Assembly: GCA_029261165.1 (NCBI GenBank)
Contig: JAJDBV010000061.1
Span: 1,731-65,730, forward strand
DNA from: Nitrospirota bacterium
Lineage (GTDB): Bacteria > Nitrospirota > Nitrospiria > SBBL01 > JAADHI01
DNA length: 64,000 nucleotides
Reading direction: 5' to 3'
The translations under genes and the position numbers were made by a program. The notes beneath the pieces were generated by a model. The model worked only from the letters and a program-made list of their open reading frames with translations, was not told where the DNA came from and did not search any database. Positions 1-64,000 of the stretch are shown piece by piece. Numbering within the stretch: position 1 is the stretch's first letter; every line of letters starts with the position of its first letter.

Positions 1-729
1 CTTGCGCAGGACGATATCAAAAAGTTGATCGCCTATTCTTCCATCAGTCATCTGGGATTTGTTATGCTTGGTATTTTCACGCTCAACCGTCTCGGAATTC
101 AAGGCGGCATGATCCAGATGATCAACCACGGAGTCTCAACGGCGGGACTCTTCTTCATCGTCGGCTTTCTCTATGAGAGACGACACACCCGTCTCATCTC
201 TGAGTATGGTGGGCTGGCCAAACAGGTTCCAATCCTGGCGGCCTTCTATTTCTTTATCAGTCTTTCCTCGATGGGGATGCCGGGAACAAACGGTTTTGTC
301 GGTGAGTTTTTGATCCTCTCCGGGGCCTTTCGCTCAGACTGGCGATATGCCGCAATCGCCGTCGGGGGTGTGATCCTTGGGGCAGGTTACCTCCTCTGGC
401 TCTACCAGCGCCTCATGTACGGACCCCTTGAAAACCCGAAAAATAAGACACTGCTTGACCTCGACCAACGAGAAATGGCAATCTGCATCTCCCTGAGCGT
501 AATCATACTCTGGACAGGTCTTTTCCCAGGACCTTTCTTAAAAAGAATGGAAGGCTCCGTCGCTTTTTTAACAAGCCGGACGGCCACAGCATCCATTTCT
601 GACGACGATTCAAACAATGAAGAGGGTGCTCAGATAGACACCCGTTTCAATAATCGTTTCAAGGCTTCCGGGAAAGTTCAGGATGTCGCTCAGGCAAGCC
701 CTATTTCACACCAGGAGAGAAGCCCGTGA
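1..729 (+). CDS. nuoM: NADH-quinone oxidoreductase subunit M, first copy (5'-truncated by the window), with a hydrophilic C-terminal tail
   Basis: Frame is open from base 1 (LAQDDIKKLIAYSSISHLG). NuoM motifs NHGVSTAGLF, YERRHTR and GMPGTNGFVGEF are present. Confidence 0.93.
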   Translation, partial: LAQDDIKKLIAYSSISHLGFVMLGIFTLNRLGIQGGMIQMINHGVSTAGLFFIVGFLYERRHTRLISEYGGLAKQVPILAAFYFFISLSSMGMPGTNGFVGEFLILSGAFRSDWRYAAIAVGGVILGAGYLLWLYQRLMYGPLENPKNKTLLDLDQREMAICISLSVIILWTGLFPGPFLKRMEGSVAFLTSRTATASISDDDSNNEEGAQIDTRFNNRFKASGKVQDVAQASPISHQERSP

Positions 730-2303
730 CACACCTCTTGTCCATCATATTATTTTCACTCTTCGGGGGCGCCATTCTTTTGATCTTTGTTCCCAATTCA
801 AAGCCGATGATGGTCCGGGCTGTGGCGGCTGTCGCGGCATTCATTTCTATGATCGCCTCCTTCATCCTGCTTTATACTTTTGACTATAAAAAAGGGGGCT
901 TCCAATTCATCGAGAAGTATGTCTGGGCACCGGATGTCGGGATCTCTTTCCATATGGGTGTCGACGGGATTGCGGTTCCCCTTGTTCTCGCTTCCTGCAT
1001 CCTCATGTTTGCGGGGATCTTTGTCTCCTGGCATATCAAAGATCGGACCAAGGAGTTCTATATCTTTCTCCTGATCCTGACCTCGGCCACCGTCGGGGTC
1101 TATGTCTCACTCGACCTCTTTTTTCTTTATTTTTTCTATGAAATGTCGGTTATCCCAATGTATCTCTTAATCGGCGTCTGGGGAAGCCATACGAAAAACT
1201 TTCTCGAATCAAAAAACCCCCTGAAGGATACCCCCCGCTTCTTCTTTAATTTCACATCGAACAGCAAAGAATACGCGGCGATGAAACTGGTTCTCTTTTT
1301 ATCAGCGGGCGCGATCCTCGCCTTGATGGGCATCCTCCTCATCTACAGCAATTCAGGGCTCTACACCTTCGACCTGCTTGAACTTTCTGAGGTTCCGGAA
1401 GGGAAATACGGCAAAGCCTTGGTCAGCGCAATCTGGATTATGGTTTTCTTCGGCTTTGCCTCTATCGCGCCGCTCTGGCCGATGCACTCATGGTCACCCG
1501 TCGGCCATGCCTCCGCACCGGCAGCCACCAGCATGCTTCATGCTGGCGTTCTGATGAAACTGGGGCACTTCTCCATCATTCGGGTTGCCTTTTTTCTCTT
1601 TCCCGAGGCGACGCAGGAGTGGATGCCGATCGCGGCCTACCTTTGCATCGGAAGTATTGTCTACGGAGGCCTGGTCGCCCTTTTCCAGAGAGACACCAAG
1701 TATGTGATCGGGTATTCCTCCTCCAGCCATATGGGTTATATCTTCCTCGGCATGGCCGCCTTGAATGTCATCAGCCTGACCGGGGCCATATTTTATATGT
1801 TCGCCCATGCTCTGGCCACAGGCCTCCTTTTTGCGATGGCCGGCTGGGTCTATGACCAGACGCACACCCGGGATATTCCTTCTCTCGGAGGACTTTCCCA
1901 AAAAATGCCCTTCATCACAGGGGCCTTTATTGTGGCCGTCGTCGCCTCATTCGGTCTTCCCCTGACGGTCAACTTTGTCGGAGAACTCATGATCGTCGTC
2001 GGAAGCTGGCGTATGTATCCCAAGATCACCATCCTCGCTGTTCTTGGCATCTGTCTCACACTTTGTTACCTCTTCCGGATGATGCGCGGCGTCTTTTTTG
2101 GAGATCTGAAACCGGAATTTTCCGGAGCCATGGACGCAACCCTCTGGCATGATCGCCTTCCCTTAATTTTAATGCTCTCATGCTCGATCTACTACGGACT
2201 CTTTCCCTCTCATTTCATCAATGTCATCCAATCCGGAGTCATTCCCTTGTTGGAGCGCATGCATAAAGTGACACCCTTACTGACGCAAGTCGGAGGTTTT
2301 TAA
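726..2303 (+). CDS. nuoM: NADH-quinone oxidoreductase subunit M, second copy
   Basis: Motifs GVDGI, FFYEMSVIPMYLLIGVWG, PMHSWSPVGH, GVLMKLG, YSSSSHMG and NFVGE. GTGA overlap with the upstream nuoM. Confidence 0.92.
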   Translation: MTHLLSIILFSLFGGAILLIFVPNSKPMMVRAVAAVAAFISMIASFILLYTFDYKKGGFQFIEKYVWAPDVGISFHMGVDGIAVPLVLASCILMFAGIFVSWHIKDRTKEFYIFLLILTSATVGVYVSLDLFFLYFFYEMSVIPMYLLIGVWGSHTKNFLESKNPLKDTPRFFFNFTSNSKEYAAMKLVLFLSAGAILALMGILLIYSNSGLYTFDLLELSEVPEGKYGKALVSAIWIMVFFGFASIAPLWPMHSWSPVGHASAPAATSMLHAGVLMKLGHFSIIRVAFFLFPEATQEWMPIAAYLCIGSIVYGGLVALFQRDTKYVIGYSSSSHMGYIFLGMAALNVISLTGAIFYMFAHALATGLLFAMAGWVYDQTHTRDIPSLGGLSQKMPFITGAFIVAVVASFGLPLTVNFVGELMIVVGSWRMYPKITILAVLGICLTLCYLFRMMRGVFFGDLKPEFSGAMDATLWHDRLPLILMLSCSIYYGLFPSHFINVIQSGVIPLLERMHKVTPLLTQVGGF

Positions 2304-3760
2304 TGGCCCCAGCGCTGAACCTTGCGGACATCGACCTTTCGCTCATGGCTCCCGAACTCTGGATGACCCTGCTGTCCTGTATTGTCATCTCAATCGACTT
2401 CCTTTTTCCGAAGTTCGGGAAAGATAAGCTCGCCTATCTCTCCTTGGCAGGAACCAGCCTCATCTGTCTCCAACTGATCGGATTTTTCGCCTCGGGAAAA
2501 TCAGGAACACTCTTCAGCGGGATGTTTGTTCTGGATCCACTGGCCATCTTCTTCAAAATCTTCGTCCTTATCGCGACGCTCCTGATTGTTCTCTCGTCTA
2601 TTGATTACATCAACAAGGCCAAGTATTTTAGAGGAGAATATTATTTCCTTATCCTCTTCTCCGCCCTCGGAATGATGTTCATGTCCTCAGCCAACGATTT
2701 CCTCTCGCTTTATCTTTCCCTGGAATTTTCGACCTTCGGGTTTTATGTCTTGGTGACCTACCTGAGAAATGATCTCCGATCAAGTGAAGCCGGCATTAAG
2801 TTCTTTATCCTGGGGGTCCTGACTTCATCCATCATCATCTACGGGATCAGTCTAGTCTACGGGGCAACAGGCACCATCCGGTTTTCTGAGTTGATGAACA
2901 TCACGCCATCCCTTGGCGCCATCATCGGACTCCTCTTTATCTTCATTGGTCTCGGGTACAAAATCGGCGCCGTCCCATTCCATGCGTGGATCCCGGATGT
3001 TTATGAAGGCGCTCCGACACCCGTGACATCCTTCCTTTCGATAGCCCCCAAGGGGGCCGCCTTCGCGATCACCTTGCGGGTCATCCTATCTACCTTTTCA
3101 GGGATGCGGAGCGACTGGGTTTGGTTTATGGTGGGCCTGGCTGTTCTCTCAATGACCTATGGAAACATTGTGGCGATCGCCCAGAAGAATATGAAACGCC
3201 TGCTTGCCTATTCAGGGATCGCCCAGATTGGGAATATTTTGGTCGGTCTGGCCGCCGGAACAAAGATGGGAGGAGACGCGATTCTCTTTTATCTACTGGC
3301 CTATCTCTTTGCCAATGTCGGAGCCTTTGCCGTTGTCATTATCTTCTCCAACCTCACGGACAAGGATGATATCGATGATCTGGCAGGACTGAATCGACGC
3401 TCCCCTTTCCTCGCTTTTTCACTCCTGGTTTTCCTTCTCTCACTCGCAGGAGTTCCTCCCCTTGGAGGGTTTATTGCCAAGCTCTATATATTTGCAGCCG
3501 CCATCAACCAGAACCTCATCTTCCTCGTCATCGTCGGCCTGCTTAACATCGTCATTTCGATGTACTATTATCTCGTCGTCGTCAAAAAGATCTACATTGC
3601 CGAGCCGACGGATTCATCAAAGATCCCCATCTCACTTCCGCTTCGAGCCGTGGTCTACATTTCCCTGATTGGAGTCTTTGCATTGGGTGTTTTTCCTAAG
3701 ACATTCATGGATTGGTCCATGGCCGCCACAGAGATTTTTTCAAACCTAGCCCTAAAGTAA
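2303..3760 (+). CDS. nuoN: NADH-quinone oxidoreductase subunit N
   Basis: Motifs SEAGIKFF, KIGAVPFHAWIPDVYEGAPTP, KRLLAYSGI and SLAGVPPLGGF. TAATG coupling to nuoM. Confidence 0.95.
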   Translation: MAPALNLADIDLSLMAPELWMTLLSCIVISIDFLFPKFGKDKLAYLSLAGTSLICLQLIGFFASGKSGTLFSGMFVLDPLAIFFKIFVLIATLLIVLSSIDYINKAKYFRGEYYFLILFSALGMMFMSSANDFLSLYLSLEFSTFGFYVLVTYLRNDLRSSEAGIKFFILGVLTSSIIIYGISLVYGATGTIRFSELMNITPSLGAIIGLLFIFIGLGYKIGAVPFHAWIPDVYEGAPTPVTSFLSIAPKGAAFAITLRVILSTFSGMRSDWVWFMVGLAVLSMTYGNIVAIAQKNMKRLLAYSGIAQIGNILVGLAAGTKMGGDAILFYLLAYLFANVGAFAVVIIFSNLTDKDDIDDLAGLNRRSPFLAFSLLVFLLSLAGVPPLGGFIAKLYIFAAAINQNLIFLVIVGLLNIVISMYYYLVVVKKIYIAEPTDSSKIPISLPLRAVVYISLIGVFALGVFPKTFMDWSMAATEIFSNLALK

Positions 3761-3763
3761 GTC

Positions 3764-3903
3764 GTAATGGTTTATCTCACCTATCTAAGGCTCCATGGTT
3801 GCGTTTCTGTGGTGCTTGAATCCTCACGTATAAAATATACGCTCCGGTTCTGCGCTCCTCGTGCCTTACCCTGAATCAAAATCCAGGAAAGGTGAACCAT
3901 CAC
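3764..3903. mobile_element. ~140-bp MITE-like structured repeat, copy A
   Basis: Imperfect terminal inverted repeat GTAATGGTTTATCT / AGGTGAACCATCAC. The ~80-bp core aligns with 10871-10951. Lies between convergent genes. Confidence 0.7.
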
Positions 3904-3922
3904 GTAAATAGTTCTCGAGGGC

Positions 3923-4405
3923 TTAGGTTTTGAAATAGGCTCTTCGTTTGTAGAGATAGATCAGGACAATCACACTGCCGATGAGCAGTATGGTTCGAAT
4001 CCGGTGTGGAGGCGGCATGCGAAAGTAGTTGATGAGAGGGCTGACAATGCCGTAGGCGGAAAATGCGATAAAAAGGTAGTAGGCCCATCGTCGGCAGAAA
4101 ATTACGCCATAACCGACGATAAAATGAAGCAGGGGAAAAATAAAGATGACCATCCGGCCGAATGATCCCCCAAACTTCATCCCCAAAATCGGAAGTTGGT
4201 ATTCCGGATGGTCCAGAATGATTTTGATATCATAAAACCCGGAGAGAATCATCACAACACCGAATGCGATGATATCCAAGGGCACCTTTCTAGGGGGGCG
4301 GACTTCCGTTTGAGAAGGTGATTGAGACATGCTTGATTCCACCCTATACTTTTCAAGGGACGAAGCTTTCAGCTTCAGGTCAACCACACACAGTATGGGA
4401 CTCAC
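3923..4405 (-). CDS. Hypothetical membrane protein (about 4 TM helices); the true start may be ATG 4330
   Basis: Several hydrophobic segments. Upstream minus-strand TTGACA-17-CAGACT at 4442-4414. Confidence 0.7.
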   Translation of the reverse strand: MSPILCVVDLKLKASSLEKYRVESSMSQSPSQTEVRPPRKVPLDIIAFGVVMILSGFYDIKIILDHPEYQLPILGMKFGGSFGRMVIFIFPLLHFIVGYGVIFCRRWAYYLFIAFSAYGIVSPLINYFRMPPPHRIRTILLIGSVIVLIYLYKRRAYFKT

Positions 4406-4475
4406 GCCGCCACAGTCTGATTGAATTTAGTGATCGTGTCAAGTTTTTACGGGTGTTCCAAAAGAACGTTTTAAC

Positions 4476-4504
4476 TTGACATAATGGGTGGCATCCCCTA
4501 GTAT
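4476..4504 (+). promoter_or_regulatory. Sigma70-type promoter for the polyprenyl synthase gene
   Basis: TTGACA-17 nt-TAGTAT. Confidence 0.6.
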
Positions 4505-4541
4505 TTCCCTACTTTTTAAACATTGATTAAGGAGAACTTCC

Positions 4542-5525
4542 GTGGGGGGAATGGATCTTGTCTGGTCCACTTACAAAGAGTCGTTAGATGAAGTTGAAGA
4601 ACAGATCCTCAAGGGGCTTGACTCGAAGATTGACCTCGTCAACGATATCGCCACTTATATCCTCAATAGCGGCGGAAAACGAATTCGCCCCCTTTTTCTC
4701 ATGATCTCTTCAGAACTCACTGGCAATACTGTCAATAAAGAACATCTTCTCCTTGGCGCGGGACTGATTGAATACATCCATACGGCAACACTCCTGCACG
4801 ACGATGTTCTGGACAATGCGGACGTTCGACGCGGGAATGCAACTGCACGCGTGAAGTGGGGGAACCAACCCAGCATTCTCGTCGGTGATTACCTCTACAC
4901 CCTTGCTGTTTGTCAAGCTGTTACAATAGAAAACCATGAAGTGAACCACCTCCTCTCCAGTACCTGCCGTAGCATGACGGAAGGAGAAACCCTCCAGTTC
5001 TACCACAACAAAGATTTTAATCTCGGAGAAGAGACTTATTTCAAGATCGTTGAATATAAAACAGCGTCCCTTATTTCAGCAAGTTGCCGCCTCGGAGCAA
5101 TCATCGCGAAGGGTTCGGAAGAAACAAAAGGAGCCCTCTCGTCCTATGGACGGCACATCGGTATCGCATTTCAGGTCGCCGATGATACGCTCGACTACAC
5201 TGCGGATGGAAGACGTCTGGGGAAATCTCTTGGTGAAGACCTCAAGGGCGGAAAAATCACCCTCCCCCTGATCCACTTACTCCAACACTGTAAGGAAGAG
5301 GAACGAAAAGAGGTCGAACGCCTGATTGGAGAACCCGGCCTTCAGGAAGAAGACCTGAAACAGGTGACTGCGCTCATGAGGAATTATGGATCAATCAATT
5401 ATGCGATCAAAAAGGCGCAAGACTTTGTCGACCTGGCAAAAGAAGACCTCTCCTGCTTTAAAGATTCAAGCCATCGTCAATCTCTCATCACGATGGCAGA
5501 TTATGTCGTTGAAAGGGATCACTGA
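4542..5525 (+). CDS. ispB: Polyprenyl diphosphate synthase (IspB/HepT-like)
   Basis: GGKRIRP, first Asp-rich motif HDDVLD..RRG, KTASL, second motif FQVADDTLD. Confidence 0.88.
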   Translation: MGGMDLVWSTYKESLDEVEEQILKGLDSKIDLVNDIATYILNSGGKRIRPLFLMISSELTGNTVNKEHLLLGAGLIEYIHTATLLHDDVLDNADVRRGNATARVKWGNQPSILVGDYLYTLAVCQAVTIENHEVNHLLSSTCRSMTEGETLQFYHNKDFNLGEETYFKIVEYKTASLISASCRLGAIIAKGSEETKGALSSYGRHIGIAFQVADDTLDYTADGRRLGKSLGEDLKGGKITLPLIHLLQHCKEEERKEVERLIGEPGLQEEDLKQVTALMRNYGSINYAIKKAQDFVDLAKEDLSCFKDSSHRQSLITMADYVVERDH

Positions 5526-5564
5526 CCATCCTCGGCGACACAACACTCTTTTCTCAATCGAAAC

Positions 5565-6524
5565 ATGACAGCTTTCTCCCCCCGGGAATCCATCACACCT
5601 CATTCACCCTTTCTACTTTCAAAAGTCTTGTTCATTATAAATCCCTCAGCCGGATCTTCTCGCAAGAGAAAGAAACTTAAAGAGATATTAGACCATCTTC
5701 ACCGTTTCTCCGGGTTTCTTGAAGTTTTTTATACAAAGTCGTCCCTTGATGCAACACGTGTGGTCAGCGAAAAAAGGAGTGACGGCTGGACCCTTCTTCT
5801 ATGTTCCGGGGGTGATGGCACAATAAATGAAGTCGTCAATGGACTGCTGACCCAGGCCATGGGACCCATACCGCTGACCTTTCCACCCATCGGGATTCTT
5901 CCTACGGGAACCGGTAATGGCCTGGTCCGGGAAATCGGACTTCCTCTTGATCCAATACAAGCGTATCAGGCAATCATTAAAGGTAGTCCACAGGCAATCT
6001 ACCCCGCCTTAGTCAACCAACGTTATTTCGTCTTAATGGCCGGAACAGGATTTGATGCCTTTGTCACCGCTCGGGTCGAGAGAAGAAAAGGGATCTTTAG
6101 AAAAATTCCGAAGATCTGGACCTATTTCCTCTTTGGATTCACCTCCATATTTAAATATCCCTATCCATCCCTCCATTTCAAGGTAGACGGCAAGCCTTAT
6201 ACTGGATCCACAGGCATCGTCACAAAGTCAAGGTGTGTCGTCGGCCCCTATATATTTTCTCCAAAATCAAACCTTCAAGACCCTACACTGACACTCTGTC
6301 TCTTTAAGTCCAGGGGGTTCATCGGACATCTCTTCCTCACGGCTCGTTTTATTTTAAGCGGACGATGCGGAAAGGCGGTCCAGTATATACCGGGCAGAGA
6401 GGTCACTGTTCAGGAAGGGAATACGGTGATTCAGGCTGATGGAGAGGAGAACGGAAACCTCCCGGCCCGTTTTCTTATTTCCAGCCACCCGATTCTCCTC
6501 ATCTATCCGAATGAACCCTCATGA
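5565..6524 (+). CDS. Diacylglycerol/lipid kinase family protein (YegS/BmrU-like)
   Basis: IINPSAG, GGDGTINEVVNG, PTGTGN, GTGFDA and QADGE motifs. Confidence 0.9.
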   Translation: MTAFSPRESITPHSPFLLSKVLFIINPSAGSSRKRKKLKEILDHLHRFSGFLEVFYTKSSLDATRVVSEKRSDGWTLLLCSGGDGTINEVVNGLLTQAMGPIPLTFPPIGILPTGTGNGLVREIGLPLDPIQAYQAIIKGSPQAIYPALVNQRYFVLMAGTGFDAFVTARVERRKGIFRKIPKIWTYFLFGFTSIFKYPYPSLHFKVDGKPYTGSTGIVTKSRCVVGPYIFSPKSNLQDPTLTLCLFKSRGFIGHLFLTARFILSGRCGKAVQYIPGREVTVQEGNTVIQADGEENGNLPARFLISSHPILLIYPNEPS

Positions 6525-6682
6525 AACTATTGTAGCAAAGGCAAGCCCTTTCTTCGCTTCTGATATTTTTCTGCATATGCCAGACAAATTATATTATACT
6601 TCCGTCGGGCTTCAAGAAATGAACCCAAGACCACCCGATTCGGCCTCCCGGAAGGAAACAATCATCAGGAAGAGAAAAGACT

Positions 6683-8278
6683 ATGGCAGACAAAAAGATA
6701 TTTAACGACCTTGGACTTTCAGAAAAAGTACTGGAGGCGATTCATAAAAAAGGCTTTGAAGAGCCCACTGCGATTCAAGCCATGACCATCCCCGTCATGC
6801 TGCGTGATGATACAAATATCATTGCCCAGGCCCAGACCGGTACAGGCAAGACCGCAGCATTTGGATTGCCTCTGATAGAAATGATCAACACTGAGTTCAA
6901 AGCCGTTCAGGCGCTCATCCTGGTCCCCACACGAGAGCTTGCCATTCAGGTCTCTGAAGAGATCAATTCGCTCAAAGGGAAAAAGAATATCAAAATCGTT
7001 CCAATCTATGGAGGGCAATCCATTGACCAGCAACTCCGCAGACTGAAAAAGGGGGTGCACATTGTCGTTGGGTCTCCGGGCAGGGTCATTGACCATTTGA
7101 ACAGAAGAACACTAAAGCTTGGGAAAATCGAACACCTGATCCTTGATGAAGCGGATGAGATGCTGAATATGGGCTTCATCGAAGACATAGAAGAAATCAT
7201 GAAGCATACCAATGAAGACAAAAGAACACTTTTGTTTTCTGCAACCATACCAAGTCGCATAAAGACACTTGCACGGAAATACATGGATGGATATGAGCTT
7301 ATTACCGCAAAAACAGAACAACTGACAACCAACTTGACGGAACAAATCTACTTTGAAGTAAAACACGCGGATCGCTTTGAAGCGCTCTGCAGAATCATTG
7401 ATATTGAAGATAACTTTTATTCTATAATTTTTTGCAGGACAAAGATTGACGTTGATTCTGTTTTCAGCCACCTGGTGGATAGAGGATATGACGCGGAAGC
7501 CCTTCATGGAGACCTTTCTCAGGCACAAAGAGAAAGAACGCTGCTCAAGTTTAAGAACCAAAAAATAAATATTCTTGTCGCCACTGACGTCGCCGCGCGT
7601 GGAATTGATGTAAACAACCTCACCCACGTCATCAACTATGCCCTCCCTCAAGATCCGGAAGCCTATGTTCATCGAATCGGCCGGACGGGAAGGGCCGGGA
7701 ATCAGGGCACTGCAATTACCTTTATTACGCCGAGTGAATATAAACGTCTGATGGTCATAAAACGGGTTGCCAAGACGGACATCAAAAAATCTACAGTGCC
7801 CAAGGTTGCGGATATTATTGCGGCCAAGAAGAAAAAGATCACAGATGATCTGTCTTCCACCCTTGAGGGCGAGATTGATCCTAAATATTATAACTGGGCC
7901 AAAAAACTACTTATAGAGCATCATCCCACAGAGATTCTGGCGGCCCTTCTTCACTATTCTTTTGAAGAAGATCTGAATCCTGATGTTTATGGCGTCATTA
8001 AGGAAGTCGGAGCAAAGGGAAGGCAACTGGATCAGGAAGGGAAAACGAGACTTTTTGTCGCCCTGGGAAAAAAAGATAAGATGAACGCCAGAAAACTGGT
8101 TGAGCTTATTTCAAGCAGAGTCTCCATCAAATCTAAAATGATTAGTGATATACAGGTAATGGACAAGTTCTCTTTTATCACGGTTCCTTTTGAGAAAGCA
8201 GAAAAAATCGTCCTCAGCTTCAAAGAAAAGGGCCGAAAACCCCTGGTCAGCCATTTTAAAAAGACAAAGAAAAGATAA
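6683..8278 (+). CDS. DEAD-box RNA helicase (DeaD/CshA-like) with a C-terminal DbpA-type RNA-binding domain
   Basis: Q motif, AQTGTGKT, PTRELA, DEAD, SAT and HRIGRTGRAG. Confidence 0.95.
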   Translation: MADKKIFNDLGLSEKVLEAIHKKGFEEPTAIQAMTIPVMLRDDTNIIAQAQTGTGKTAAFGLPLIEMINTEFKAVQALILVPTRELAIQVSEEINSLKGKKNIKIVPIYGGQSIDQQLRRLKKGVHIVVGSPGRVIDHLNRRTLKLGKIEHLILDEADEMLNMGFIEDIEEIMKHTNEDKRTLLFSATIPSRIKTLARKYMDGYELITAKTEQLTTNLTEQIYFEVKHADRFEALCRIIDIEDNFYSIIFCRTKIDVDSVFSHLVDRGYDAEALHGDLSQAQRERTLLKFKNQKINILVATDVAARGIDVNNLTHVINYALPQDPEAYVHRIGRTGRAGNQGTAITFITPSEYKRLMVIKRVAKTDIKKSTVPKVADIIAAKKKKITDDLSSTLEGEIDPKYYNWAKKLLIEHHPTEILAALLHYSFEEDLNPDVYGVIKEVGAKGRQLDQEGKTRLFVALGKKDKMNARKLVELISSRVSIKSKMISDIQVMDKFSFITVPFEKAEKIVLSFKEKGRKPLVSHFKKTKKR

Positions 8279-8338
8279 AAACAGACTCCGAACATAACCG
8301 CAGTCTATAGTTTGGTCACATTCAGGACAAACCCTGCT

Positions 8339-8632
8339 CTAAGCTCCTTCCCACTCCCCGGGCGTCATGGCTTTTACGATGAATCCGTGGATGTCCTCCT
8401 TCATTTCCTCTTTTAAAATATCGAAGACTATCCGGTTTCGATTGACAAGGGACACGCCTTCAAACTTTTCTGAAGCGACACGCAGTATATAATGCCCCCC
8501 GCCTGTGGCGGCGGCGTGCCCGGCATGCTTCCAACTCTCATCAACAACGTCCACAAAAACCGCCTCCAGCGATTCTTTCATCTTGCTTTCTATTATTTCC
8601 TTTGTTTTCAAAGATCTTTCACTCATATTCAT
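8339..8632 (-). CDS. bolA: BolA family protein
   Basis: DESWKHAGH..GGHY, SEKFEG, RNRIV..L..IH pattern. Confidence 0.88.
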   Translation of the reverse strand: MNMSERSLKTKEIIESKMKESLEAVFVDVVDESWKHAGHAAATGGGHYILRVASEKFEGVSLVNRNRIVFDILKEEMKEDIHGFIVKAMTPGEWEGA

Positions 8633-8649
8633 CCTTTCTAATCACAAAA

Positions 8650-9201
8650 CTATATTTTAATTGTCGCGCAATGACTCACTTCCTCAATAATTTCCGGAGG
8701 CGGTGCCGGGACCCGGAAAACCCTCTCCAGATCGAGCCCTTCCACAAAGCTGACGACAACACCCTCCGTCTTTATCCCCAGCACCAGGGACTGAAATAAT
8801 TCAAACCCTTCGGTCCCCCCGAGAAAATAGGGGTTCGGTCCGTCATTGATCTTATTTATTTTCCCCTCACTCGAACCGGCCAAGGTCTTGATCCAAGCCC
8901 TCTGAATCTTGATAGAGGTCACATCGGAAAGATCGATCTTGTGGACATGCCCTGCCGAAACTTTAATCAAGGTAAAGTAGCGGCCTTCATCTTTTACATC
9001 TACAGCCTTCTCCTCAACCAGGGACAGGTTCATGCCGATCACAATCCGGGTTTGCGTGATGCCCGTAAAATGAATCACACAGGTGGTCCGCTCTGCCTTT
9101 GAGATCACCTGCGCCTGCCAATCGTAGAATTGCACACTCTCGACAGGGGCCGAAGGTTCAGCCAACAAGGACACAAATAGGGCCAGGGACAAGAGTCTCA
9201 C
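8650..9201 (-). CDS. Hypothetical exported protein
   Basis: 183-aa ORF with a signal-peptide-like N-terminus; no family recognised. Confidence 0.65.
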   Translation of the reverse strand: MRLLSLALFVSLLAEPSAPVESVQFYDWQAQVISKAERTTCVIHFTGITQTRIVIGMNLSLVEEKAVDVKDEGRYFTLIKVSAGHVHKIDLSDVTSIKIQRAWIKTLAGSSEGKINKINDGPNPYFLGGTEGFELFQSLVLGIKTEGVVVSFVEGLDLERVFRVPAPPPEIIEEVSHCATIKI

Positions 9202-9307
9202 AATAACCTTTCACGGTGATGGGAGCATGGGACAAGACAAATGTAGCAGGATCGACAGGATCTTTACAATAAATGGGGTGGCACCGTCTCACCCATCTAA
9301 AATAACA

Positions 9308-10828
9308 TTATTCCCATTCAATCGTACTGGGAGGCTTGGAGGAGATATCGTAAACTACGCGGTTTATCCCTTTGACCTCATTCATGATCCGGTTTGAAAC
9401 AAGCTTCAAGACATCATGTGGAAATTCAAACCAGTCAGCCGTCATGCCGTCCGCACTGGTCACAGCCCTGAGGCCAATGGCGTCTTCGTAGGTCCGTTCA
9501 TCCCCCATGACACCGACACTCTGAATCGGGAGATACACGGCAAAAGCCTGCCAAATTGACCGGTAAAGGCCCGCGTTTCGGATCTCTTCCTCAAAGATGG
9601 CGTCTGCTTCCCGGAGACGGTCTAGTCGTTCCTTTGTTATTTTCCCCAGGATACGGACGGCCAGACCCGGCCCGGGAAAGGGATGCCGATATAGAAGCGG
9701 CTCCGGAATATCCAGCTTAAGACCCAGCCGTCGGACTTCGTCTTTAAAGAGGGTCCTGAGAGGCTCGACCGTTTTGAGGCGCATCCTTTTGGGAAGACCG
9801 CCGACGTTATGGTGCGTCTTGATCGTTGCAGAGGGTCCCTTTAACGAGACACTTTCGATCACATCAGGATAGAGGGTGCCCTGGACCAGATAATCAACAC
9901 GTCCAAGCCGTTTCGCCTCATCATTGAATATTGAGATAAAGGTTCTTCCGATGATTTTTCGTTTTTTTTCAGGGTTAATGACGGAAGAAAGCCGCATTAA
10001 AAATTGATCGGATGCATCTACACACTTTAAGTTTAACTTTAGATTATTTTTAAAGGTGGTCTTGACCGATTTTGCCTCATTTTTTCTTAAAAGTCCATTG
10101 TCGACAAAGATACACTTCAGGCGCTTTCCGATCACCCGCTGGACGAGGACCGCAGCGACACTGGAATCCACCCCGCCGCTCAGCCCGCAGATGGCCTTTC
10201 CCTTTCCAATCTGACGGCTGATCTCTTCCTCCGCTTCATGGATAAACGAACCCATGTCCCAGCTTGGCTTGCAGCCGCAGATTTTATATAGGAAGTTTTG
10301 TAGGATTTTGACCCCGCTCGGGGTATGGGCCACTTCGGGGTGAAATTGAATGGCATAAAAATTCCGCCGCTTGTCCTCTATTGACGCCGCGGGAGAATTG
10401 GCCGTTTGGGCAATGGCATGAAAGTTTGGCGGGAGCGCGTCAATCCGGTCTCCATGACTCATCCAAACCGGCATCCTTCGGGGCAAGCCCCTGAAAAGGA
10501 GGGAGCGTTCAATCAGGGACAATTCGGCACGCCCATATTCCCGCTTGGTGGAACGCCCAACCTTCCCCCCCACAAGGTGGGTCATGAGCTGCATGCCATA
10601 ACAAATTCCAAGGACGGGAATGGAGAGATCAAAGATCCCCGCATCGCATCGAGGGGCCTTCCGGCCATATACACTCGCAGGCCCTCCGGACAGGATCAGT
10701 CCTGCGGGATGGTGAGCTTTTATTTCATCAAGGGAGAGATGGTGAGGAACAATTTCGGAATAAACCCGGCTTTCACGGACTCGGCGGGCAATAAGCTGGG
10801 TATACTGCGACCCGAAATCAAGAATCAA
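9308..10828 (-). CDS. guaA: GMP synthase, glutamine-hydrolysing (start TTG 10828 or CTG 10846)
   Basis: [31 protein letters not shown] and KPPSTIEWE. Confidence 0.97.
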
Positions 10829-10833
10829 TATCT

Positions 10834-10974
10834 TGTTACTATCCAGAACGCCCCTCTTTTACTTCATGTCTGTGTTGCTGTGGTGCTCCAATGCTCACGT
10901 ATGTATATACGCTGCGCTTGTCCGCTCCTCTTGCCTTGTCCTGAAGCAAAACTGTGGCGTTCTGAATAGTAACA
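10834..10974. mobile_element. ~140-bp MITE-like structured repeat, copy B
   Basis: 19-bp terminal inverted repeat with one mismatch (TGTTACTATCCAGAACGCC ... GGCGTTCTGAATAGTAACA). Core is homologous to copy A. Confidence 0.78.
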
Positions 10975-10995
10975 TTTTTTCTATCGTTGCGGAAA

Positions 10996-12468
<1,473 letters not shown>

Positions 12469-12553
12469 TCAGTCTTTCGTTATAGAAAAGTTGATATTAC
12501 CTAGCATAAACGGTGAATAAGGTCAAGGAAACACTCACATCAGGGTCGCTGAA

Positions 12554-13921
12554 TCAGTTAGCCAAAGAACCCCTGGCCAAGTCCTGATCTGTGCGGATGA
12601 CAAGCCCTTGCAGAGGTGACTCCACCTGAAGGGGACCCCGAGTGCCGATTGCCTCAGATTGCAACCAGATCCTCTCCGGCGGAAGTTCATAACGTAAAAG
12701 ATCCTCGAGAAGGTTTGGAGACGGCGACCCGCCTGGATCGGAGGTAAGAAGGTAGAAGTCGAATTTCGACTGGTTTAATTCAAGGAGATCGAGAGAAGTA
12801 TCAGTCAGCCCTTTCAAGGGATCTACCAGGATAAAATGGGGAATCTCAATGCCAAATTGTATTTCCGGGCGAACTGATTTGACTGTATTTCGGAGATCTT
12901 TCAAGACCTTGTTAATGTAACGGCTTCGCCACCCGACCCAGTGCCAGAATTGTGCCTCCCCGGGAAGGAAACGCTTCTTGTCCGATATTTTATCAGGACT
13001 TTCGATCATTCGAAAAGGGATGGGCCGCTCCAGGAATAGATCCTCATATTGATTTTGGGCATGCGAGGTCCATCCTTCATCAGGCCCATAGGAGATCTCT
13101 TCAACATAGATACCATCAAATGGATATTGTGCAAGACGATGGTAGATCTGAAGGAGAACACTGGAAACATCCTCGTTAAAAATATCAAGCTTGCTCAATG
13201 GACGTAAGGTTTCTCCATCTTTTTCATAGCCCTGATCACGCCATTGCGGTCTCCTGTCACTCACTGTACGAATTTCACGAAAGTCCATTCTCGCAATGAC
13301 ACGAAGACCGTCCCGATGCACGGTATGAATCCACCTTAAAAGAGATCCTTCATCCCTTCGCTGACCTCCAGACAAAACAAATCGTCCTAATGGCACGCTA
13401 TATGTCACCGGAAAGATGAGTGTATTGACCCCTTTGTCTTTTAAGGCATGGATCTCCAATTCAAAAAAATCCTGCAGGCCCGGATCAAGCGTGGCCGCGA
13501 TCGTTTTTTTATGGAGCGGGTCAAGACGAAAGAGAAAAGCCTGAGCAAGTTCTTCATGGGGGCTATTTGTATAATTTTGCAAAAAAGATCTAAGTTCCCC
13601 AAGCGCCAATGTCTTCTCTCCAGCACCCAGGTAGGAATTGACCAGAAACCACTGTGCCTCTTCCAGTATCGCTGCGCCGGGGTATGCCTCAATGACATCC
13701 TGAAGAATCGGAATCGCTTCCTCATATCTCCCCTCCCGATGCGCATCGATTCCCCTCAGCAAATCATTCCATGCGCGGTCATCAAATCGCTTGATCGAAC
13801 GAATACAACCGCTTAATACGAACAGCAGTGCGAGGAATGTAAGTGTCTGTCTGACAAAAACAGAGGATTGGAAGAACCCCGCTCTGGAAGAACGGGGATT
13901 GTGCTCGCTATGCCTATTCAT
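12554..13921 (-). CDS. Lipoprotein with a BamD/TPR-like N-terminal domain and a putative glycoside-hydrolase-like domain
   Basis: Lipobox LSGC, TPR pattern YEEAIPILQDVIEAYP, TIM-barrel-like motifs (GVNTLIF, HRDGLRVIARM, YPFDGIY). Confidence 0.65.
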   Translation of the reverse strand: MNRHSEHNPRSSRAGFFQSSVFVRQTLTFLALLFVLSGCIRSIKRFDDRAWNDLLRGIDAHREGRYEEAIPILQDVIEAYPGAAILEEAQWFLVNSYLGAGEKTLALGELRSFLQNYTNSPHEELAQAFLFRLDPLHKKTIAATLDPGLQDFFELEIHALKDKGVNTLIFPVTYSVPLGRFVLSGGQRRDEGSLLRWIHTVHRDGLRVIARMDFREIRTVSDRRPQWRDQGYEKDGETLRPLSKLDIFNEDVSSVLLQIYHRLAQYPFDGIYVEEISYGPDEGWTSHAQNQYEDLFLERPIPFRMIESPDKISDKKRFLPGEAQFWHWVGWRSRYINKVLKDLRNTVKSVRPEIQFGIEIPHFILVDPLKGLTDTSLDLLELNQSKFDFYLLTSDPGGSPSPNLLEDLLRYELPPERIWLQSEAIGTRGPLQVESPLQGLVIRTDQDLARGSLAN

Positions 13922-15396
13922 TTTGATTTCTCTATCACATCCGCAAGAGTCTTTGCGGCCAGGAAAGAAGCACCGCCCCCAATGGGTTCGAAAAAATCTG
14001 ACGGGAGGAGGAAAAGGTTTCTTCCTTCTCTCGGTTGTAGATAATTCAATAGGCCATTCGAGATAGGCTTGGCCTTATCTCCTAAACGATGCTCAAGCGC
14101 CTTCGGGAGGAGTCTCACCGCATCCTCGCCAGCCGGTTGTGGTATCGTTTCACCGGCCTCTTCAATGATTCCCTTTGAAAAAGGGATTAACCCGTGGAGA
14201 CGATCAAGAACTCTTTTTCTTAGGTCTTTAAGCCTGGCTGGATCAATCTGCGTTCCAGGCTGCATCATGGCTGTGACGGAGAGTCCCCGGACCCCTTTGC
14301 GGAAGCCTTCTTCCTCTTGAGGCAGACTGAGACGGACGATTAGGGCATCAATGAAGTTCTCTGGGGGGGGCTTCTCCCATGTCATCACCAGAGTCTCCTT
14401 CATTGGGGAAGGGATGATTTCCTCTCGAATATAATAATAAAAGTGAAGCGTTGCATTGGGTTTAGATTGAGAAACCGTGAACTGTCTGCCCTTGAGAAAA
14501 GATCCATCGTCCAGTCTCAGTCCTTCGACAATTCTTCTCCCTTTCATTTCGACATCCAATACTTTTTTATTTTTTAGAATTTCTCCTCCCCACCTAAGGA
14601 TCAGGTTCCGGAGAAAATCGATCACGGTTCGACACCCCCCGAGCACCCGGACACCTCCCCTCTGAAGTCCTGAGACCAGAATGATGAGGTCATAAGCAGA
14701 GATGTCAGACAGATGTTTCCTATAAGCGAAAAGGGCGTGGAGATCGAGATAATCAAGGAAGGGTTTATTAAATAAATACGGCTCCAAAAAATCAAGCGCC
14801 GTTTTACGTTGATAGCGACCAAGCATATTTGCAAAATCACGCCTCTGGCCCCATTCATTCAGGCGATCACCGACCCCTTGGAGTTCAAGTTGGGAAAATC
14901 GGCCAAGGAAAGGATAAAGTAAGAGATAAATCCGCTCAACTTCTTTTAGATAAGCTTTGATCTCTTTAATCTGTCCCCCAAACTCTCTTTTCAGTTCGTC
15001 ACCATAGTCTTCTTTTCCCGCGTAAACATTCAGACGATGGGTAGATTGTATGACCTGTAAAGATGGATTACATTTTTGGTAGACAAGACCGTCTTTCTTT
15101 AAATTGGGGATCGGAAGACTCAACTCAGAAAAAAAACCTTCCATTGCGCCTCCCTTCTCAAATCCGAAATAGAGATAGGGACCCAGGGCGTAATAGAATG
15201 CTTCGTCCGGAACAGTCCTTTCCCGCATTTCTGTCGTATCAAGGAAACAGACCGACCGCCCTCTTTTGCTTAAGAGAGCCGCTGCGGAAAGTGAAACCAG
15301 CCCGTTCCCGACGAAAATGGCATCATAGTGTTTGTTGTTGATTCGCCCTGAGCCTGCGGCAAATTGTGGCCTATGTCGGTTCTCGCTTTGTGACAC
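13918..15396 (-). CDS. Phytoene-dehydrogenase-like FAD-dependent oxidoreductase
   Basis: Rossmann start YDAIFVGNGLVSLSAAALL (degenerate GxGxxG) and a later GG...L...GGEIL...V segment. Confidence 0.65.
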   Translation of the reverse strand: MSQSENRHRPQFAAGSGRINNKHYDAIFVGNGLVSLSAAALLSKRGRSVCFLDTTEMRERTVPDEAFYYALGPYLYFGFEKGGAMEGFFSELSLPIPNLKKDGLVYQKCNPSLQVIQSTHRLNVYAGKEDYGDELKREFGGQIKEIKAYLKEVERIYLLLYPFLGRFSQLELQGVGDRLNEWGQRRDFANMLGRYQRKTALDFLEPYLFNKPFLDYLDLHALFAYRKHLSDISAYDLIILVSGLQRGGVRVLGGCRTVIDFLRNLILRWGGEILKNKKVLDVEMKGRRIVEGLRLDDGSFLKGRQFTVSQSKPNATLHFYYYIREEIIPSPMKETLVMTWEKPPPENFIDALIVRLSLPQEEEGFRKGVRGLSVTAMMQPGTQIDPARLKDLRKRVLDRLHGLIPFSKGIIEEAGETIPQPAGEDAVRLLPKALEHRLGDKAKPISNGLLNYLQPREGRNLFLLPSDFFEPIGGGASFLAAKTLADVIEKSK

Positions 15397-15420
15397 GGCA
15401 CTTTTCCCTTCCGGATCAGG

Positions 15421-15840
15421 TTATCCGTTGAGCGCCAACTGACTGAAGAAATAAGGGATCTCAAAGTCAGCAGATTCCTTTGAGTCAGATCCATGAACGA
15501 TATTTTCTTCGATACTTCCGGCTAAATCTGCGCGGATACTCCCCGCTTCGGCCTGCTTCGGGTCGGTCGCTCCCATCAGAGATCGGTTCTTTAAGATCGC
15601 CCCCTCCCCTTCAAGAACCAGGGCGACAAGGGGTCCTGAAGACATAAAGGTCACCAGGCTGCTAAAGAATCCTCTTTCCCGGTGAACGGCATAAAAACCT
15701 TCTGCTTCTTTTTTTGTCAGGGTTCTCATTTGAATCGCAATCACCTTGAGATTTGCCGCTTCAAATCGACGAATCACATCACCGATTACATTCTTGGAAA
15801 CCCCATCCGGCTTGATCATTGAAAGTGTTCGTTCCGTCAT
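15421..15840 (-). CDS. ndk: Nucleoside diphosphate kinase
   Basis: [22 protein letters not shown] and NIVHGSDS. Confidence 0.97.
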
Positions 15841-15940
15841 ATCTCCTCCTCATTTTCCGTAATTAAACGATTGACCACCCTATCCCGCTCCCTTTGAGCG
15901 TGGAATAATAAAACAAATACAGTGCCAAGCGCAGACAATC

Positions 15941-17140
15941 CTATCCTGTCAGCGTATATCGAATCTTCTTCCCGACTTTCAAATCAAATCGTTCTCCCTT
16001 GACGGGAATAATCTCATAATTCGGGTCTGTTATTTTATTTCCGTTGAGTTCCACCGCCCCTTGTTGAACAAGCCGTCGTGCCTCTCCTTTGCTTTTTGTC
16101 CAAGCCTGTTCATAGAGCAAGTCGATCACCCTCTTCGGCGTCAAGGACAACTTGAGCTCTAATTCATGCCCCCCTGGCGCTTTTCTGCCGACTGTGACAT
16201 CAAATTGATCCGCCGCCTCACGCGCATGATCCGCACCATGGAAGCGATTGACGAGTAGAGAAGCCAATTTCAGTTTTGCTTCCATCGGGTGAATGTTTCG
16301 CAACTCATCCAAAGAGACTTCGGTTAATAACTCATAGAATCGATGCATCAATTTGTCGGAAACAGACATGATCTTTCCAAACATATCAGACGGTTTGCCT
16401 TCCAGAGCGATTTCATTTCCAAAGCTCTTGCTCATTTTTCGCACACCATCTGTTCCCTCAAGGAGCGGCATGGTCAGAACCACCTGTTGTGGCTGTCCAT
16501 CCATTTTTTGTAAAGCACGCCCTACCAGGAGGTTGAATTTTTGGTCAGTTCCCCCCAATTCCACATCGGCCTTTAAAACAACGGAATCATACCCTTGAAT
16601 CAAGGGGTACAGGAATTCATGTATCCCGATTGGATATTTTGCATTAAATCTCTTTTGGAAATCGTCCCGCTCGATAATCCGGGCCACCGTATACTTAGAG
16701 GCCAGATCGATCAGATCTACAGCCGACATTTCACCCATCCACTCGCTGTTATATCGAATCTCTGTTTTATCCGGATCGAGTATTTTAAAGATCTGTTCTT
16801 TGTAGGTTTCCGCATTTTTTGTGACCTGTTCCGGGGTGAGCGGCACACGCATCTGAGACCGTCCACTCGGATCACCGATCATTCCGGTAAAATCACCGAT
16901 GAGGAAGATCACCTCATGTCCCAGATCCTGGAACTGTTTCATCTTCTGAAAGAGAACCGTGTGTCCCAGATGAAGGTAGGGGGCGGTCGGATCAACACCC
17001 AGTTTTATTCTGAGCGGCTTGTTTTCAACAATTGATTTATTAAGCTTTTCTAAGAAGTTATCACGCTGAATAACCTCTACTGCTCCGCGACAAAGAAGTG
17101 CTTCCTGCGCTTTGGCCTCAACCGAAGTTTTTTTAATCAT
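15941..17140 (-). CDS. tyrS: Tyrosine--tRNA ligase
   Basis: [32 protein letters not shown] and a C-terminal S4 domain. ATG 17140 preferred as start. Confidence 0.96.
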
Positions 17141-17582
17141 TTTTTTCCGAATCAAAAAGAAGGTAAGGGCTTATCTTTTCCAGCCGTTTTGGACCAATGC
17201 CTTTGACTCGAAGTAGATCATCGGCTTGATGAAACGACCCCTTTTTAAGTCGATCCTGCATGATCGCATCTGCCAGTTTTGGCCCAATACCTGGAAGGGA
17301 TTCAAGTTCTTTTTGAGAGGCACGATTGACATCAATCGTTTTAAAAATACGCGCTTTCCTCGCTACAGGACGACTGGATTGAGAAGAGACGGTTAAAACA
17401 GAATTCCGAGAAGCCTGAAGCAACAACAGAGGCCTCTGTCGTTCAGCCCAGAATTTAAAAGCGAAAACAAAGGATAAAACGATGAAGAGTATTCCAAATT
17501 TAAGAAGGGAAGGTTCCTTGGTAATGAAGCGGATGGAACGAAATAAGCTCTTAATGTTCCTCCTTCTGGAGAAAAGTCTCAT
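17133..17582 (-). CDS. comEA: ComEA-type helix-hairpin-helix DNA-binding protein (start uncertain)
   Basis: TM anchor followed by IDVNRAS..EL.SLPGIGP.LA and L.RVKGIGP. Confidence 0.85.
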
Positions 17583-17937
17583 AATCCTCGTCCGTCATCA
17601 ATTGTTCCAGCTCTTTGGGTTGGTTCATCTCAATCGCTACAATCCAACCATCATGATAGGCATCCTGGTTAATCAATTCCGGCTTGTCTTCCAAGACCTC
17701 GTTGATAGAAACAATTGTACCTCCGACAGGCGCATACAACGGAGATGTTGTTTTGGTTGACTCAATCTCTGTAATCTCGTCCCCGACCTTAACGACCAGT
17801 CCAAGCTTTGGCATCTCCAGATAAACAATGTCCCCCAGGTTTTCCTGGGCGAAATCCGAAATCCCGACAACAGCCCTTTTCCCGTTGGCCCTAACCCACT
17901 CGTGGTCTTTATGATAGCGAAGATCTTCTGGAATCAT
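17551..17937 (-). CDS. gcvH: Glycine cleavage system H (lipoyl-carrier) protein
   Basis: PEDLRY.KDHEWV, GISDFAQ..LGDIV, lipoyl Lys in IESTKT, PELIN.D.Y. Confidence 0.95.
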   Translation of the reverse strand: MIPEDLRYHKDHEWVRANGKRAVVGISDFAQENLGDIVYLEMPKLGLVVKVGDEITEIESTKTTSPLYAPVGGTIVSINEVLEDKPELINQDAYHDGWIVAIEMNQPKELEQLMTDEDYETFLQKEEH

Positions 17938-18027
17938 TCATTTTTCCCGGAAATTGGAAATAAGATATAAACTAGAGTAGGGCATTTTGTCAAGGACTTT
18001 GCCTCCCACTCCTCCGGGAAGGACAGG

Positions 18028-19017
18028 TCAGTCCTCGCGGTGTGTATTCAAACAGGCCTCAGCGTGCTCAACATCCTTCTTGCTCCCAATAATCAGCGGG
18101 ACCCTTTGATGCAGCTTTTCCGGGATAAGGTCAAGGATGGCACCCTTCCCTGTCGTCGCCTTTCCTCCGGCCTGTTCGACAATGTAGGCAAGCGGAGAAG
18201 CTTCATAGAGGAGCCGGAGTTTTCCATCCGGATTTCTACTATCCGCCGGATAAAGAAAGATACCCCCCTTCAATAGATTTCGGTGAAAGTCGGCAACGAG
18301 CGAGCCGACATAACGGGCGGTCTTCTCCCCCTTTTTAGCCTCTTCGACATACTTTCGGGTCCCTTCATCCCAATGCGAGGTATAGGCCTCATTAATGCTG
18401 TAAATCTTTCCTTCCTCCGGAATTCTCATATTTTCATGAGAAAGGAGAAACTCCCCGATGCCGGGGTCAAGCGTAAACCCATGAACACCGTAACCGGTTG
18501 TGTAGATCAGCATGGTACTTGAGCCATAAAGGACATAACCGGCACAAACCTGGAGGCGGCCTGATTGAAGGAAATCTTCCATCGTCGCCCGTCCCCCATC
18601 ACTTTTGCGCCGATAGATCGAAAAAATCGACCCGATGCTGATATTCACATCAATATTCGATGATCCATCCAAGGGGTCCATCAGGAGGACATACTTCCCT
18701 TTTGGGGATATTTCAGAGACCTGGTAGGGGTCCTCCATTTCTTCCGACACAATCGCGATGAGTTGTTTTGCCGGACTCAATGTCTGGATGAAGGTATCAT
18801 TGGCAAAAAGATCAAGTTTTTGTACCTGTTCGCCATGAACATTTTGCCCGCCCTGATAACCGAGGATGTCGTTTAATCCGGCCTTATTGATTTCCCGTGA
18901 AATGACCTTTGCGGCTGTGGCAATATCAACCAGTAATCCAGTAAACTCCCCGCTGGCTTCCTTGAATTTCCATTGCTCTTCGATTAAGAACTGCGTCAGC
19001 GTAGAACCCAACTCCAT
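18028..19017 (-). CDS. fbp: Class 1 fructose-1,6-bisphosphatase
   Basis: SEE, DPLDGSSNID, ARYVGSLVADFHR and GKLRLLYE. Confidence 0.96.
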   Translation of the reverse strand: MELGSTLTQFLIEEQWKFKEASGEFTGLLVDIATAAKVISREINKAGLNDILGYQGGQNVHGEQVQKLDLFANDTFIQTLSPAKQLIAIVSEEMEDPYQVSEISPKGKYVLLMDPLDGSSNIDVNISIGSIFSIYRRKSDGGRATMEDFLQSGRLQVCAGYVLYGSSTMLIYTTGYGVHGFTLDPGIGEFLLSHENMRIPEEGKIYSINEAYTSHWDEGTRKYVEEAKKGEKTARYVGSLVADFHRNLLKGGIFLYPADSRNPDGKLRLLYEASPLAYIVEQAGGKATTGKGAILDLIPEKLHQRVPLIIGSKKDVEHAEACLNTHRED

Positions 19018-19071
19018 GAGACTCCCTCCCTCATTTTGCGCTTCCGTCTCCCACCATATTGATACAGCAGG

Positions 19072-19998
19072 TCAGCCGTCTAGAATACGCGCGCCCTGTC
19101 GGTCCATCTTTGTAATTCGAACCTCGGCAACAACATGATGGCGTTCAAATGCATGCGCCATTGCCTCTCCAACCTTTTCTCCTTCTTGCTTCGACTCGGT
19201 CACTGCAAAAAGTGTCGCACCGGCTCCTGAGATGGAGCAGCCCAAGGCCCCTGCAGAAAGAGCAGCTTTTTTTACATCAACAAAGCCTTTTATCAGCGGA
19301 CCGCGTGAAGGTTCCGCGACAAGGTCTTCAATAGACTGTCCAAACCGGACAGCATCATCCTTCGCCACAGCCCAGGAAATGATTGCCGCATGGGCCATAT
19401 TGGAGATAAATTGTTTCATTTCAATGGAAGAAGGGAGCGCACGCCTGGCATCCTTTGTTAAAAGGGGAAAATCAGGGGTCACAATGACAAGAACGGCTCG
19501 GTCGATACATCCAAGAGAGACCACCTCCTGTGTGAAGGGATTATTCCAAGTCACACCTCCCATCATGGATGGACCGATATTATCAAGGAAAAGGCCTCCG
19601 CTGACCCTGGACTCCGCGACGGCGGCAAGAGGGACCAGAGCATCCTTGGTTAAGGGATCTCCAAAGAGGGTATTGACAGCAACAGATGCTGCCACGGCGC
19701 TTGCCGCGCTGCTCCCGAGACCCGTTCCGGGAATATCCTTGTGAAGCGTTAAGTTCACCCCGTCGGAAGCACCCAGATGATCCAGGACCGCCTGCGCGGC
19801 AATTCCAGCCGTATTTTCATCGACCTGATATGAAAGCCGCCCCCCATCCCCAGTGATCTTGATGATCGACACGCCTTTATCGGCGCGTCTCGTCATCGAA
19901 ACCGTATCCCCAATGCCCGAAACCGCCATTCCCAATACATCAAATCCAGGACCGATATTACCGACAGATCCGGGTGCAAATATACTGATATTTTTCAT
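19072..19998 (-). CDS. thrB: Homoserine kinase (GHMP family)
   Basis: APGSVGNIGPGFDVLG, GLGSSAAS and ISGAG. Confidence 0.92.
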   Translation of the reverse strand: MKNISIFAPGSVGNIGPGFDVLGMAVSGIGDTVSMTRRADKGVSIIKITGDGGRLSYQVDENTAGIAAQAVLDHLGASDGVNLTLHKDIPGTGLGSSAASAVAASVAVNTLFGDPLTKDALVPLAAVAESRVSGGLFLDNIGPSMMGGVTWNNPFTQEVVSLGCIDRAVLVIVTPDFPLLTKDARRALPSSIEMKQFISNMAHAAIISWAVAKDDAVRFGQSIEDLVAEPSRGPLIKGFVDVKKAALSAGALGCSISGAGATLFAVTESKQEGEKVGEAMAHAFERHHVVAEVRITKMDRQGARILDG

Positions 19999-21032
19999 GA
20001 AGAAACCTGGTTTTTTATCGGAAAGGTATTAATCGCATCTATCATTTTGCGAAGTCGGCCAAAACTTTTTCTATCAAAACAAAAAACTATCCGGGGCAAT
20101 TTAATCAAGTCGGGCTCATCTTTCTCTTCCGGAAGGGCCTCGGTATCGGCGATCTTTCCTTTGAGACAGATCCCCGAAAAAATATCATTAAGATGGTCAA
20201 GCATCTCTCTTTGTACAGGATGATTTAATCGGACCACCATTTTGTCCCGGACAAACCGGATGGAGTGATAATTATGGTAGAAACGCACAATTTCATCAAC
20301 CGCCGCTCCGATATCATCTGTTACCTTGAAAAGACCCATGTCTGCTTTTGAAATGAGTTCACGAGAGAGGAATACCTCTTCCAGATATGTGCGCCATGCC
20401 TCCCAGTAACCCCCTCCAGGAACATCGACTAAAACCAGGGGCAAGGGATCCGTCTTTCCCGTCTGCAAGAGAGTCAATGCCTCAAATGCCTCATCGTGCG
20501 TACCAAATCCGCCCGGAAAAAGGGCGATGGCATTGGCCTCCTTGATAAAAAAAAGTTTCCGGGCAAAGAAATATTTAAAAGTCATCAACTTTGGATCGTT
20601 TTCAATAAATTCATTCGCGCCTTGCTCAAATGGAAGCATGATATTGACACCAAAACTATTTCCAGGACCCGCCCCATCCTGGGCCGCACGCATGATTCCC
20701 TCTCCCGCACCAGTGATCACCATAAATCCTTTTGATGCAATCTTTCTTGAAAATGCAGCCGCATGTTCATAAATCGGTTCCGATGTATTGCTGCGGGCCG
20801 AGCCGAAGACACTGACCTTTTTCCTGTTTTGATAAGGGGAAAAGAGCTTAAATCCATAGCGTATCTCTTTTAATGCCTGATGAATGATCTTAACATCCCC
20901 ACGCGCAGCACGATCCGTAGACAAACGAAGAGCAGTTGATATCATCTCGGAGATTAAATCTTCGTGTTCGAGATTTCCACCACTCAATTCTATTAATTTT
21001 CGAATCTGATCCCGAAGCGCCCGATTATTCAT
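19995..21032 (-). CDS. LOG family (TIGR00730-like) nucleotide phosphoribohydrolase
   Basis: VSVFGSAR, ITGAG.GIM, FFARK and PGGFGTHDE. Confidence 0.9.
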   Translation of the reverse strand: MNNRALRDQIRKLIELSGGNLEHEDLISEMISTALRLSTDRAARGDVKIIHQALKEIRYGFKLFSPYQNRKKVSVFGSARSNTSEPIYEHAAAFSRKIASKGFMVITGAGEGIMRAAQDGAGPGNSFGVNIMLPFEQGANEFIENDPKLMTFKYFFARKLFFIKEANAIALFPGGFGTHDEAFEALTLLQTGKTDPLPLVLVDVPGGGYWEAWRTYLEEVFLSRELISKADMGLFKVTDDIGAAVDEIVRFYHNYHSIRFVRDKMVVRLNHPVQREMLDHLNDIFSGICLKGKIADTEALPEEKDEPDLIKLPRIVFCFDRKSFGRLRKMIDAINTFPIKNQVSS

Positions 21033-21157
21033 CAGCCTCTATTTTCACCTCACGAAAAATGACCCAAGATTTTTCTATTATTTCCTAATGATACGTATCT
21101 GTCAACAATCCGTTTGATCCAACATTTCTCACTTGTAATCTGGGGCTTTCTTTCTTT

Positions 21158-22585
21158 TTATTCCAACTGATAGACCTTGATGAGATCGGTTGGGGCAGCG
21201 TCCCTTTTTTTTTGACCGTGACGCGGCGACTGGGAAACCATCACCATGAGATCTCCCCTTTTGGCCAGCTTTCCCCGTTTAACCTCATAAACCATTTTAT
21301 CGAAAATATCATCCACCGCTTTTAACATTGACATTCTCCGAGGCGTCACTCCCCAGAAAAGACTCATTCGACGTTCCACTTCTGGATCCGGAGTAAACGC
21401 CAGAATTGGAACCTTGGGCCGATATTTCGAAAGCCGGAGGGCAGAACTGCCTGAGAGCGTCGATGTCACAATTGCTTTCGTGTCCATTTGAGAGGCAAGA
21501 TGGCAAGCTGTATTGCTCACTGCTTCTGGAAGGGAGAGTTCCCCCGTCGATGGGAGAAACCGGTCTGGAGGCCGCTCTTCAGCGGCAAGAATGGTCCGGC
21601 TCATCATCTGAACGGCTTTAACCGGATGTTTTCCTGAAGCCGTTTCAGCGGAAAGCATGACGGCATCTGTCCCATCAAAAACAGCATTCGCCACATCTGA
21701 GACCTCGGCACGTGTTGGCCTGGCCTGCACAATCATAGACTCCAGCATTTGGGTCGCTGTAATAACAGGGATATGGACATCGTTGGCCTTTTTTATAATT
21801 TCTTTCTGGAGAAGCGGAACCCGCTCCAGAGGAATCTCGACACCGAGATCACCTCTCGCGACCATCACACCATCCGCCACATTCAAGATATCATCCAGGT
21901 GCTCTATCGCCATCGCCTGCTCCAGCTTTGCAATAATCGGAACCTGGCACCCATGTTTTCGGATCAAACGCTTTACCAAAGTAATATCCTGAGCCGTTCG
22001 GACCATGGATACAGCGATGTAATCAACACCGTGTGCCAGACCGAAGGCCAGATCTCTCTTATCCTTCGCGGTCAGGGATCTGAGTCCTAACTCTCTTCCG
22101 GGGACGTTTACCCCTTTATGCGGCTGCAGAATGCCCCCATCAACCACCCGGCAATAAATATCCCCATCTTTGATTTTTAGGACACGGAGGTTGATTTGGC
22201 CGTCGTTGATTAAGATGTGGTCGTTTCGGTGGACTTTATCGGACAAGGCCGGATAATCGGTTGAAACGGCAGAACCCGTTCCTGGAACCAAGCGTTTCGT
22301 GATCACAAAAGAAGCATTCCTTTTTAATCGATAGGCTTCCTCCTGGAGTTGCCCAATGCGTATCTTCGGACCTTGGAGATCCTGGACAATGGCAGTTGGT
22401 TTTCCTGTTTTTTTTGAAACCCGACGGATTCGGCGGATCGACTCCGCATGTTCCTTCAGAAGGCCGTGTGAAAAGTTAAGACGAAAAACGTCAGCCCCCG
22501 CCTGAACAAGTTGAGAAATCATTTCTTCTGAAGAGGTCGCTGGTCCCAGCGTACAGATAATTTTAACTTTTCGCCTTTTTTTCAC
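21158..22585 (-). CDS. pyk: Pyruvate kinase
   Basis: KIICTLGP, RLNFSHG, DLQGPKIR, MVARGDLGVE and TQMLESM. Confidence 0.97.
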   Translation of the reverse strand: MKKRRKVKIICTLGPATSSEEMISQLVQAGADVFRLNFSHGLLKEHAESIRRIRRVSKKTGKPTAIVQDLQGPKIRIGQLQEEAYRLKRNASFVITKRLVPGTGSAVSTDYPALSDKVHRNDHILINDGQINLRVLKIKDGDIYCRVVDGGILQPHKGVNVPGRELGLRSLTAKDKRDLAFGLAHGVDYIAVSMVRTAQDITLVKRLIRKHGCQVPIIAKLEQAMAIEHLDDILNVADGVMVARGDLGVEIPLERVPLLQKEIIKKANDVHIPVITATQMLESMIVQARPTRAEVSDVANAVFDGTDAVMLSAETASGKHPVKAVQMMSRTILAAEERPPDRFLPSTGELSLPEAVSNTACHLASQMDTKAIVTSTLSGSSALRLSKYRPKVPILAFTPDPEVERRMSLFWGVTPRRMSMLKAVDDIFDKMVYEVKRGKLAKRGDLMVMVSQSPRHGQKKRDAAPTDLIKVYQLE

Positions 22586-22624
22586 AACGGGTTCACTGCC
22601 ATGCGCTTCAGGAAGGAGATTCCT

Positions 22625-23638
22625 TCAATCACGGATCAGCCGCTCGGCAATCTGAACGGCATTGAGTGCGGCTCCTTTTCTCAGGTTATCGGCAACGACC
22701 CAAAGGTGAAGGCCATTCGTGACAGAATGGTCTTTCCGGACTCTCCCGACATAGACATTATCCTCTCCCACGATATCAAGCGGAGTGGGATATATTTTTC
22801 TCCCCGGATCATCAAACACCGTAATCCCCGGCGCGCATGAAAGAAGCGCCCGTGCTTCATCCGGGTCAAGTTCCTTTTCAGTTTCAATATTGACTGATTC
22901 GCCATGCGAACGGAACACAGGAACCCGAATGGTCGTCGCCGTGACTTGGAGCGAAGGTTCTCCCATAATCTTTTTCGTCTCTTCGATGATCTTGCTCTCT
23001 TCCTCAGTAAACCCGGTTTCTGAATCACAATCCCAATTCACAATACAGTTAAACGCAATTTGGTTCGGGTAGACATTACATTCAACCTCCTTAAAGGAAA
23101 GAACCGCCTTCGTCTGATCCATTAATTCACTCATGGCTTCCTTCCCGCTCCCGGAGACAGATTGGAAGGTGGTCACCACAACGCGTCGTATTCTTGCGGC
23201 GTCGTGAAGCGGTTTTAGGGGAACAACCAATTGCGCCGTCGAACAATTCGGGTTGGCGATAATCCCCCGGTGCGTAGAAATAAGATCCCCATTGACTTCG
23301 GGGACAATTAGAGGAACCTTGGGCTCCATACGAAATGCGCTCGAGTTATCAATGACAACACACCCAGCCGTGGCCGCATGCGGGGTAAACTTCCGGCTCA
23401 AGTTACTGTCGGTCGCCCCGAGGACCAGATCAATTCCCTCAAAGACATCTTCGCTCAAGGCCAGAACCGAAATTTCCCGGCCCGCATACGATATCGTTGA
23501 ACCGGCTGAGCGTTCGGAAGCAAAAAGATGGAGTTTCTCTATCGGGAACTTTCGCTCCTCCAGTATTTCTACCATTTCCTGGCCGACAACACCCGTCGCC
23601 CCCATAATTGCAACCTGGTATGCTTCCTTTTTCTTCAT
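22625..23638 (-). CDS. asd: Aspartate-semialdehyde dehydrogenase
   Basis: [22 protein letters not shown] and [14 protein letters not shown] overlap with the leuB stop. Confidence 0.96.
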
Positions 23639-24759
23639 GAACCCACGACCTTCCACTCTTTTAACCGCGCCACAACCTGATCTCCCATTTCTTTTGTGCC
23701 GATTTTTTGCGTCCCTTCTGAAAAGATATCAGGCGTTCGATAGCCTTCCTCCAATACATTGAAAACGGCATCATCAATCGCGCAGGCCTCCTTCTCCAGA
23801 CCAAAGGAATATCGCAACATCATCGCCGCAGAGAGAATGGTTGCAAGGGGATTGGCGATGTCCCGGCCAGCAATATCCGGTGCGCTGCCATGGATCGGTT
23901 CATACATCCCCTTCACATAACCATGCGGGTCTTTATCCGTCTGTCCTCCCATGCTTGCAGAGGGGAGCATCCCGATAGAACCGGTGAGCATGGCCGCGGC
24001 ATCCGACAGGATGTCTCCAAACATATTCGTCGTCACCAGGACATCAAACTGCTTCGGGTTTCGAATCAACTGCATGGCACAGTTATCAACATACATGTGA
24101 GACAACTCAACATCGGGATAATCTTTATGGACAGAAATAACCACCTTACGCCACAACTCGGTCACCTCCAGGACATTGGCCTTGTCAACCGATGTCAACT
24201 TCTTACGCCGTTTCCGGGCAACCTCGAAGGCGACACGGGCAATCCGTTCCACTTCGGACGTGGTATAAACCAGTGTATTGACTCCCCGCTCTTCCTGACC
24301 AAACTTCTCGATGCCGCGCGGTTTCCCAAAATAGATTCCTCCGGTCAATTCGCGCACAACCATCAGATCAATCCCGTCAATGACTTCCCGTTTCAAGGTC
24401 GAGGCATCAGCCATCATCGGATAGAGGATCGCGGGGCGGAGATTAGCGAAAAGACCCAGTTTCTCCCGAAGTCCCAACAGCGCCCGCTCGGGGCGAATCG
24501 CGTAATCCATCCCCTCCCACTTCGGCCCGCCTACGGCTCCCAGTAAAACTGCATCCGCATCCTCTGCCAACCGGAGGGTCTCCTCCGGCAGCGGTTCCCC
24601 AAATTGATCGATCGCTGCGCCTCCGACGATCCCACTTTTAAAATTAAACTGATGCCCGAACTTCCGCCCAACCACCTCTAAAACGGCCACAGCCTGAGGA
24701 ATAATCTCCCGCCCGATTCCATCGCCCGGAAAAACCGCCACTTTTATATTATCTGCCAT
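23635..24759 (-). CDS. leuB: 3-isopropylmalate dehydrogenase
   Basis: [30 protein letters not shown] and [12 protein letters not shown]. Confidence 0.97.
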
Positions 24760-24793
24760 TATCTAGCTCCATCTTTGTAATCCTGATCATCGC

Positions 24794-26341
24794 TTAAATT
24801 AAGCCCACTTCCTTTTCGCCTGAATTCTTCCTGTCTCCCCATGCGGCCAGTTTATTCAATCCGTTCAAATAGGCTCGAACGGAGGCAATGATGATATCGG
24901 TATCCGCTCCGTGGCCCATGACGCGTCTTTCTCTTTCTTCAAGGATGACCGTCACTTCTCCCAGAGCATCCGTACCACCGGTGATTCCCTTCACCACATA
25001 GGACTTCAAATGGCTCTTTGTCTCCGTCATCGATGCGATTGTTTTATAGGCGGCATCGACAACACCGTCTCCCTGCCCGGCTTTTTTAAGAACTTGCTCT
25101 CCCACGGCAAGTTCAACCGTCACCTTAGGGGAAATATTGCTCCCGCTTTCCGAATGGATCGAGACAAGACGGTAACGTTCCACTTTGCGGCCCATTTCTT
25201 CTGAAATGATGGCCTCCAGATCTTCATCGAAGATCTCTTTTTTCTGATCGGCCAAGTGTTTCAGTCGTTCAAATGCCTTATTCAAGTCAGCCTCATTCGG
25301 GTGATAACCCAACTCCTCAAGACGATTTTTAAAGGCGTGCCGCCCGGAATGCTTGCCCAACACCATACGTGTCTTTCCGACACCGACTGATTCGGGTCGG
25401 ATGATTTCATACGTCATCTTTTCCTTAAGAAGTCCGTCCTGGTGTATTCCCGATTCGTGAGCAAAGGCATTGGCACCGACGATGGCCTTATTCGGTTGGA
25501 CCGGCATTCTTGTGATTCTACTGACCAGGCGACTTGTTGTTATAATCTCTTCCGTTGTAATCTGCGTATCCGCCGCGAAGAAATCTTTGCGTGTACGCAG
25601 GGCCATGACCACCTCCTCCAATGAGGCATTTCCAGCACGTTCTCCAATACCGTTGATGGTACATTCCACCTGACCGGCACCCGCATGAACCGCACTCAAT
25701 GAATTGGACACAGCAAGCCCAAGATCATTATGGCAATGAACTGAAATAACGGCTTGATCAATATTCGGAACACGTCTTCTAATCGCCTGAATCAGCCGGT
25801 GAAACTCCTCCGGCGTCGTATACCCGACTGTATCCGGAATATTCACCGTTTTAGCACCTGCGGAAATCACTGCTTCCAGCATTTCACAGAGATAAGACTC
25901 TTCGGAACGGGTCGCGTCCATCGGAGAAAACTCCACATCCTCCACATAACCACGGGAATGTTGAACAATTTCAACAGCCCGATCAAGCGCCTCTTTCCGT
26001 GTCATCCTGAATTGGTATTTCAAATGAATATCCGATGTGGAAATAAAGGTATGAATCCTGACTTTTTCCCCTCCCTTCAAGGCCTCCCATGCACTGTCGA
26101 CATCTGCCGCCTTTGCCCTCGCAAGACTACAGACCACCGGCCCTTCCACCTCTTGGGAGATTTTCTGTATTGCCTCAAAATCTCCTGAAGAACTGACCGC
26201 AAAACCGGCTTCAATGATATCAACTCCCAGACGGGCAAGTTGCCTTGCAATGAGAATCTTTTCTTCAACATTCATCGTCGCGCCTGGAGACTGTTCCCCA
26301 TCGCGAAGGGTCGTATCAAATATCTGAATCAGTCGTGACAT
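24794..26341 (-). CDS. leuA: 2-isopropylmalate synthase
   Basis: FDTTLRDGEQ, HCHNDLG, GIGERAGN and HESGIHQDG. ATG 26341 follows an AAGGA Shine-Dalgarno. Confidence 0.97.
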   Translation of the reverse strand: MSRLIQIFDTTLRDGEQSPGATMNVEEKILIARQLARLGVDIIEAGFAVSSSGDFEAIQKISQEVEGPVVCSLARAKAADVDSAWEALKGGEKVRIHTFISTSDIHLKYQFRMTRKEALDRAVEIVQHSRGYVEDVEFSPMDATRSEESYLCEMLEAVISAGAKTVNIPDTVGYTTPEEFHRLIQAIRRRVPNIDQAVISVHCHNDLGLAVSNSLSAVHAGAGQVECTINGIGERAGNASLEEVVMALRTRKDFFAADTQITTEEIITTSRLVSRITRMPVQPNKAIVGANAFAHESGIHQDGLLKEKMTYEIIRPESVGVGKTRMVLGKHSGRHAFKNRLEELGYHPNEADLNKAFERLKHLADQKKEIFDEDLEAIISEEMGRKVERYRLVSIHSESGSNISPKVTVELAVGEQVLKKAGQGDGVVDAAYKTIASMTETKSHLKSYVVKGITGGTDALGEVTVILEERERRVMGHGADTDIIIASVRAYLNGLNKLAAWGDRKNSGEKEVGLI

Positions 26342-26370
26342 TATTAATTTCCTTTTTTTAGGACTTAAAG

Positions 26371-26410
26371 AAAAAAGGCCCTCATCAGGGTGTTCCAATT
26401 GATGAAGGCC
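26371..26410 (-). terminator. Intrinsic-terminator-like hairpin between pssA and leuA
   Basis: Minus strand GGCCTTCATCA-12 nt-TGATGAGGGCC followed by T6. Confidence 0.7.
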
Positions 26411-26446
26411 ATTCTTTTTATATCACATCGCAATGCAATGTGATAT

Positions 26447-27268
26447 CTAATGTTTAAGAATGATCTCCTTATCTTCAATATCCTCAAGCTCCGATTGGAG
26501 TGGAGAATCCTCTCGGGGCTGATTTTTAAGCCGCCGGTAAAGCGCAAGCAATGGTCGTTCTGCTATTCCGGAGAGAACATAAATTGCAATCACTGAAAAA
26601 AGCATGACCTGCGGAGCCGTGACCAGGACCAATAAAATCAGAACCAGACCAACCAGGGCACCGAAGGGCTTTCGGTCTCTCAGGTTCAGGTCTTTAAAAC
26701 TACGGTAGAAAATATTACTCACCATGAGAAAGGCCAGGATATAGATAACGGTCAACATTAGGACAGGACGAACCTCTTTCCCAAAATCAAGAATATAACC
26801 GTCCAGATTAATCGTTGTTGCAACCAGGGTCGCTGCAGCGGGGATCGGAAGTCCAATAAACCCTTTGCTCTCAGGTCCGGAAACCTGGACATTAAACCGT
26901 GCAAGACGAAGGGCACCGCAGACAATGAAGAGAAAAACCGCCACCCAACCCAATCGTCCGTAAGCGCGGAGCCCCCAGGAGTAGGCTAGAAGCGCCGGAG
27001 CCACACCGAAGGAAACAAGGTCGGACAATGAATCATATTCGACCCCGAAACGGCTTGTCGTATTTGTTAAACGTGCCAATTTTCCATCAAGCATATCAAA
27101 AACAGTCGCGATCAGGATTGCCGTTGCGGCCGTATCAAAATGACCGTTAAAAACAGAAATAATGGAAAAAACACCGCAAAAAAGGTTGCCGCTTGTGAAC
27201 AGATTCGGAATGATATAGATCCCTTTTTTCCGAAGTTCTCTGATCTTGGGCTTTCTTTTTTTTCTCAT
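26447..27268 (-). CDS. pssA: CDP-diacylglycerol--serine O-phosphatidyltransferase
   Basis: PNLFT.GN, D.LDG..AR..S.FG..YDSLSD and LRLARFN. Confidence 0.95.
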   Translation of the reverse strand: MRKKRKPKIRELRKKGIYIIPNLFTSGNLFCGVFSIISVFNGHFDTAATAILIATVFDMLDGKLARLTNTTSRFGVEYDSLSDLVSFGVAPALLAYSWGLRAYGRLGWVAVFLFIVCGALRLARFNVQVSGPESKGFIGLPIPAAATLVATTINLDGYILDFGKEVRPVLMLTVIYILAFLMVSNIFYRSFKDLNLRDRKPFGALVGLVLILLVLVTAPQVMLFSVIAIYVLSGIAERPLLALYRRLKNQPREDSPLQSELEDIEDKEIILKH

Positions 27269-27912
27269 CGTAGTATTCCGATCACGCTTTCCCCGCCTTT
27301 CACTTTGTCCCCTTTGGAAATGCGAATCTCCGTCTCAATCGGAAGATACAGGTCAACCCGGGAACCAAAGCGGATTAGGCCAAAACGTTCACCCCGGTGA
27401 AGGGTTTCACCTATTTTTGTCTTGCAGACAATGCGTCTTGCGATCAAACCTGCAATCTGGATGCAAACCAGTTTTTTCCCGGAATCCGTTTCCAGGATAA
27501 GGGCATTCTGCTCATTCTCCAGCGAAGCCTTTGGGACATTCGCCGCCAAGAAACTGCCCTTGTTATAGATGAGGTCCAGCACCTTTCCGGCAACTGGACT
27601 TCGGTTCACATGGACATTAAAAATATCCAGAAAAATACTGATCTTGATCGCCGGTTTTTTTAAATACCGCCCTTCTTCCGTTGAGGAAATATCAACGATT
27701 TTTCCATCTGCCGGAGAAACCAGGACCCCCTCTTCGGCTGGGATGACCCGCTCCGGATCCCGGAAGAAATAGGTGCAAAACAAGGTAAGTGCACCGAAAA
27801 ATATTCCCCCGGGCCAACCAAGATAGAGACCTGCCGGAAGAATCAGGTTCCCAGCGATTCCGATAAAGACAAAACCTTCTTTTGCAATGGGAAAACGCTT
27901 CTCTTGCATCAT
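27265..27912 (-). CDS. psd: Phosphatidylserine decarboxylase proenzyme
   Basis: FFRDPER, SPADG, VHVNRSP, QIAG.IARRI and the RFGSRVD cleavage motif. Confidence 0.95.
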   Translation of the reverse strand: MMQEKRFPIAKEGFVFIGIAGNLILPAGLYLGWPGGIFFGALTLFCTYFFRDPERVIPAEEGVLVSPADGKIVDISSTEEGRYLKKPAIKISIFLDIFNVHVNRSPVAGKVLDLIYNKGSFLAANVPKASLENEQNALILETDSGKKLVCIQIAGLIARRIVCKTKIGETLHRGERFGLIRFGSRVDLYLPIETEIRISKGDKVKGGESVIGILR

Positions 27913-27964
27913 CCCTCAATATATCAATCTATTCACAAACAGAAATGTCTGTAACCGGAGGAAT

Positions 27965-29549
<1,585 letters not shown>

Positions 29550-29606
29550 TCACCCCCACGATACTGTCCAAAGTTTATAAAAATGGTAGAATGAAGCGTC
29601 CAAAGA

Positions 29607-31370
29607 TCAGGCCGTGAGAATGCCGTCGGCCTTCTCTTGCTCTTTCTCCCCCTTTTTCTTCGTCACCTCTTCCTCAGGGTCCGAAAAGACCATCTCATGA
29701 ATTGCAGCGCCCGCAGGGACCATCGGATAACAATTCTCTTCCTCATCCACTTGAAAGTCCATCATGACCGGCTTATCGATGGAAAGGGCCTCCTGAATCA
29801 CCTGATCCACCTCTCCGACCTCTGTTGCGCGCAAACCGACAGCACCGAAGGCTTCAGCCAGCTTCACAAAGTCAGTGCCGTCTCCCAAGTAACTTGAGGA
29901 GTAGCGGCGATCATAAAAGAGTTCCTGCCATTGACGCACCATACCGAGATATTTGTTGTTGATCACGGCAATCTTAACCGGGAGTTTATATTCAACAGCG
30001 GTGGCCATCTCCTGGATATTCATGACAATGCTCCCGTCTCCGGCAACACAAAACACCAGATCATCCGGAAAGGCTTTTTGTGCACCAATCGCAGCGGGAA
30101 GCCCATACCCCATCGTTCCTAACCCGCCCGAATTTGGAAAAGTTCTCGGTCGGTCAAACTTATAATATTGCGCCACCCACATCTGATGCTGACCAACATC
30201 TGTTGCGACAATGGCCTTCCCTTGCGTCGCCTCATAAATTCTTTCGATCACATATTGCGGCTTAATAATTTTATCCCCCTGGTCATACCCCAGCGGGTGT
30301 TCCTTCTTCCAATCCGCAATCTGAGAAAGCCAGGGCTGATTTTTTCCCGACTCCCCATTTTCGGAAGCCTTTAAAATCTGGTTGAGCCCGCTCAGGATCA
30401 CCTTGGCATCCCCCACTATCGGGATATCGGCCTTGATCACTTTATGGATCGATGTTGGATCGATGTCAATATGGACAATTTTAGCCTCTGGGGCAAAGTC
30501 AGCCACCCGTCCAGTCACACGGTCATCAAACCGAGAACCGACCGCAATGATTAAGTCGGAATGATGAATAGACATATTGGCCCAATAGGTGCCATGCATC
30601 CCTAACATTCCCAAAGACAAGGGATGTGTCCCCGGGAAAGCGCCCAGGCCCATGAGCGTCTGCGTCACCGGAATATGGGCACTCTCGGCCAAATCCAGCA
30701 ACTCTTGAGACGCGCCGGAAGCAAGAACTCCGCCGCCAGCATAAATCACAGGTCTTTTTGCTTTCATGATGCTTTGTGCCGCCTGCTTGACCTGCCATTT
30801 ATTCCCTTTGTAGTTGGGCGCGTAACTTCGAATATAGACCTTATCCGGATATTTAAATTCAGTCTTCGCCAAGACCACATCTTTTGGCAGATCGACTAAA
30901 ACAGGCCCGGGACGTCCGGAGGTCGCAATATAAAAGGCTTCTTTCACGGCTTTTGCGAGATCATTGACATCTTTGACCAGTATATTGTATTTCGTGCAGG
31001 GTCGTGTAATACCGACAACATCTGCCTCCTGAAAAGCATCATTACCGATTGACTTCGTTGGAACCTGCCCCGTCAATACGACCAAGGGCGTTGAATCCAT
31101 ATACGCATCGGCAATGGCCGTCACCGTGTTTGTTGCCCCCGGACCCGAGGTGACCAAGACAACGCCGGGCCGTCCTGTTGCCCGGGCATAACCCTCCGCC
31201 ATGTGGGTTCCTCCCTGCTCATGGCGGCAAAGAATGACCTCGATCTCTTTTTCACCATAGAGGACATCAAAAATGGGCAGGTTCACTCCGCCCGGATAAG
31301 CAAAAATGACGTCAACATTTTCTTTCTTGAGACATTCGATGAGTATTTGAGACCCGGATAACTTCATCAT
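29607..31370 (-). CDS. ilvB: Acetolactate synthase large subunit
   Basis: [24 protein letters not shown] and the GDGS..N TPP motif. ATG 31370/31367 follows AAGGAG. Confidence 0.96.
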
Positions 31371-31585
31371 CCTTCTCCTTAGAACCACACTATATTCAGA
31401 CACACATGAGGGCTGCTCATAAATTCCTGAAGTCCTCATGCCCCGCTCTCAGGAAGTCAGATTTTGGTAACAGAAACCCAACGTTATCATAAGTTTATTA
31501 TTCTTAGCATAGCCAACAACCGGAGTCAACCGTAATGTCATGAGCAGGGGAAACAGATTCTATGGAGGGTTGATTTCGAAGAGGT

Positions 31586-32494
31586 CTATCTTGAGGAGAG
31601 GAAGAGGATGGAATCTCCCCTGGATATCGGCTCTATACTTTCTACGATGCGTGCGGTCGCGGTACGATCCTGCGTTGAAAGAATGACCAGATTTCCTACT
31701 TCGCGCTGAGGAAGGCCAGGCACTTTTTTAGATGAGCGAAATTCAGCTCGTTGTCCACCATGAAGGACCGCAAAGCGGTCGCCACGTGCCACGCCGTCCT
31801 TCTTGCCATAATCAATATAAACAATATCATGTTGCGCATTGTTTCTGCGATTGTCCCGGACCTCCACAATCGTTCCTTCTGTATTTTCAGGAAGGACTTG
31901 ATCTTTCAGGTCAGCCAGGCTCAACAAGTTTTCAAGCGAAACAATGAAGTCATTTCTGGAGATCGGTTCCTTCGAGTGAACAATCTTCGCCGTCGCCGAA
32001 TCTTTATTGGCATGCGTGACCTCTATGATTCCTAAAACATTGATGAGATCTCCCAATCGCTCTTCTGTCTTCGGATGATAAACATCTTTAATCGTCTTAA
32101 AAACGACCCATTGTCCTTTATCAGAAAAATCTTCACGGAAAGATTTCAGGTAGACAACATCACCATCCCCCAGCATAATCTTGGCATCTTCCGCTGCTTG
32201 AATTTCCCCATCAGGAATCAAATCCGCCACGATCATACCATTTGAAAATGTGGCCCAGAATTCAGGTTTCGGAGGCGGCGCTTCCTCAACAACCTCTGGT
32301 TCAACGACTTCTAGAGGGAGAGGAGCAGGGATTTTTTTCTCCGTAAAGAATGGAGGTGGGAGCGGCTCAACCAACTGCCGTTCTGTAGACAAAGCCTGAC
32401 CCTTAGGGCGCCCATCCGCAAAGACCGAATGATGAGTAAAGATCACCATTAGAACAAACAGCCCCGTTCCCCACCACATTTTTTTCACGGACAT
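31586..32494 (-). CDS. Exported protein resembling the C-terminal part of TsaP/FlgT-type proteins, with no LysM domain
   Basis: Signal peptide, Pro-rich linker, GD.VYL / V.HPKT.E.LG and D.VYID.G..DGV..GD motifs. Start ATG 32494. Confidence 0.6.
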   Translation of the reverse strand: MSVKKMWWGTGLFVLMVIFTHHSVFADGRPKGQALSTERQLVEPLPPPFFTEKKIPAPLPLEVVEPEVVEEAPPPKPEFWATFSNGMIVADLIPDGEIQAAEDAKIMLGDGDVVYLKSFREDFSDKGQWVVFKTIKDVYHPKTEERLGDLINVLGIIEVTHANKDSATAKIVHSKEPISRNDFIVSLENLLSLADLKDQVLPENTEGTIVEVRDNRRNNAQHDIVYIDYGKKDGVARGDRFAVLHGGQRAEFRSSKKVPGLPQREVGNLVILSTQDRTATARIVESIEPISRGDSILFLSSR

Positions 32495-32665
32495 CCTTTC
32501 TCCTTTCTTTACCATATAATAGAAAAAAGATACCAAATTACAAGAAATTGTCAAGCAATAACACAATGTTGACTCCCCTTTATTCAAAATGTTAGATTGA
32601 AGGCCATCAAGTCACGAAGAGCTTTATAAGGGTTTACTACATCTCATTTGGGCTGAATTCCATCT

Positions 32666-33940
32666 ATGTTGGCACTTAAAGACCTGCGCGAAGGCCTGGA
32701 CCTCGTACAAGACCGAATTGCGCTCAGGCAAATTGATATTTCTTTTGACGAATGGATCGGTCTGGACCGTCGCCAACGCGATCTTAAGAAACAGATTGAA
32801 GGGCTCAAATACAAAAAAAATAAAGCCTCAGGTCAAATCGCAAAACGAAAAAAAGAAAATGCACCTATCGAACCCATCCTTGAAGAAATGAAACAGGTCT
32901 CTGACGAGGTTGCCAAGCTCGAAGGCGCCCTAAGGCAGACTGAAGCAGAAATAAACCCCTTCCTGCTCAGGCTCCCCAACCTCCCCCACACCTCCGTCCC
33001 GATCGGAAAAAATGAACGCGACAATCCGGAAATTCGTCGCTGGGGGAAAGGTCCTTCTTTTTCCTTTCAGCCCTTAACTCATTTGGAAATTGGAGAACGG
33101 CTCGACATCCTTGATTTTAAACGGGGTGCCAAGATTACGGGGACACGATTCGCACTCTACAAAGGATGGGGCGCCCGGCTTGAACGTGCATTGATCAACT
33201 TCATGCTCGATCTTCATGTGAATGAGCATGGATACAAGGAAATGCTCCCGCCTTTTATCGTCAACGGTGAGAGCATGACCGCCACCGGACAGCTCCCGAA
33301 GTTTGAAGAAGACCTCTACAAGCTCAAAGATGACGATTATTTTCTCATCCCGACTGCAGAGGTCCCGCTGACCAATATCCATCGAGAGGAAACATTACTG
33401 GAATCCCAACTCCCTTTATCCTACGTGGCTTACACCCCTTGCTTTCGAAGAGAGGCCGGCACTTATGGCAATGAAAGCCGGGGCTTGATCAGGCAGCATC
33501 AATTTAATAAAGTCGAACTGGTCACTTTTTCATTTCCTGATGAATCATATGACTTACTGGAAAAACTCTTAACCCACGCTGAAGAGGTCCTAAAAAGGCT
33601 GGGACTCCACTACCGTGTTGTCTCCCTCTGTACGGGTGATCTTGGTTTTTCTTCGGCAAAGACGTATGATGTAGAGGTTTGGCTTCCATCACAAAAAACG
33701 TATCGAGAGATCTCTTCGTGCAGTAACTTCGAGGCTTTTCAGGCGCGGCGCGCCCGGATTCGATACCGAAACAGGGAGGGGAAGGTCCTGCCTCTCCATA
33801 CACTCAATGGCTCCGCCCTCGCGGTTGGCCGAACCGTCGTCGCCCTTCTGGAGAACTATCAACAAGCAGACGGGTCGGTTCTCATTCCGGAATGCCTCCG
33901 GCCCTACATGGGAGGACTCAAGGCCATTGAAACAAATTGA
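32666..33940 (+). CDS. serS: Serine--tRNA ligase
   Basis: [38 protein letters not shown] and TLNGSALA. Confidence 0.98.
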
Positions 33941-33970
33941 GTACTTAATAATGTCTGTCCAAACATAAAT

Positions 33971-34056
33971 GGAGGGGTGGCCGAGTGGCCTATGGCGGCG
34001 GTCTTGAAAACCGTTACCCGAAAGGGTCGTGGGTTCGAATCCTACCCCCTCCGCCA
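33971..34056 (+). tRNA. tRNA-Ser (anticodon TGA)
   Basis: GGAGGGG acceptor stem, anticodon loop CTTGAAA, long variable arm, GTTCGAATC, encoded CCA. Confidence 0.95.
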
Positions 34057-34135
34057 TAAGCCGTATCGAAAGATCAGGGTGATCAGAAAAATATTTTGAA
34101 GTTTTCTATAAAAGGAAATGTCCTAGCATAACCAA

Positions 34136-34229
34136 GGAGAGGTGGCCGAGCGGCTTAAGGCAGCGGTTTGCTAAACCGCCGTAGGGGCTTCAACCTCTAC
34201 CCAGGGTTCAAATCCCTGCCTCTCCGCCA
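34136..34229 (+). tRNA. tRNA-Ser (anticodon GCT)
   Basis: GGAGAGG acceptor stem, anticodon loop TTGCTAA, long variable arm, GTTCAAATC, encoded CCA. Confidence 0.95.
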
Positions 34230-34256
34230 AGTTTAGAACCATATGAAGAGGAGACT

Positions 34257-34796
34257 ATGAAACAAACAGCAACCGTCGTTCTTTTGTTCACCTTAATCTT
34301 TCTTGCTTCATGTAATAAAAATGAAGGAAGAGACGAACTTCCAGAGACCCTTCCACCGCCATTGTCCGTACAAGACTCAGATCGTCCAACTCCGCCGCCT
34401 CTCCGCGGAGGGGCACATACGGACATACCGGACCTGAGCGGGGCAAAAGTCATTGTTCCGGACATGGTCAAGGGAAAATGGAAAAGTATTAAACTGATGC
34501 TGGAGAATAAAAAGACCCATGAGATCACAGAACATGCAGTGAACCTGGGAGAAATATGGCATGTTCCCGGTTCCAACATTCAAGTAAAAGTCGGCATCTT
34601 TCTGCCTGACCTGATTATCCAAGGAACGGTGTTTACCTCAGTTTCTAATGAGTTGAAAAACCCCGCGATCCATGTGGTCATTACAGAAAATGGAGCTGAA
34701 CTTTTCGAGGGCTGGCTCTTCTCACTCTTCCCGACCATGCATCCATTTCAACATGACAATTTTGCCATTACCCTGAAAGATGTCCTCGCCTCATAA
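34257..34796 (+). CDS. Lipoprotein, DUF2155-like
   Basis: Lipobox LASC, Pro-rich linker, C-terminal NPA..V...E.G..LF.GWLF...P..HPF.H motif. Confidence 0.7.
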   Translation: MKQTATVVLLFTLIFLASCNKNEGRDELPETLPPPLSVQDSDRPTPPPLRGGAHTDIPDLSGAKVIVPDMVKGKWKSIKLMLENKKTHEITEHAVNLGEIWHVPGSNIQVKVGIFLPDLIIQGTVFTSVSNELKNPAIHVVITENGAELFEGWLFSLFPTMHPFQHDNFAITLKDVLAS

Positions 34797-34804
34797 ACCA
34801 GGTT

Positions 34805-34881
34805 GCGCCCATAGCTCAGTTGGATAGAGCACTTGACTACGAATCAAGGGGTCGGGAGTTCGAATCTCTCTGGGCGCACCA
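34805..34881 (+). tRNA. tRNA-Arg (anticodon ACG)
   Basis: GCGCCCA acceptor stem, anticodon loop CTACGAA, GTTCGAATC, encoded CCA. Confidence 0.96.
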
Positions 34882-35222
34882 GTTTTTTAATGTGTTAGAA
34901 AAAGCATCTGCAACAGCTGTAACCCACCCATCGGTCTTCCTATTGTAACTGCTTGTAAATTGACCTCGAAACTTAACCGCTAAAGTTTATTGCTTTTCAT
35001 CCGATAGTGTATTGATAGGATCATTGATCAAAGAAAAAAGAGGTTCTATCTGTATAAAATGGATGTGATTTACTTGGTTCAACATTCGAGGCTTTAAATG
35101 TGTTGTGATCCATGTCCATCCATCGAGATCTTGAAATTGAAGACCCGTCCCTCGGTGTTCCAGGATCATCCTGGTGGACCCTTGGAGATGGGCATCGCCA
35201 TCTCGCGGTATGGAGTAAGGGC

Positions 35223-38200
35223 ATGAAAAATGGATTACGAAGAAAGTTTATCCTTGCAGTCATTTTCCTTGGGGTTCTCTCTGTTGCGATTGCTCTAGTT
35301 GCGACTGCCTGGAGAGGGACGGCTGCACTGAGAGAGACCCTGGGAGATAACTTTCAGGGGCTGGCACACGAGACATCCCAAAAAGTCGATATCGCCATCA
35401 TCAGAGAGATTACAGTTCTCCAGCACATGAGCAATGCCGAAGTCGTAAAAGCTGCTGTGATGGAGAACAACACTCGTTATGAGGGGACTTTAGAAGCAGA
35501 GATCTTCAGGAAGATTCAGCGGGCTGAGACCGCTTGGGAGAAGAGCGATGCTGCGGCACGGGCAAAGCAGATGTCGAGCAAGGCCTCCGCGTTTCTGGAA
35601 GAATCGGTCAAGCTCGAGAAGGAGGAGGGTGTACAATTTGTGACCTTTGTGACCGATAAAGAGGGCGTCCTTGTGGCCAGCACCACTGCGGTACGACCCT
35701 ATCAATATGCCCGAGAGGACTGGTGGGTCAAAACGATGCAATTGAAGGGAGAAGCAGTCTTCCTCAGCAACGTCTATCAAAATAAAAAAACAGACCGCTA
35801 TGTCTTTGATCTGGCCGTTCCAATCTTTAATCGTGGGTCTTCTGAAGCAATCGGGGCGATAAAGATCGTATTTGACTTAAAAGGGTTTCTCAGTCCCCTC
35901 ATTGTTAAAACCCGATTTGGCCAGACCGGGCATGCCATGCTCATCGATTCAGAAGGGACCGTCCTGGCCTGTCCGATCCTTCCAACAGGGATGCATATCC
36001 CAGAGGGAGTGCTCATCACGGCAGTGACTGCCATGGATCCGGGGTGGATCGTTGCTGAGGACGATGCCCATGGGGGAAAGAACTCTATCGTCGGATTTTC
36101 TCCTGTTGGAGAAGTCTTAAACATTTCCGCCCCCTTTGACGGCAATAGATGGCACAGCTTTATCAGGCAGGCACCGGAGGAGACCTATGCCCCGATCGAC
36201 TCCCTACTCCGTACCATTTTCTATTCCGGCGGGCTTTCCATCGGATTTCTGGTCATCATCGGTTTTGTCGTTGCCGGACGGTTGGTTGAACCGATCCAAG
36301 TTCTCCAGAAAGGCGCGGAAGAGATCGGAAAGGGCGATCTGGATCACCGCCTCGATATCCGAACGGGCGATGAGATCGAGCAGCTGGCCGAAGAATTTAA
36401 CAAAATGGCGGAAAAGCTGAAGATCTCGCATGTACACCTGGAAGAAGAGGTCGCGGAAAGGACCATGGCGCTGAGAGAAACGGTCGCAAAACTACAAGAG
36501 GCAGATCGACTTAAATCCGAATTCCTCTCAAATATAAGCCATGAACTAAGGACCCCGCTTACCTCCATCATCGGTTTTTCTGAGATCCTTATTGATCAGG
36601 TCTCTGGAGACCTCAATGAAATACAGATGGGATATGTCAAGAACATGTTGCATTCAGGACAGAATCAACTGGAACTCATCAGTAATCTCTTGGATCTATC
36701 TAAGATTCGATCAGGAAGAATGCAGACGAGTCTCGAACCCTTCCGGATACAAGAGGTTCTCGATTCCACGATAATGACGATCATCCCTCTCATTGAGAAG
36801 GAAGGCCTCCATTTAGTACGTGAGATTCAGGAGGGGCTTCCAGAGATCCTCGCCGATAAAGGAAAGGTAAGACAGATTCTCTTAAACCTCTTAAGCAATG
36901 CCATTAAGTTTACCGGGGAAGGGGGAATGATCAAGATTGGAGGGCATACGACAACACATGAAAGAAAATTGTTCCTTGAAATCTCCGTAACCGATACCGG
37001 TGTCGGAATCAGGCAGAATGATCAGGAGATCATCTTTGATGAGTTCAGGCAGGTTGATGCCTCCTACACAAGAGATTATCCAGGAACGGGGCTCGGGCTT
37101 CCGATCACCAAACATTTTGTTGAGATGCATGGCGGAAGCATCTGGGTGAAGAGTGAATCCGGGAGGGGCTCTACCTTTACCTTTACATTACCGGTGGAGG
37201 TGCCAGCTGAAGGATGGACCGAAACGAAGCGCGCGGGTGGCAGGGAAACCGTAGAAGCGCAGGCGGTAAGCAAGGTGAAGCGAGAAAAGAGTCCTGTCGG
37301 TTCGGTAGGAGAAACCGACCGTCCCGTCATTTTAGTGGTCGAGGATGACCCTATGGTCAGCCAGCTCATTACCCTCCATCTGACGCAGGCAGGGTACGAG
37401 ATTGCTCATGCTTATAATGGTGACGAAGCCATTCTAAAGGCGAGGGCGCTGAACCCCTTCGCAATCACGCTCGACATTATGCTGCCGGGAAAGGACGGGT
37501 GGCAGGTCCTACAGGAGTTACAGTCGGATCTTGAAACAAGAGATATACCCGTGGTCATCCTCTCCATGGTGGAAAATACGGAGTTGGGTCTCAGCCTCGG
37601 GACAGTTGATTACCTGATGAAACCGATTGATAAGCAGGCGCTCTTAAATACCCTCACCAAACTCGACTTAAAAAAGAAGGTAATGATAAAACCGGTGACC
37701 ATCCTCGTACTCGAACACAATCCTCATATGCTGGCAGAGATAAAAAATATCCTGAGGGAGACTGCATTTGGTGTCATTTCGGCTTCGGAGATAGAAGAAG
37801 GAATTGACCTTGCCTTGGAAGGCCGACCGGACCTCATTCTTCTGGGTCTTACCGGCTTTCCTGAAGAAAATGGAATCGGTCTGCCTCAAAGGTTAGTAAA
37901 ACACCGGATCATCAAAAACATCCCGATTGTTGCCTATCTCCAGGAAGAGTTGACCCGCGAATTGAAGGAGCGCTTGGAAGGGGAGATTAGAAAGATTATC
38001 CATTATGATAAAAAATCTATTCGCGAAGCCCTCCTCTTTGAGATCAAGAAGTACGAAAAACTATACCCCGATAAGGCGAAGATGATTGACGGCTTGACAG
38101 GACTTTATAATGAGCGATACTTTAGGAGTCGTCTTGACGGCGAAGTCGAGGCCGCCTTCCGCTACAAGCGGATCTTTTCCCTCATGGCCACAAATGTCGA

Positions 38201-38609
38201 TGGGTTTAAGGAATATAATGAGCGGAACGGCGTCGAGAGAGGAAATGAGGCCCTCAGGAATATCGCAGATGCTTTTAGAATAAACCTTAGATCGGCTGAC
38301 AGCATTAGCCGATTCGGAGGATCAACCTTCATGATTTTAATGACAGAAACAATTAAGGAATCAGGGACCTTGGCTGCCGGGAAGCTACGGAGAATCGTCG
38401 AGTCTCTCTCATTCCCACATCAAGAAGGGAAGGCCAAAGAACGCCTTACCATCAGTATTGGGATTTCCACTTTTCTTACGGATGCCCAGACAGGGGAAGA
38501 GATCGTCAGTAAGGCATTCAGCGCTCTTGAACGGGCCCAGAATGAGGGAGGCAATCGTATCGTCGATGCCGGGAAGATGTTAACGGGGAGGAATCAGTCC
38601 GATGGGTAA
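35223..38609 (+). CDS. Hybrid sensor kinase: Cache-HAMP-HisKA-HATPase-REC-pseudoREC-degenerate GGDEF
   Basis: Two TM helices, HAMP (DEIEQLA..FN.M), H-box SHELRTPL, NLLSNAIKFT, DTGVG, GTGLGL, REC (ITLDIMLP), C-terminal RSAD..RFGGSTF. ATG 35223 preferred as start. Confidence 0.9.
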   Translation: MKNGLRRKFILAVIFLGVLSVAIALVATAWRGTAALRETLGDNFQGLAHETSQKVDIAIIREITVLQHMSNAEVVKAAVMENNTRYEGTLEAEIFRKIQRAETAWEKSDAAARAKQMSSKASAFLEESVKLEKEEGVQFVTFVTDKEGVLVASTTAVRPYQYAREDWWVKTMQLKGEAVFLSNVYQNKKTDRYVFDLAVPIFNRGSSEAIGAIKIVFDLKGFLSPLIVKTRFGQTGHAMLIDSEGTVLACPILPTGMHIPEGVLITAVTAMDPGWIVAEDDAHGGKNSIVGFSPVGEVLNISAPFDGNRWHSFIRQAPEETYAPIDSLLRTIFYSGGLSIGFLVIIGFVVAGRLVEPIQVLQKGAEEIGKGDLDHRLDIRTGDEIEQLAEEFNKMAEKLKISHVHLEEEVAERTMALRETVAKLQEADRLKSEFLSNISHELRTPLTSIIGFSEILIDQVSGDLNEIQMGYVKNMLHSGQNQLELISNLLDLSKIRSGRMQTSLEPFRIQEVLDSTIMTIIPLIEKEGLHLVREIQEGLPEILADKGKVRQILLNLLSNAIKFTGEGGMIKIGGHTTTHERKLFLEISVTDTGVGIRQNDQEIIFDEFRQVDASYTRDYPGTGLGLPITKHFVEMHGGSIWVKSESGRGSTFTFTLPVEVPAEGWTETKRAGGRETVEAQAVSKVKREKSPVGSVGETDRPVILVVEDDPMVSQLITLHLTQAGYEIAHAYNGDEAILKARALNPFAITLDIMLPGKDGWQVLQELQSDLETRDIPVVILSMVENTELGLSLGTVDYLMKPIDKQALLNTLTKLDLKKKVMIKPVTILVLEHNPHMLAEIKNILRETAFGVISASEIEEGIDLALEGRPDLILLGLTGFPEENGIGLPQRLVKHRIIKNIPIVAYLQEELTRELKERLEGEIRKIIHYDKKSIREALLFEIKKYEKLYPDKAKMIDGLTGLYNERYFRSRLDGEVEAAFRYKRIFSLMATNVDGFKEYNERNGVERGNEALRNIADAFRINLRSADSISRFGGSTFMILMTETIKESGTLAAGKLRRIVESLSFPHQEGKAKERLTISIGISTFLTDAQTGEEIVSKAFSALERAQNEGGNRIVDAGKMLTGRNQSDG

Positions 38610-38982
38610 GAAAATCTTGGTCGTGGATGATGATGCGGATGTACGGCAACTGATCAGGGTGACGCTCAGGGCTTATGAAGTCGTAGAAGGATCCAATGGC
38701 CTCGAGGCCTTAGAGATGGCAGCGCGTGAAAAGCCGGCCCTGATCATTCTGGATGTGATGATGCCCAGGATGAACGGATTTGAGGTCATCAAACAGATGA
38801 AAGCCGACCCCATCGTTGCGGAAATTCCTATTGTCTTGTTAACAGCAAGAGGAGATCAAGGGACTTTAGAACAGGGTCAGGATGCAGAAGTACTCACCTA
38901 TCTCACAAAACCATTTTCTCCCCGAAAATTGGCGGATCGGGTAGAAAAAATTTTGAGGCCAAAAAAATCTAAAACCTCATAA
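38602..38982 (+). CDS. Single-domain response regulator
   Basis: VVDDD, ILDVMMP, LTA and YLTKPF. Confidence 0.93.
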   Translation: MGKKILVVDDDADVRQLIRVTLRAYEVVEGSNGLEALEMAAREKPALIILDVMMPRMNGFEVIKQMKADPIVAEIPIVLLTARGDQGTLEQGQDAEVLTYLTKPFSPRKLADRVEKILRPKKSKTS

Positions 38983-39018
38983 AGTCCTTTCTTAGCATAT
39001 ACATCTGCCTTAGCATTT

Positions 39019-41178
39019 TCAAGACGCGAGGGTCCATCCTCCCCGTTTTTCCATCTCATCCAACTGCTTGTCGAAATCGGAAGAAGGAAAAGGGCGGGCA
39101 ATATAATAGCCTTGTGCCTCATCGCAACCAAGGTCGATCAGTCGCTCCAATACCTCCCGATCTTCTACCCCTTCTGCCGTAACCCTCATGCCAAGATTGT
39201 GCCCGAGATTTATTGTGGAGCGCACGATCACCGCATCGTCTTTGTTGACAATCATGTTTGAGACAAAGGAATTATCGATCTTAATTGTTCTGGCCGAAAG
39301 CTTTCTGAGGTAAGTGAGAGAGGAATGTCCTTTGCCAAAATCATCGATGGAGATAGTGATCCCTTTTTCCACGAGTTTATTCAGAACCTCAATTGCACGG
39401 ATCTCATCTGTCATAATCGTGCTTTCGGTGACTTCCACTTCCAGAGAAGAAGGAGAAACATCAAATTTCTGAAGTAATTCTTCTATCTGATCCGGGAGTT
39501 GCGGGTCCTGAATGTTTCGGATAGCAAGGTTCACCGCGACAAAGACTTTTTTCCCGCTCTTTTTCCATCGATGGCACTGGTGCAGGGCCTCACCCAAGAC
39601 CCATCGCGTGAGCGGTTTAATCAACCCGGTCTGCTCCGCGGGCAAGATAAAGCGATCCGGAAACACCATCCCCTGTTTTGGGCGCTGCCAACGTACCAAT
39701 GCCTCCACCCCGGCGATATTTCCCGTTCGAAGATTAATCTTGGGCTGGTAATATAACATCAATTGATTTTTGTTGATTGCATGATGCAACTCTCCCATCA
39801 GGGAAATACCTTTGGGAGAGTGCTTGCCCTTCTTTGGACTGTAAATATGAAAGCCCCTCCCGCTTTGTTTGGCTTCTTTTAAAGCGACATCGGCCTTCTG
39901 GAAAAGCGGACTGGCACTTATCCCATGGTCGGGTGAGATGGCAATACCAATGCCGGCTTCGATATAAAGGGGAAGACCTTCAATCTCAAGGGGCTCCTCG
40001 AAAAACTTCAAGATTCTATTCGCCACGGGCATAATCTCTCCCACACCCCCCACAGAAAGAATAAGACCGAACTCGTCTCCACCAATGCGTGCGACCATAT
40101 GGGTAGGGCCAAATGTCTCCAACAGATCCTTGCCAACACGTTGCAATAGGAGATCGGCATAGTCAAGCCCGAGGGTGTCATTGACATCTTTGAGATGGAT
40201 GAGATTGATCAGAAGGAAGGCGATTCGTTTATTCTTATCCTCTTCAAGTAATATGGTCCTTTCCAGATGCTCTATGAAGTGAGCGCGGTTGGGGAGTCCC
40301 GTCAATCGATCATAATAGGCCATGTAATGAATCGACTTTTCCGCCCATTTCTGGTCGGTAATTTCTCGAATTATGGCCAGCCCCCCAACAACTTCATCCT
40401 CATCCCCATATATAGGTGAGTAGTGGCCCGAAAAATAACCCTCCTTCCCCGTTTCAGGAACTTTGTAGGGACGATCTTCAGAGATGACATTCTTACCTTC
40501 CAGCGCCTCGAAGAAAAATGTATCCTCGCCGCTCTCTTTCAAGAAAGGAAAGACTTCAAAGGCACATTTACCCAAGACCTTCTCTTGGCCGACACCCGTG
40601 ATCCGTTCCATGACCCGATTCCAGATGGTGTAGCGACAGTTACAATCAAAGGCCAGGATGCCATCAACACTACTGTTTATGAGATTTTCAGAAAATTCCT
40701 TCTCATTTCGAACCTTCTTCTCTGCCTGTTTACGTTCGGTGATGTCGCGTGAGAACGCGCAGTTGTACTCTTTCCCCTGGAAGACCAGAAAGTTCCTTGT
40801 GACTTCTACCGGGAAGATACTGCCGTCCTTTCTGCGATGCCAGGATTCCACCCTAAAGGAACCGTGTTGTTTTAATTCTTTCCAGGACTTAAGCCAGGCT
40901 TCCGGCGTCATGCTCGGCGCGATGTCACAAACGGACATGGAAAGCAGTTCATCTCTTGAGTATCCGAGGGTTTGACAAGCGGCTTCATTCACATAATAAA
41001 AATATCCATCAGGTTTTATGAAAAATGTAGGATCTGAAGCGTAATCGATGGAAAACTGTGCGAGTTGCAGTGCCTCTTCAACCCGTTTTTGATCGGCGAT
41101 ATCACTTTTCAATGCAGACCCTCTCTGGAAAGCTTCTTCGTTTATAGAGACATAAATTTCGACACCACAACTACTCAT
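39019..41178 (-). CDS. PAS-PAS-GGDEF-EAL protein, probable c-di-GMP phosphodiesterase
   Basis: Two PAS/PAC domains, ARIGGDEF, YQP..VEALVRW, EVTE, DDFG.G.SSL, KID and EGVE. Confidence 0.92.
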   Translation of the reverse strand: MSSCGVEIYVSINEEAFQRGSALKSDIADQKRVEEALQLAQFSIDYASDPTFFIKPDGYFYYVNEAACQTLGYSRDELLSMSVCDIAPSMTPEAWLKSWKELKQHGSFRVESWHRRKDGSIFPVEVTRNFLVFQGKEYNCAFSRDITERKQAEKKVRNEKEFSENLINSSVDGILAFDCNCRYTIWNRVMERITGVGQEKVLGKCAFEVFPFLKESGEDTFFFEALEGKNVISEDRPYKVPETGKEGYFSGHYSPIYGDEDEVVGGLAIIREITDQKWAEKSIHYMAYYDRLTGLPNRAHFIEHLERTILLEEDKNKRIAFLLINLIHLKDVNDTLGLDYADLLLQRVGKDLLETFGPTHMVARIGGDEFGLILSVGGVGEIMPVANRILKFFEEPLEIEGLPLYIEAGIGIAISPDHGISASPLFQKADVALKEAKQSGRGFHIYSPKKGKHSPKGISLMGELHHAINKNQLMLYYQPKINLRTGNIAGVEALVRWQRPKQGMVFPDRFILPAEQTGLIKPLTRWVLGEALHQCHRWKKSGKKVFVAVNLAIRNIQDPQLPDQIEELLQKFDVSPSSLEVEVTESTIMTDEIRAIEVLNKLVEKGITISIDDFGKGHSSLTYLRKLSARTIKIDNSFVSNMIVNKDDAVIVRSTINLGHNLGMRVTAEGVEDREVLERLIDLGCDEAQGYYIARPFPSSDFDKQLDEMEKRGGWTLAS

Positions 41179-41243
41179 CGGAATAAATCAAGAAAACTTG
41201 ATACCCAATAATAAGTATTTATCGACTCTCAGTCCATTTTCAA

Positions 41244-41400
41244 AGAGCCTCTGAATAAGACATGAATTGTTTTTTCATCGAAAAAATGTCTCGCTTCTAC
41301 ATTTCAAACCTTGAAAATAGCGGGCTATTCTCTGCGATCTACGCCTTGAATTGCAACATATTATCTCCTAAAACTCAACCCATACTTAATCAGAGGTTCC
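41244..41400. mobile_element. ~157-bp MITE-like element (second family)
   Basis: Terminal inverted repeat GAGCCTCTGAATAAG ... CTTAATCAGAGGTTC (13/15) with an internal AATAGC-GG-GCTATT hairpin; no coding capacity. Confidence 0.68.
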
Positions 41401-41476
41401 TAAAATATCGTTACCGATTCATTTTTTAAAAAAGACCAAGTTGCGAAAAGATTCCCTTGTCGATATAATCAACTTC

Positions 41477-41707
41477 ATGGCGGTTGAGGTTTTTGGGATC
41501 TGTGCAGTTGTATCGATGCTCGTTATGTACGCTCTTGAGGATCGCTCGCCTGTTTTTGTCCTTGGCTTCGCTGCCGCCTGTGCCGCGTCCTCTTTTTATG
41601 CTGTTTTGATACAGTCCTGGCCCTTCGCCATCGTCGAGGGAATATGGTCCGTTGTTGCCGTCCGGCGCTGGCTTGCCATCCTTAGGTCGGACCCACAGGG
41701 AGAATAG
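41477..41707 (+). CDS. Small membrane protein (about 3 TM helices)
   Basis: Hydrophobic 76-aa ORF with MYALE.R and WPF..VE.IW motifs; 5 nt upstream of the PocR-PAS gene. Confidence 0.7.
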   Translation: MAVEVFGICAVVSMLVMYALEDRSPVFVLGFAAACAASSFYAVLIQSWPFAIVEGIWSVVAVRRWLAILRSDPQGE

Positions 41708-41712
41708 GCCTG

Positions 41713-42882
41713 ATGTCTAACAAAGATGCCGATGAATGGAGTGCTGATCGTGGCCCGCTGCCTCCTGAAAAGAAATCGTCTCCTATAGGCAAAAGTATGT
41801 CTGTCCCTCCATCCATCCAGGTACTCGGTCAGGAAACCATTAACAATATTATGGATGAATATCTTGACCTGCTTGATTCCTCTGCCGCGGTCTTTGAGCT
41901 AAACGGCTCCTATCTAGGAAGTCGCGCTTCATCAGGATGGTGTAAACTGCTCAACGACACCTCCCGAGAAAGCTGTGGAACGGATGATGAACAGGCCGCC
42001 ATGGCATCTGGAAAGTGGCACTGCCACGAATCCTGCTGGAAAGCCTCGAAAACCTCTATCGAGAGAAGCAAACCCGTCGATATCGGATGTTTGGGTGGTA
42101 TCCATATCTACGCCGTCCCGGTTTTTTCCAGAGGGAACATTATCGGGTCGATCAATTTCGGATACAGTGATCCCCCTAAAGAGGAAAGGGAGTTAAAAAT
42201 CATATCCACGCGGTATGGTATTGATGTGGACCATCTTAAAGAAGCGGCTCAGCAACATACACCGCGTCCCCCTTTTGTCATTGATCTTTTCAAAAAGCGT
42301 CTGCAATCCGCCGCACGATTGATCGAAGAGATGGTCGAGCGTAAAGAAGCGGAGACGTCCTTTCAGGAGAGCGAGGCGCGCTACCACGCCCTCGTTGAAC
42401 ATGCATCCGATGGGATGATTGTGAGTGACGAAACCGGGACCATTGTCATGTGGAACAAGGGCGCCCAAAAGATATTCGGGTACCGGGCAGATGAAATCAT
42501 CGGTCAGCCGGTGACAGTCCTCATGCCGGAGACCTATCGTCCGCGCCAGGTGGAGGGCATGCAGCGGATGGTAAAAGGTGGTGAAGGTCGGCACATCGGG
42601 ATCACGCGTGAATTTGAAGGCATCAGGAAAGACGACAGCCTATTCCCGATAGATATCACCTTGTCCACCTGGCAACCAAAGACTAAAAAATTATTTGGCG
42701 CAATCTGCCGCGATGCGACCGAGCGCAAACGGATCTCAGAAGATCTCGAACGGCTGGTCGAGAAGCGCACAAGCGAGATTAAAAAAAAGAACAATGAACT
42801 GAAGCGTTTTAACCAACTGTTTGTGGGAAGAGAGTTGCGCATTAAGGAACTGAAGGACAAGGTGAAAGCGCTTGAGAAGTAG
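41713..42882 (+). CDS. PocR-PAS sensor protein with a C-terminal coiled coil and no output domain
   Basis: PocR-type Cys pattern (GWCKLL, C.ESC, C.GG....AVP), PAS (WNKGA.KIFGY, RKD.S.FP), tail GRELRIKELK. Confidence 0.8.
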   Translation: MSNKDADEWSADRGPLPPEKKSSPIGKSMSVPPSIQVLGQETINNIMDEYLDLLDSSAAVFELNGSYLGSRASSGWCKLLNDTSRESCGTDDEQAAMASGKWHCHESCWKASKTSIERSKPVDIGCLGGIHIYAVPVFSRGNIIGSINFGYSDPPKEERELKIISTRYGIDVDHLKEAAQQHTPRPPFVIDLFKKRLQSAARLIEEMVERKEAETSFQESEARYHALVEHASDGMIVSDETGTIVMWNKGAQKIFGYRADEIIGQPVTVLMPETYRPRQVEGMQRMVKGGEGRHIGITREFEGIRKDDSLFPIDITLSTWQPKTKKLFGAICRDATERKRISEDLERLVEKRTSEIKKKNNELKRFNQLFVGRELRIKELKDKVKALEK

Positions 42883-43011
42883 GTATCGGAACATATTTTA
42901 TACACGACTGTGTCGGTGGCGGGAGATTAGGCCTGAATGGTCATGAAGGAACATGCCGCTTCACATCAGATCAAGAAAACGCTCTGATGAAAGGAATTCA
43001 AAGGTCCAAAA

Positions 43012-43242
43012 GTGGAAGATGACTACAGGTGGTTCGGAAATGTTTCCCCCGAAGCCCAGGAAAAGATAACAGAAGAAGTCGAGTCCTATATACGGAATGG
43101 AATGGGACGATGCAAATGCGGTCCTTTAAATATCACCGCAGAAACCGACAGCCAGGATATATACTATGTTGCCCGGATCAGATGTAAATGCGGCGAGTCT
43201 GATTTTTTTGGGGATATCGAAGGCGTCATCTCTGTCGCGTAA
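43012..43242 (+). CDS. Small protein with two RCxCG knuckles (paralog 1)
   Basis: About 50% identical to 45511-45738, which supports real coding. Confidence 0.75.
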   Translation: MEDDYRWFGNVSPEAQEKITEEVESYIRNGMGRCKCGPLNITAETDSQDIYYVARIRCKCGESDFFGDIEGVISVA

Positions 43243-43598
43243 GTATTATGCACGTCAATGCCGACTTTCAAATGTGATCTTGAGCCTTGAGACGGTGATT
43301 ATTTTCGGAATGAACGCATAAAGACGTTTCACCTCTTTCCCGGAATTCCTTCAAATATTGCCAACTGATCTATGTCTGCCCATCTCTCAGGGAGAAGATT
43401 GCGATCCCTGTGCATGGTATTTCCAGTCCTGGGGTTCTAATGAACATCGTCGTACTTGAAATATTTCTATTTTTGGCCGGTATCGCAATCCTGACTTATC
43501 TGATTTCCAAAAACCAGTGACATTGGGGTGTATTTTGTTCACCCGTTCTCTCTCGTTGCCAAGCCTCCCCGTTCTGAATAAATTCACACAAATGAAAT

Positions 43599-44657
43599 CT
43601 AGCAGAAGGTCTTATCTTGACGGGATGGGATTCCCGAATTAGGGAGGCCGCCTAAACACTCCATCGACCGTGAATTCTTTCCGGCTTCGACTTCCATCAT
43701 CCGGATAGCTTGGACCCTGCCACGACCAACTTTTTTTGCCTTATCGAGGGCGTACTCTGCACAGACTAAGACCTCTTGAACCCGTTTTATCCCTGGATCC
43801 GGTATCGAGGAAATTCCAATACTGACTGACATTTTTTTTTCCTTGTCTGAGAATTCTTCTAGAGAAATCCTTCCAATTCTTTCCGAGATCGTCGTGGCAA
43901 TCAACACGGCTTTTCCTTGATCCTGCTCTGTGAGGAGCAACATAAACCCCTTTTCCCCGTTTCGGGCCAGGGTATCCACAGCCCGAACCTGTTCCTTGAT
44001 TTCCTCAGAAATCGACTTCAAGGCTTTATCCCTCACCTCTTGACCACAAGAATCAATTATTTCCTCCTCCTGATCGACTTCGATGATCAAGCAGGAAAAG
44101 GGGCTTTTATAACGACTTGTCCTTTTTAACTCTTTTGCCACAATCGCTTGAAAACGTTCTTTGCTCACAAGTCCAGTCACCGGATCAAAAATGGCAAGTG
44201 AGTCTACATTCGTGAGAAGGTCGTTGTATTCCATCTCTTTCATTTTGAGCGCATCGCTGAGTAATCTTTCTCGAACGAAGGAATCAAACCTGACTTTTAA
44301 TTCAAGCTGATCTACGGGCTTGCTAATATAATCAACCGCCCCTTCCTTCAGACAGACAATCCGTTCTTTGATCTCTTTCCTTCCACCTAACATGATGATC
44401 GGAACTTTTTTGGTGAGCATGTTTAATTTTGACCAACGGCAGACCTCTATCGCAGAGATGTCGTGCAGGGCTAAATCCAATATGATCAGATCGGGGTGCT
44501 GTGCGGAGGCAAGTTTCATCCCCTGACGGCCCGACGCAGCCAGAGTCGCCTCATTTCCCATATCATCAAACAAACGTTTGACTTCTTTCGATTCATAATC
44601 ACCGTTCCCGATAATCAGCGTTTTGACTTTCATTTCTCTCCTGAATGAAGAATTCAT
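43599..44657 (-). CDS. REC plus degenerate GGDEF protein (PleD/PopA-like)
   Basis: REC (LIILDL, YISKP), DPVTGL, RAVD I-site, active site ARNGEKGF. Confidence 0.85.
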   Translation of the reverse strand: MNSSFRREMKVKTLIIGNGDYESKEVKRLFDDMGNEATLAASGRQGMKLASAQHPDLIILDLALHDISAIEVCRWSKLNMLTKKVPIIMLGGRKEIKERIVCLKEGAVDYISKPVDQLELKVRFDSFVRERLLSDALKMKEMEYNDLLTNVDSLAIFDPVTGLVSKERFQAIVAKELKRTSRYKSPFSCLIIEVDQEEEIIDSCGQEVRDKALKSISEEIKEQVRAVDTLARNGEKGFMLLLTEQDQGKAVLIATTISERIGRISLEEFSDKEKKMSVSIGISSIPDPGIKRVQEVLVCAEYALDKAKKVGRGRVQAIRMMEVEAGKNSRSMECLGGLPNSGIPSRQDKTFC

Positions 44658-45001
44658 TTTATAGACCGCATTAATAAAGATATCTTCTCGTCCAGATCTG
44701 TCAAGAAAGAATGGCGATTAAAACGGCGAATCCCAATTATACTAAAATAATACTAAAAAAATTCACCTCTACCCCATAAATTCATCCATTTAACAGGGAA
44801 TTGAGTCAGGAAAAGCATCCAGCCGGACAGGCATGAAACGGACCACTTCCTGCGAAAAAATTTGTCCTCTGTTTATCCTCTGATAGAAAGCTTTAAAATA
44901 AGTAATAACTAGCCCATAATATCTTTGAACATGTTGTTATCGTGAATATTCTCTATTAATATTAATATGACAGTAAAAATTTATGATCAAATGAGTGGCG
45001 T

Positions 45002-45436
45002 ATGTATCGGTGTATGGGTTTTAACGGCTTTGAGAAGGATTGGACCGGACCCGTCATCAACGAGTTTGTGTACTATGTAAATACCAGCAAAATGGGGCGA
45101 CACATCGAGCGGGCACAGGAAGCAATTGTCCCAGACCTTTATGCACCACGGTTCATGCTCCCTCCCCTCCCTGACCGTGAACTTCCAGACCGGATTCTGG
45201 TCGCCATTGGCAAGGGCTATGAACCCGTCCGTCGCATAGGTTTTGTCGAGAAGGAGATTAAACAAGCGACTGCGTCAAGTGTATGGAACTTTGAGTATGA
45301 TCATGAGGTGGGATATGCGTTACGATATTTCGCGAAATATGAGGGTCAGACCTACAACCTTCATTTGCCCCGCAATGTCTTTGCGGAGGCTCAAACCCCC
45401 AACCGTCTCTATCTCCGAATCGCCCTCCCCGCGTAG
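45002..45436 (+). CDS. Hypothetical protein with an internal duplication
   Basis: 144-aa ORF with two similar halves (F.Y...L..PR...P.R....I). Confidence 0.65.
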   Translation: MYRCMGFNGFEKDWTGPVINEFVYYVNTSKMGRHIERAQEAIVPDLYAPRFMLPPLPDRELPDRILVAIGKGYEPVRRIGFVEKEIKQATASSVWNFEYDHEVGYALRYFAKYEGQTYNLHLPRNVFAEAQTPNRLYLRIALPA

Positions 45437-45510
45437 GACGACATCGCGCAATAGACACTCAAACCCGAAGAACTTCGCGATAACCTTGATTATTGTTGAG
45501 ATATGAATTG

Positions 45511-45738
45511 ATGGAAGACCAATATAAATGGTTCACCGAGATTTCAAAGGAAGCACAAAAAAAAGTAAAACAAAAAATAACAGAATACGTTCAATCTGGA
45601 ATGGGCCGATGCAAGTGCGGCCCCTTAATCATTAATATCGCCACGGACCCCCTCGACTCTTTTTTTAAAGCCCGGATTCGATGCCAATGCGGACTGACGG
45701 ACGAATGGGGCATCATCGAAGGGGGGCTAACATCATAG
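45511..45738 (+). CDS. Small protein with two RCxCG knuckles (paralog 2)
   Basis: ATG 45511 (MEDQYKWF) aligns with MEDDYRWF of paralog 1. Confidence 0.75.
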   Translation: MEDQYKWFTEISKEAQKKVKQKITEYVQSGMGRCKCGPLIINIATDPLDSFFKARIRCQCGLTDEWGIIEGGLTS

Positions 45739-45819
45739 GGTTTATGTTTTTTGTATGAACGGGATAATTCGTCTACCTTTATGAGCCTGCCTCCCTAATA
45801 AAATCTGTCACCATACCTC

Positions 45820-46956
45820 TCAAACATGCACGGTGAAACCAATTCCGTAGATAAGGAAATTTCTCTCATTTCGGAACTGTCCATGTGGATTTACGCCGTG
45901 ATAAAGTCGAAGATGAAAATCAGTCCGCCCAAAGATATTAGCGGGTTCATATATTTTATCTGTAATTCCAATAATCAGATTAAAGGTTTTCCAGTCCATT
46001 TTTTCTCGCGCTGACCGGTCGCTTTTCTGATAATTGTAGACGATGCGAGGTCCATAGTGGAAAGAAATAAAAGGGAAAACCGGCCATCCAAACAGGGGGT
46101 CGTCTTCCCGCCATTCCATTCCGATATGCGGTTCGAAATGTCTTTTTGATCCAACGACCTCCCGCCCGTTGGTTTCGGAAAGGTCAAAGCTGTAAAATCC
46201 CTTTTCATTTGGATGAAAAAGTCCGGACAAACCGAGCCTTACCTTCGAAACCTCCCCTCCTAGAAATCCTTCCGCCTCCCAGGATAATACGAGTTCCCAG
46301 AACTCGTAACTGACATTAATTCTCTCAAATGGAGGCTCTGGACCACCAACGGGAAATTTCCCGTTGGCAAAAAGTGAAAGTTCATCTCCAAGGTGTGAAC
46401 TTTCATGACCCAGTGTGAGACGGAGACCCATGCGCTGGTTCCGTGGAAGACCCTTCACAACCTTGAGCATGACACCAAATCGATAGTCCGTATTGATGAT
46501 CGGAAATGACGATGCACCAAGGTCCCAGAGCATGTGAAAACTGATCGGCACCCATATGCCGAAGCCATAATCAGCATCTACGATAGAACTTTCACATGAG
46601 GCCCTGTCCTCATATCCGAAAACAGGGATCTCTTTTCCGACGGACATATCAATACCGATCCTCGGGTCCTGCCCGAGCCACTCCGCCCTATCGGCAAAGT
46701 TATACCTTGATATTCCTCCCAAATTGACCTTTACCTCGGCTGCCCGAAGACCTGAAACCAGAGGAAGAAACCATCCACGGTTTTCAAACTGCCACCAGTT
46801 TTTACTGCAATCATTCCGATCATGATGCTTGTCAAGTGCCCATACATCAGGAGTTTGAAAAACCAATAACAATAAAATTTCAAATAAAATAGTCAGGACC
46901 CTATTTGAAATTCTCAACCCTGCTCCTTTTATCTGACAAGAAAAATTTTCCGACAT
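45820..46956 (-). CDS. Outer-membrane beta-barrel protein, DUF1207-like
   Basis: Signal peptide, IN.DY.FG, HESSHLGDE, R.N.SYE, Y.G..P.GQF and a terminal beta-signal. Confidence 0.72.
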   Translation of the reverse strand: MSENFSCQIKGAGLRISNRVLTILFEILLLLVFQTPDVWALDKHHDRNDCSKNWWQFENRGWFLPLVSGLRAAEVKVNLGGISRYNFADRAEWLGQDPRIGIDMSVGKEIPVFGYEDRASCESSIVDADYGFGIWVPISFHMLWDLGASSFPIINTDYRFGVMLKVVKGLPRNQRMGLRLTLGHESSHLGDELSLFANGKFPVGGPEPPFERINVSYEFWELVLSWEAEGFLGGEVSKVRLGLSGLFHPNEKGFYSFDLSETNGREVVGSKRHFEPHIGMEWREDDPLFGWPVFPFISFHYGPRIVYNYQKSDRSAREKMDWKTFNLIIGITDKIYEPANIFGRTDFHLRLYHGVNPHGQFRNERNFLIYGIGFTVHV

Positions 46957-47219
46957 GTAAATCCCCCAGAAAATGGAAATATCGAGTGGGAATGCAAATA
47001 AAATAATGTCAAAAGGTATATTCCATTTAAGAGTAGAAAGTCAATACCCAGAACTTCTGAAAAAGATCACAAAAATACATTCGACCTATTCGAGATCTGC
47101 CTTAGGATCATATTTTTTGTATTTCATTCTATGGAGCGCTGCACTATAATAGCGCGAGTCATCACTCGAAGTGTCCATGAGGAAGGGAGGATGCCTGACA
47201 TCAGCGCATATAGGAAAAA

Positions 47220-47822
47220 ATGAAGAAACCTGCACTCATGCTATTGTTGTCCATATTGATCGCTTGCACTCCGGTTCCGTGGCACATCAAGGAAAACGAG
47301 TCTTCTCTTCACAATGCAGCAGAGATCTCTGTAGGTCCAGTATGGACTTATAGCCCTACGGTTAGTTTGAGCCTCTACAGGCGAACCGATATGCCCAAAG
47401 GAAAGATTATCCTTGTCGCCCATGTGCCCGGTGTCCGCTTATTCGCAGAAGAACCAAGCCTCATGTTCCAAATAGACGGGAAGGTCGTCACATTTTCATC
47501 GTCGGATAAACAAATACATCTTGAGACTGACCCGGGACCGGTAAATGAAACATTCTTTGGTTCATCAACCTCTTCTTCCTCAAAACGTTATGAGATTGAT
47601 GATTTATTCCTAAGACGTCTCATCGAGGCAGAAAAAGTGATCGTACGTATCAAACTAAAGGACTCTTTTGCAGAAGGGATATTTTCGGATGATCGCGCCG
47701 CAGCCTATCAGGCCTTCTCCACTTTCTACGAGAGAATCACAGGACAGTCATTTTCGCTTCGCCGAAATATACAAAAGGGGAATCCCAGGCGCAGAGCAAG
47801 TGACCGTATTGTGATACCTTGA
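47220..47822 (+). CDS. Hypothetical lipoprotein
   Basis: Lipobox LIAC after a hydrophobic N-terminus. Confidence 0.7.
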   Translation: MKKPALMLLLSILIACTPVPWHIKENESSLHNAAEISVGPVWTYSPTVSLSLYRRTDMPKGKIILVAHVPGVRLFAEEPSLMFQIDGKVVTFSSSDKQIHLETDPGPVNETFFGSSTSSSSKRYEIDDLFLRRLIEAEKVIVRIKLKDSFAEGIFSDDRAAAYQAFSTFYERITGQSFSLRRNIQKGNPRRRASDRIVIP

Positions 47823-47875
47823 GCATGCAAAGCAAAAACAGGCCCCCAATAAACGGATCAATATAAAAGATATCT

Positions 47876-48613
47876 GTGAGTGATATGAATAAATATTTCC
47901 TCTCATTGATTTTCCTACTTTTCCTTTTCGTGAATCATGCCTCAGCAGGTTTGGACATCACAACCCGAGGGAAGGGTTTGAGTTTAGGAGATATTCGATC
48001 AGACGGCAGGACGATAGACGGGATAAGCCTTCATATCGGAACCCCATTTCGCCCCGATTTCGACCCACCGATTGATGAAATCAACGGGCTGACCATTGCG
48101 CTTTCACCGGCATCTCGGCAGATAAATGGCGTTTTAATCAGCCCGCTGTTTGCGGAAAATAGAGATGGGACCAGGGGTATTGCCCTCGGCCTGCTTAGGA
48201 CAGGTGGGAAAAAGATGGAGGGTCTCTTCATCAGTGGATTCGCAGCACTTGGGAATGAACTGACGGGTCTCGCGGTCAGCAGCGTCATCTCATTCAAGAA
48301 TCAAATAGATGGAATTGCAATCGGGGCAATTGGGAGTTTTTCCGAAAAAGCGAGAGGGCTCTTAATCGGAGGGCTTTATGCCGTTCCGACTGAAATGCGC
48401 GGCATTACGATTGGCGGTATATTGAGCGGCGCCGATCAAACAATGTACGGGTTATCCATCGGGCTCGTCAACGGAGCAGAGGTTCTCTATGGGGTCCAGG
48501 TCGGTGCATACAATGTTGCAAAAGAGCTTCATGGAATACAGATCGGAATTTTTAATATTGCCGGGAATAACGCCTTTCTTCCTTGGCTTCCGATCATCAA
48601 TGCACATTTTTGA
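47876..48613 (+). CDS. Exported Gly-rich repeat protein (LA_2272-like surface repeats)
   Basis: Signal peptide, ~15-aa G.xIG..N repeats and a C-terminal LPIINAHF. Confidence 0.75.
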   Translation: MSDMNKYFLSLIFLLFLFVNHASAGLDITTRGKGLSLGDIRSDGRTIDGISLHIGTPFRPDFDPPIDEINGLTIALSPASRQINGVLISPLFAENRDGTRGIALGLLRTGGKKMEGLFISGFAALGNELTGLAVSSVISFKNQIDGIAIGAIGSFSEKARGLLIGGLYAVPTEMRGITIGGILSGADQTMYGLSIGLVNGAEVLYGVQVGAYNVAKELHGIQIGIFNIAGNNAFLPWLPIINAHF

Positions 48614-48624
48614 TCGAAGGACTC

Positions 48625-48915
48625 ATGATGAAGAAGATGGTCTTAATCCTTATGGCTTTTGTCGTGATCTCCGGCATCACCGCCGTGAGTTATCCAGAGG
48701 AAAAGAAAACCACCTCCAATAAAATGACCGGAAAAGTCCTAAAGACCGAAGGGGCATTTTTGCTCGTCGTGGACAAAGAAGGGAGGACACACAAGTTTCA
48801 CCTGGATGAAACAACACTTTTGAACGGGAAAATCACGGCAGGAGGGTCCGTTGTTGTCGCGTCAAGCGATAACGGACATGCCATTTCAATCTCGGCCAAT
48901 CATCCGAAAAGATAA
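48625..48915 (+). CDS. Small exported OB-fold-like protein
   Basis: Signal peptide and a G.VLK.EG...VVDKEG.....D.TT...G..V pattern. Confidence 0.65.
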   Translation: MMKKMVLILMAFVVISGITAVSYPEEKKTTSNKMTGKVLKTEGAFLLVVDKEGRTHKFHLDETTLLNGKITAGGSVVVASSDNGHAISISANHPKR

Positions 48916-48942
48916 TCGCGTATTTCGACAGGACGACCTTCT

Positions 48943-49659
48943 TCAGATGTATCTAAAAATACCCCTCAGATTGGAGATCCGATCAATATCCTCTCTCACC
49001 CTGTGCTTGTCGGTTCGATCGACCAACAGCGGCTTCATTCCAATAGAGAGCGCGCCCTTAATGTCATGATCGATGCTGTCCCCGACATAAATCGACTCGG
49101 AGGGAGAGATCTTGGCCTGTTTCAGGGCATCCTTAAAAATCTCCGGAGACGGCTTGGCCGCGCCATGTCGACTTGAGAAGGTTATCCCGCTGAAGTAGCG
49201 AGAAATACACAGCGAGTGACAAATTGATTCAAGGCGAGAGTCAAAGTTAGATATCATCCCGATATAGTATGACATGGAATGAAGATCTTCCAACACACCT
49301 ACGGTTTCTGGAAAAAGAACCCACCCATCCGAGCTTGAAAAAAAACGATATACATCATCAAAAAACATTTCAAAGGCCGGGAATTGAATCCCTTCAAAAA
49401 CCTCACGGACAAGACAGTGCCACCAACTCCGCTCCAATCCATTCTGCTCATGCTGGACCGTTCCCGGAAAGGCCAGAGGTGGCGTAAGGACAAAAAGCTT
49501 TTTAAATCGGTCATTCAGAAAAACCGGATCAACCTGGACACCGTATTTTTTTGCGATGCGACTATATTGAATGCCCACACCATCTTTCACATCAAATAAG
49601 GTCCCTCCAGCATCAAAAAAGACTCCTTTAATCGCTGGACCTTTAACCCCTCTTTCCAT
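48943..49659 (-). CDS. HAD-superfamily hydrolase (IA, REG-2-like)
   Basis: FDAGGTL, SNFD.RL, KP.PEIF and VGDS...D. Confidence 0.9.
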   Translation of the reverse strand: MERGVKGPAIKGVFFDAGGTLFDVKDGVGIQYSRIAKKYGVQVDPVFLNDRFKKLFVLTPPLAFPGTVQHEQNGLERSWWHCLVREVFEGIQFPAFEMFFDDVYRFFSSSDGWVLFPETVGVLEDLHSMSYYIGMISNFDSRLESICHSLCISRYFSGITFSSRHGAAKPSPEIFKDALKQAKISPSESIYVGDSIDHDIKGALSIGMKPLLVDRTDKHRVREDIDRISNLRGIFRYI

Positions 49660-49672
49660 CGACGGTCCCGGA

Positions 49673-50659
49673 TTAACGTTCTGATATATCTTGTGTTTTG
49701 TCCGAAGAACTAAATGACCGCTTCACGAACAATCCCTTCACCAGAGCATACAGCATCTGATGCGTCGGGGTCGGGACATTTACCCTTTTCCCCCGGAGAA
49801 TGATATCACCGTTCAGGTCATCAATTTCGCTTCGCTTTCCTCTTTTATAATCTTCATACATCGAAGTATGATACGCTCTAAACTGGTTCGATGCTGAAAT
49901 CGTTTCACTGATGGTGTTTGGATTCAGATGAACCCCTTCCGCTGCAGCCACAGCCATTACCTCGGCAATCCCGCTCCGAACAACTTCTAATAACGGTGGT
50001 GAATCTAAAATCAGAGAAAGGGGATAATCAAGAATAACCGATAAGGGGTTGAAGGTTGCATTCCAGCACAATTTCTCCCATTTTGCTTTTAGAATATTTT
50101 TCCTTAAACGGCAGGAGATCCCTGATTCAGAAAAAATATCATAAATTTGAGTCGCTCGCGCACTGTTTTCTCCAGATAACTCTCCCAGAGAAATCATCCC
50201 TCTTCGGTAATGTTCTATCACTCCGGGAGAGCTCAGTCTGGCCGTGATATATGCCAAGCCCGCGACCACACAATCGCGTTTATAATACGACAAGATCTGT
50301 TCTTCAGTACTTACCCCGTTTTGGAGCGTTAAAATCACAGCGCCTTTTTCGACAAGCGGCGCAATCTCCTTCAGCACAGGAAGCAAGTCATAACACTTGA
50401 CTGCTAAAACAATGAGATCTACTGAGGGTATCTCCGAAACGCTCTGAACCAGGAAGGGATGGACCCAAAAATCTCCATGGGCACTCTTTATCGACAGTCC
50501 ATTTTCAGAAATGTGACCATAGGATCCCGGGCGAACCAAAAAAGTGACATCCGCACCTGCCTTGCAAAGTGATCCACCAAAATAACCGCCAACGGCCCCT
50601 GCCCCAACGAAAAGGATCTTTCTAATATGTCTAGACGGAATCTGACCTGGATCAACCAT
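49673..50659 (-). CDS. panE: 2-dehydropantoate 2-reductase
   Basis: GAGAVGG, VK.YD, LQNG, WEKL.WN, TSM..D and EID.LNG. Confidence 0.92.
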   Translation of the reverse strand: MVDPGQIPSRHIRKILFVGAGAVGGYFGGSLCKAGADVTFLVRPGSYGHISENGLSIKSAHGDFWVHPFLVQSVSEIPSVDLIVLAVKCYDLLPVLKEIAPLVEKGAVILTLQNGVSTEEQILSYYKRDCVVAGLAYITARLSSPGVIEHYRRGMISLGELSGENSARATQIYDIFSESGISCRLRKNILKAKWEKLCWNATFNPLSVILDYPLSLILDSPPLLEVVRSGIAEVMAVAAAEGVHLNPNTISETISASNQFRAYHTSMYEDYKRGKRSEIDDLNGDIILRGKRVNVPTPTHQMLYALVKGLFVKRSFSSSDKTQDISER

Positions 50660-50848
50660 TTACTTAACTACCATGGGGGAATGAATTGTGTCAAGGTAAG
50701 GCCACATTGCAAGATTTACAATATGATCAGTGTGTACGAAGGTCTGCAAAACCATCGCAATATCATGAGCACGGCAAGCATGGTTACGGTAAGTTTAGGT
50801 AAATTTACCATGAGGTGATTGAAATCGTTACATCGAATTGCAATCTAA

Positions 50849-50877
50849 TTGCACCTCCTTATTTTTTGTGCTAGGAT
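50849..50877 (+). promoter_or_regulatory. Sigma70-type promoter for the histone gene
   Basis: TTGCAC-17 nt-TAGGAT with an extended -10 TG, about 100 nt upstream of the ATG. Confidence 0.5.
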
Positions 50878-50978
50878 TCTCATCACTTTCAGAAACCTTA
50901 CCCAGTAGGACACAAAGCCCACCTGCTGGACGTGTTCGTCAGAAAGAGAACGCTTACACCGTTTAAAGGAGGAAATAC

Positions 50979-51161
50979 ATGTCTGACATGTTAGTCGTAA
51001 GTTCAAAAATAAAGCGATTTGTTCAGGAAAAGGCCCAATTTAATACATCGAGTGAGTTTTTGTCAGAACTAAGCCGTCAAGTTGAGAACATTTGCCTTGA
51101 AGCGATCGAGAAAACACGGGACAGCAAACGTAAAACCCTGAAAGCACGCGACCTTTCTTAA
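50979..51161 (+). CDS. Bacterial histone-fold protein (Bd0055/HBb-like)
   Basis: Strong SD AAGGAGG. Pattern LVV.SK.K...EK...NTS.E....LS..VE..C..A......RKTL.ARD matches the histone fold, including the L2 RKT..ARD clamp. Confidence 0.88.
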   Translation: MSDMLVVSSKIKRFVQEKAQFNTSSEFLSELSRQVENICLEAIEKTRDSKRKTLKARDLS

Positions 51162-51295
51162 GAAACGCCTTCTTAGGTCCCACACGATTCCCCTGAAACC
51201 AGGCACGGAAGAAGAGTTTTTTTACACTTGTTTTCCAGCTTATGTAATTCGTCTCTTGTAATCTGTCGCGACACCCCTCAGAGTGGAAATATCCT

Positions 51296-52417
51296 TCATT
51301 TGGGTTCAGCAAGAAAAACGCAGCCCTTTCCATTTAACTTCGCGCGATACATTGCTTCATCCGCTTGTCTGATCAGAAGATGACGAATATTGTCATTCGA
51401 TGACCGCATGTCAATATGATCCCTGATAGAAGACAGTCCAATACTGCATGTCAACCTTCCCTCTATCATAACAACCTGCGCTTTGGGATGAATCGGCACG
51501 GATGTAAAAGTAAATTTTCGAATCGCGTTGCAAATGGATTCTGCAACATCTACCACTTGATTCAGGCTCGCCCGGGAGAAGATAATGACAAATTCATCAC
51601 CCCCATATCGGGCAATCGTCACTCCCTTATGTGAAACCACTTCCCTAAGAATATTGGCGACATCCTGAAGGACATGGCTTCCGGTCAAATGTCCGAACTC
51701 ATCATTGATCTCCTTAAAATGATCCATATCCATGAAGAGTAAGACGAGGTCGTCCTTACGCCGTTTTGCCAAGCGTACCTCTTCGTCCAGTTTCAGATGA
51801 AAATACCGATCATTGTAGAGACCTGTAAGGCCGTCTCGTTTTGACATTTCGCTATGTTTTCGAGCGTAGAGCACATTCTCGATTAAAGTCGATGTATATC
51901 CCGCAAAGATCTCCAAAAGTTTTAATTCTTTTTTGGAGTAATACCCTTTATCTTTTCTATTAATTAACTCAATGACACCGCAAACCGACTGTTCAACAAT
52001 AATCGGCGCACATATAATCGATCGTGTTCGAAACCGACTTAACTGATCAATCTTGGGGGAAAGATAAGTCTCCCTTTTAGAAGTTTTGCTCAGGAAGGGC
52101 TTTCCATACAAGTAGCTCGCGCCGACAATTCCGGCATTGACCGGAAGTTGAATCCCAACCAGTTTAGAGGAACCTGCACCGAAACAAGCAACAAAAACAA
52201 GTTCGTGGCATTCTGAAGAAAGACTTCTCTTTACTGAATCCTCCAAAAGAATCGATCCCGCTTCCGACGGAACAAATTGATTTGCCTTTGTAAGGATCTC
52301 CTTCAACATCAGATCCAGGCCGGGACCGCCTTGGTCCAATTCGCTCCCCTGGCGATCATAGCTCAGCAATAGATTAAGATGCCGGTTATCAAGAAGATGT
52401 AGCCTCATAATGAACAA
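51296..52417 (-). CDS. GAF-GGDEF dinucleotide cyclase with the Hypr (cGAMP synthase) signature
   Basis: GAF (T.SIICAPI..GVIELIN), DMDHFKEINDEFGHLTGS and an intact RYGGDEF. Confidence 0.88.
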   Translation of the reverse strand: MFIMRLHLLDNRHLNLLLSYDRQGSELDQGGPGLDLMLKEILTKANQFVPSEAGSILLEDSVKRSLSSECHELVFVACFGAGSSKLVGIQLPVNAGIVGASYLYGKPFLSKTSKRETYLSPKIDQLSRFRTRSIICAPIIVEQSVCGVIELINRKDKGYYSKKELKLLEIFAGYTSTLIENVLYARKHSEMSKRDGLTGLYNDRYFHLKLDEEVRLAKRRKDDLVLLFMDMDHFKEINDEFGHLTGSHVLQDVANILREVVSHKGVTIARYGGDEFVIIFSRASLNQVVDVAESICNAIRKFTFTSVPIHPKAQVVMIEGRLTCSIGLSSIRDHIDMRSSNDNIRHLLIRQADEAMYRAKLNGKGCVFLAEPK

Positions 52418-52537
52418 CGTACCTTTTTCACAAGAATCTTGTCAAATTCCACCAACAATTACTGGCGTTACCTTAATACGCTTTAAAGTTCTTGACACTA
52501 CAGTAAAAAAAAGATAGCCTTCGAATTGAGATTCGGT

Positions 52538-52807
52538 ATGGCTAATTTAAATAAAACAGCGTGGACTTTAATTTTTTTTATACGCGTCGGGGGTCTTTGA
52601 GGGGGGGTCATGGGAGAGGTTTTGCTCCTTTTCTCCCCATCCGGGCTCTTGCAGGATATCTTCCTGAAGGGATATCACCTCGGGATAAATCCTCCGGTCG
52701 TTCTTGACCTCCGCTTATTCACCTTTACGCTTGGATTTACTTTTCAGATCAACCTTCTCAGCCTGTTGGGAATCATTCTCGCCCTATATACCTACAAGCA
52801 GGCGTGA
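52538..52807 (+). pseudogene. DUF4321-like small membrane protein interrupted by an in-frame TGA at 52598-52600, or a shorter ORF from ATG 52610
   Basis: C-terminus LDL..FTFTLG....INLLSLLG fits DUF4321. Upstream in-frame ATG 52538 encodes a TM-like segment broken by TGA. Confidence 0.55.
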
Positions 52808-52842
52808 AAAGAAGATCATTGGATCAAAGCATCCTCCTTACA

Positions 52843-54840
52843 TTAAATTCCCTCGATAATTTCCGTCTCTTTTAATACCTTAATCCGGTCACGAATTTCA
52901 GCGGCCCGTTCGAACTCTAATTGCTTTGCCGCTTCTTTCATGTCGTATTCCAATGTCTTAATAAGACTGGCCCGTTCTTCTTTCGTAACATAAGCCCCCC
53001 CTTCTTCCGCAACAAGCGAGGCGTCAGGAACATCAGACGCGAACTCCTTCCGAAGCGTTTCTGGAATCCCTTTTCGGATTGTTTCCGGTGTGATGCAATG
53101 CTTTCTATTGTGATCCTCTTGAATATGACGGCGTCGGTTTGTTTCATCAATGGTCATCCGCATTGACTTTGTCATTCTTTCAGCATAGAGAATGACCTTT
53201 CCGGAAACATTTCTGGCCGCTCTTCCTGCTGTTTGTATTAAGGAGCGATGTGAACGGAGAAAGCCTTCCTTGTCCGCATCGAGAATTGCAACAAGAGATA
53301 CCTCAGGAAGATCAAGCCCCTCACGCAACAAATTTATTCCGACAAGGACATCGAATTCACCACGCCGCAGGTCGCGAATCACTTCCATCCGTTCAATCGT
53401 CTCAATATCCGAATGAAGATACCGGACTTTTAAACCGATTTCCTGGTAATATTCACACAGGTCCTCCGCCATCCTTTTTGTTAAGGTTGTCACAAGAACC
53501 CGCTCAGACCGGGCCACCCTTTCTCGGATCTCTCCAATCAGATCGTCTACCTGTCCTTTCGCAGGACGGACAGAAATCTCTGGATCCATCAATCCTGTCG
53601 GCCTAATGACCTGTTCAACCACCTGCCCGATCGATTTCTTCAGCTCGTAAGGTCCGGGTGTCGCCGATACATAAATCACTTGCCGCATAAACCCTTCAAA
53701 CTCCGCAAAAGTCAAAGGGCGATTATCGAACGCTGATGGAAGACGAAAGCCATACTCGATCAGATTCTTTTTTCGGGCACGATCTCCTTCGTACATCCCT
53801 CCAATTTGTGGAACAGTTGCATGACTTTCATCAATAATCAAAAGTGTATTTTTTGGAAAATAATCGAGCAATGTCGGCGGCGGTTTACCCGGCATACGCC
53901 CGGAAAGATAACGCGAGTAATTCTCTATTCCCTGGCAATACCCAATTTCCCGTATCATCTCCAAGTCAAATCCAGTCCTTTGCTCGATGCGTTGTGCCTC
54001 TACCAGCATCTGGCTGTCATGAAATATTTTAATCCGATCCTGAAGTTCAAGTTCAATCCCGGTTAAGGCCGTCTCAATGCGTTCCGGGGGAATCACATAG
54101 TGACTCCCCGGGTATATTGCCACTTTATGAAGCCGCCGTATGACTGAACCTCGAAGCGGATCAACTTCATGGATGGCCTCTACAATATCTCCAAAGAACG
54201 AAACGCGAATACAGTACTTATCGGACGAGGTCGGGAAAACTTCAACAACATCACCACGAACCCGGAAAGTTCCCCGATAAAAATCAATATCGTTTCTTTC
54301 ATATTGGATCTCGACCAACTTTTTGAGAATAGCATCGCGGTTACTCTCCCGTCCTTCTTCAAGATAGACAAGCATTCCGTGGTAGGCCTCGGGCGACCCC
54401 AGGCCATAAATACAGGAGACCGAAGCAACAATAATAATATCATTCCGCTCAAATAATGACCGTGTCGCCCCATGACGCATTCGATCAATGGCATCATTGA
54501 TTGAAGCATCTTTCTCAATAAATGTATCCGTATGAGGAAGATAGGCCTCCGGCTGGTAGTAATCGTAGTAGCTGACAAAATACTCTACGGCGTTCTCCGG
54601 AAAAAATCCTTTGAATTCACGGTAGAGTTGTGCCGCCAAGGTCTTGTTGTGGGCGATCACCAGGGTCGGCTTTTGGACCGATTGAATCACGTTTGCCAGG
54701 GTGAAGGTCTTCCCTGAGCCGGTCACGCCCAATAGAACCTGATGCCGCTTCTCCTGAGAAATCCCCTTCGTAAGCGCCTCAATCGCAGATGGCTGGTCCC
54801 CTTTTGGATCAAAATCAGAATAAAGTTTAAACGCCGGCAT
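52843..54840 (-). CDS. uvrB: Excinuclease ABC subunit B
   Basis: [36 protein letters not shown] and a C-terminal UVR domain. Confidence 0.98.
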
Positions 54841-54932
54841 GTCGAAACCCTTGTGAGACCTGAAGAGGTTTTCTTCTCCGTTCAGTCAGAAGAGAATCAG
54901 GCGGCACGTGAGGAGAAAAAGGAAGGTTCATC

Positions 54933-55862
54933 TTAGCCCTGAGGGGTATCTTCAAAAAGGGCGTCTACGAAAGATTCAACATGGAAGGGGATCAAATCAT
55001 CTGCCCCTTCACCGACACCGATGTCAGTCACCGGAACCGAAAGGGTCTCTACGATCGGGATGACAATCCCTCCCCGCCCTGTGCCGTCAAGCTTCGTCAG
55101 AATAATCCCCGTGATTCCGATTGCTTCATTAAAAAGCTTTGCCTGAGAGAGAGCATTCTGGCCTGTTGTGGCATCAAGGACCAGGATCTTTTCATGAGGC
55201 GCGCCCGGCATGGCTTTTTCAAGAACCCGCACCATCTTTTTTAACTCCGCCATGAGATTATTCTTGGTCTGTAAACGGCCAGCCGTATCAATAAGAACGT
55301 GGTCCGACTTGCGTGCCAGGCCGGCACTCACGGCATCAAATGCCACGGCCGCCGGGTCTGCACCCGGACGATGACGGATGACTTCGACACCGACCCGTTC
55401 ACCCCAGAGTGCCAACTGCTCACCGGCTCCGGCCCGAAAGGTGTCCCCGGCCGCCAGGACAATCCGGCCTCCCTCTTCCTTCAGTTTTTGCGCTCGTTTC
55501 CCAATCGTGGTTGTCTTTCCGACACCATTGACTCCGACAAAAAGGGTCACCTTTGGGGATACTGAAAAAGGCATTTCACTCCTCTCTTTCTCCAGAATAG
55601 AAACCATAAATTTTTTCAGTTTTTTCTTCAATGAAACCAGGTCGGAGACCTCTTTCCTTTCAACGCAGGGCTTCAAGTCCCTCAGAAACCGCTCGGTCAC
55701 CTCAACCCCCAAATCGGCACCGATGAGGAGTTCTTCCAGGTGGTCGAGCATATCCGCATCGATCGTCGCACGGCCAAAAAAAAGCGCGGCAACCCCATCC
55801 GAAAAATAATTTCGAGTCTCTTTCAGGCCTAAGCCGAGCTTTTTCAAGAAGCCCTTCCCCAT
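54933..55862 (-). CDS. ftsY: Signal recognition particle receptor FtsY
   Basis: GVNGVGKTTT, DTFRA, DTAGR, DATTGQN and TKLDG. Confidence 0.96.
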   Translation of the reverse strand: MGKGFLKKLGLGLKETRNYFSDGVAALFFGRATIDADMLDHLEELLIGADLGVEVTERFLRDLKPCVERKEVSDLVSLKKKLKKFMVSILEKERSEMPFSVSPKVTLFVGVNGVGKTTTIGKRAQKLKEEGGRIVLAAGDTFRAGAGEQLALWGERVGVEVIRHRPGADPAAVAFDAVSAGLARKSDHVLIDTAGRLQTKNNLMAELKKMVRVLEKAMPGAPHEKILVLDATTGQNALSQAKLFNEAIGITGIILTKLDGTGRGGIVIPIVETLSVPVTDIGVGEGADDLIPFHVESFVDALFEDTPQG

Positions 55863-56381
55863 CTACCCCTCCACTAAGCCTTCATCGTTGATTATGTGAA
55901 GCAGCCTTTTCTCGCGCCGCCGCATTCGCGCGGCCTCAGAAGGCGAATCTTCGTGATCGTATCCCAGCAGATGCAGAAGACCATGAATCAGCATAATTAA
56001 TAGGTGTTCCTGCATGGACCGTCCATATAGAAGCGCTTCCTTTTCAACGGTTTCCAATGAGATCATCACATCTCCGATGCATTCCGGATGAAGACCGCTC
56101 CCGATGCCTTCCTGCATCGGAAAGGCAAGAACGTTGGTCGGCGCGTCATGTTTCCGATAATCACGATTATATCCCCTGATTTGACGATTATTCACAAAGA
56201 CAAGACCCACTTCACCATTCAGTTTTTGTTCCTGAAGAACCCGGCGTGTCCATCGCAACAGTCTCTTCCGGTCAATACGATATTTTCTTTGGCGGTTCAG
56301 GATGGTGATCTGCATCGGGGGTGTCATACGGGAAGGGCTTATTTCTTTCTTCTCTTCACTTTTTCCCTTCAAAACGGTCAT
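55863..56381 (-). CDS. ybeY: rRNA maturation endoribonuclease YbeY (start may be ~56327)
   Basis: N..YR....TNVLAF and HGLLHLLGYDH. Confidence 0.95.
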   Translation of the reverse strand: MTVLKGKSEEKKEISPSRMTPPMQITILNRQRKYRIDRKRLLRWTRRVLQEQKLNGEVGLVFVNNRQIRGYNRDYRKHDAPTNVLAFPMQEGIGSGLHPECIGDVMISLETVEKEALLYGRSMQEHLLIMLIHGLLHLLGYDHEDSPSEAARMRRREKRLLHIINDEGLVEG

Positions 56382-57366
56382 AGGCCTTTATGATTTCTTG
56401 AACCAGACGATGGCGAATGACATCTTTTTCGGTAAAATAGGAAAACTGGATGCCAGGAATATCACGCAAGACACCCTGGATCTCGATAAGACCCGACGGC
56501 CTGTCTGATGGAAGATCCACTTGCGTGACATCACCCGTGATCACCGCCTTGGAACGAAAACCGAGGCGGGTCAGGAACATCTTCATTTGTTCAGACGTCG
56601 CATTTTGTGCTTCATCCAGGATAACAAATGAATCGTTCAGGGTTCGTCCGCGCATAAAGGCCAGCGGAGCGATCTCTATATCCCCCCGCTCCAGAAGGCG
56701 CTTTGCCCGGTCCACATCCATCATATCATAAAGGGCATCATAGAGAGGGCGAAGATAAGGGTTGATCTTTTCGTACATATCCCCAGGGAGAAATCCCAGC
56801 CGTTCACCTGCTTCGACGGCAGGCCGGGCCAGGATAATTCGCTCTACCTTTTTGCGCTGTAAGGCCGAAACCGCCATAGCCATCGCCAAATATGTTTTGC
56901 CAGTCCCGGCCGGACCAATTCCAACGACGACATCATACTTATAGATATGATCAATGTACTCTTTCTGGGCAGGCGTCTTCGGTAGGATTGATCTCCTTTT
57001 TCCAGCCACCGGGATGGCCGCTTGGGAGAGCAATACGGCTTGTGACGGAGACTTCTCTAAAAAAGGAGATAGCCCCACCCCCTCCCCTTCCGAATGGGCG
57101 GTTCGGGAGACACGAATGGCGTAACTGACATCTTCCTCAGTCAGTCGAAACCCCTCTTTCACAAGTGAGGACAATGCGATGAGGGCTTGCTCGGCTTGCC
57201 GGACTTTCTCTGGTCTCCCCTGGATCGTAAGCTCTTCGCCTCTGGCCGAAAATCTTACGCCAAAAGCCTTCTCAATCATCTTGATGTGCCGATCACAACT
57301 CCCGTACAGGGAGAAGATATCCGTCCCTTTCTCTAAGCTTACTTTTCCCTGAAAAACCTTATCCAA
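56356..57366 (-). CDS. phoH: PhoH-family ATPase (YbeZ-like)
   Basis: GPAGTGKT, RPAVEAGE.LGFLPG, RGRT, DEAQN and GD.TQ.DL. TTG 57366 preferred because a promoter lies inside the longer ORF. Confidence 0.93.
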   Translation of the reverse strand: MDKVFQGKVSLEKGTDIFSLYGSCDRHIKMIEKAFGVRFSARGEELTIQGRPEKVRQAEQALIALSSLVKEGFRLTEEDVSYAIRVSRTAHSEGEGVGLSPFLEKSPSQAVLLSQAAIPVAGKRRSILPKTPAQKEYIDHIYKYDVVVGIGPAGTGKTYLAMAMAVSALQRKKVERIILARPAVEAGERLGFLPGDMYEKINPYLRPLYDALYDMMDVDRAKRLLERGDIEIAPLAFMRGRTLNDSFVILDEAQNATSEQMKMFLTRLGFRSKAVITGDVTQVDLPSDRPSGLIEIQGVLRDIPGIQFSYFTEKDVIRHRLVQEIIKAYDRFEGKK

Positions 57367-57412
57367 CGAAAATTTTTCCCTCTGACAGTGATAGGAATCA
57401 ACTTCTTTTTGT

Positions 57413-57441
57413 ATTATAACAATCGCCTTTTTAAAAGACAA
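57413..57441 (-). promoter_or_regulatory. Sigma70 promoter for phoH-ybeY-ftsY
   Basis: TTGTCT-17 nt-TATAAT with an extended -10 TG. Confidence 0.65.
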
Positions 57442-57579
57442 GGCGAAGTCTTTTCCAAATCTCGGCAGTTTATATATCCGTAATCTCGAAATGAGGGCCT
57501 TTCCTCTAACGGCTTGAGATTTTTCAACAGACAGATCACACAACTCCTGAGCAGGCTAATGTCTCTAATCTTCCGGATC

Positions 57580-58752
57580 TTACAAAACCTCGTGCCAGGC
57601 ATTTAACGACAAGGGCGCATTATTTACGGCATTGCTCAAGGCGATACAACTATATTGGATGGACGAATTCCCATTTGACTTGATCCTGAAGTTCTCCCCT
57701 GTCGGATCTTCAGAAGTATTCGCCAGGAGCACCGCTCCTGTGATCGAGTCATTGCCGTTTGATTTAAAACGGTCAAACGACGTATTTCCAGTGATAATAA
57801 TTAAACCCGTCCAGTTAAAACCACCGTTGAATTCAACTCTACCTTTTTTGGTGGTCTCGCTATTGATAATTAAGATCCCATACCCATCGGCATCCCCATT
57901 AAATTTAATCCTTGCGTCTTCTCCTGTCATGCTAATGACGGTCACCTCCGGATTCGCTTGCGTTCCCCAGCTCACATCAGGATTATTCACCTTCTGATCA
58001 TCCACTAAAATCGTCCGGTCTGCATTCGCTGCAAGTGTGTTGGCAATGGTCTGAACCTCGGTCGGGTTCATATCCTCAGGTCGAAGCTGTATGCTCGGGT
58101 CCATTCCAATCCCGGTGATGGTCGCACCCCCTTTCACCCGAATCTCGTCGTAGGCGCTCACCGTGTCAACGCCCACCCCGGCCTTGTTCTGGGCACAATC
58201 GCTTCCGGCCACGGGTGTCTCGCCCGCAGGAAGGTCTCCATTGATCGTGGTATTCCCCTGAAACCTGATCCGACTAAAACCACCAGAAACGCCCAGCGAG
58301 GCATTCACCGGAACCATTGTGGAGACATTTCTCACCTCGGCCTCGATTTTCCTTGTCTCTCCGGAGGGATATTTTCCTGTGGCGGTAACATAGACGGTGT
58401 TGTCCGGGGCCAGATTGCCCTTGATGTTCGTTTTGCTTACTTCAATGCTATAGCCTAAGCCCTGAACGCCATTGAAATCTGTTACGACGAGCCAGGGCTG
58501 GGGGGCAGCCGTGACAACATCAAAGTTTTGTCCTCTCAGGGCCCGCATGGCATGCTGGATACCGGCGTCTGCCGCATAGAGGGTCTCCGATGCCACGCGT
58601 TCGTTGCCTCCCAGCTTCACCTCTGTAGAGGAAAGCATGATGCCGGCCAAACCAAGCGCGGTCACCATCACCAATATCAGCAACGAAACCACCAGGGCCA
58701 TGCCTTTCTGGTTACAATGAAGTTTATGTAGATTGATCTCCTTAATTTTCAT
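57580..58752 (-). CDS. pilX: PilX-type minor pilin, copy 2
   Basis: QKG|MALVVSLLIL prepilin site without Glu5, A.YAADAGI PilX N-terminal motif, beta-helix-like C-terminus. SD AGGAGG before ATG 58752. Confidence 0.8.
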   Translation of the reverse strand: MKIKEINLHKLHCNQKGMALVVSLLILVMVTALGLAGIMLSSTEVKLGGNERVASETLYAADAGIQHAMRALRGQNFDVVTAAPQPWLVVTDFNGVQGLGYSIEVSKTNIKGNLAPDNTVYVTATGKYPSGETRKIEAEVRNVSTMVPVNASLGVSGGFSRIRFQGNTTINGDLPAGETPVAGSDCAQNKAGVGVDTVSAYDEIRVKGGATITGIGMDPSIQLRPEDMNPTEVQTIANTLAANADRTILVDDQKVNNPDVSWGTQANPEVTVISMTGEDARIKFNGDADGYGILIINSETTKKGRVEFNGGFNWTGLIIITGNTSFDRFKSNGNDSITGAVLLANTSEDPTGENFRIKSNGNSSIQYSCIALSNAVNNAPLSLNAWHEVL

Positions 58753-58822
58753 AGTCAACCCTCCTATATCTTGCGAGGGACCTTTTCAACGGATAACATC
58801 TACGATGAGACGCTTCCGCACC

Positions 58823-58857
58823 AAATAAAAAGGCCCATTTCTACTAAGAAATGGGCC
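58823..58857 (-). terminator. Intrinsic terminator of the riboswitch expression platform
   Basis: GGCCCATTTC-TTAGTA-GAAATGGGCC followed by TTTTTATTT. Confidence 0.85.
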
Positions 58858-58892
58858 ACCATTGTTATCATAAACCACCCTCATCGGATGGT

Positions 58893-58991
58893 TCTCCAGG
58901 CGGCCCAACCGGCATGCCTTCTAAACACATAAAGGCGAAACCTTGTGACTTTGCGTCCCGGTCTTTCGACCGGTTTGCCTTTTTCTAGAAA
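58893..58991 (-). ncRNA. GEMM-I (c-di-GMP-I class) riboswitch aptamer
   Basis: Minus strand AAGGCAAACCGGTC-GAAA-GACCGGGACGCAAAG core with a GNRA loop, P3 containing GCCTT/AAGGC, 3' GGGCCGCC, and P1 TTTCTAG/CTGGAGA. Confidence 0.88.
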
Positions 58992-59048
58992 GATCTCAGA
59001 AAATTACGCTAAATAAATCCTTTCTTATGTAATAAACTGATGAATCAA

Positions 59049-60248
59049 TTACAATATCTGGTGCCAGGCGTTAAGCGACAAGGGCGCCTTGTTCATGGCA
59101 TTGGTCAAGGCGGTACAGCTATATTGGATGGTGGTGGCCGCCTCTACCCTGAACCTCAAATCCTCCGCCGAAGCATCGGGTTCTGTATTGGCAATAATCA
59201 CTCCCCCGGTAATGCTGGTACCGGCAGTGCCATCAAACTCGATTCGGGTCGAGCCGGTAATGATAATAATACCATCCCATGAGAATGAATCTCCGAATTC
59301 AATCCTTCCTTTCCTGTCAATATTGCTGTTCAGGATCAGGATACCGGCTCCGGTCACCGTTCCATTGAAGCGAACCCTTGAGTCATCCCCTTCCATATTG
59401 AAGACCGTCACCTGCGGATTGGCGACAGTCCCGTAGGTCGTATTCGTGTTGATCTCCGCTGTCGTGTCATTTACCGCGATGGTCCGGTCTGCATTTGTTG
59501 CAAGATCGCTTGAAAGAGCCTGAATTGCCGCCGCAGACATGTCCTGCGGCCGCAATTGAACACTCGGCGTCAAACCCATCCCGGTGATGCTTTGACCGCC
59601 GCCATCGAGTCTGATCTCATCGTAGGCACTCACCGTGTCTACGGCCACGGCTGCCTTATTTTGCGCACAGTCGCTCCCCGCGACAGGGACCTCGCCGCCG
59701 GAAAGGTCTCCATTGACGGTAACATTATCTTCGAACCTAATCTCGCTGTCGTTTCCCACAACACCCAGAGTGGAAGTGACCGGCACCATTGTGGAGAGAT
59801 TTCTCACCTCGGCCTCAATCCTCTTGAGTCCCCCACCGCTTGGATAAGTCGCCGTCGCCGTGATAAAGACCGTGTTGGCCGGGGCAATATCGCCATTGGT
59901 GTTTATTTTTTTAACATCGACAAAATAGTTTAACCCTGGGGTTCCATTGAAATTCGTTACATTAAGCCAAGGCTGGGGGGAAGCCGTGACAATATCAAAA
60001 TCTTGTCCTCTCAAGGCCCGAAGGGCATGCTGTATGCCGGCGTCTGCTGCATAGAGGGTCTCCGCCCCCACGCGTTCGTTGCCTCCCAGCTTCACCTCTG
60101 TAGAAGAGGCCATGATCCCGGCCAAACCAAGCGCAGTAATCATCACCAATATCAATAGCGAGACCACCAGGGCCACGCCTCTCTGATTAAGAGGGCGTCG
60201 GAGGATGTTCTGCCCAACGATCTCTCTATTTTTCTCGATGTCTTTCAT
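59049..60248 (-). CDS. pilX: PilX-type minor pilin, copy 1
   Basis: QRG|VALVVSLLIL and YAADAGIQHA; close paralog of 57580-58752. Confidence 0.8.
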   Translation of the reverse strand: MKDIEKNREIVGQNILRRPLNQRGVALVVSLLILVMITALGLAGIMASSTEVKLGGNERVGAETLYAADAGIQHALRALRGQDFDIVTASPQPWLNVTNFNGTPGLNYFVDVKKINTNGDIAPANTVFITATATYPSGGGLKRIEAEVRNLSTMVPVTSTLGVVGNDSEIRFEDNVTVNGDLSGGEVPVAGSDCAQNKAAVAVDTVSAYDEIRLDGGGQSITGMGLTPSVQLRPQDMSAAAIQALSSDLATNADRTIAVNDTTAEINTNTTYGTVANPQVTVFNMEGDDSRVRFNGTVTGAGILILNSNIDRKGRIEFGDSFSWDGIIIITGSTRIEFDGTAGTSITGGVIIANTEPDASAEDLRFRVEAATTIQYSCTALTNAMNKAPLSLNAWHQIL

Positions 60249-60283
60249 CGTCTACCTCCATCAAATCATCATGATTCTTTATT

Positions 60284-63200
60284 TTAAGGATTGTAGATCC
60301 TGGAAATTGTTGTTTTATTGCCGCACCGGTCCGTCGCAGTAACCTTGAGGGTATGGTTCAGACCTCCGCTGGTCGATTGATACGATTCCGAGTAGACGTC
60401 CGGTGAAATCTCTGTCATCGTCGTCGGCGGTATCCCGATAAACCCGGTCACCTCAAGGCTGACATCCTGAAGGCCGACGACAGAGGAAGAGGCAGTCACT
60501 TCAACATCGACATTGCCGGAAACCGGCCCGGCGGCCGGTGTTGGAGGAGAATTAAACGAAAGTGACGGGCCGACGGTGTCACACTGAGCATAAGTGTAGG
60601 CGCCGGTTTCGGGCAGGATATCAAAGTTGCCCTCTGTATCAATCGTCTCCAGATAATACCAAACCCTCGATGCCGTACTCATAGCGGGGATGCTTCCTGA
60701 CCATGACCCCTTAGAGGCAATCACCGTTCCTAAGTTCAAGGGAATAGGATTGGGATAACTGACGCCGCCCTCCGTTGATGAGGGACGTGTCGGCGGTGTC
60801 GTACTGGTGAATGCATCAATCGCATAATGAATCTTCACCGAGTTGACCGAATAAGACGGGTTCGCGGTCGCATCGTCGACAGCAGTCGAGAGACCGACCA
60901 GCTTCCCGGGTGCAACATAGGAGGTGATCGTCGGGACGGTACTCGGGAGTGTGCTGGCCGCAGGTTGATCCTGAAAAGTGGTACTCTTCACAAACTGCGG
61001 ACCCTGTGAAATTCTCTGCGATGCCAGGGTGGCAGAACAGACAAAAGAAGCATCTAGGGTATCCCGGGTCATGAATCCTCCGGACACCGTCACCCCGCGC
61101 ATATCAATACTCGCCGGAATTGTATTCACATTACTGGTAAAGGTCAGTCTTAACGTGGCCGTCCCGCCATTTGCAGAAACTGTGGGGACAACACTAAAGA
61201 CCACGACCGTACCGCTCCCTGTTTCAACCGGTGGAACAGTCGTTAGATTGGTGTCTTCAAAAAGAACCAGGGCCGGACTTGCGATTTCAACCTTTTTCAA
61301 GAAGGCCAAGGTATTTCCCCATTTCAGGAGCATATGCGTGATGTCCAGATTCTTGTCGGGGTGTGTGTTCTTGATTCCCAAATCCACGATATGATGGGTG
61401 TCATCCGGGGTTGAGATATTCGTCGTCGTCACCACGGCATCATCAAACTCAATTCCGCCGGTCCTGATCGTTAAAGGGATCGTGTTTTCTGCCGTATATT
61501 GCTCGCCGTCAACGGCCCTGACTCTAAAATCGTAATCCCCTGAACAGAACTTCCCCGTGTCAATGTCGACGCTCGTCAGCGGATAAAATGGGAAATGATA
61601 ATAATTGTCACTACTTCTAGGGGCGAGGTCTGAGGCCCCACCGCTTCCATAGGCAACGTCCGCCGGCGTGTTGGTCGGGTCGCCTGCTTTGTTGATGAAA
61701 AAGTCGACCTTGGCCCCTGTGGAAACGGTCACATAAGTGGGAGGGTCACTGTAATCAAAGCCCTGCCGATCAAAATTACTCGAATCGGGAGTGCAATCAA
61801 GAGGATCGACCACCCAGGTAATATAACGGCTGCCCGGGACAAAATCCGGGTCGCTCGCGGCATTCGGATCGGTTCCAATGACTGTTCTTCCGGAGAGAAA
61901 GTCAATTGGCGTTCCTGTCGGTGTAAGTCCTGGATAAATTTTATTTCCCCCCCGAACGATGCCGGTGCCCGTCGTCCATTGAATCCTGGGGGCACAGGCC
62001 GCAGTCGAGATACTGCTGATCGTGCTGTCTGCGGCATCGCCGCAATCATCGGGAGGGGCCGCATCAATCGCAGAAACCTTGATGTCGTAAACGGTCGTCC
62101 CCATCAAACCAATCAGGATGGTCTGTCCGGTAGCGGGTAAAGTTCTCGAGGTCAGATCAATTGTCTCATACGTGGTCCAGAGAGTGTCTGTGTCCTTCTT
62201 GTAATAGACCTTTAAAAGGGCCGGGGTACTGTGGGTATTCACATCAGGCGCGGGCACCAACCAATCGACGATGAGCGTCGAAGTGTCGTCTCCGGCGACC
62301 AGGCTGGTGATCGTCGGTGCCTTCGGTTTCATCGCATTATCGGGCGGGGTCACCTTTAAAGCCACCGATTCCGCACTGACGACGCCACAGGTGTTGACCG
62401 CCTTGATTTTATAATAATAAACCGTACAAGCGACGGCGGTGTTATCAACAAAAGAAGCGACCGTGACCGTCGTTTCATTCGCAAGGCGATTTCCGGTTCC
62501 GGAGGTATCATCCGGGACAAAATCTGGCGTTGTTCCCCGATAAACCCGGTACCCTTTTAAGCTTTTTTCAGCGGTATTGTCGACGGTTAGCGTCACCGGA
62601 TTCCAGTAGAGGGTGACCTTATTCTTGCCCATCTCTGCCAGAGGGGCTTGCACCTGATCCGGCGCAGCCGGTGCCGGCCCCGTTTCAGGGATGCCGGAGA
62701 CAGAGGTTTTGTTCGTATCCCATAAATCAGTATTGGGATTGCCGGGAAAACAGGTGCTGGAATTTCCAAAGGCGTCATAGGCCTCGACAATGACATTATA
62801 GGATACACCACTTTTCAGGCCGGTCAGGATCGCAGTAGAAGGGCAGCTCCCGGTACAGGGAACATCGAGTGTTCCGTTATCGGCATTGGTCCCCGTCGGT
62901 GGCGTTGGGGGAATGGCGTCTATTGCCCCCGTACTGTAATAGATCCTGAAACCGGCGATATCACCATCCGGGTTGCTGAAGGTCCAGTTGACCGTCAATT
63001 GCCCGCACTCCCCGGCAACAGCAGTCACCGTCGTTGTCGTCGGGCAGGAAGGAGGCGTGGTATCCCCAAGCGAGGCGCCAAAATTTCTCAGGACAACGTC
63101 CGAGCTCACCGTTCGCACACGATATCCGTTATTGTCAGCGTAATCAGGATCGTGACGGGCGCTCCGCCCCGTCACCTTGAGCGTTACCCTGCGGATATCG

Positions 63201-63730
63201 GATGCCTTCGTTTGAACCGCAGTATTGACATTCCGCGGGAAATTCAGGTCGGTTGCATCACCAGGATTCTGACCATAAAACTTAAACTCGGCCTCAGTAA
63301 TATTGGCTGCAAATCTTTCCGCCCCCTCACCATTATAATTTCTCATCAACCAAGGGTTTGTACATGGCGTTTCAAAACAACTAATGGAATAGATCACCGT
63401 TTCAGCGACGTTATTATTGTCAAAATCTCCTTGAATGGTCACCGAATTTCCAGGATTATCTTTATCCAGAGTAATACTCGGTAGCGCGCTCGATCCAAGT
63501 ACACCCACGATGGGAGATCCAAAACGGTAGCCCGACGCCCGAAGTTCACGCGTGATCTGGTCGCTGGAAACCCTGACATTCTGCTGCATCTCTGCGATCT
63601 GTTCCTGAACCACGGAATTTTTATTAAAGTTAATATAAGTGTTGTAGGAACCCTTGAGAATGACTCCGACAATGACCATGACGATCAACACCTCAATCAG
63701 CGAAAAACCTTTTCTGTTTAGACAGATCAT
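60284..63730 (-). CDS. Giant PilW-like minor pilin with fibronectin type III and Ig-like domains
   Basis: RKG|FSLIEVL prepilin motif, MQQNVR...I.RELR.SGY PilW motif, three FN3-like W...Y.VY..Y repeats. Located between pilV-like and pilX genes. Confidence 0.78.
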   Translation of the reverse strand: MICLNRKGFSLIEVLIVMVIVGVILKGSYNTYINFNKNSVVQEQIAEMQQNVRVSSDQITRELRASGYRFGSPIVGVLGSSALPSITLDKDNPGNSVTIQGDFDNNNVAETVIYSISCFETPCTNPWLMRNYNGEGAERFAANITEAEFKFYGQNPGDATDLNFPRNVNTAVQTKASDIRRVTLKVTGRSARHDPDYADNNGYRVRTVSSDVVLRNFGASLGDTTPPSCPTTTTVTAVAGECGQLTVNWTFSNPDGDIAGFRIYYSTGAIDAIPPTPPTGTNADNGTLDVPCTGSCPSTAILTGLKSGVSYNVIVEAYDAFGNSSTCFPGNPNTDLWDTNKTSVSGIPETGPAPAAPDQVQAPLAEMGKNKVTLYWNPVTLTVDNTAEKSLKGYRVYRGTTPDFVPDDTSGTGNRLANETTVTVASFVDNTAVACTVYYYKIKAVNTCGVVSAESVALKVTPPDNAMKPKAPTITSLVAGDDTSTLIVDWLVPAPDVNTHSTPALLKVYYKKDTDTLWTTYETIDLTSRTLPATGQTILIGLMGTTVYDIKVSAIDAAPPDDCGDAADSTISSISTAACAPRIQWTTGTGIVRGGNKIYPGLTPTGTPIDFLSGRTVIGTDPNAASDPDFVPGSRYITWVVDPLDCTPDSSNFDRQGFDYSDPPTYVTVSTGAKVDFFINKAGDPTNTPADVAYGSGGASDLAPRSSDNYYHFPFYPLTSVDIDTGKFCSGDYDFRVRAVDGEQYTAENTIPLTIRTGGIEFDDAVVTTTNISTPDDTHHIVDLGIKNTHPDKNLDITHMLLKWGNTLAFLKKVEIASPALVLFEDTNLTTVPPVETGSGTVVVFSVVPTVSANGGTATLRLTFTSNVNTIPASIDMRGVTVSGGFMTRDTLDASFVCSATLASQRISQGPQFVKSTTFQDQPAASTLPSTVPTITSYVAPGKLVGLSTAVDDATANPSYSVNSVKIHYAIDAFTSTTPPTRPSSTEGGVSYPNPIPLNLGTVIASKGSWSGSIPAMSTASRVWYYLETIDTEGNFDILPETGAYTYAQCDTVGPSLSFNSPPTPAAGPVSGNVDVEVTASSSVVGLQDVSLEVTGFIGIPPTTMTEISPDVYSESYQSTSGGLNHTLKVTATDRCGNKTTISRIYNP

Positions 63731-63739
63731 TTTTCTCCC

Positions 63740-64000
63740 CTACCGTGTAATCAACGTCGAGACACTGGCCCGATGGCTTCTCCCGGAATTGTCGGTCCAC
63801 GAAACGACCGATGTCGCCAGTATTGAACGAAGTACTGGTTGATTGGCCCCATTGACCGTCATTGTCGGATTTCTCTGAATCGTCCATATTCTATTATATG
63901 TCTTCACAACCGTGGCCGGGAGGGAATAGGTCCAAATCAGGTCACCGGCCGTTATATCTCCGCAAGGGGCATTTGCCGTACAGGTATTCACACCATCGTC
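63740..64000 (-). CDS. PilV-like minor pilin, C-terminal part (5'-truncated by the window)
   Basis: Y.R.WTI.....V.W.D..G..H...VSTLI pattern typical of PilV-like C-termini; directly upstream of the PilW-like gene. Confidence 0.6.
   Translation of the reverse strand, partial: DDGVNTCTANAPCGDITAGDLIWTYSLPATVVKTYNRIWTIQRNPTMTVNGANQPVLRSILATSVVSWTDNSGRSHRASVSTLITR

Follow-up and report, generated by a model that had tools for sequence, protein, structure and literature searches.

Within the window, a stretch of 64,000 nucleotides from a Nitrospirota bacterium (contig JAJDBV010000061.1), we found a gene for what appears to be a soluble GAF-GGDEF nucleotide cyclase that stands alone and belongs to the Hypr (hybrid promiscuous) type, and whose product would be 3',3'-cGAMP; we put the probability of this reading at roughly 45%. 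A GGDEF gene is usually taken to encode a c-di-GMP synthase, and in Hypr enzymes one residue can redirect the activity to cGAMP. To our knowledge, assays exist for only a handful of Hypr enzymes from Geobacter, Myxococcus and Bdellovibrio. Judged from alignments, the gene represents a large, conserved and so far unstudied Hypr-like branch found in Nitrospirota and other uncultured bacteria, whose members pair the Hypr Ser with a strictly conserved Asp at the second selectivity site and have lost the feedback site. The features discussed below are listed in Table 1.

Table 1. Positions of the gene, its domains and signature residues, and of related features elsewhere in the genome. Positions without a contig label are those of the window.
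Feature	Position	Strand	Remarks
GAF-GGDEF protein, CDS	51296..52408	-	370 aa from ATG 52408-52406
GAF sensor domain, residues 34-180	51878..52318	-	Pfam GAF/GAF_2/GAF_3
Long helix from GAF to GGDEF, residues 162-193	51839..51934	-	AlphaFold2 model
GGDEF catalytic domain, residues 193-364	51326..51841	-	Pfam PF00990, E 9.2e-37
Asp203 codon (gat), cross-dimer position	51809..51811	-	placed by the alignments with 6D9M and WspR
Asn238 codon, conserved base-contacting Asn	51704..51706	-	N339 of GmGacA (PMC6456294)
Ser247 codon (agc), Hypr signature position	51677..51679	-	corresponds to Ser348 of GmGacA; diguanylate cyclases have Asp
HKGV in the place of an RxxD I-site, residues 263-266	51620..51631	-	
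RYGGDEF active-site motif, residues 270-276	51590..51610	-	intact; Asp, not Glu, at third position
Second Ser-type GAF-GGDEF of the genome	G000:C75:26372-27478		more GacB-like
A20-type GEMM-I aptamer	G000:C35:19581-19682		49.3 bits
A20-type GEMM-I aptamer	C61:18980-19061		29.6 bits, under the cut-off of 35

The mechanical list of open reading frames starts the gene at TTG 52417 (51296..52417, minus strand, 373 aa), three codons upstream of an ATG. This ATG is the likely start codon, because a 100% identical database protein (P0002) has 370 aa and most relatives begin at the equivalent Met; residue numbers are counted here from TTG 52417. The GGDEF domain was also recovered by the genome search (C58:53056-53571). 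The AlphaFold2 model shows an ordinary GAF-GGDEF fold (pLDDT above 90 in the GGDEF domain) and adds nothing on specificity; the long helix between the two domains is probably the signalling helix of a dimer. The neighbouring genes encode a HAD hydrolase, PanE, UvrB and FtsY. Our impression from the ORF lists of eight related loci, in which the ORFs carried no Pfam annotation, was that they have no obvious common neighbour gene.

The Hypr criterion is Ser or Thr at position 348 of GmGacA, which is D344 in PleD. The original prediction had placed a Ser there, and the alignments bear this out: in a phmmer search of the PDB the segment 'efghltgShvl' lay ungapped on 'thghlvgSqvl' of 6D9M (T4 lysozyme-Geobacter Hypr GGDEF), and Ser247 lay, also ungapped, on the guanine-reading Asp of WspR ('tfghvagDeal'). 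The DNA around Ser247 reads cat ttg acc gga agc cat gtc (H L T G S H V). Asn238 and Ser247 are nine residues apart, a spacing which we take to be also that of N335 and D344 in PleD. N339 and S348 of GmGacA are separated by the same distance (PMC6456294). The RYGGDEF motif is intact and RxxD is missing, both as predicted; HKGV occupies the place of RxxD, so the protein has no I-site.

Three sequence determinants of Hypr activity have been published (PMC6456294), namely Ser at position 348, GGDEF instead of GGEEF, and a residue other than Arg at the cross-dimer position, and by alignment our protein has all three. According to the same source the Ser tolerates adenine, guanine and other purine NTPs, Hypr Ser enzymes need GGDE[F/Y] and never GGEEF (the Goldilocks rule), and the cross-dimer Arg is present in 94% of predicted diguanylate cyclases. 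The pair typical of canonical diguanylate cyclases, Asp at PleD 344 and the cross-dimer Arg, is absent from our protein, which has Ser247 and Asp203 instead; Asp203 aligns with Tyr304 of GmGacA (6D9M) and, in WspR, with the first Arg of the NRR stretch. The cross-dimer residues of the assayed Hypr enzymes, as far as the passages of PMC6456294 consulted report them, are Y, S, A, Q and R, Asp not being among them; enzymes with Y, S, A or Q made mainly cGAMP, and the two with Arg made more c-di-GMP. The predicted candidate cGAMP synthase is upheld as to its signature, but the product cannot be read from the sequence, and Asp203 lies outside the range of residues assayed in that source.

Ser247 is a trait of the family and not a chance substitution, since GHLxGS occurs in 120 of 121 sequences (the query, an identical database copy and 119 relatives of at least 42% identity), the sole exception being a fragment which lacks this region. 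Invariant in the family alignment are, besides S247 itself, N202, D203, R204, D230, D232, K235, N238, D239, G242, H243, R270 to E275 and K360, which indicates that the catalytic machinery is intact and that Ser247 is under constraint. RxxD was found in none of the family members listed. The combination of Asp203, Ser247 and GGDEF without RxxD occurs in at least 38 of the best 150 representatives of 50%-identity clusters. The family spans Nitrospirota, Acidobacteriota and 'Deltaproteobacteria' MAGs, and its members are named 'diguanylate cyclase' in the databases, the annotation that had been expected for them. Within the phylum it is present in 16 of 150 other genomes: it was found in 10 of 12 genomes of genome family f7 and also in the lineages f6 and f12, and none of the 27 genomes of f10 gave a match. 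A search of genome contigs with generic GGDEF patterns returned at least 607 stretches, mostly ordinary cyclases; of the 80 loci read five were of the Ser type, and no close relative was among the matches listed, thus the named hosts in which the family occurs can hardly be judged from this search.

In a tree of 126 GGDEF domains, built without the experimentally verified Hypr sequences themselves, the 26 rows of the family formed a single clade (SH-aLRT 99, all columns). This clade joined, with SH-aLRT 95, six other Ser-type GAF-GGDEF proteins, including one from Corallococcus and the second copy of the genome itself. When the three signature columns were removed the family clade persisted (support 100; 91 in another tree, with one stray canonical row inside), its junction with the GacB-like proteins lost its resolution, and the free trees did not contain a single clade of all Ser types (three changes). 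Forcing all Ser types to be monophyletic gave lnL -17632.9, compared with -17652.1 for the fast free tree, and monophyly was not rejected by the AU test (p-AU 0.80 vs. 0.20 for the free tree), which was based on fast LG+G4 searches, a weaker model than that used to build the tree. By these sequence comparisons the family is a clade of its own, which with all columns stands beside the GacB-like GAF-GGDEF proteins.

What the protein makes and binds, and which receptors lie downstream of it, we can only infer. A small ligand would bind to the cNMP-type GAF domain, and the long linker helix would pass this signal on and so set how the two GGDEF domains of the homodimer are arranged, each half-site holding one purine NTP. 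With Ser247 in place of the guanine-specific Asp, ATP or GTP would be accepted, and the main output would be 3',3'-cGAMP, probably with some c-di-GMP. Lacking the RxxD I-site, the enzyme may escape the feedback and cross-inhibition by c-di-GMP described for GacA/GacB.

The main alternative, which we consider less likely than the cGAMP reading, is that the protein is in effect still a diguanylate cyclase, in which the guanine-reading carboxylate has shifted from cis (D344 in PleD, Ser247 here) to Asp203 in trans, so that recognition of GTP would require the assembled dimer and c-di-GMP would be made. Asp203 and Ser247 are both invariant and occur together: among 152 aligned GGDEF domains the cross-dimer column contains 76 Arg and 26 Asp, the Asp rows being exactly the 26 family rows, all with Ser, and in the best 150 cluster representatives the cross-dimer Asp is paired at position 348 with Ser (38), Ala (1) or Asn (1) and never with Asp. 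This pairing is confined to one clade, thus it represents a single evolutionary event and not repeated covariation. A model of the GacA dimer places the cross-dimer residue above the base of the substrate bound by the partner subunit (PMC6456294). We suggest that a carboxylate in trans could act there as hydrogen-bond acceptor for N1-H and N2-H of guanine. The riboswitches of f7 also point in this direction: the A20 pattern was found in none of its 12 genomes, and the GEMM-I aptamers read from four of them had G at position 20 in 8 of 8 cases, i.e. among those read the family coexists only with c-di-GMP-type aptamers. Two of the assayed Ser-type enzymes already make mostly c-di-GMP, but both carry the cross-dimer Arg and not Asp, and every Ser-type enzyme without this Arg, among those assayed in PMC6456294, made mainly cGAMP.

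A more speculative idea, which we regard as improbable, is that the family without I-site, characterized by LTGLYN-D-R, GHLxG-S and RYGGDEF, constitutes a distinct class of cyclic-dinucleotide synthases, in which the base would be read jointly by the Ser in cis and the Asp in trans. The output of such a class would be unlike that of promiscuous Hypr enzymes: it could be strictly heteromeric cGAMP or an adenine-rich product, or c-di-GMP, made under the control of dimer geometry and free of feedback by the product. A signalling branch of this kind would now be masked by the annotation 'diguanylate cyclase'.

The chance that the main product is another purine dinucleotide, either c-di-AMP or cGAMP alone through an adenine-selecting Asp in trans, seems small to us. 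Such a product is compatible with the tolerance of Ser348 for adenine, guanine and other purine NTPs (PMC6456294), and a DAC-domain c-di-AMP synthase was found neither in this genome nor in the same-class families f2 (0 of 18 genomes) and f3 (0 of 7). Against it, DAC is present alongside the family in f6 (6 of 6 genomes), f7 (9 of 12) and f12 (1 of 1), thus the two distributions are not complementary and we abandoned the idea that the enzyme replaces, in general, a missing c-di-AMP synthase; moreover, a search of the genome found no c-di-AMP riboswitch, and c-di-AMP was undetectable from GacB (10.1101/600031). That the protein is a catalytically dead receptor or scaffold is very improbable: exchange of the Asp for Ser inactivated four of five canonical cyclases (PMC6456294), but the inactive mutants had GGEEF, whereas in the family GGDEF and the metal-, phosphate- and base-contacting residues are invariant, and the I-site, the usual route of c-di-GMP binding by dead GGDEF domains, is missing.

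The genome encodes a second protein of the Ser type. Its 20 GGDEF domains with complete motif have Ser (2), Asp (16) or Asn (2) at the specificity position, and the second Ser-type protein resembles the one described here in being a GAF-GGDEF protein with Ser and RYGGDEF, and in grouping with the family when the signature columns are kept. It differs in having Ile at the cross-dimer site (Y, F, L, M, T or S in its orthologues) where the family has Asp, and in possessing an RxxD I-site. Its orthologues, defined by matches of at least 47% identity and E at most 4.4e-97, are more common in the phylum (31 of 150 other genomes, compared with the 16 given above).

The genomic support for cGAMP signalling in this organism is weak. 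A20 permits cGAMP binding, and A20 aptamers are often bispecific (PMC6140456). The search for A20-type GEMM-I riboswitches recommended in the original prediction did yield two in the genome, but the co-occurrence with the enzyme family expected from it is not seen across the phylum. A20-type cores are present in 46 of 151 phylum genomes and in 23 of 27 genomes of f10; in two f10 genomes Asp was found in 27 of 28 GGDEF motifs, and the lone Ser lies in a GGEEF domain. Because A20 types do not track Ser-type cyclases, we downgraded this evidence; A20 GEMM-I aptamers are common in the phylum, also in places where we saw no Hypr-competent cyclase, and should not be used alone to infer cGAMP signalling. 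The window itself contains a G20 aptamer (58895-58988). Four aptamers carry the Rfam name 'c-di-GMP-I-GGC'. The 'GGC' presumably refers to positions 20, 47 and 92. All four have A, not G, after GACGC and score equally with RF01051, and we rejected the label and treated them as ordinary G20/A47 c-di-GMP-I aptamers. The other search proposed, for a cGAMP-specific HD-GYP phosphodiesterase, was unsuccessful: the motif of the cGAMP (PmxA) type, RxxQ/N (10.1101/600031), is absent from the five HD_5 loci of the genome, which have RxxR, RxxK, RxxS, a degenerate motif and RxxR. The suggestion that cGAMP signalling would be new to this lineage agrees with the literature insofar as none of the papers searched links Hypr or cGAMP to Nitrospirota; published lists of Ser/Thr GGDEF proteins and of A20 aptamers may nevertheless contain members of the family or the phylum.

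By similarity the GAF domain is of the cyclic-nucleotide-binding type, the closest solved GAF sequences being 5W10, CyaB2 (1YKD) and the GAF domains of PDE5/2/10/6, all of which bind cNMPs. The genome encodes two cNMP_binding proteins. By analogy with GacB, cAMP would be a candidate ligand, but a source of it is not apparent: searches of the genome, which is 95.18% complete, with PF00211, PF01295 and PF01928 revealed no adenylate cyclase of classes I, III and IV.

If cGAMP is the product, cGAMP signalling would be extended to Nitrospirota, a phylum which includes nitrite, iron and manganese oxidisers. If it is not, the Ser signature alone would not predict cGAMP. In both cases Asp203 is a natural variant which bears on the published cross-dimer model of substrate selection.

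It is instructive to compare the protein with the known systems. The GAF-GGDEF Hypr architecture is already known from the GMP-AMP cyclase GacB (MXAN_2643) of Myxococcus xanthus (bioRxiv 10.1101/600031), and the nearest group in our tree consists of GacB-like proteins such as the Corallococcus GAF-GGDEF protein L037 (32% identity), which here stands in for GacB, stated in 10.1101/600031 to be conserved in Corallococcus. GacB and the protein described here share their domain architecture, a similar size, Ser at the specificity position, RYGGDEF and a cross-dimer residue other than Arg. Six GacB-like Ser types, the second copy of this genome included, have S, A or I at the cross-dimer site, whereas in the family this residue is invariably Asp. 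GacB has a predicted I-site, is inhibited by c-di-GMP and is activated by cAMP (10.1101/600031); our protein lacks the I-site, and its genome lacks a detected adenylate cyclase of class I, III or IV. GacA of Geobacter (GSU1658 / Gmet_1914; PDB 6D9M), the founding Hypr GGDEF enzyme (PMC6456294), aligned with our GGDEF domain over 177 residues in the phmmer search of the PDB (E 4.2e-23), with Ser on Ser. The two have in common the base-contacting Asn (N339/N238), the GGDEF Asp and the general-base Glu, and differ in the input domain (Rec in GacA, GAF here), at the cross-dimer site (Tyr304 vs. Asp203) and at the I-site, where the 6D9M alignment shows 'REVD' in GacA opposite HKGV. The closest solved GAF sequence belongs to Lcd1 of Leptospira (PDB 5W10, E 9e-12), a cAMP-dependent GAF-GGDEF protein described as a diguanylate cyclase (10.1101/600031), and the best structural match to the whole model is Dcsbis of P. 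aeruginosa (PDB 4ZMU, Foldseek E 1.4e-19), likewise a diguanylate cyclase by the title of its PDB entry.

We propose that the GAF-GGDEF protein encoded on the minus strand of the window is a Hypr (hybrid promiscuous) type cyclase, which would be gated by a ligand, would take both ATP and GTP to make 3',3'-cGAMP as a major product, and would be free of I-site feedback. The probability of this reading is, in our estimate, about 45%. The gene is taken to start at the ATG rather than at the upstream TTG, from which residues are numbered here, because P0002, a database protein of 370 aa identical to ours, and most relatives start at that Met. Pfam places a GAF domain at residues 34-180 and a GGDEF domain at residues 193-364 (E 9.2e-37). 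In the AlphaFold2 model (mean pLDDT 78.7, GGDEF >90) the two are joined by a long helix (residues 162-193), and the best structural match of the model is the GAF-GGDEF cyclase Dcsbis. The adjoining genes have housekeeping roles (HAD hydrolase, PanE, UvrB, FtsY).

Features of the window and of other contigs (C35, C61, C63, C75) of the same genome; positions without a contig name are those of the window
Feature	Position	Strand	Remark
GAF-GGDEF ORF	51296-52417	-	373 residues from TTG
GAF-GGDEF gene as taken	51296-52408	-	ATG 52408-52406, three codons inside TTG
Asp203 codon, cross-dimer position	51811-51809	-	alignment with 6D9M and WspR
Ser247 codon agc	51679-51677	-	DNA reads H-L-T-G-S-H-V
HKGV at expected RxxD inhibitory-site place	51620-51631	-	DNA translation
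RYGGDEF	51590-51610	-	DNA translation
60-aa ORF	50979-51161	+	between panE and cyclase gene; no Pfam match
Further GGDEF domain	38082-38558	+	frame 1166 aa
Further GGDEF domain	39856-40320	-	frame 722 aa
Further GGDEF domain	43719-44195	-	frame 372 aa
tRNA gene	33971-34053	+	Rfam RF00005
tRNA gene	34136-34226	+	Rfam RF00005
tRNA gene	34805-34878	+	Rfam RF00005
GEMM-I aptamer	58895-58988	-	63.3 bits; upstream of 392-aa ORF
392-aa ORF	57580-58758	-	pilin/PilX-like hydrophobic N-terminus
399-aa paralogue of 392-aa ORF	59049-60248	-	just upstream of 392-aa ORF
A20 GEMM-I aptamer (L034)	C35:19581-19682	+	49.3 bits; upstream of secreted PD40/beta-propeller-repeat protein
A20 GEMM-I aptamer (L035)	C61:18980-19061	+	29.6 bits, under cut-off; upstream of fibronectin-III-repeat protein
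HD-GYP protein (L130)	C63:89926-90417	-	488-aa frame
Second Ser-type GAF-GGDEF (L018/L182)	C75:26372-27478	+	GacB-like

The original prediction rested on a Ser replacing the specificity Asp of diguanylate cyclases (PleD D344), on an intact RYGGDEF and on the lack of RxxD, and all of these hold on the DNA, with the agc codon exactly where it had been claimed and HKGV at the place of the inhibitory site. A phmmer search of all PDB chains gave two equal top matches, the GGDEF domain of WspR (E 4.1e-23) and 6D9M (E 4.2e-23), in which the Hypr GGDEF domain of Geobacter metallireducens (GmGacA) is fused to T4 lysozyme. The Ser aligns without gaps to the Ser of 6D9M ('ghlvgS') and to the Asp of WspR ('ghvagD'). 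The nine-residue spacing of Asn238 and Ser247 is that of Asn339 and Ser348 in GmGacA, and we take the PleD equivalents to be N335 and D344. According to excerpts of PMC6456294, Ser348 and Asn339 make the base contacts in GmGacA, and Ser enzymes require GGDEF, not GGEEF; our protein has GGDEF.

A search of 5.8 billion proteins gave 3344 relatives at E <=1e-10 among 6116 candidates. In the query and the best 120 of these relatives, GHLxGS was found in 120 of 121 sequences, the sole exception being a 244-residue fragment without that region, and RYGGDE[F/Y] was readable in 118. An alignment of 26 members with 41-71% identity to the query had Ser247 invariant, together with D230, D232, K235, N238, D239, G242, H243, R270, Y271, G272, G273, D274, E275 and K360. 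The Ser is thus a constrained character of the family, in which the catalytic residues are all kept. The three further GGDEF domains of the window were not matched by the full-motif scan.

A second signature, absent from the original prediction, is at the cross-dimer position, which lies over the substrate base of the other subunit and, in excerpts of PMC6456294, is occupied by Arg in 94% of the predicted diguanylate cyclases. The same excerpts report Tyr304 there in GmGacA, whose Y304R mutant moves the product toward c-di-GMP. They also describe two natural Ser-type enzymes with Arg (Cabther_A1065 and Ddes1475) that make more c-di-GMP, and cGAMP as main product of Ser-type enzymes with Tyr, Ser, Ala or Gln. 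The position follows the Asn of LTGLxN; 6D9M has Tyr there, WspR has Arg and our protein has Asp203, N202-D203-R204 being invariant in the 26 members. Across 152 aligned GGDEF domains the column held R 76, D 26, L 13, H 7, Y 5, A 5, S 5 and F 5, and the 26 Asp rows were exactly those of the family. Judged by sequence, all three published determinants point away from a canonical cyclase. We found no experimental test of a cross-dimer Asp in the excerpted Hypr literature (PMC6456294).

A profile of these 26 members matched 35,711 of 1.84 billion cluster representatives at E <=1e-30, mostly generic GAF/GGDEF proteins. Of the best 150 of these, 38 combined Asp at the cross-dimer site with Ser, GGDEF and the lack of RxxD; the same 150 included a small number of variants (Asp/Ala, Asp/Asn and Glu/Ser at the cross-dimer site and position 348) and none with both the cross-dimer Asp and Asp at position 348. 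Named sources were Nitrospirae, Nitrospiria, Candidatus Manganitrophaceae, 'Deltaproteobacteria' and Acidobacteriota MAGs. As expected of routine annotation, the relatives all carry the name diguanylate cyclase or that of a GGDEF protein. The phylum was sampled evenly with 151 genomes, of which 17, the window's own included, have a full-length relative at E <=1e-60, and these were concentrated in three families (f6 5/6, f7 10/12, f12 1/1); none was found in f2 (0/18) or f3 (0/7), families of the same class.

In a maximum-likelihood analysis of 126 GGDEF domains, the 26 family rows formed a single clade (SH-aLRT 99) and six other Ser-type rows formed another (81), all 32 Ser rows joining at 95. 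Since its columns included the signature residues, three signature columns were removed for further trees. With 152 rows the other Ser types then stayed together (92) and the family clade had a support of 91, with one stray canonical row inside; with 64 rows the family clade reached 100, and more than one origin of Ser was forced by no strongly supported branch. The family joins the GacB-like Ser types when all columns are used; without the signature columns the Ser label needs three changes in both trees. In a fast LG+G4 comparison the constraint uniting all Ser types had the higher likelihood (lnL -17632.9 vs -17652.1 for the free tree; p-AU 0.80 vs 0.20), thus a single origin is compatible with the data, though not demonstrated independently of the signature residues. 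On these trees the family is best regarded as a branch of its own next to the GacB-like enzymes.

The genomic checks proposed for cGAMP signalling give little. A20 (the position 5' of GCAAA, Vc2 numbering) permits cGAMP binding in GEMM-I aptamers, A20 aptamers often being bispecific (excerpts of PMC6140456). Of six GEMM-I matches in the genome, five exceed the Rfam cut-off; the anticipated A20 type accounts for two, and the other four, including that in the window, have G20. The window aptamer has c-di-GMP-I-GGC as best Rfam name, yet carries G20 and A47 as in ordinary c-di-GMP-I. Across the phylum A20 does not track the enzyme. The A20-type core pattern occurs in 46/151 genomes (one match for the reversed-pattern control); f7 has the enzyme in 10/12 genomes and the pattern in 0/12, f10 the pattern in 23/27 and the enzyme in 0/27. 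In this phylum, therefore, an A20 aptamer does not indicate a Hypr enzyme. In two f10 genomes, Asp was found in 27/28 GGDEF motifs of the 30 best loci, the only Ser being in a GGEEF domain, and these loci included no Hypr-competent GGDEF. Some genomes carry near-identical A20 cores in many copies (G020 and G138, 8 each). The HD-GYP cGAMP phosphodiesterase motif RxxQ/N (excerpts of 10.1101/600031) was not found: the five loci of the genome read RxxR, RxxK, RxxS, degenerate and RxxR. The C63 protein has HHLNYDLSGYP, with RxxS replacing the Rxx(K/R) guanine-reading motif.

The main competing explanation, somewhat unlikely in our judgement, is that the invariant Asp203 took over guanine reading in trans from the lost cis Asp, the product still being c-di-GMP. 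The strict pairing of Asp203 with Ser247 fits this, as does the finding that all 8 aptamers read from four f7 genomes were G20, but the pairing is confined to one clade and counts as one event. Another product, such as c-di-AMP, is improbable: the c-di-AMP synthase DAC (PF02457) was not found in the 95%-complete genome, nor in f2 (0/18) and f3 (0/7), yet occurs alongside the family elsewhere, a distribution that gives no support, and no c-di-AMP riboswitch was found in the genome. A catalytically dead domain is very unlikely because the catalytic residues are invariant.

For the Hypr-type cyclase that we favour, the nature of the gating ligand may be considered from the GAF domain, whose closest solved sequences are cyclic-nucleotide-binding (5W10, E 9e-12, then CyaB2 and PDE5, 2, 10 and 6). 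The genome encodes two cNMP_binding proteins and cNMP-type GAF domains; in its 95.18%-complete assembly the adenylate/guanylate cyclase families PF00211, PF01295 and PF01928 (class III, I, IV) had no match. By analogy with GacB, cAMP is a possible ligand, but only if a cyclase lies in the unassembled part or is of an unrecognised class.

The genome has a second Ser-type GAF-GGDEF protein, on C75, with Ile at the cross-dimer position and an RxxD I-site. Its orthologues occur in 31/150 other genomes of the phylum (>=47% identity, E <=4.4e-97), and in all 18 readable by plus-strand scan, as in the protein itself, Ser is accompanied by RxxD, RYGGDEF and a cross-dimer residue other than Arg. A one-genome-per-species scan with generic GGDEF patterns gave mostly ordinary cyclases and at least five Ser types among the matches listed. 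Among these Ser types, a GAF-GGDEF protein of Corallococcus interemptor (32% identity to the query) has Ala at the cross-dimer site; proteins of MAGs have Ser or Ala.

We found no title or abstract tying Hypr or cGAMP to Nitrospirota; earlier lists of Hypr GGDEF proteins may already include family members. Hypr GGDEFs, GAF-linked ones included, are already known, and what is new is a conserved subfamily with a cross-dimer Asp and a lost I-site, and its presence in Nitrospirota. The closest parallel is GacB of Myxococcus xanthus (MXAN_2643), a Hypr enzyme conserved in Corallococcus, which is activated by cAMP via its GAF domain and inhibited by c-di-GMP (excerpts of 10.1101/600031), and which has the GAF-GGDEF architecture in common with our protein.

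What the first reader, a model, noticed from the sequence alone, without database searches (positions are those of the whole stretch)
51296..64000. Candidate system: cyclic-dinucleotide-switched type IV pilus tip
Seen within 13 kb: a Hypr-type cyclase, a pilV-giant pilW-pilX1 operon, a GEMM-I riboswitch with terminator, and pilX2. An EAL enzyme and two RxxD-only receptors lie 7-16 kb further upstream. Known: in Geobacter, GacA-made cGAMP acts through GEMM-I riboswitches on pilus and surface-interaction genes, and PilVWX form the pilus priming/tip complex. Inference: this organism changes pilus-tip composition according to cyclic-dinucleotide level. Caveats: core genes separate the parts, so proximity may be chance, and the aptamer has G20, which usually means c-di-GMP.
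Basis: inference. Interest (0 to 1): 0.78.

Follow-up and report, generated by a model that had tools for sequence, protein, structure and literature searches.

The report
c-di-GMP riboswitch gating a second pilus-cap gene
A standard RNA sensor for the bacterial signal c-di-GMP sits between two sister genes for the cap protein of a type IV pilus in an uncultured Nitrospirota bacterium and probably shuts off the second one when the signal is high; the unusual cyclase nearby is real but does not appear to belong to this switch.

Summary
A pilV / giant pilW / pilX1 operon is followed by a c-di-GMP-I aptamer (63.4 bits, cut-off 35) with an intrinsic terminator. Then come pilX2, four housekeeping genes, and a GAF-GGDEF cyclase with the Hypr signature (Ser plus GGDEF).

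The proposed system is only partly supported:
- **Ligand.** The aptamer has G20, A47 and C92, the c-di-GMP triad, not the A20 of cGAMP sensors.
- **Direction.** Folding of three homologous leaders predicts an OFF switch. Without ligand, the aptamer's 3' strand pairs with the terminator's 5' arm.
- **Cap proteins.** PilX1 and PilX2 are 62% identical. The PilX2 model is a pilin fold with an inserted beta-solenoid head, as in Thermus ComZ and cyanobacterial PilX caps. No PilY1 was detected in this genome.
- **Conservation.** The riboswitch-pilX unit recurs in 1 of 40 related genomes, and there it stands alone.
- **Cyclase.** Its orthologue occurs in 17 of those 40 genomes. This genome also has two A20 aptamers elsewhere, one before a cytochrome-like protein. 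Those are its likelier targets.

Earlier notes of this scan report c-di-GMP riboswitches before minor-pilin operons in other phyla. I rate this a new member of a known kind, of moderate interest.

The parts
63740..64000 (-). 3' part of a pilV-like minor pilin gene. The full gene is 63740-64342 on the contig, 200 aa.
   Evidence: ORF with the class III signal motif 'KDGFTLLEMLIAL'. It is 43% identical to the G001 operon pilV.
60284..63730 (-). Giant PilW-like minor pilin, 1148 aa.
   Evidence: Pfam N_methyl 28.6 bits and fn3 41 bits. It is 56% identical over 1180 aa to the 1188-aa G001 counterpart.
59049..60248 (-). pilX1, 399 aa. A PilX-type cap pilin, presumed from its 62% identity to the modelled PilX2 to carry the same beta-solenoid head. 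It is the fast-evolving copy.
   Evidence: PilX_N 40.5 bits. It is 62% identical to PilX2, with branch length 0.58 against 0.10. The head is 55% identical to that of PilX2.
58895..58988 (-). c-di-GMP-I (GEMM-I) aptamer with G20, A47 and C92.
   Evidence: RF01051 63.4 bits, cut-off 35. RF03167 63.3 bits, cut-off 59. Position 20 read.
58872..58894 (-). Spacer hairpin between aptamer and terminator.
   Evidence: Present in every fold of the leader. Its sequence differs among the three homologous leaders, but a hairpin is kept in G000:C28.
58852..58860 (-). 3' strand of the predicted anti-terminator (GGUGGCCCA). It pairs with the aptamer's 3' strand UGGGCCGCC at 58907-58899.
   Evidence: This pairing is the minimum-energy fold of the transcript cut before the terminator's 3' arm: -55.5 against -46.0 kcal/mol when the arm is kept unpaired.
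58822..58857 (-). Intrinsic terminator: an 11-pair stem, a 4-nt loop and a U-rich tail.
   Evidence: Terminator scan and full-length fold.
57580..58758 (-). pilX2, 390-392 aa with a likely ATG at 58752. A PilX-type cap pilin with a beta-solenoid head. It is the conserved copy behind the riboswitch.
   Evidence: PilX_N 41.3 bits. The AlphaFold model has pLDDT 77.7. Foldseek best match is ComZ 6qvi, E 2.8e-6. Ice-binding-type beta-helices match residues 142-374 at Z 10-11. It is 63-64% identical to the riboswitch-linked G001 gene.
51296..52417 (-). GAF-GGDEF cyclase with the Hypr signature (Ser plus GGDEF) and no RxxD I-site. It lies nearby but was not shown to belong to the switch.
   Evidence: Pfam GAF and GGDEF. 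Alignment to 6d9m. Motifs.

Best explanation
This is a transcription-attenuating c-di-GMP-I riboswitch inside the tail of a type IV pilus minor-pilin operon. It separates two paralogous cap pilins.

**Predicted mechanism (inferred from folding)**
- RNA polymerase reads from pilX1 into the aptamer, or starts at a weak promoter just upstream of it.
- When c-di-GMP is low, the aptamer's 3' strand (UGGGCCGCC, which includes C92) pairs with GGUGGCCCA. This blocks the terminator stem, and pilX2 is transcribed.
- When c-di-GMP is high, the ligand locks that strand into the aptamer. The terminator forms and pilX2 is not made.

**Predicted outcome (inferred)**
- PilX1 accompanies the operon at all times.
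- PilX2, which has the same pilin scaffold but a different beta-solenoid head, is added only at low c-di-GMP.
- The mix of heads available to cap the pilus therefore follows c-di-GMP.

**Status of the steps**
- Shown: the aptamer and its three specificity bases, the terminator, the paralogy of the two genes, the modelled fold of PilX2, and conservation of the riboswitch-pilX unit in a second species.
- Inferred: the ligand, the OFF direction, co-transcription with pilX1, and the cap role.

**The cyclase**
The nearby Hypr-type GAF-GGDEF is a lineage-wide enzyme. It more probably feeds the A20 (cGAMP-type) aptamers found elsewhere in this genome.
For: **Aptamer**
- It scores 63.4 bits on RF01051, cut-off 35.
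- It reads ..AAAAAG-GCAAACC.., so position 20 is G. It reads ACGC-A-AAG, so position 47 is A. The GC before the P1 3' strand gives C92.
- G20 recognises the first guanine and C92 the second. G20 RNAs discriminate against cGAMP (PMC6140456, passages).

**Terminator and direction**
- The terminator has 11 pairs and a U-tail.
- The aptamer with the platform that follows it also occurs in G000:C28 and G001:C30 (alignment). In all three leaders, the transcript cut before the terminator's 3' arm folds into the same anti-terminator. It is 9.5, 11.0 and 12.8 kcal/mol more stable than the state with that arm free.
- One G-to-A change in G001 turns a G-U pair of that helix into A-U.
- Internal contrast: the A20 leader on C35 builds its terminator directly from the aptamer's P1 3' strand, which is the ON design.

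**Promoter**
- The scan found no sigma-70-like promoter in the 60 nt between the pilX1 stop and the aptamer.

**The two PilX proteins**
- They are 62% identical.
- Third-codon-position identity is 0.70-0.83 over residues 3-93 and 0.71 over the last 28 residues, against 0.33-0.47 over residues 154-364.
- The N-terminal scaffold is 86% identical and the head 55%.

**PilX2 model**
- It is a pilin fold with an inserted beta-helix: Z 10-11 to ice-binding-type beta-helices over residues 142-374, and ComZ at E 2.8e-6.
- This architecture is proposed to replace the PilY1 cap in cyanobacteria (PMC13759059, passages).

**PilY1**
- Relatives G028 and G007 encode PilY1 after pilX.
- Neither the Pfam family nor the G028 PilY1 protein found a match in this 95%-complete genome.

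**Conservation**
- In G001 a G20 aptamer lies 198 nt upstream of the closest PilX2 homologue.
Against: - Ligand and direction rest on sequence rules and thermodynamic folds. Nothing was measured.
- In the full-length window leader the minimum-energy fold already shows the terminator. The OFF logic therefore depends on co-transcriptional kinetics.
- In G001 the unit is a stand-alone gene, with a TTGACA-16-TACTAT promoter that I read by eye in the alignment. Co-transcription with an operon is therefore not a conserved feature, and a weak promoter in the window cannot be excluded.
- The pairing is found in only 1 of 40 relatives. It is absent from all 7 more distant full-length homologue loci scanned.
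- In Synechocystis three beta-solenoid PilX paralogues substitute for one another in competence (PMC13759059). A change of cap need not change function.
- Both PilY1 searches lacked a positive control.
Confidence: 0.6

Rival explanations
1. One reading: cGAMP made by the neighbouring Hypr GAF-GGDEF acts on this riboswitch and so sets the pilX2/pilX1 ratio.
For: - The enzyme has Ser plus GGDEF, the pair required for Hypr activity (PMC6456294, passages).
- The cyclase gene lies 4-14 kb from a minor-pilin operon in seven of the 41 genomes searched, this one included (G000, G007, G012, G013, G017, G028, G030), in three genera of two families. Gene order was read in G007, G013 and G028.
- In Myxococcus, deleting the GAF-GGDEF Hypr enzyme GacB mildly raises pilus-dependent motility (bioRxiv 10.1101/600031, passages).
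Against: - The aptamer has G20, not A20, and G20 RNAs discriminate against cGAMP (PMC6140456).
- Four housekeeping genes separate the parts.
- In G001 the cyclase, the riboswitch-pilX unit and the operon lie on three contigs.
- The cyclase orthologue occurs in 17 of 40 relatives, the riboswitch-pilX pairing in 1 of 40.
- Two A20 aptamers elsewhere in this genome are better candidate targets.
Confidence: 0.08
2. The riboswitch is an ON switch: c-di-GMP induces pilX2, as the class II riboswitch does for pilA1 in Clostridioides difficile.
For: - High c-di-GMP commonly favours adhesive structures.
- The full-length minimum-energy fold without ligand already contains the terminator.
Against: - The terminator's 5' arm does not overlap the aptamer. 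Instead it is complementary to the aptamer's 3' strand in all three homologous leaders.
- A ligand that holds that strand can therefore only free the terminator.
- The ON design is seen, by contrast, in the A20 leader on C35.
Confidence: 0.2
3. The riboswitch-pilX2 unit is an independent cassette that merely landed behind the operon. The two PilX proteins are redundant caps, so tip function does not change.
For: - In G001 the cassette stands alone between unrelated genes.
- At the matching place in this genome (G000:C13, next to the same 860-aa and 123-aa genes) only a 44-codon 3' remnant of a pilX remains.
- Synechocystis PilX paralogues are interchangeable for competence (PMC13759059).
Against: - Synonymous sites of the pilin scaffold are far more alike between pilX1 and pilX2 than those of the head. 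This points to exchange between the neighbours, and to divergence concentrated in the head.
- PilX2 is the slow-evolving copy, with branch length 0.10 (0.033 in the head). It is therefore under constraint.
Confidence: 0.25

Closest known systems
c-di-GMP-I (GEMM-I) riboswitches, Rfam RF01051; type example Vc2 of Vibrio cholerae
   Same: Full-length match at 63.4 bits. It has G20, A47 and C92. The roles of these bases are as described in PMC6140456.
   Different: It lies between two cistrons rather than at the head of an operon. Its platform is an anti-terminator/terminator pair, predicted OFF.
GEMM-Ib cGAMP riboswitches and the GacA regulon of Geobacter
   Same: Same aptamer fold. The same genome holds Hypr-type cyclases and A20 aptamers, one before a cytochrome-like exported protein. 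In Geobacter, cGAMP riboswitches precede cytochrome and pilus-assembly genes (PMC6456294, passages).
   Different: The pilX2 aptamer has G20, not A20. The organism is a Nitrospirota bacterium, not a Geobacter (names given by sources).
GacB (MXAN_2643) of Myxococcus xanthus, a GAF-GGDEF Hypr cyclase activated by cAMP
   Same: GAF-GGDEF architecture with Ser plus GGDEF (bioRxiv 10.1101/600031, passages).
   Different: GacB is inhibited by c-di-GMP through an I-site. The window enzyme has SHKG where RxxD should be. The paralogue on C75 keeps REID. Product and activator were not tested.
ComZ of Thermus thermophilus and the beta-solenoid PilX caps of cyanobacteria
   Same: A pilin fold interrupted by a beta-solenoid resembling ice-binding proteins, placed before the last strand (PMC13759059, passages; PMC6561018, listing and abstract start). 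There are several paralogues, and no PilY1 was detected.
   Different: Sequence identity to the solved structures is only 10-16%. Cyanobacterial minor-pilin operons respond to c-di-GMP and cAMP at the transcript level, which the authors link to CRP-family regulators, and a review says no c-di-GMP riboswitch was identified in cyanobacteria (PMC10124867; PMC13759059). Here an RNA sensor acts directly.

Membership tests
c-di-GMP-I riboswitch (RF01051) | Covariance-model score above the curated cut-off over the full model | tested here: met
   63.4 bits against 35, model positions 1-87.
c-di-GMP-I riboswitch (RF01051) | Ligand-contacting bases G20, A47 and C92 | tested here: met
   Read from the cmscan alignment and the sequence. 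Roles of the bases from PMC6140456.
c-di-GMP-I riboswitch (RF01051) | Binds c-di-GMP selectively | not testable with these tools
   Needs in-line probing or calorimetry.
c-di-GMP-I-GGC variant (RF03167) | G in place of A47. My reading of the name as G20-G47-C92 is recalled, not taken from a call. | tested here: not met
   The score of 63.3 passes the cut-off of 59. However, the model consensus has ACGCGAA where the window has ACGCAAA. The score ties with RF01051.
GEMM-Ib cGAMP riboswitch | A at position 20 | tested here: not met
   G in the window and in the G001 orthologous leader. A in G000:C35 and G000:C61.
Hypr GGDEF (GMP-AMP cyclase) | Ser at the GacA Ser348 position together with GGDEF, not GGEEF | tested here: met
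   GHLTGS aligned to GHLVGS of 6d9m, and RYGGDEF. Rule from PMC6456294.
Hypr GGDEF (GMP-AMP cyclase) | Makes 3',3'-cGAMP | not testable with these tools
   Needs an enzyme assay.
PilX minor pilin (PF14341) | PilX N-terminal domain above the cut-off | tested here: met
   41.3 bits (PilX2) and 40.5 bits (PilX1) against 25.5.
Beta-solenoid cap pilins (ComZ / cyanobacterial PilX type) | Pilin fold with a beta-solenoid inserted before the C-terminal strand | tested here: met
   The model has pLDDT 77.7. The pilin part spans about residues 45-141 and 382-389, and the beta-helix residues 142-374. Z is 10-11 to ice-binding-type helices. ComZ scores E 2.8e-6 and Z 8.9.
Beta-solenoid cap pilins (ComZ / cyanobacterial PilX type) | Located at the pilus tip | not testable with these tools
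   Needs pilus preparations or imaging.

The most novel reading that the evidence does not exclude
In a bacterium in which no PilY1 was detected, c-di-GMP decides through an intra-operon riboswitch which beta-solenoid head caps the type IV pilus. The cassette moved from a stand-alone locus to the end of the minor-pilin operon. There, gene conversion keeps the docking scaffold of the two caps alike while the heads diverge. This would be an RNA-controlled swap of pilus-tip specificity.
Probability: 0.3. Interest if true: 0.55.

Novelty: new member of a known kind. Interest (0 to 1): 0.35.

Why it matters
It gives a simple, testable case in which a second messenger acts through RNA on one single component of the pilus tip, not on the whole machine. 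It places this in Nitrospirota, where pilus biology is little studied.

The wider by-product may matter more. The lineage conserves Hypr-type GAF-GGDEF enzymes together with many A20 aptamers, one of them before a cytochrome-like surface protein. This suggests that the cGAMP pathway known from Geobacter also exists in this order. My one search for Hypr together with Nitrospir* returned 4 papers, and none of the titles or abstract openings listed concerns it.

Tried and rejected
- **Wider distribution in genomes.** A scan of species-representative genomes with the PilX alignment gave 11 loci. All matched only the N-terminal part of the query; the longest match reached residue 198.
- **Wider distribution in metagenomes.** The scan gave 25 loci.
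  - Three of them (L080-L082) mirror the three G001 copies in identity and context, and I did not count them as independent.
  - I scanned 19 of the 36 fetched loci for RNA families, choosing the fuller matches. Two had a GEMM-I.
  - One is the G001-like locus. The other, in a Schekmanbacteria record (L071), lies 2 kb beyond the pilin genes, behind two unrelated genes.
- **Protein database.** Only 14 proteins matched at E <= 1e-5, so the family is too small for a co-occurrence statistic.
- **PilY1.** The Pfam search of the own genome found nothing, but its controls also found nothing. The search with the G028 PilY1 protein found nothing, and there was no positive control. Absence is therefore not proven.
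- **Expression.** No RNA holder was listed for the stretch. I did not lay reads.
- **Complex prediction.** I did not run one, because no binding claim depends on it.
- **Literature.** Searches for riboswitch with pilX and for riboswitch, c-di-GMP and minor pilin listed no paper describing a riboswitch before a pilX gene. I read passages of one candidate, PMC3543383, and it does not describe this.
- **Rejected idea.** The top Rfam hit (the GGC variant) does not indicate a changed ligand, because the window has A, not G, at the variant-defining place.
Full report
**Where the window lies**

The window is G000:C58:1731-65730 of a 2.9-Mb, 89-contig genome that is 95% complete. GC content is 49%. 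The sources name the closest PilX relatives as Nitrospira sp. or Nitrospiria bacterium. Earlier notes on the same genome call it a probable Nitrospirota bacterium.

**Anatomy**

Everything of interest is on the minus strand. Beyond the window, the contig carries these genes:
- pilD, a pilS-like kinase and a pilR-like regulator;
- a first minor-pilin set: fimT, pilV, pilW and a 468-aa pilX;
- the fimT of a second set.

Inside the window the order is:
- the second set's pilV (63740 onwards);
- a 1148-aa PilW with an N-terminal methylation motif and fn3 domains;
- pilX1 (399 aa);
- the aptamer and its terminator;
- pilX2;
- phoH, ybeY, ftsY and uvrB;
- the GAF-GGDEF gene.

**The RNA**

The aptamer scores 63.3 bits on RF03167 and 63.4 bits on RF01051, cut-off 35. 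That is a tie. At the place where the GGC-variant consensus has ACGCGAA, the window has ACGCAAA. It therefore does not carry what I take to be that variant's defining G; my reading of the name is recalled. The base before GCAAAC is G, so this is G20.

According to PMC6140456 (passages):
- G20 reads the first guanine of c-di-GMP and C92 pairs with the second;
- cGAMP sensors have A at position 20;
- the G20 wild type discriminates against cGAMP.

The ligand is therefore most probably c-di-GMP.

**Direction of the switch**

An 11-pair terminator with a U-tail follows at 58857-58822. Its 5' arm does not overlap the aptamer. Instead, GGUGGCCCA (58860-58852) is complementary to the aptamer's 3' strand UGGGCCGCC, which includes C92.

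I folded the transcript cut just before the terminator's 3' arm. This anti-terminator is then the minimum-energy structure, at -55.5 kcal/mol against -46.0 with the arm kept free.

Two homologous leaders align over the aptamer, the spacer and the terminator. One lies before an 873-aa lipoprotein on G000:C28. The other lies before a pilX in the same-genus genome G001. Both give the same result, with differences of 11.0 and 12.8 kcal/mol. In G001 a G-to-A change turns a G-U pair of this helix into A-U.

A ligand that holds the 3' strand in the aptamer can only release the terminator, so I predict an OFF switch. By contrast, the A20 leader on C35 builds its terminator from the aptamer's own P1 3' strand, which is the ON design. 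This remains an inference from folds. The full-length minimum-energy fold already contains the terminator, so kinetics matter.

**Promoter**

The scan found no sigma-70-like site in the 60 nt between the pilX1 stop and the aptamer. The G001 leader has a good TTGACA-16-TACTAT, which I read by eye in the alignment. Read-through from pilX1 is therefore likely here but not shown.

**The proteins**

PilX1 and PilX2 are 62% identical. The family is very small, with 14 proteins at E <= 1e-5 in the large protein collection.

The AlphaFold model of PilX2 has pLDDT 77.7. It shows a pilin fold with a right-handed beta-helix inserted at residues 142-374.
- Foldseek ranks Thermus ComZ first, at E 2.8e-6.
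- The structural re-alignment gives Z 10-11 to ice-binding-type beta-helices and Z 8.9 to ComZ.

PMC13759059 (passages) describes this same architecture for all cyanobacterial PilX homologues. The authors propose that it takes over the PilY1 cap function in organisms without PilY1, and they show that three paralogues can replace one another in competence.

Relatives G028 and G007 have a normal-sized pilW and pilX followed by a PilY1 gene. In this genome I found no PilY1, but neither search had a positive control.

**History of the pair**

- In the head (residues 144-364), PilX2 is 68% identical to the riboswitch-linked gene of G001 but only 55% identical to PilX1.
- In the N-terminal scaffold (residues 20-95), PilX1 and PilX2 are 86% alike, against 63% between PilX2 and the G001 gene.
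- Third-codon-position identity is 0.70-0.83 over residues 3-93 and 0.71 over the last 28 residues. It is 0.33-0.47 over residues 154-364. This pattern suggests gene conversion of the scaffold.
- Trees place PilX1 beside PilX2 on a long branch: 0.58 against 0.10 for the whole protein, and 0.97 against 0.033 for the head. With only five sequences this is weak.
- In G001 the riboswitch-pilX unit stands alone next to an 860-aa gene and a 124-aa gene. The G001 pilin operon ends with a single, more distant pilX and has no riboswitch.
- At the matching place in this genome (C13), only a 44-codon 3' remnant of a pilX remains.

I infer that the cassette moved to the operon end in this lineage and gave rise to pilX1 by duplication.

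**The cyclase**

GHLTGS aligns with GHLVGS of the GacA Hypr structure 6d9m, where WspR has GHVAGD. The motif is GGDEF. PMC6456294 (passages) states that Ser348 works only together with GGDEF. The enzyme lacks an RxxD I-site. Its architecture matches GacB of Myxococcus, a cAMP-activated GAF-GGDEF Hypr enzyme (bioRxiv 10.1101/600031, passages).

Orthologues at 59-86% identity occur in 17 of 40 relatives across two families.
- I could read the motif in 16 of them, and all 16 have Ser plus GGDEF. The seventeenth is cut by a contig end.
- A second paralogue group (10 loci) also has Ser.
- In this genome a regular expression found 20 GGDEF-type sites: 16 with Asp, 2 with Asn and 2 with Ser. The expression misses degenerate domains.

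**Does the cyclase belong to the switch?**

The riboswitch-pilX pairing occurs in 1 of 40 relatives. In that relative the cyclase, the cassette and the operon lie on three different contigs. The aptamer has G20.

This genome also holds two A20 aptamers (C35, and C61 at 29.6 bits, below the cut-off). One precedes an exported protein with cytochrome c-type matches. The other precedes an fn3-rich protein. In the 35 loci I examined (the 6 own-genome matches and the 29 further loci given), the pattern found 35 aptamers. Of these, 13 have A20 and 22 have G20. The cyclase is therefore better explained as part of a lineage-wide cGAMP-type pathway with other targets.

The cyclase gene stays 4-14 kb from a minor-pilin operon in seven of the 41 genomes searched, this one included, in three genera (gene order read in three of them). 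In G028 the same phoH-ybeY-ftsY-uvrB block lies between them. In G007 a penicillin-binding protein and a periplasmic binding protein lie between them. This may be inherited gene order.

**What is known**

- Two minor-pilin operons of Synechocystis respond in opposite ways to c-di-GMP at the transcript level, and a review says no c-di-GMP riboswitch was identified in cyanobacteria (PMC10124867, passages).
- cGAMP riboswitches precede pilus-assembly genes in Geobacter (PMC6456294).
- My two searches listed no paper on a riboswitch before pilX.
- Earlier unchecked notes of this scan report c-di-GMP-I riboswitches before minor-pilin operons in Omnitrophota and Smithella: 17 notes in at least 15 genomes. 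One of them has beta-solenoid tip pilins. The theme therefore recurs.

**Verdict**

The new elements here are the position between two cap paralogues and the predicted OFF logic. I file it as a new member of a known kind, with interest 0.35.

Noticed in passing
G000:C35:19581-19682 and G000:C61:18980-19061 (outside the window): Two GEMM-I aptamers with A at position 20, the cGAMP type. C35 precedes an 814-aa exported protein with HZS_alpha and cytochrome c matches, and its terminator is built from the aptamer's own 3' strand (ON design). C61 precedes an fn3-rich protein. Among the 35 aptamers found in the 35 loci examined (own genome and relatives), 13 have A20. Together with the conserved Hypr-type GAF-GGDEFs, this suggests a Geobacter-like cGAMP pathway in this Nitrospirota order.
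   Followed up: partly
G000:C75:26376-27482 (L142:376-1482): A second GAF-GGDEF with Ser plus GGDEF, 368 aa. Unlike the window's enzyme, it keeps an RxxD I-site (REID).
   Followed up: partly
window 60284-63730, and relatives L136:11734-16800 and L135:10251-14000: This genus has a 1148-1188-aa PilW with fn3 domains and a beta-solenoid PilX, and I detected no PilY1 in this genome (G001 was not searched). Relatives G028 and G007 have a normal pilW and pilX of about 300 and 230 aa, followed by a PilY1 gene.
   Followed up: partly
G000:C28:4836-4933: A near-copy of the window's riboswitch, with the same anti-terminator and terminator. It precedes an 873-aa lipoprotein with no Pfam match.
   Followed up: partly
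G000:C41:18655-18752 and G000:C54:3836-3933: Two paralogous G20 riboswitches, each before a small protein. By eye, the N-terminus of that protein resembles flagellar rod proteins, but it has no Pfam match. On C41 a PilZ-domain gene follows.
   Followed up: partly
G000:C13:199-330: A 44-codon remnant of a pilX 3' end, 52% identical to PilX2 residues 348-391. It lies beside the same neighbour genes that flank the stand-alone riboswitch-pilX cassette of G001. It looks like the scar of a relocated cassette.
   Followed up: partly
window 57580-58758 against 59049-60248: Synonymous-site identity between pilX1 and pilX2 is high in the pilin scaffold (0.70-0.83) and near saturation in the head (0.33-0.47). 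This pattern suggests gene conversion of the docking part.
   Followed up: yes
window 35112-38609 and 43599-44657: Two GGDEF-domain proteins with degenerate active sites (GGSTF and NGEKGF) but intact RxxD motifs. They are candidate c-di-GMP receptors.
   Followed up: partly
L071:4983-7985 and L071:10052-10132: A Candidatus Schekmanbacteria record also has two PilX_N genes in tandem after fimT-pilV-pilW. The stretch contains runs of N. A GEMM-I aptamer lies 2 kb further on, behind two unrelated genes.
   Followed up: partly
window 33971-34878: Three tRNA genes in a cluster.
   Followed up: no

Follow-up and report, generated by a model that had tools for sequence, protein, structure and literature searches.

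Control of pilus and flagellar genes by c-di-GMP riboswitches is already established, as are the aptamer class considered here and OFF logic within that class (PMC1950547, PMC6366702, PMC9262584). Cd1 (Cdi-1-3), which lies before the flgB operon of Clostridioides difficile, has the same aptamer class as the element described here, is a transcriptional OFF switch (the behavior predicted for this element), has the same strand order (aptamer, switching strand, terminator) with a long stretch between aptamer and terminator, and targets a surface motility organelle (PMC9262584, PMC6366702). It differs in being placed in the 5′ UTR of an operon of 23 kb and in having been reported without a P1 helix; the element described here can form P1, targets only one minor-pilin gene, and follows another gene of the same cluster. 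Cdi-2-4, which lies before pilA1 of C. difficile, also acts on type IV pilus genes through termination and read-through, but it has a class II aptamer, switches ON, and targets the major pilin, with read-through into assembly genes (PMC6366702). The pilM riboswitch of Geobacter metallireducens (GEMM-Ib) shares the GEMM-I fold, a type IV pilus gene as the target, and transcriptional control; however, its ligand is cGAMP, read through an A at the G20 position, and its response is ON (PMC9262584). The early list of GEMM-associated genes includes pilM, pilO, pilQ, and pulF, with no pilX or minor pilin (PMC1950547). Our literature searches returned no paper on a c-di-GMP riboswitch and pilX, no paper linking a GEMM riboswitch to a minor pilin, and none on a c-di-GMP riboswitch-pilX link in Nitrospir*. 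Operon-internal riboswitches exist; a search with phrases such as "intercistronic riboswitch," judged by titles and abstracts, found no operon-internal riboswitch as a precedent.

We analyzed a window of 64,000 nucleotides (the whole stretch of DNA under study) from a Nitrospirota genome, referred to here as G000, in which a GEMM-I element lies between two genes for PilX-type minor pilins, pilX1 and pilX2. The original prediction was that this element is an intra-operon riboswitch that turns off only the second of the two genes. We consider it probable that the element is a class I c-di-GMP OFF riboswitch that serves as a conditional operon end between pilX1 and pilX2, a proposal that joins observed elements (aptamer identity, competing helices with their conservation, and gene order) to inferred ones (the ligand, the direction of the response, and cotranscription with pilX1).

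The genes concerned are all on the minus strand. They begin with pilD, a PAS histidine kinase, a sigma-54-type response regulator, a GspH-like pilin, and two N_methyl pilins; a 468-aa protein with a weak PilX-like N terminus, two N_methyl pilins, and a 1148-aa N_methyl/FN3 protein follow; and the order continues with pilX1, the switch, pilX2, phoH, ybeY, ftsY, uvrB, and a GAF-GGDEF gene. The cluster to which pilX1 and pilX2 belong includes pilD, the pilS/pilR-like pair, five N_methyl pilin genes, and the 1148-aa N_methyl/FN3 gene. The features of the locus are as follows.

60284-63730, minus strand: pilin-like gene, whose 1148-aa product has an N-terminal prepilin methylation motif and FN3 (N_methyl E, 9.2e-07; fn3 E, 2.2e-10)
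59049-60248, minus strand: pilX1, encoding a 399-aa PilX_N minor pilin (PF14341 E, 2.7e-10)
58992-59048, minus strand: AT-rich 57-nt spacer from the pilX1 stop codon to the aptamer (promoter and terminator scans)
58895-58989, minus strand: c-di-GMP-I (GEMM-I) aptamer (RF01051, 63.4 bits; RF03167, 63.3 bits)
58979, minus strand: G20-equivalent base, G (alignment to the family consensus and sequence)
58952, minus strand: A47-equivalent base, A (alignment to the family consensus and sequence)
58900, minus strand: C92-equivalent base, C (alignment to the family consensus and sequence)
58899-58907, minus strand: aptamer 3′ segment TGGGCCGCC, the 5′ half of the antiterminator (sequence, folding, and alignments)
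58873-58893, minus strand: spacer hairpin of 8 pairs, AACCATCC (58893-58886) with GGGTGGTT (58880-58873) (sequence and folding)
58852-58860, minus strand: switching strand GGTGGCCCA, the 3′ half of the antiterminator (sequence, folding, and alignments)
58823-58857, minus strand: intrinsic terminator, an 11-bp stem (58857-58832) with a 4-nt loop, followed by TTTTTATTT (58831-58823) (terminator scan)
57580-58765, minus strand: Shine-Dalgarno sequence AGGAGG (58765-58760) and pilX2 (ATG at 58752, 390 aa, PilX_N; PF14341 E, 1.5e-10)
57413-57441, minus strand: promoter-like site of phoH-ybeY, TTGTCT-17-TATAAT with a TG (promoter scan)

The two genes flanking the switch matched PilX_N (PF14341) with 40.5 and 41.3 bits against a cut-off of 25.5 and are true PilX_N paralogues, as their original naming implied. 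The coding region of pilX2 is 57580-58752 (minus strand). The phoH promoter-like site lies downstream of the pilX2 stop codon and is not part of the switch. Since phoH appears to have its own promoter-like site 3′ of pilX2, pilX2 is taken as the last pilin gene, with the phoH site marking the putative end of the pilin transcription unit. The 1148-aa protein encoded directly before pilX1 is unusually large and has FN3/Ig-like domains; in a second genome of the genus, G001, a 1188-aa counterpart precedes the in-cluster pilX. Farther along, after phoH, ybeY, ftsY, and uvrB and 5 kb downstream of pilX2, lies the GAF-GGDEF diguanylate-cyclase gene (window positions 51296-52417, minus strand).

We scanned the minus strand for terminators and promoters. 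Between the beginning of the cluster and pilX2, the only terminator-like site with more than 7 pairs was the switch's own; the scan found no terminator between pilX1 and the aptamer and no strong terminator within or after the gene at 60284-63730. Because no terminator precedes the aptamer, transcripts of pilX1 must enter the switch. No promoter passed the standard scan, whose sigma-70-like consensus is calibrated within the phylum only on two sister leaders, in either of two intervals, from the pilX1 stop codon to the aptamer and from the terminator to pilX2. The original prediction depended on there being no pilX2 promoter downstream of the terminator. The only candidate there, TTGAAA-15-TATAGG (58789-58763), was rejected: its spacer is 15 nt long, it lacks the T at position 6, it runs into the Shine-Dalgarno sequence, and it is not retained in a third genome of the genus, G002. 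A sigma-54 promoter, considered in view of the PilR-like activator in the cluster, was also rejected; the TGGCAC near the end of pilX1 has the wrong spacing. The sigma-54 pattern TGGCAC-N5-TTGC, with at most one mismatch, occurred twice in the window, against 2.79 expected, with no occurrence near the cluster and none in locus L007. Within the 3′ part of the 1148-aa gene, ~370 nt before pilX1, we noted a promoter-like sequence, TTGATA-16-TATCCT with a TG (60615-60642, minus strand). Its −10 hexamer is that of the pilX promoter in G002, and it could drive a pilX1-switch-pilX2 transcript; promoter-like sites in the surrounding region are at chance level (5 found, 3.1 expected).

The arrangement is different in the sister genomes. 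In both G001 and G002, the upstream neighbors of the switch-pilX unit are divergent (a 131-aa gene and an M1-type aminopeptidase), and a strong sigma-70-like promoter precedes the aptamer by ~68 nt (G001, TTGACA-16-TACTAT; G002, TTGACA-16-TATCCT; each matching 10 of 12 positions and having an upstream TG). Given these divergent neighbors and the unit's own promoter, the module was ancestrally a normal 5′ leader. Judged by this gene arrangement, operon-internal action is not a property of the switch-pilX module itself. Homology between G000 and the sister leaders begins only at the aptamer, with none to the promoter region of G001 or G002; hence, the ancestral promoter was not carried along.

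Outside the window, contig C13 of G000 (positions 194-373; L034) bears a deletion scar of the ancestral stand-alone unit. All that remains there is ~21 nt of leader and the initial ~25 nt of a GEMM-I aptamer, joined directly to the final 42 codons of pilX. The position is syntenic with the intact G001 unit, as its neighbors are orthologues of the two genes flanking that unit (for the 131-aa protein and the M1 aminopeptidase), and its promoter region is shortened from ~154 to 39 nt. Our reading is that G000 lost its stand-alone unit and that the surviving copy is the one located 57 nt behind pilX1, without the ancestral promoter. A pilX remnant 5′ of the G001 switch, hinted at by an alignment, was rejected after tblastn found none upstream of that switch at an E value of ≤1.

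It is unlikely, although far from negligible, that the element works as an ordinary 5′-leader riboswitch whose promoter, weak or of an unconventional kind, lies in the spacer or in the last part of pilX1, with the terminator also ending the upstream operon. The stand-alone ancestry of the unit, with its divergent neighbors and own promoter in G001 and G002, is consistent with such an arrangement, as is the AT-rich composition of the spacer between pilX1 and the aptamer. A laxer scan found a weak candidate, TTGTCG-17-GATATT (59081-59053), within the end of pilX1; it ends ~62 nt before the aptamer, a distance comparable to the 68 nt in G001. However, this candidate matches only 8 of 12 positions and falls short of the sister promoters, with their 10 of 12 and TG, and there is no homology to the ancestral promoter. 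Moreover, even with such a promoter, transcripts of pilX1 would still enter the switch, as no terminator precedes it. Read-through from pilX1 into the switch is the simplest reading, and we think that cotranscription is probably the main route. The original interpretation was thus upheld in part, and its claim that the switch is intra-operon is plausible: neither a terminator nor a promoter comparable to those of the sister units follows pilX1, but the sister units themselves stand alone with their own promoter.

We next consider the aptamer and its likely ligand. Infernal matched the element to RF01051 (c-di-GMP-I) with 63.4 bits against a cut-off of 35 (E, 4.9e-12; window positions 58989-58896, minus strand), a full-length match covering model positions 1 to 87 of 87, and thereby confirmed the predicted c-di-GMP-I aptamer. 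RF03167 (c-di-GMP-I-GGC) matched with 63.3 bits against a cut-off of 59 (E, 1.3e-12; 58988-58895, minus strand). A scan of the whole window with Rfam at the gathering threshold gave four matches, namely, three tRNAs and the RF03167 match; the tRNA genes lie at 33971-34878 (plus strand), and two of the three have long variable arms. In the whole of G000 there were six RF01051 matches at an E value of ≤0.001, five of them above the cut-off. The first hairpin of the aptamer is capped by a GAAA tetraloop and has a stem of 2+6 bp, and an AAA linker joins the two hairpins; a pair of hairpins with an AAA linker, the first capped by a GNRA tetraloop, is the hallmark of GEMM-I (PMC1950547). The limits first proposed for the aptamer, 58991-58893, are slightly wider than those from Infernal (58989-58895) and fit a P1 helix of 7 bp that is possible within them.

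In the Vc2 aptamer, one guanine of c-di-GMP is recognized by G20 and the other pairs with C92; in cGAMP switches, an A takes the place of G20 (the G20A change), and wild-type Vc2 binds cGAMP at only ~10 µM, compared with the picomolar range for c-di-GMP (PMC6140456). Alignment and sequence both agree with the original prediction of a G at the G20-equivalent position, 58979, and a GEMM-Ib (3′3′-cGAMP) identity was rejected because this base is not A. We take A47 to be a further ligand-contact base of GEMM-I aptamers. Presumably, the "GGC" in the name of RF03167 refers to bases 20, 47, and 92, with the middle letter a G that replaces A47. In the position after GACGC, the RF03167 consensus has G (GACGCGAA), whereas the aptamer here has A (GACGCAAA), like the RF01051 consensus. 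The RF03167 model and this aptamer do resemble each other in having no consensus receptor motif, but the score is barely above the cut-off (63.3 versus 59) and nearly equal to that for RF01051. The variant label arises from clan competition in cmscan. We rejected the GGC-variant identity, since position 47 is A and the label derives solely from that competition between E values. The main text of PMC5737381 names c-di-GMP-I a single time and gives no definition of the GGC variant. With G at 58979, A at 58952, and C at 58900, the element is therefore filed as a canonical class I c-di-GMP aptamer by its contact bases, and as neither the GGC variant nor GEMM-Ib; we infer that c-di-GMP is the ligand.

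The tetraloop-receptor region is atypical, as had been noted originally: the 5′ strand is UUUCG and the 3′ strand is CAUG, compared with CUAAg and uAuG in the RF01051 consensus. The orthologous leaders of G001 and G002 have receptor strands CUUCA and UAUG, and a (U/C)UUC 5′ strand with an AUGC 3′ strand occurs in all eight related leaders aligned. Because all eight carry it, the departure from the consensus is typical of the lineage and not a defect of the G000 copy. In GEMM-I aptamers, a receptor in the second hairpin usually, although not obligatorily, accompanies a GAAA loop. A likely receptor is present in only about half of GEMM RNAs, and novel receptors have been suspected (Weinberg et al. 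2007, PMC1950547). We regard it as quite improbable that the aptamer senses another cyclic dinucleotide, such as 3′3′-cGAMP, or several of them, and not c-di-GMP alone. The RF03167 label from clan competition, the nonconsensus receptor strand, and the control of Geobacter pilus genes by cGAMP-sensing GEMM-Ib switches (PMC9262584) would agree with such a ligand, but the G20-equivalent base is G and not the A of cGAMP switches (PMC6140456), position 47 is the A of the RF01051 consensus and not the G of RF03167, and a GAF-GGDEF cyclase gene lies 5 kb away.

The sequence downstream of the aptamer contains two helices that compete for the same bases. Segment 58907-58899, which comprises the 3′ strand of the second hairpin, the C92-equivalent base, and the first base of P1, is complementary to 58860-58852; the resulting antiterminator has 9 pairs, one of them G-U. 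Six bases, 58857-58852, are common to the antiterminator and the 5′ arm of the terminator, so that the two helices are mutually exclusive. The spacer hairpin is nested within the antiterminator in G000 only. It is absent in G001 and G002, where the antiterminator helix is instead longer, extending into the 3′ strand of P1. From the end of the U-tract to the pilX2 ATG (58752) there are 70 nt. The spacer hairpin and the 9-bp antiterminator overlapping the terminator 5′ arm were thus found where they had been predicted; the predicted terminator, with its U-tract ~70 nt before pilX2, was also found, but its stem has 11 pairs and not 10.

We folded the sequence from 58995 to 58815. Its stability was higher than expected by chance (z = −4.46), with none of 200 shuffled sequences folding as well. 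The unconstrained minimum free energy (MFE) structure is the antiterminator form, in which the spacer hairpin is nested and the terminator is cut to a 6-bp A/U stem. In forced folds of transcripts ending at the U-tract, the antiterminator was favored by 0.6 kcal/mol in G000, 1.9 kcal/mol in G001, and 3.6 kcal/mol in G002. For G000, a few extra 3′ bases are sufficient to make the terminator form the MFE structure, and the two states are nearly isoenergetic. Since the modeled antiterminator is more stable without ligand in all three orthologues, an OFF response is predicted, in agreement with the original proposal. In ON designs of GEMM RNAs, the terminator commonly overlaps the 3′ strand of the second hairpin (PMC1950547). 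The terminator described here has no overlap with the aptamer 3′ strand, and a separate switching strand is present.

In the mechanism that we propose, at low c-di-GMP levels 58907-58899 would pair with 58860-58852, blocking the terminator and allowing RNA polymerase to continue into pilX2. At high levels, the ligand would lock the aptamer and hold 58907-58899, including the C92-equivalent base, thus freeing the terminator arm; the 11-bp terminator would then form, and transcripts would end near 58825. Hence, pilX1 would be made at any c-di-GMP level and pilX2 only when c-di-GMP is low.

To place the switch among its relatives, we searched with PilX2 as the query over 41 genomes (relatives, with G000 included) at an E value of ≤0.001. 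Matches were found in 19 of the 41, with close full-length relatives in the own genus only. All three genomes of the genus have the switch before a pilX gene (G000; G001, contig C30; G002, contig C189); contig C189 of G002 ends 41 codons into the gene, which has a PilX-type N terminus. Across aptamer and terminator, the three orthologous leaders had 97.2% of alignment cells paired and four compensatory pairs, one in each of four helices. One of these is in the terminator stem, and the terminators of G001 and G002 are orthologous. Seven of eight antiterminator pairs are held in all three leaders. All three have A-C as the outermost pair of the second hairpin.

We also aligned a set of eight leaders, made up of the three orthologues and five hand-picked paralogous leaders (L001, L042, L046, L050, and L051). 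In this set, 96.4% of cells across aptamer and terminator were paired, with 10 compensatory pairs, a result reached by none of 500 shuffles. The 7-bp core of the antiterminator was paired in 56 of 56 cells, compared with 32 to 50% when its partners were slid. Changes in the antiterminator were one-sided only, with no two-sided compensatory change in either the three- or the eight-leader alignment. As the rows were chosen by us and represent kin that are not independent, these counts describe a conserved design and are not a statistical proof. The predicted platform of competing helices is thus kept in all three genomes of the genus and in the five paralogous leaders. The paralogous leaders resemble the switch in having a nearly identical aptamer and receptor-like internal loop and near-identical antiterminator and terminator sequences, but they precede a large protein without a Pfam family and not pilX. 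One of them, L001 (contig C28 of G000, 4836-4933), lies before a gene for such a protein of >418 aa; the same pairing of GEMM-I with a large Pfam-less protein recurs in other genera of the family.

That the element is a decaying copy that does not switch, or that it switches ON, with the terminator merely ending the pilin operon and pilX2 silent or otherwise expressed, is very improbable: the other G000 copy has already decayed to a scar, an A-C pair stands at the base of the second hairpin, and the G000 folds are nearly isoenergetic, but the aptamer match is full length at 63 bits, every helix is preserved and shows compensatory changes when compared with the orthologues, pilX2 is an intact open reading frame with a strong Shine-Dalgarno sequence and the slowest-evolving paralogue (branch of 0.15 versus 0.48 for PilX1), and the terminator has a separate switching strand and no aptamer 3′-strand overlap of the kind seen in ON designs (PMC1950547).

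We determined how far the association of the switch with pilX extends. None of 30 proteins encoded downstream of the best GEMM-I loci of the order and G000 matched PilX_N in a Pfam scan; this set took the first long open reading frame per locus, omitting the known pilX loci L002 and L054 as well as L058 and L068, which have no or only a short reading frame. Sixteen of the 30 had no Pfam match. Conversely, no GEMM-I aptamer was found at 11 genome loci with distant PilX genes or at 18 independent metagenome loci with such genes. For the metagenome, 19 of 25 loci were scanned: L082 and L083 were omitted as repeats of the G001 paralogues L038 and L039, and L094, L098, L103, and L104 were omitted because of their short length or a match lying at the edge of the locus. 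The single metagenome hit, L081, shares its identity values with the G001 locus and was not counted as an independent switch-pilX case. We concluded that the switch-pilX association is narrow, being seen only in the three genomes of the genus.

Other GEMM-I loci came to light in these searches. Two in G000, C41:18655-18752 (L003) and C54:3836-3933 (L004), have nearly identical aptamers, each followed by a terminator. Their downstream genes are short with near-identical N termini, a pattern that recalls Cd1-flgB; the L004 gene matches Flg_bbr_C, the flagellar rod C-terminal domain (E, 5.3e-05), and the L003 gene has no Pfam match. The six genomes of another genus of the order, g7 (G017, G026, G028, G030, G034, and G036), have 10 to 14 GEMM-I matches each, several of them in tandem pairs 80 to 180 nt apart; at the loci scanned in this genus, the aptamers precede FN3-domain proteins.

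PilX1 and PilX2 are 62% identical overall and group together in a maximum-likelihood tree with support of 97/98. A second pair unites the switch-controlled G001 protein with another paralogue from that genome (support, 91/93), and the G001 PilX encoded in the cluster falls outside both pairs. In each genome the switch-controlled copy has the shorter branch (0.15 for PilX2 versus 0.48 for PilX1 in G000; 0.20 versus 0.44 for the paralogue without a switch in G001). Identity between PilX1 and PilX2 is a mosaic, at 72 to 90% in alignment windows 20 to 100 and 76 to 88% in windows 200 to 240. In the C-terminal half it is 46 to 55%, compared with 62 to 79% between PilX2 and its G001 orthologue; the C-terminal half of PilX2 is orthologous to that of the switch-controlled G001 pilX. 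This pattern suggests that the N-terminal assembly part has been homogenized between the tandem copies, i.e., by gene conversion, with the C-terminal halves remaining divergent. Given a near-identical assembly part and divergent C-terminal halves, a change in tip composition is a reasonable guess at function. The closer homologues of PilX2 (P0003, P0005, P0006, P0008, and P0009) are 57 to 65% identical to it, and the source names of homologous proteins are Nitrospira sp. and Nitrospiria metagenome-assembled genomes. A search with the PilX profile found no relative in the PDB at an E value of ≤1.

Our tentative account of the locus, which we hold with rather less confidence than the OFF switch itself, is that an operon captured a riboswitch unit that had lost its own promoter: the switch-pilX module, ancestrally on its own, gained a copy at the end of the minor-pilin cluster, and the original was lost by deletion. 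The copy may now form an operon boundary set by c-di-GMP that decides whether a second PilX joins the pilus-priming complex, tuning the make-up of the tip rather than the presence of the pilus.

The points of interest, as far as the genomes compared here reveal them, are the unusual and apparently recently acquired operon-internal placement of the switch and the scar at its old locus. c-di-GMP riboswitches are known to switch whole flagellar or pilus operons on or off. Gating of one of two paralogous minor pilins, if true, would be a finer control, acting on the composition of the pilus-priming or tip complex. The genus also offers a before-and-after comparison, in that the sister genomes keep a promoter-bearing stand-alone unit and G000 has a promoter-less copy within the cluster together with the scar. 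If read-through from pilX1 indeed occurs, the locus shows a route by which a 5′-leader riboswitch can become an operon-internal conditional terminator.
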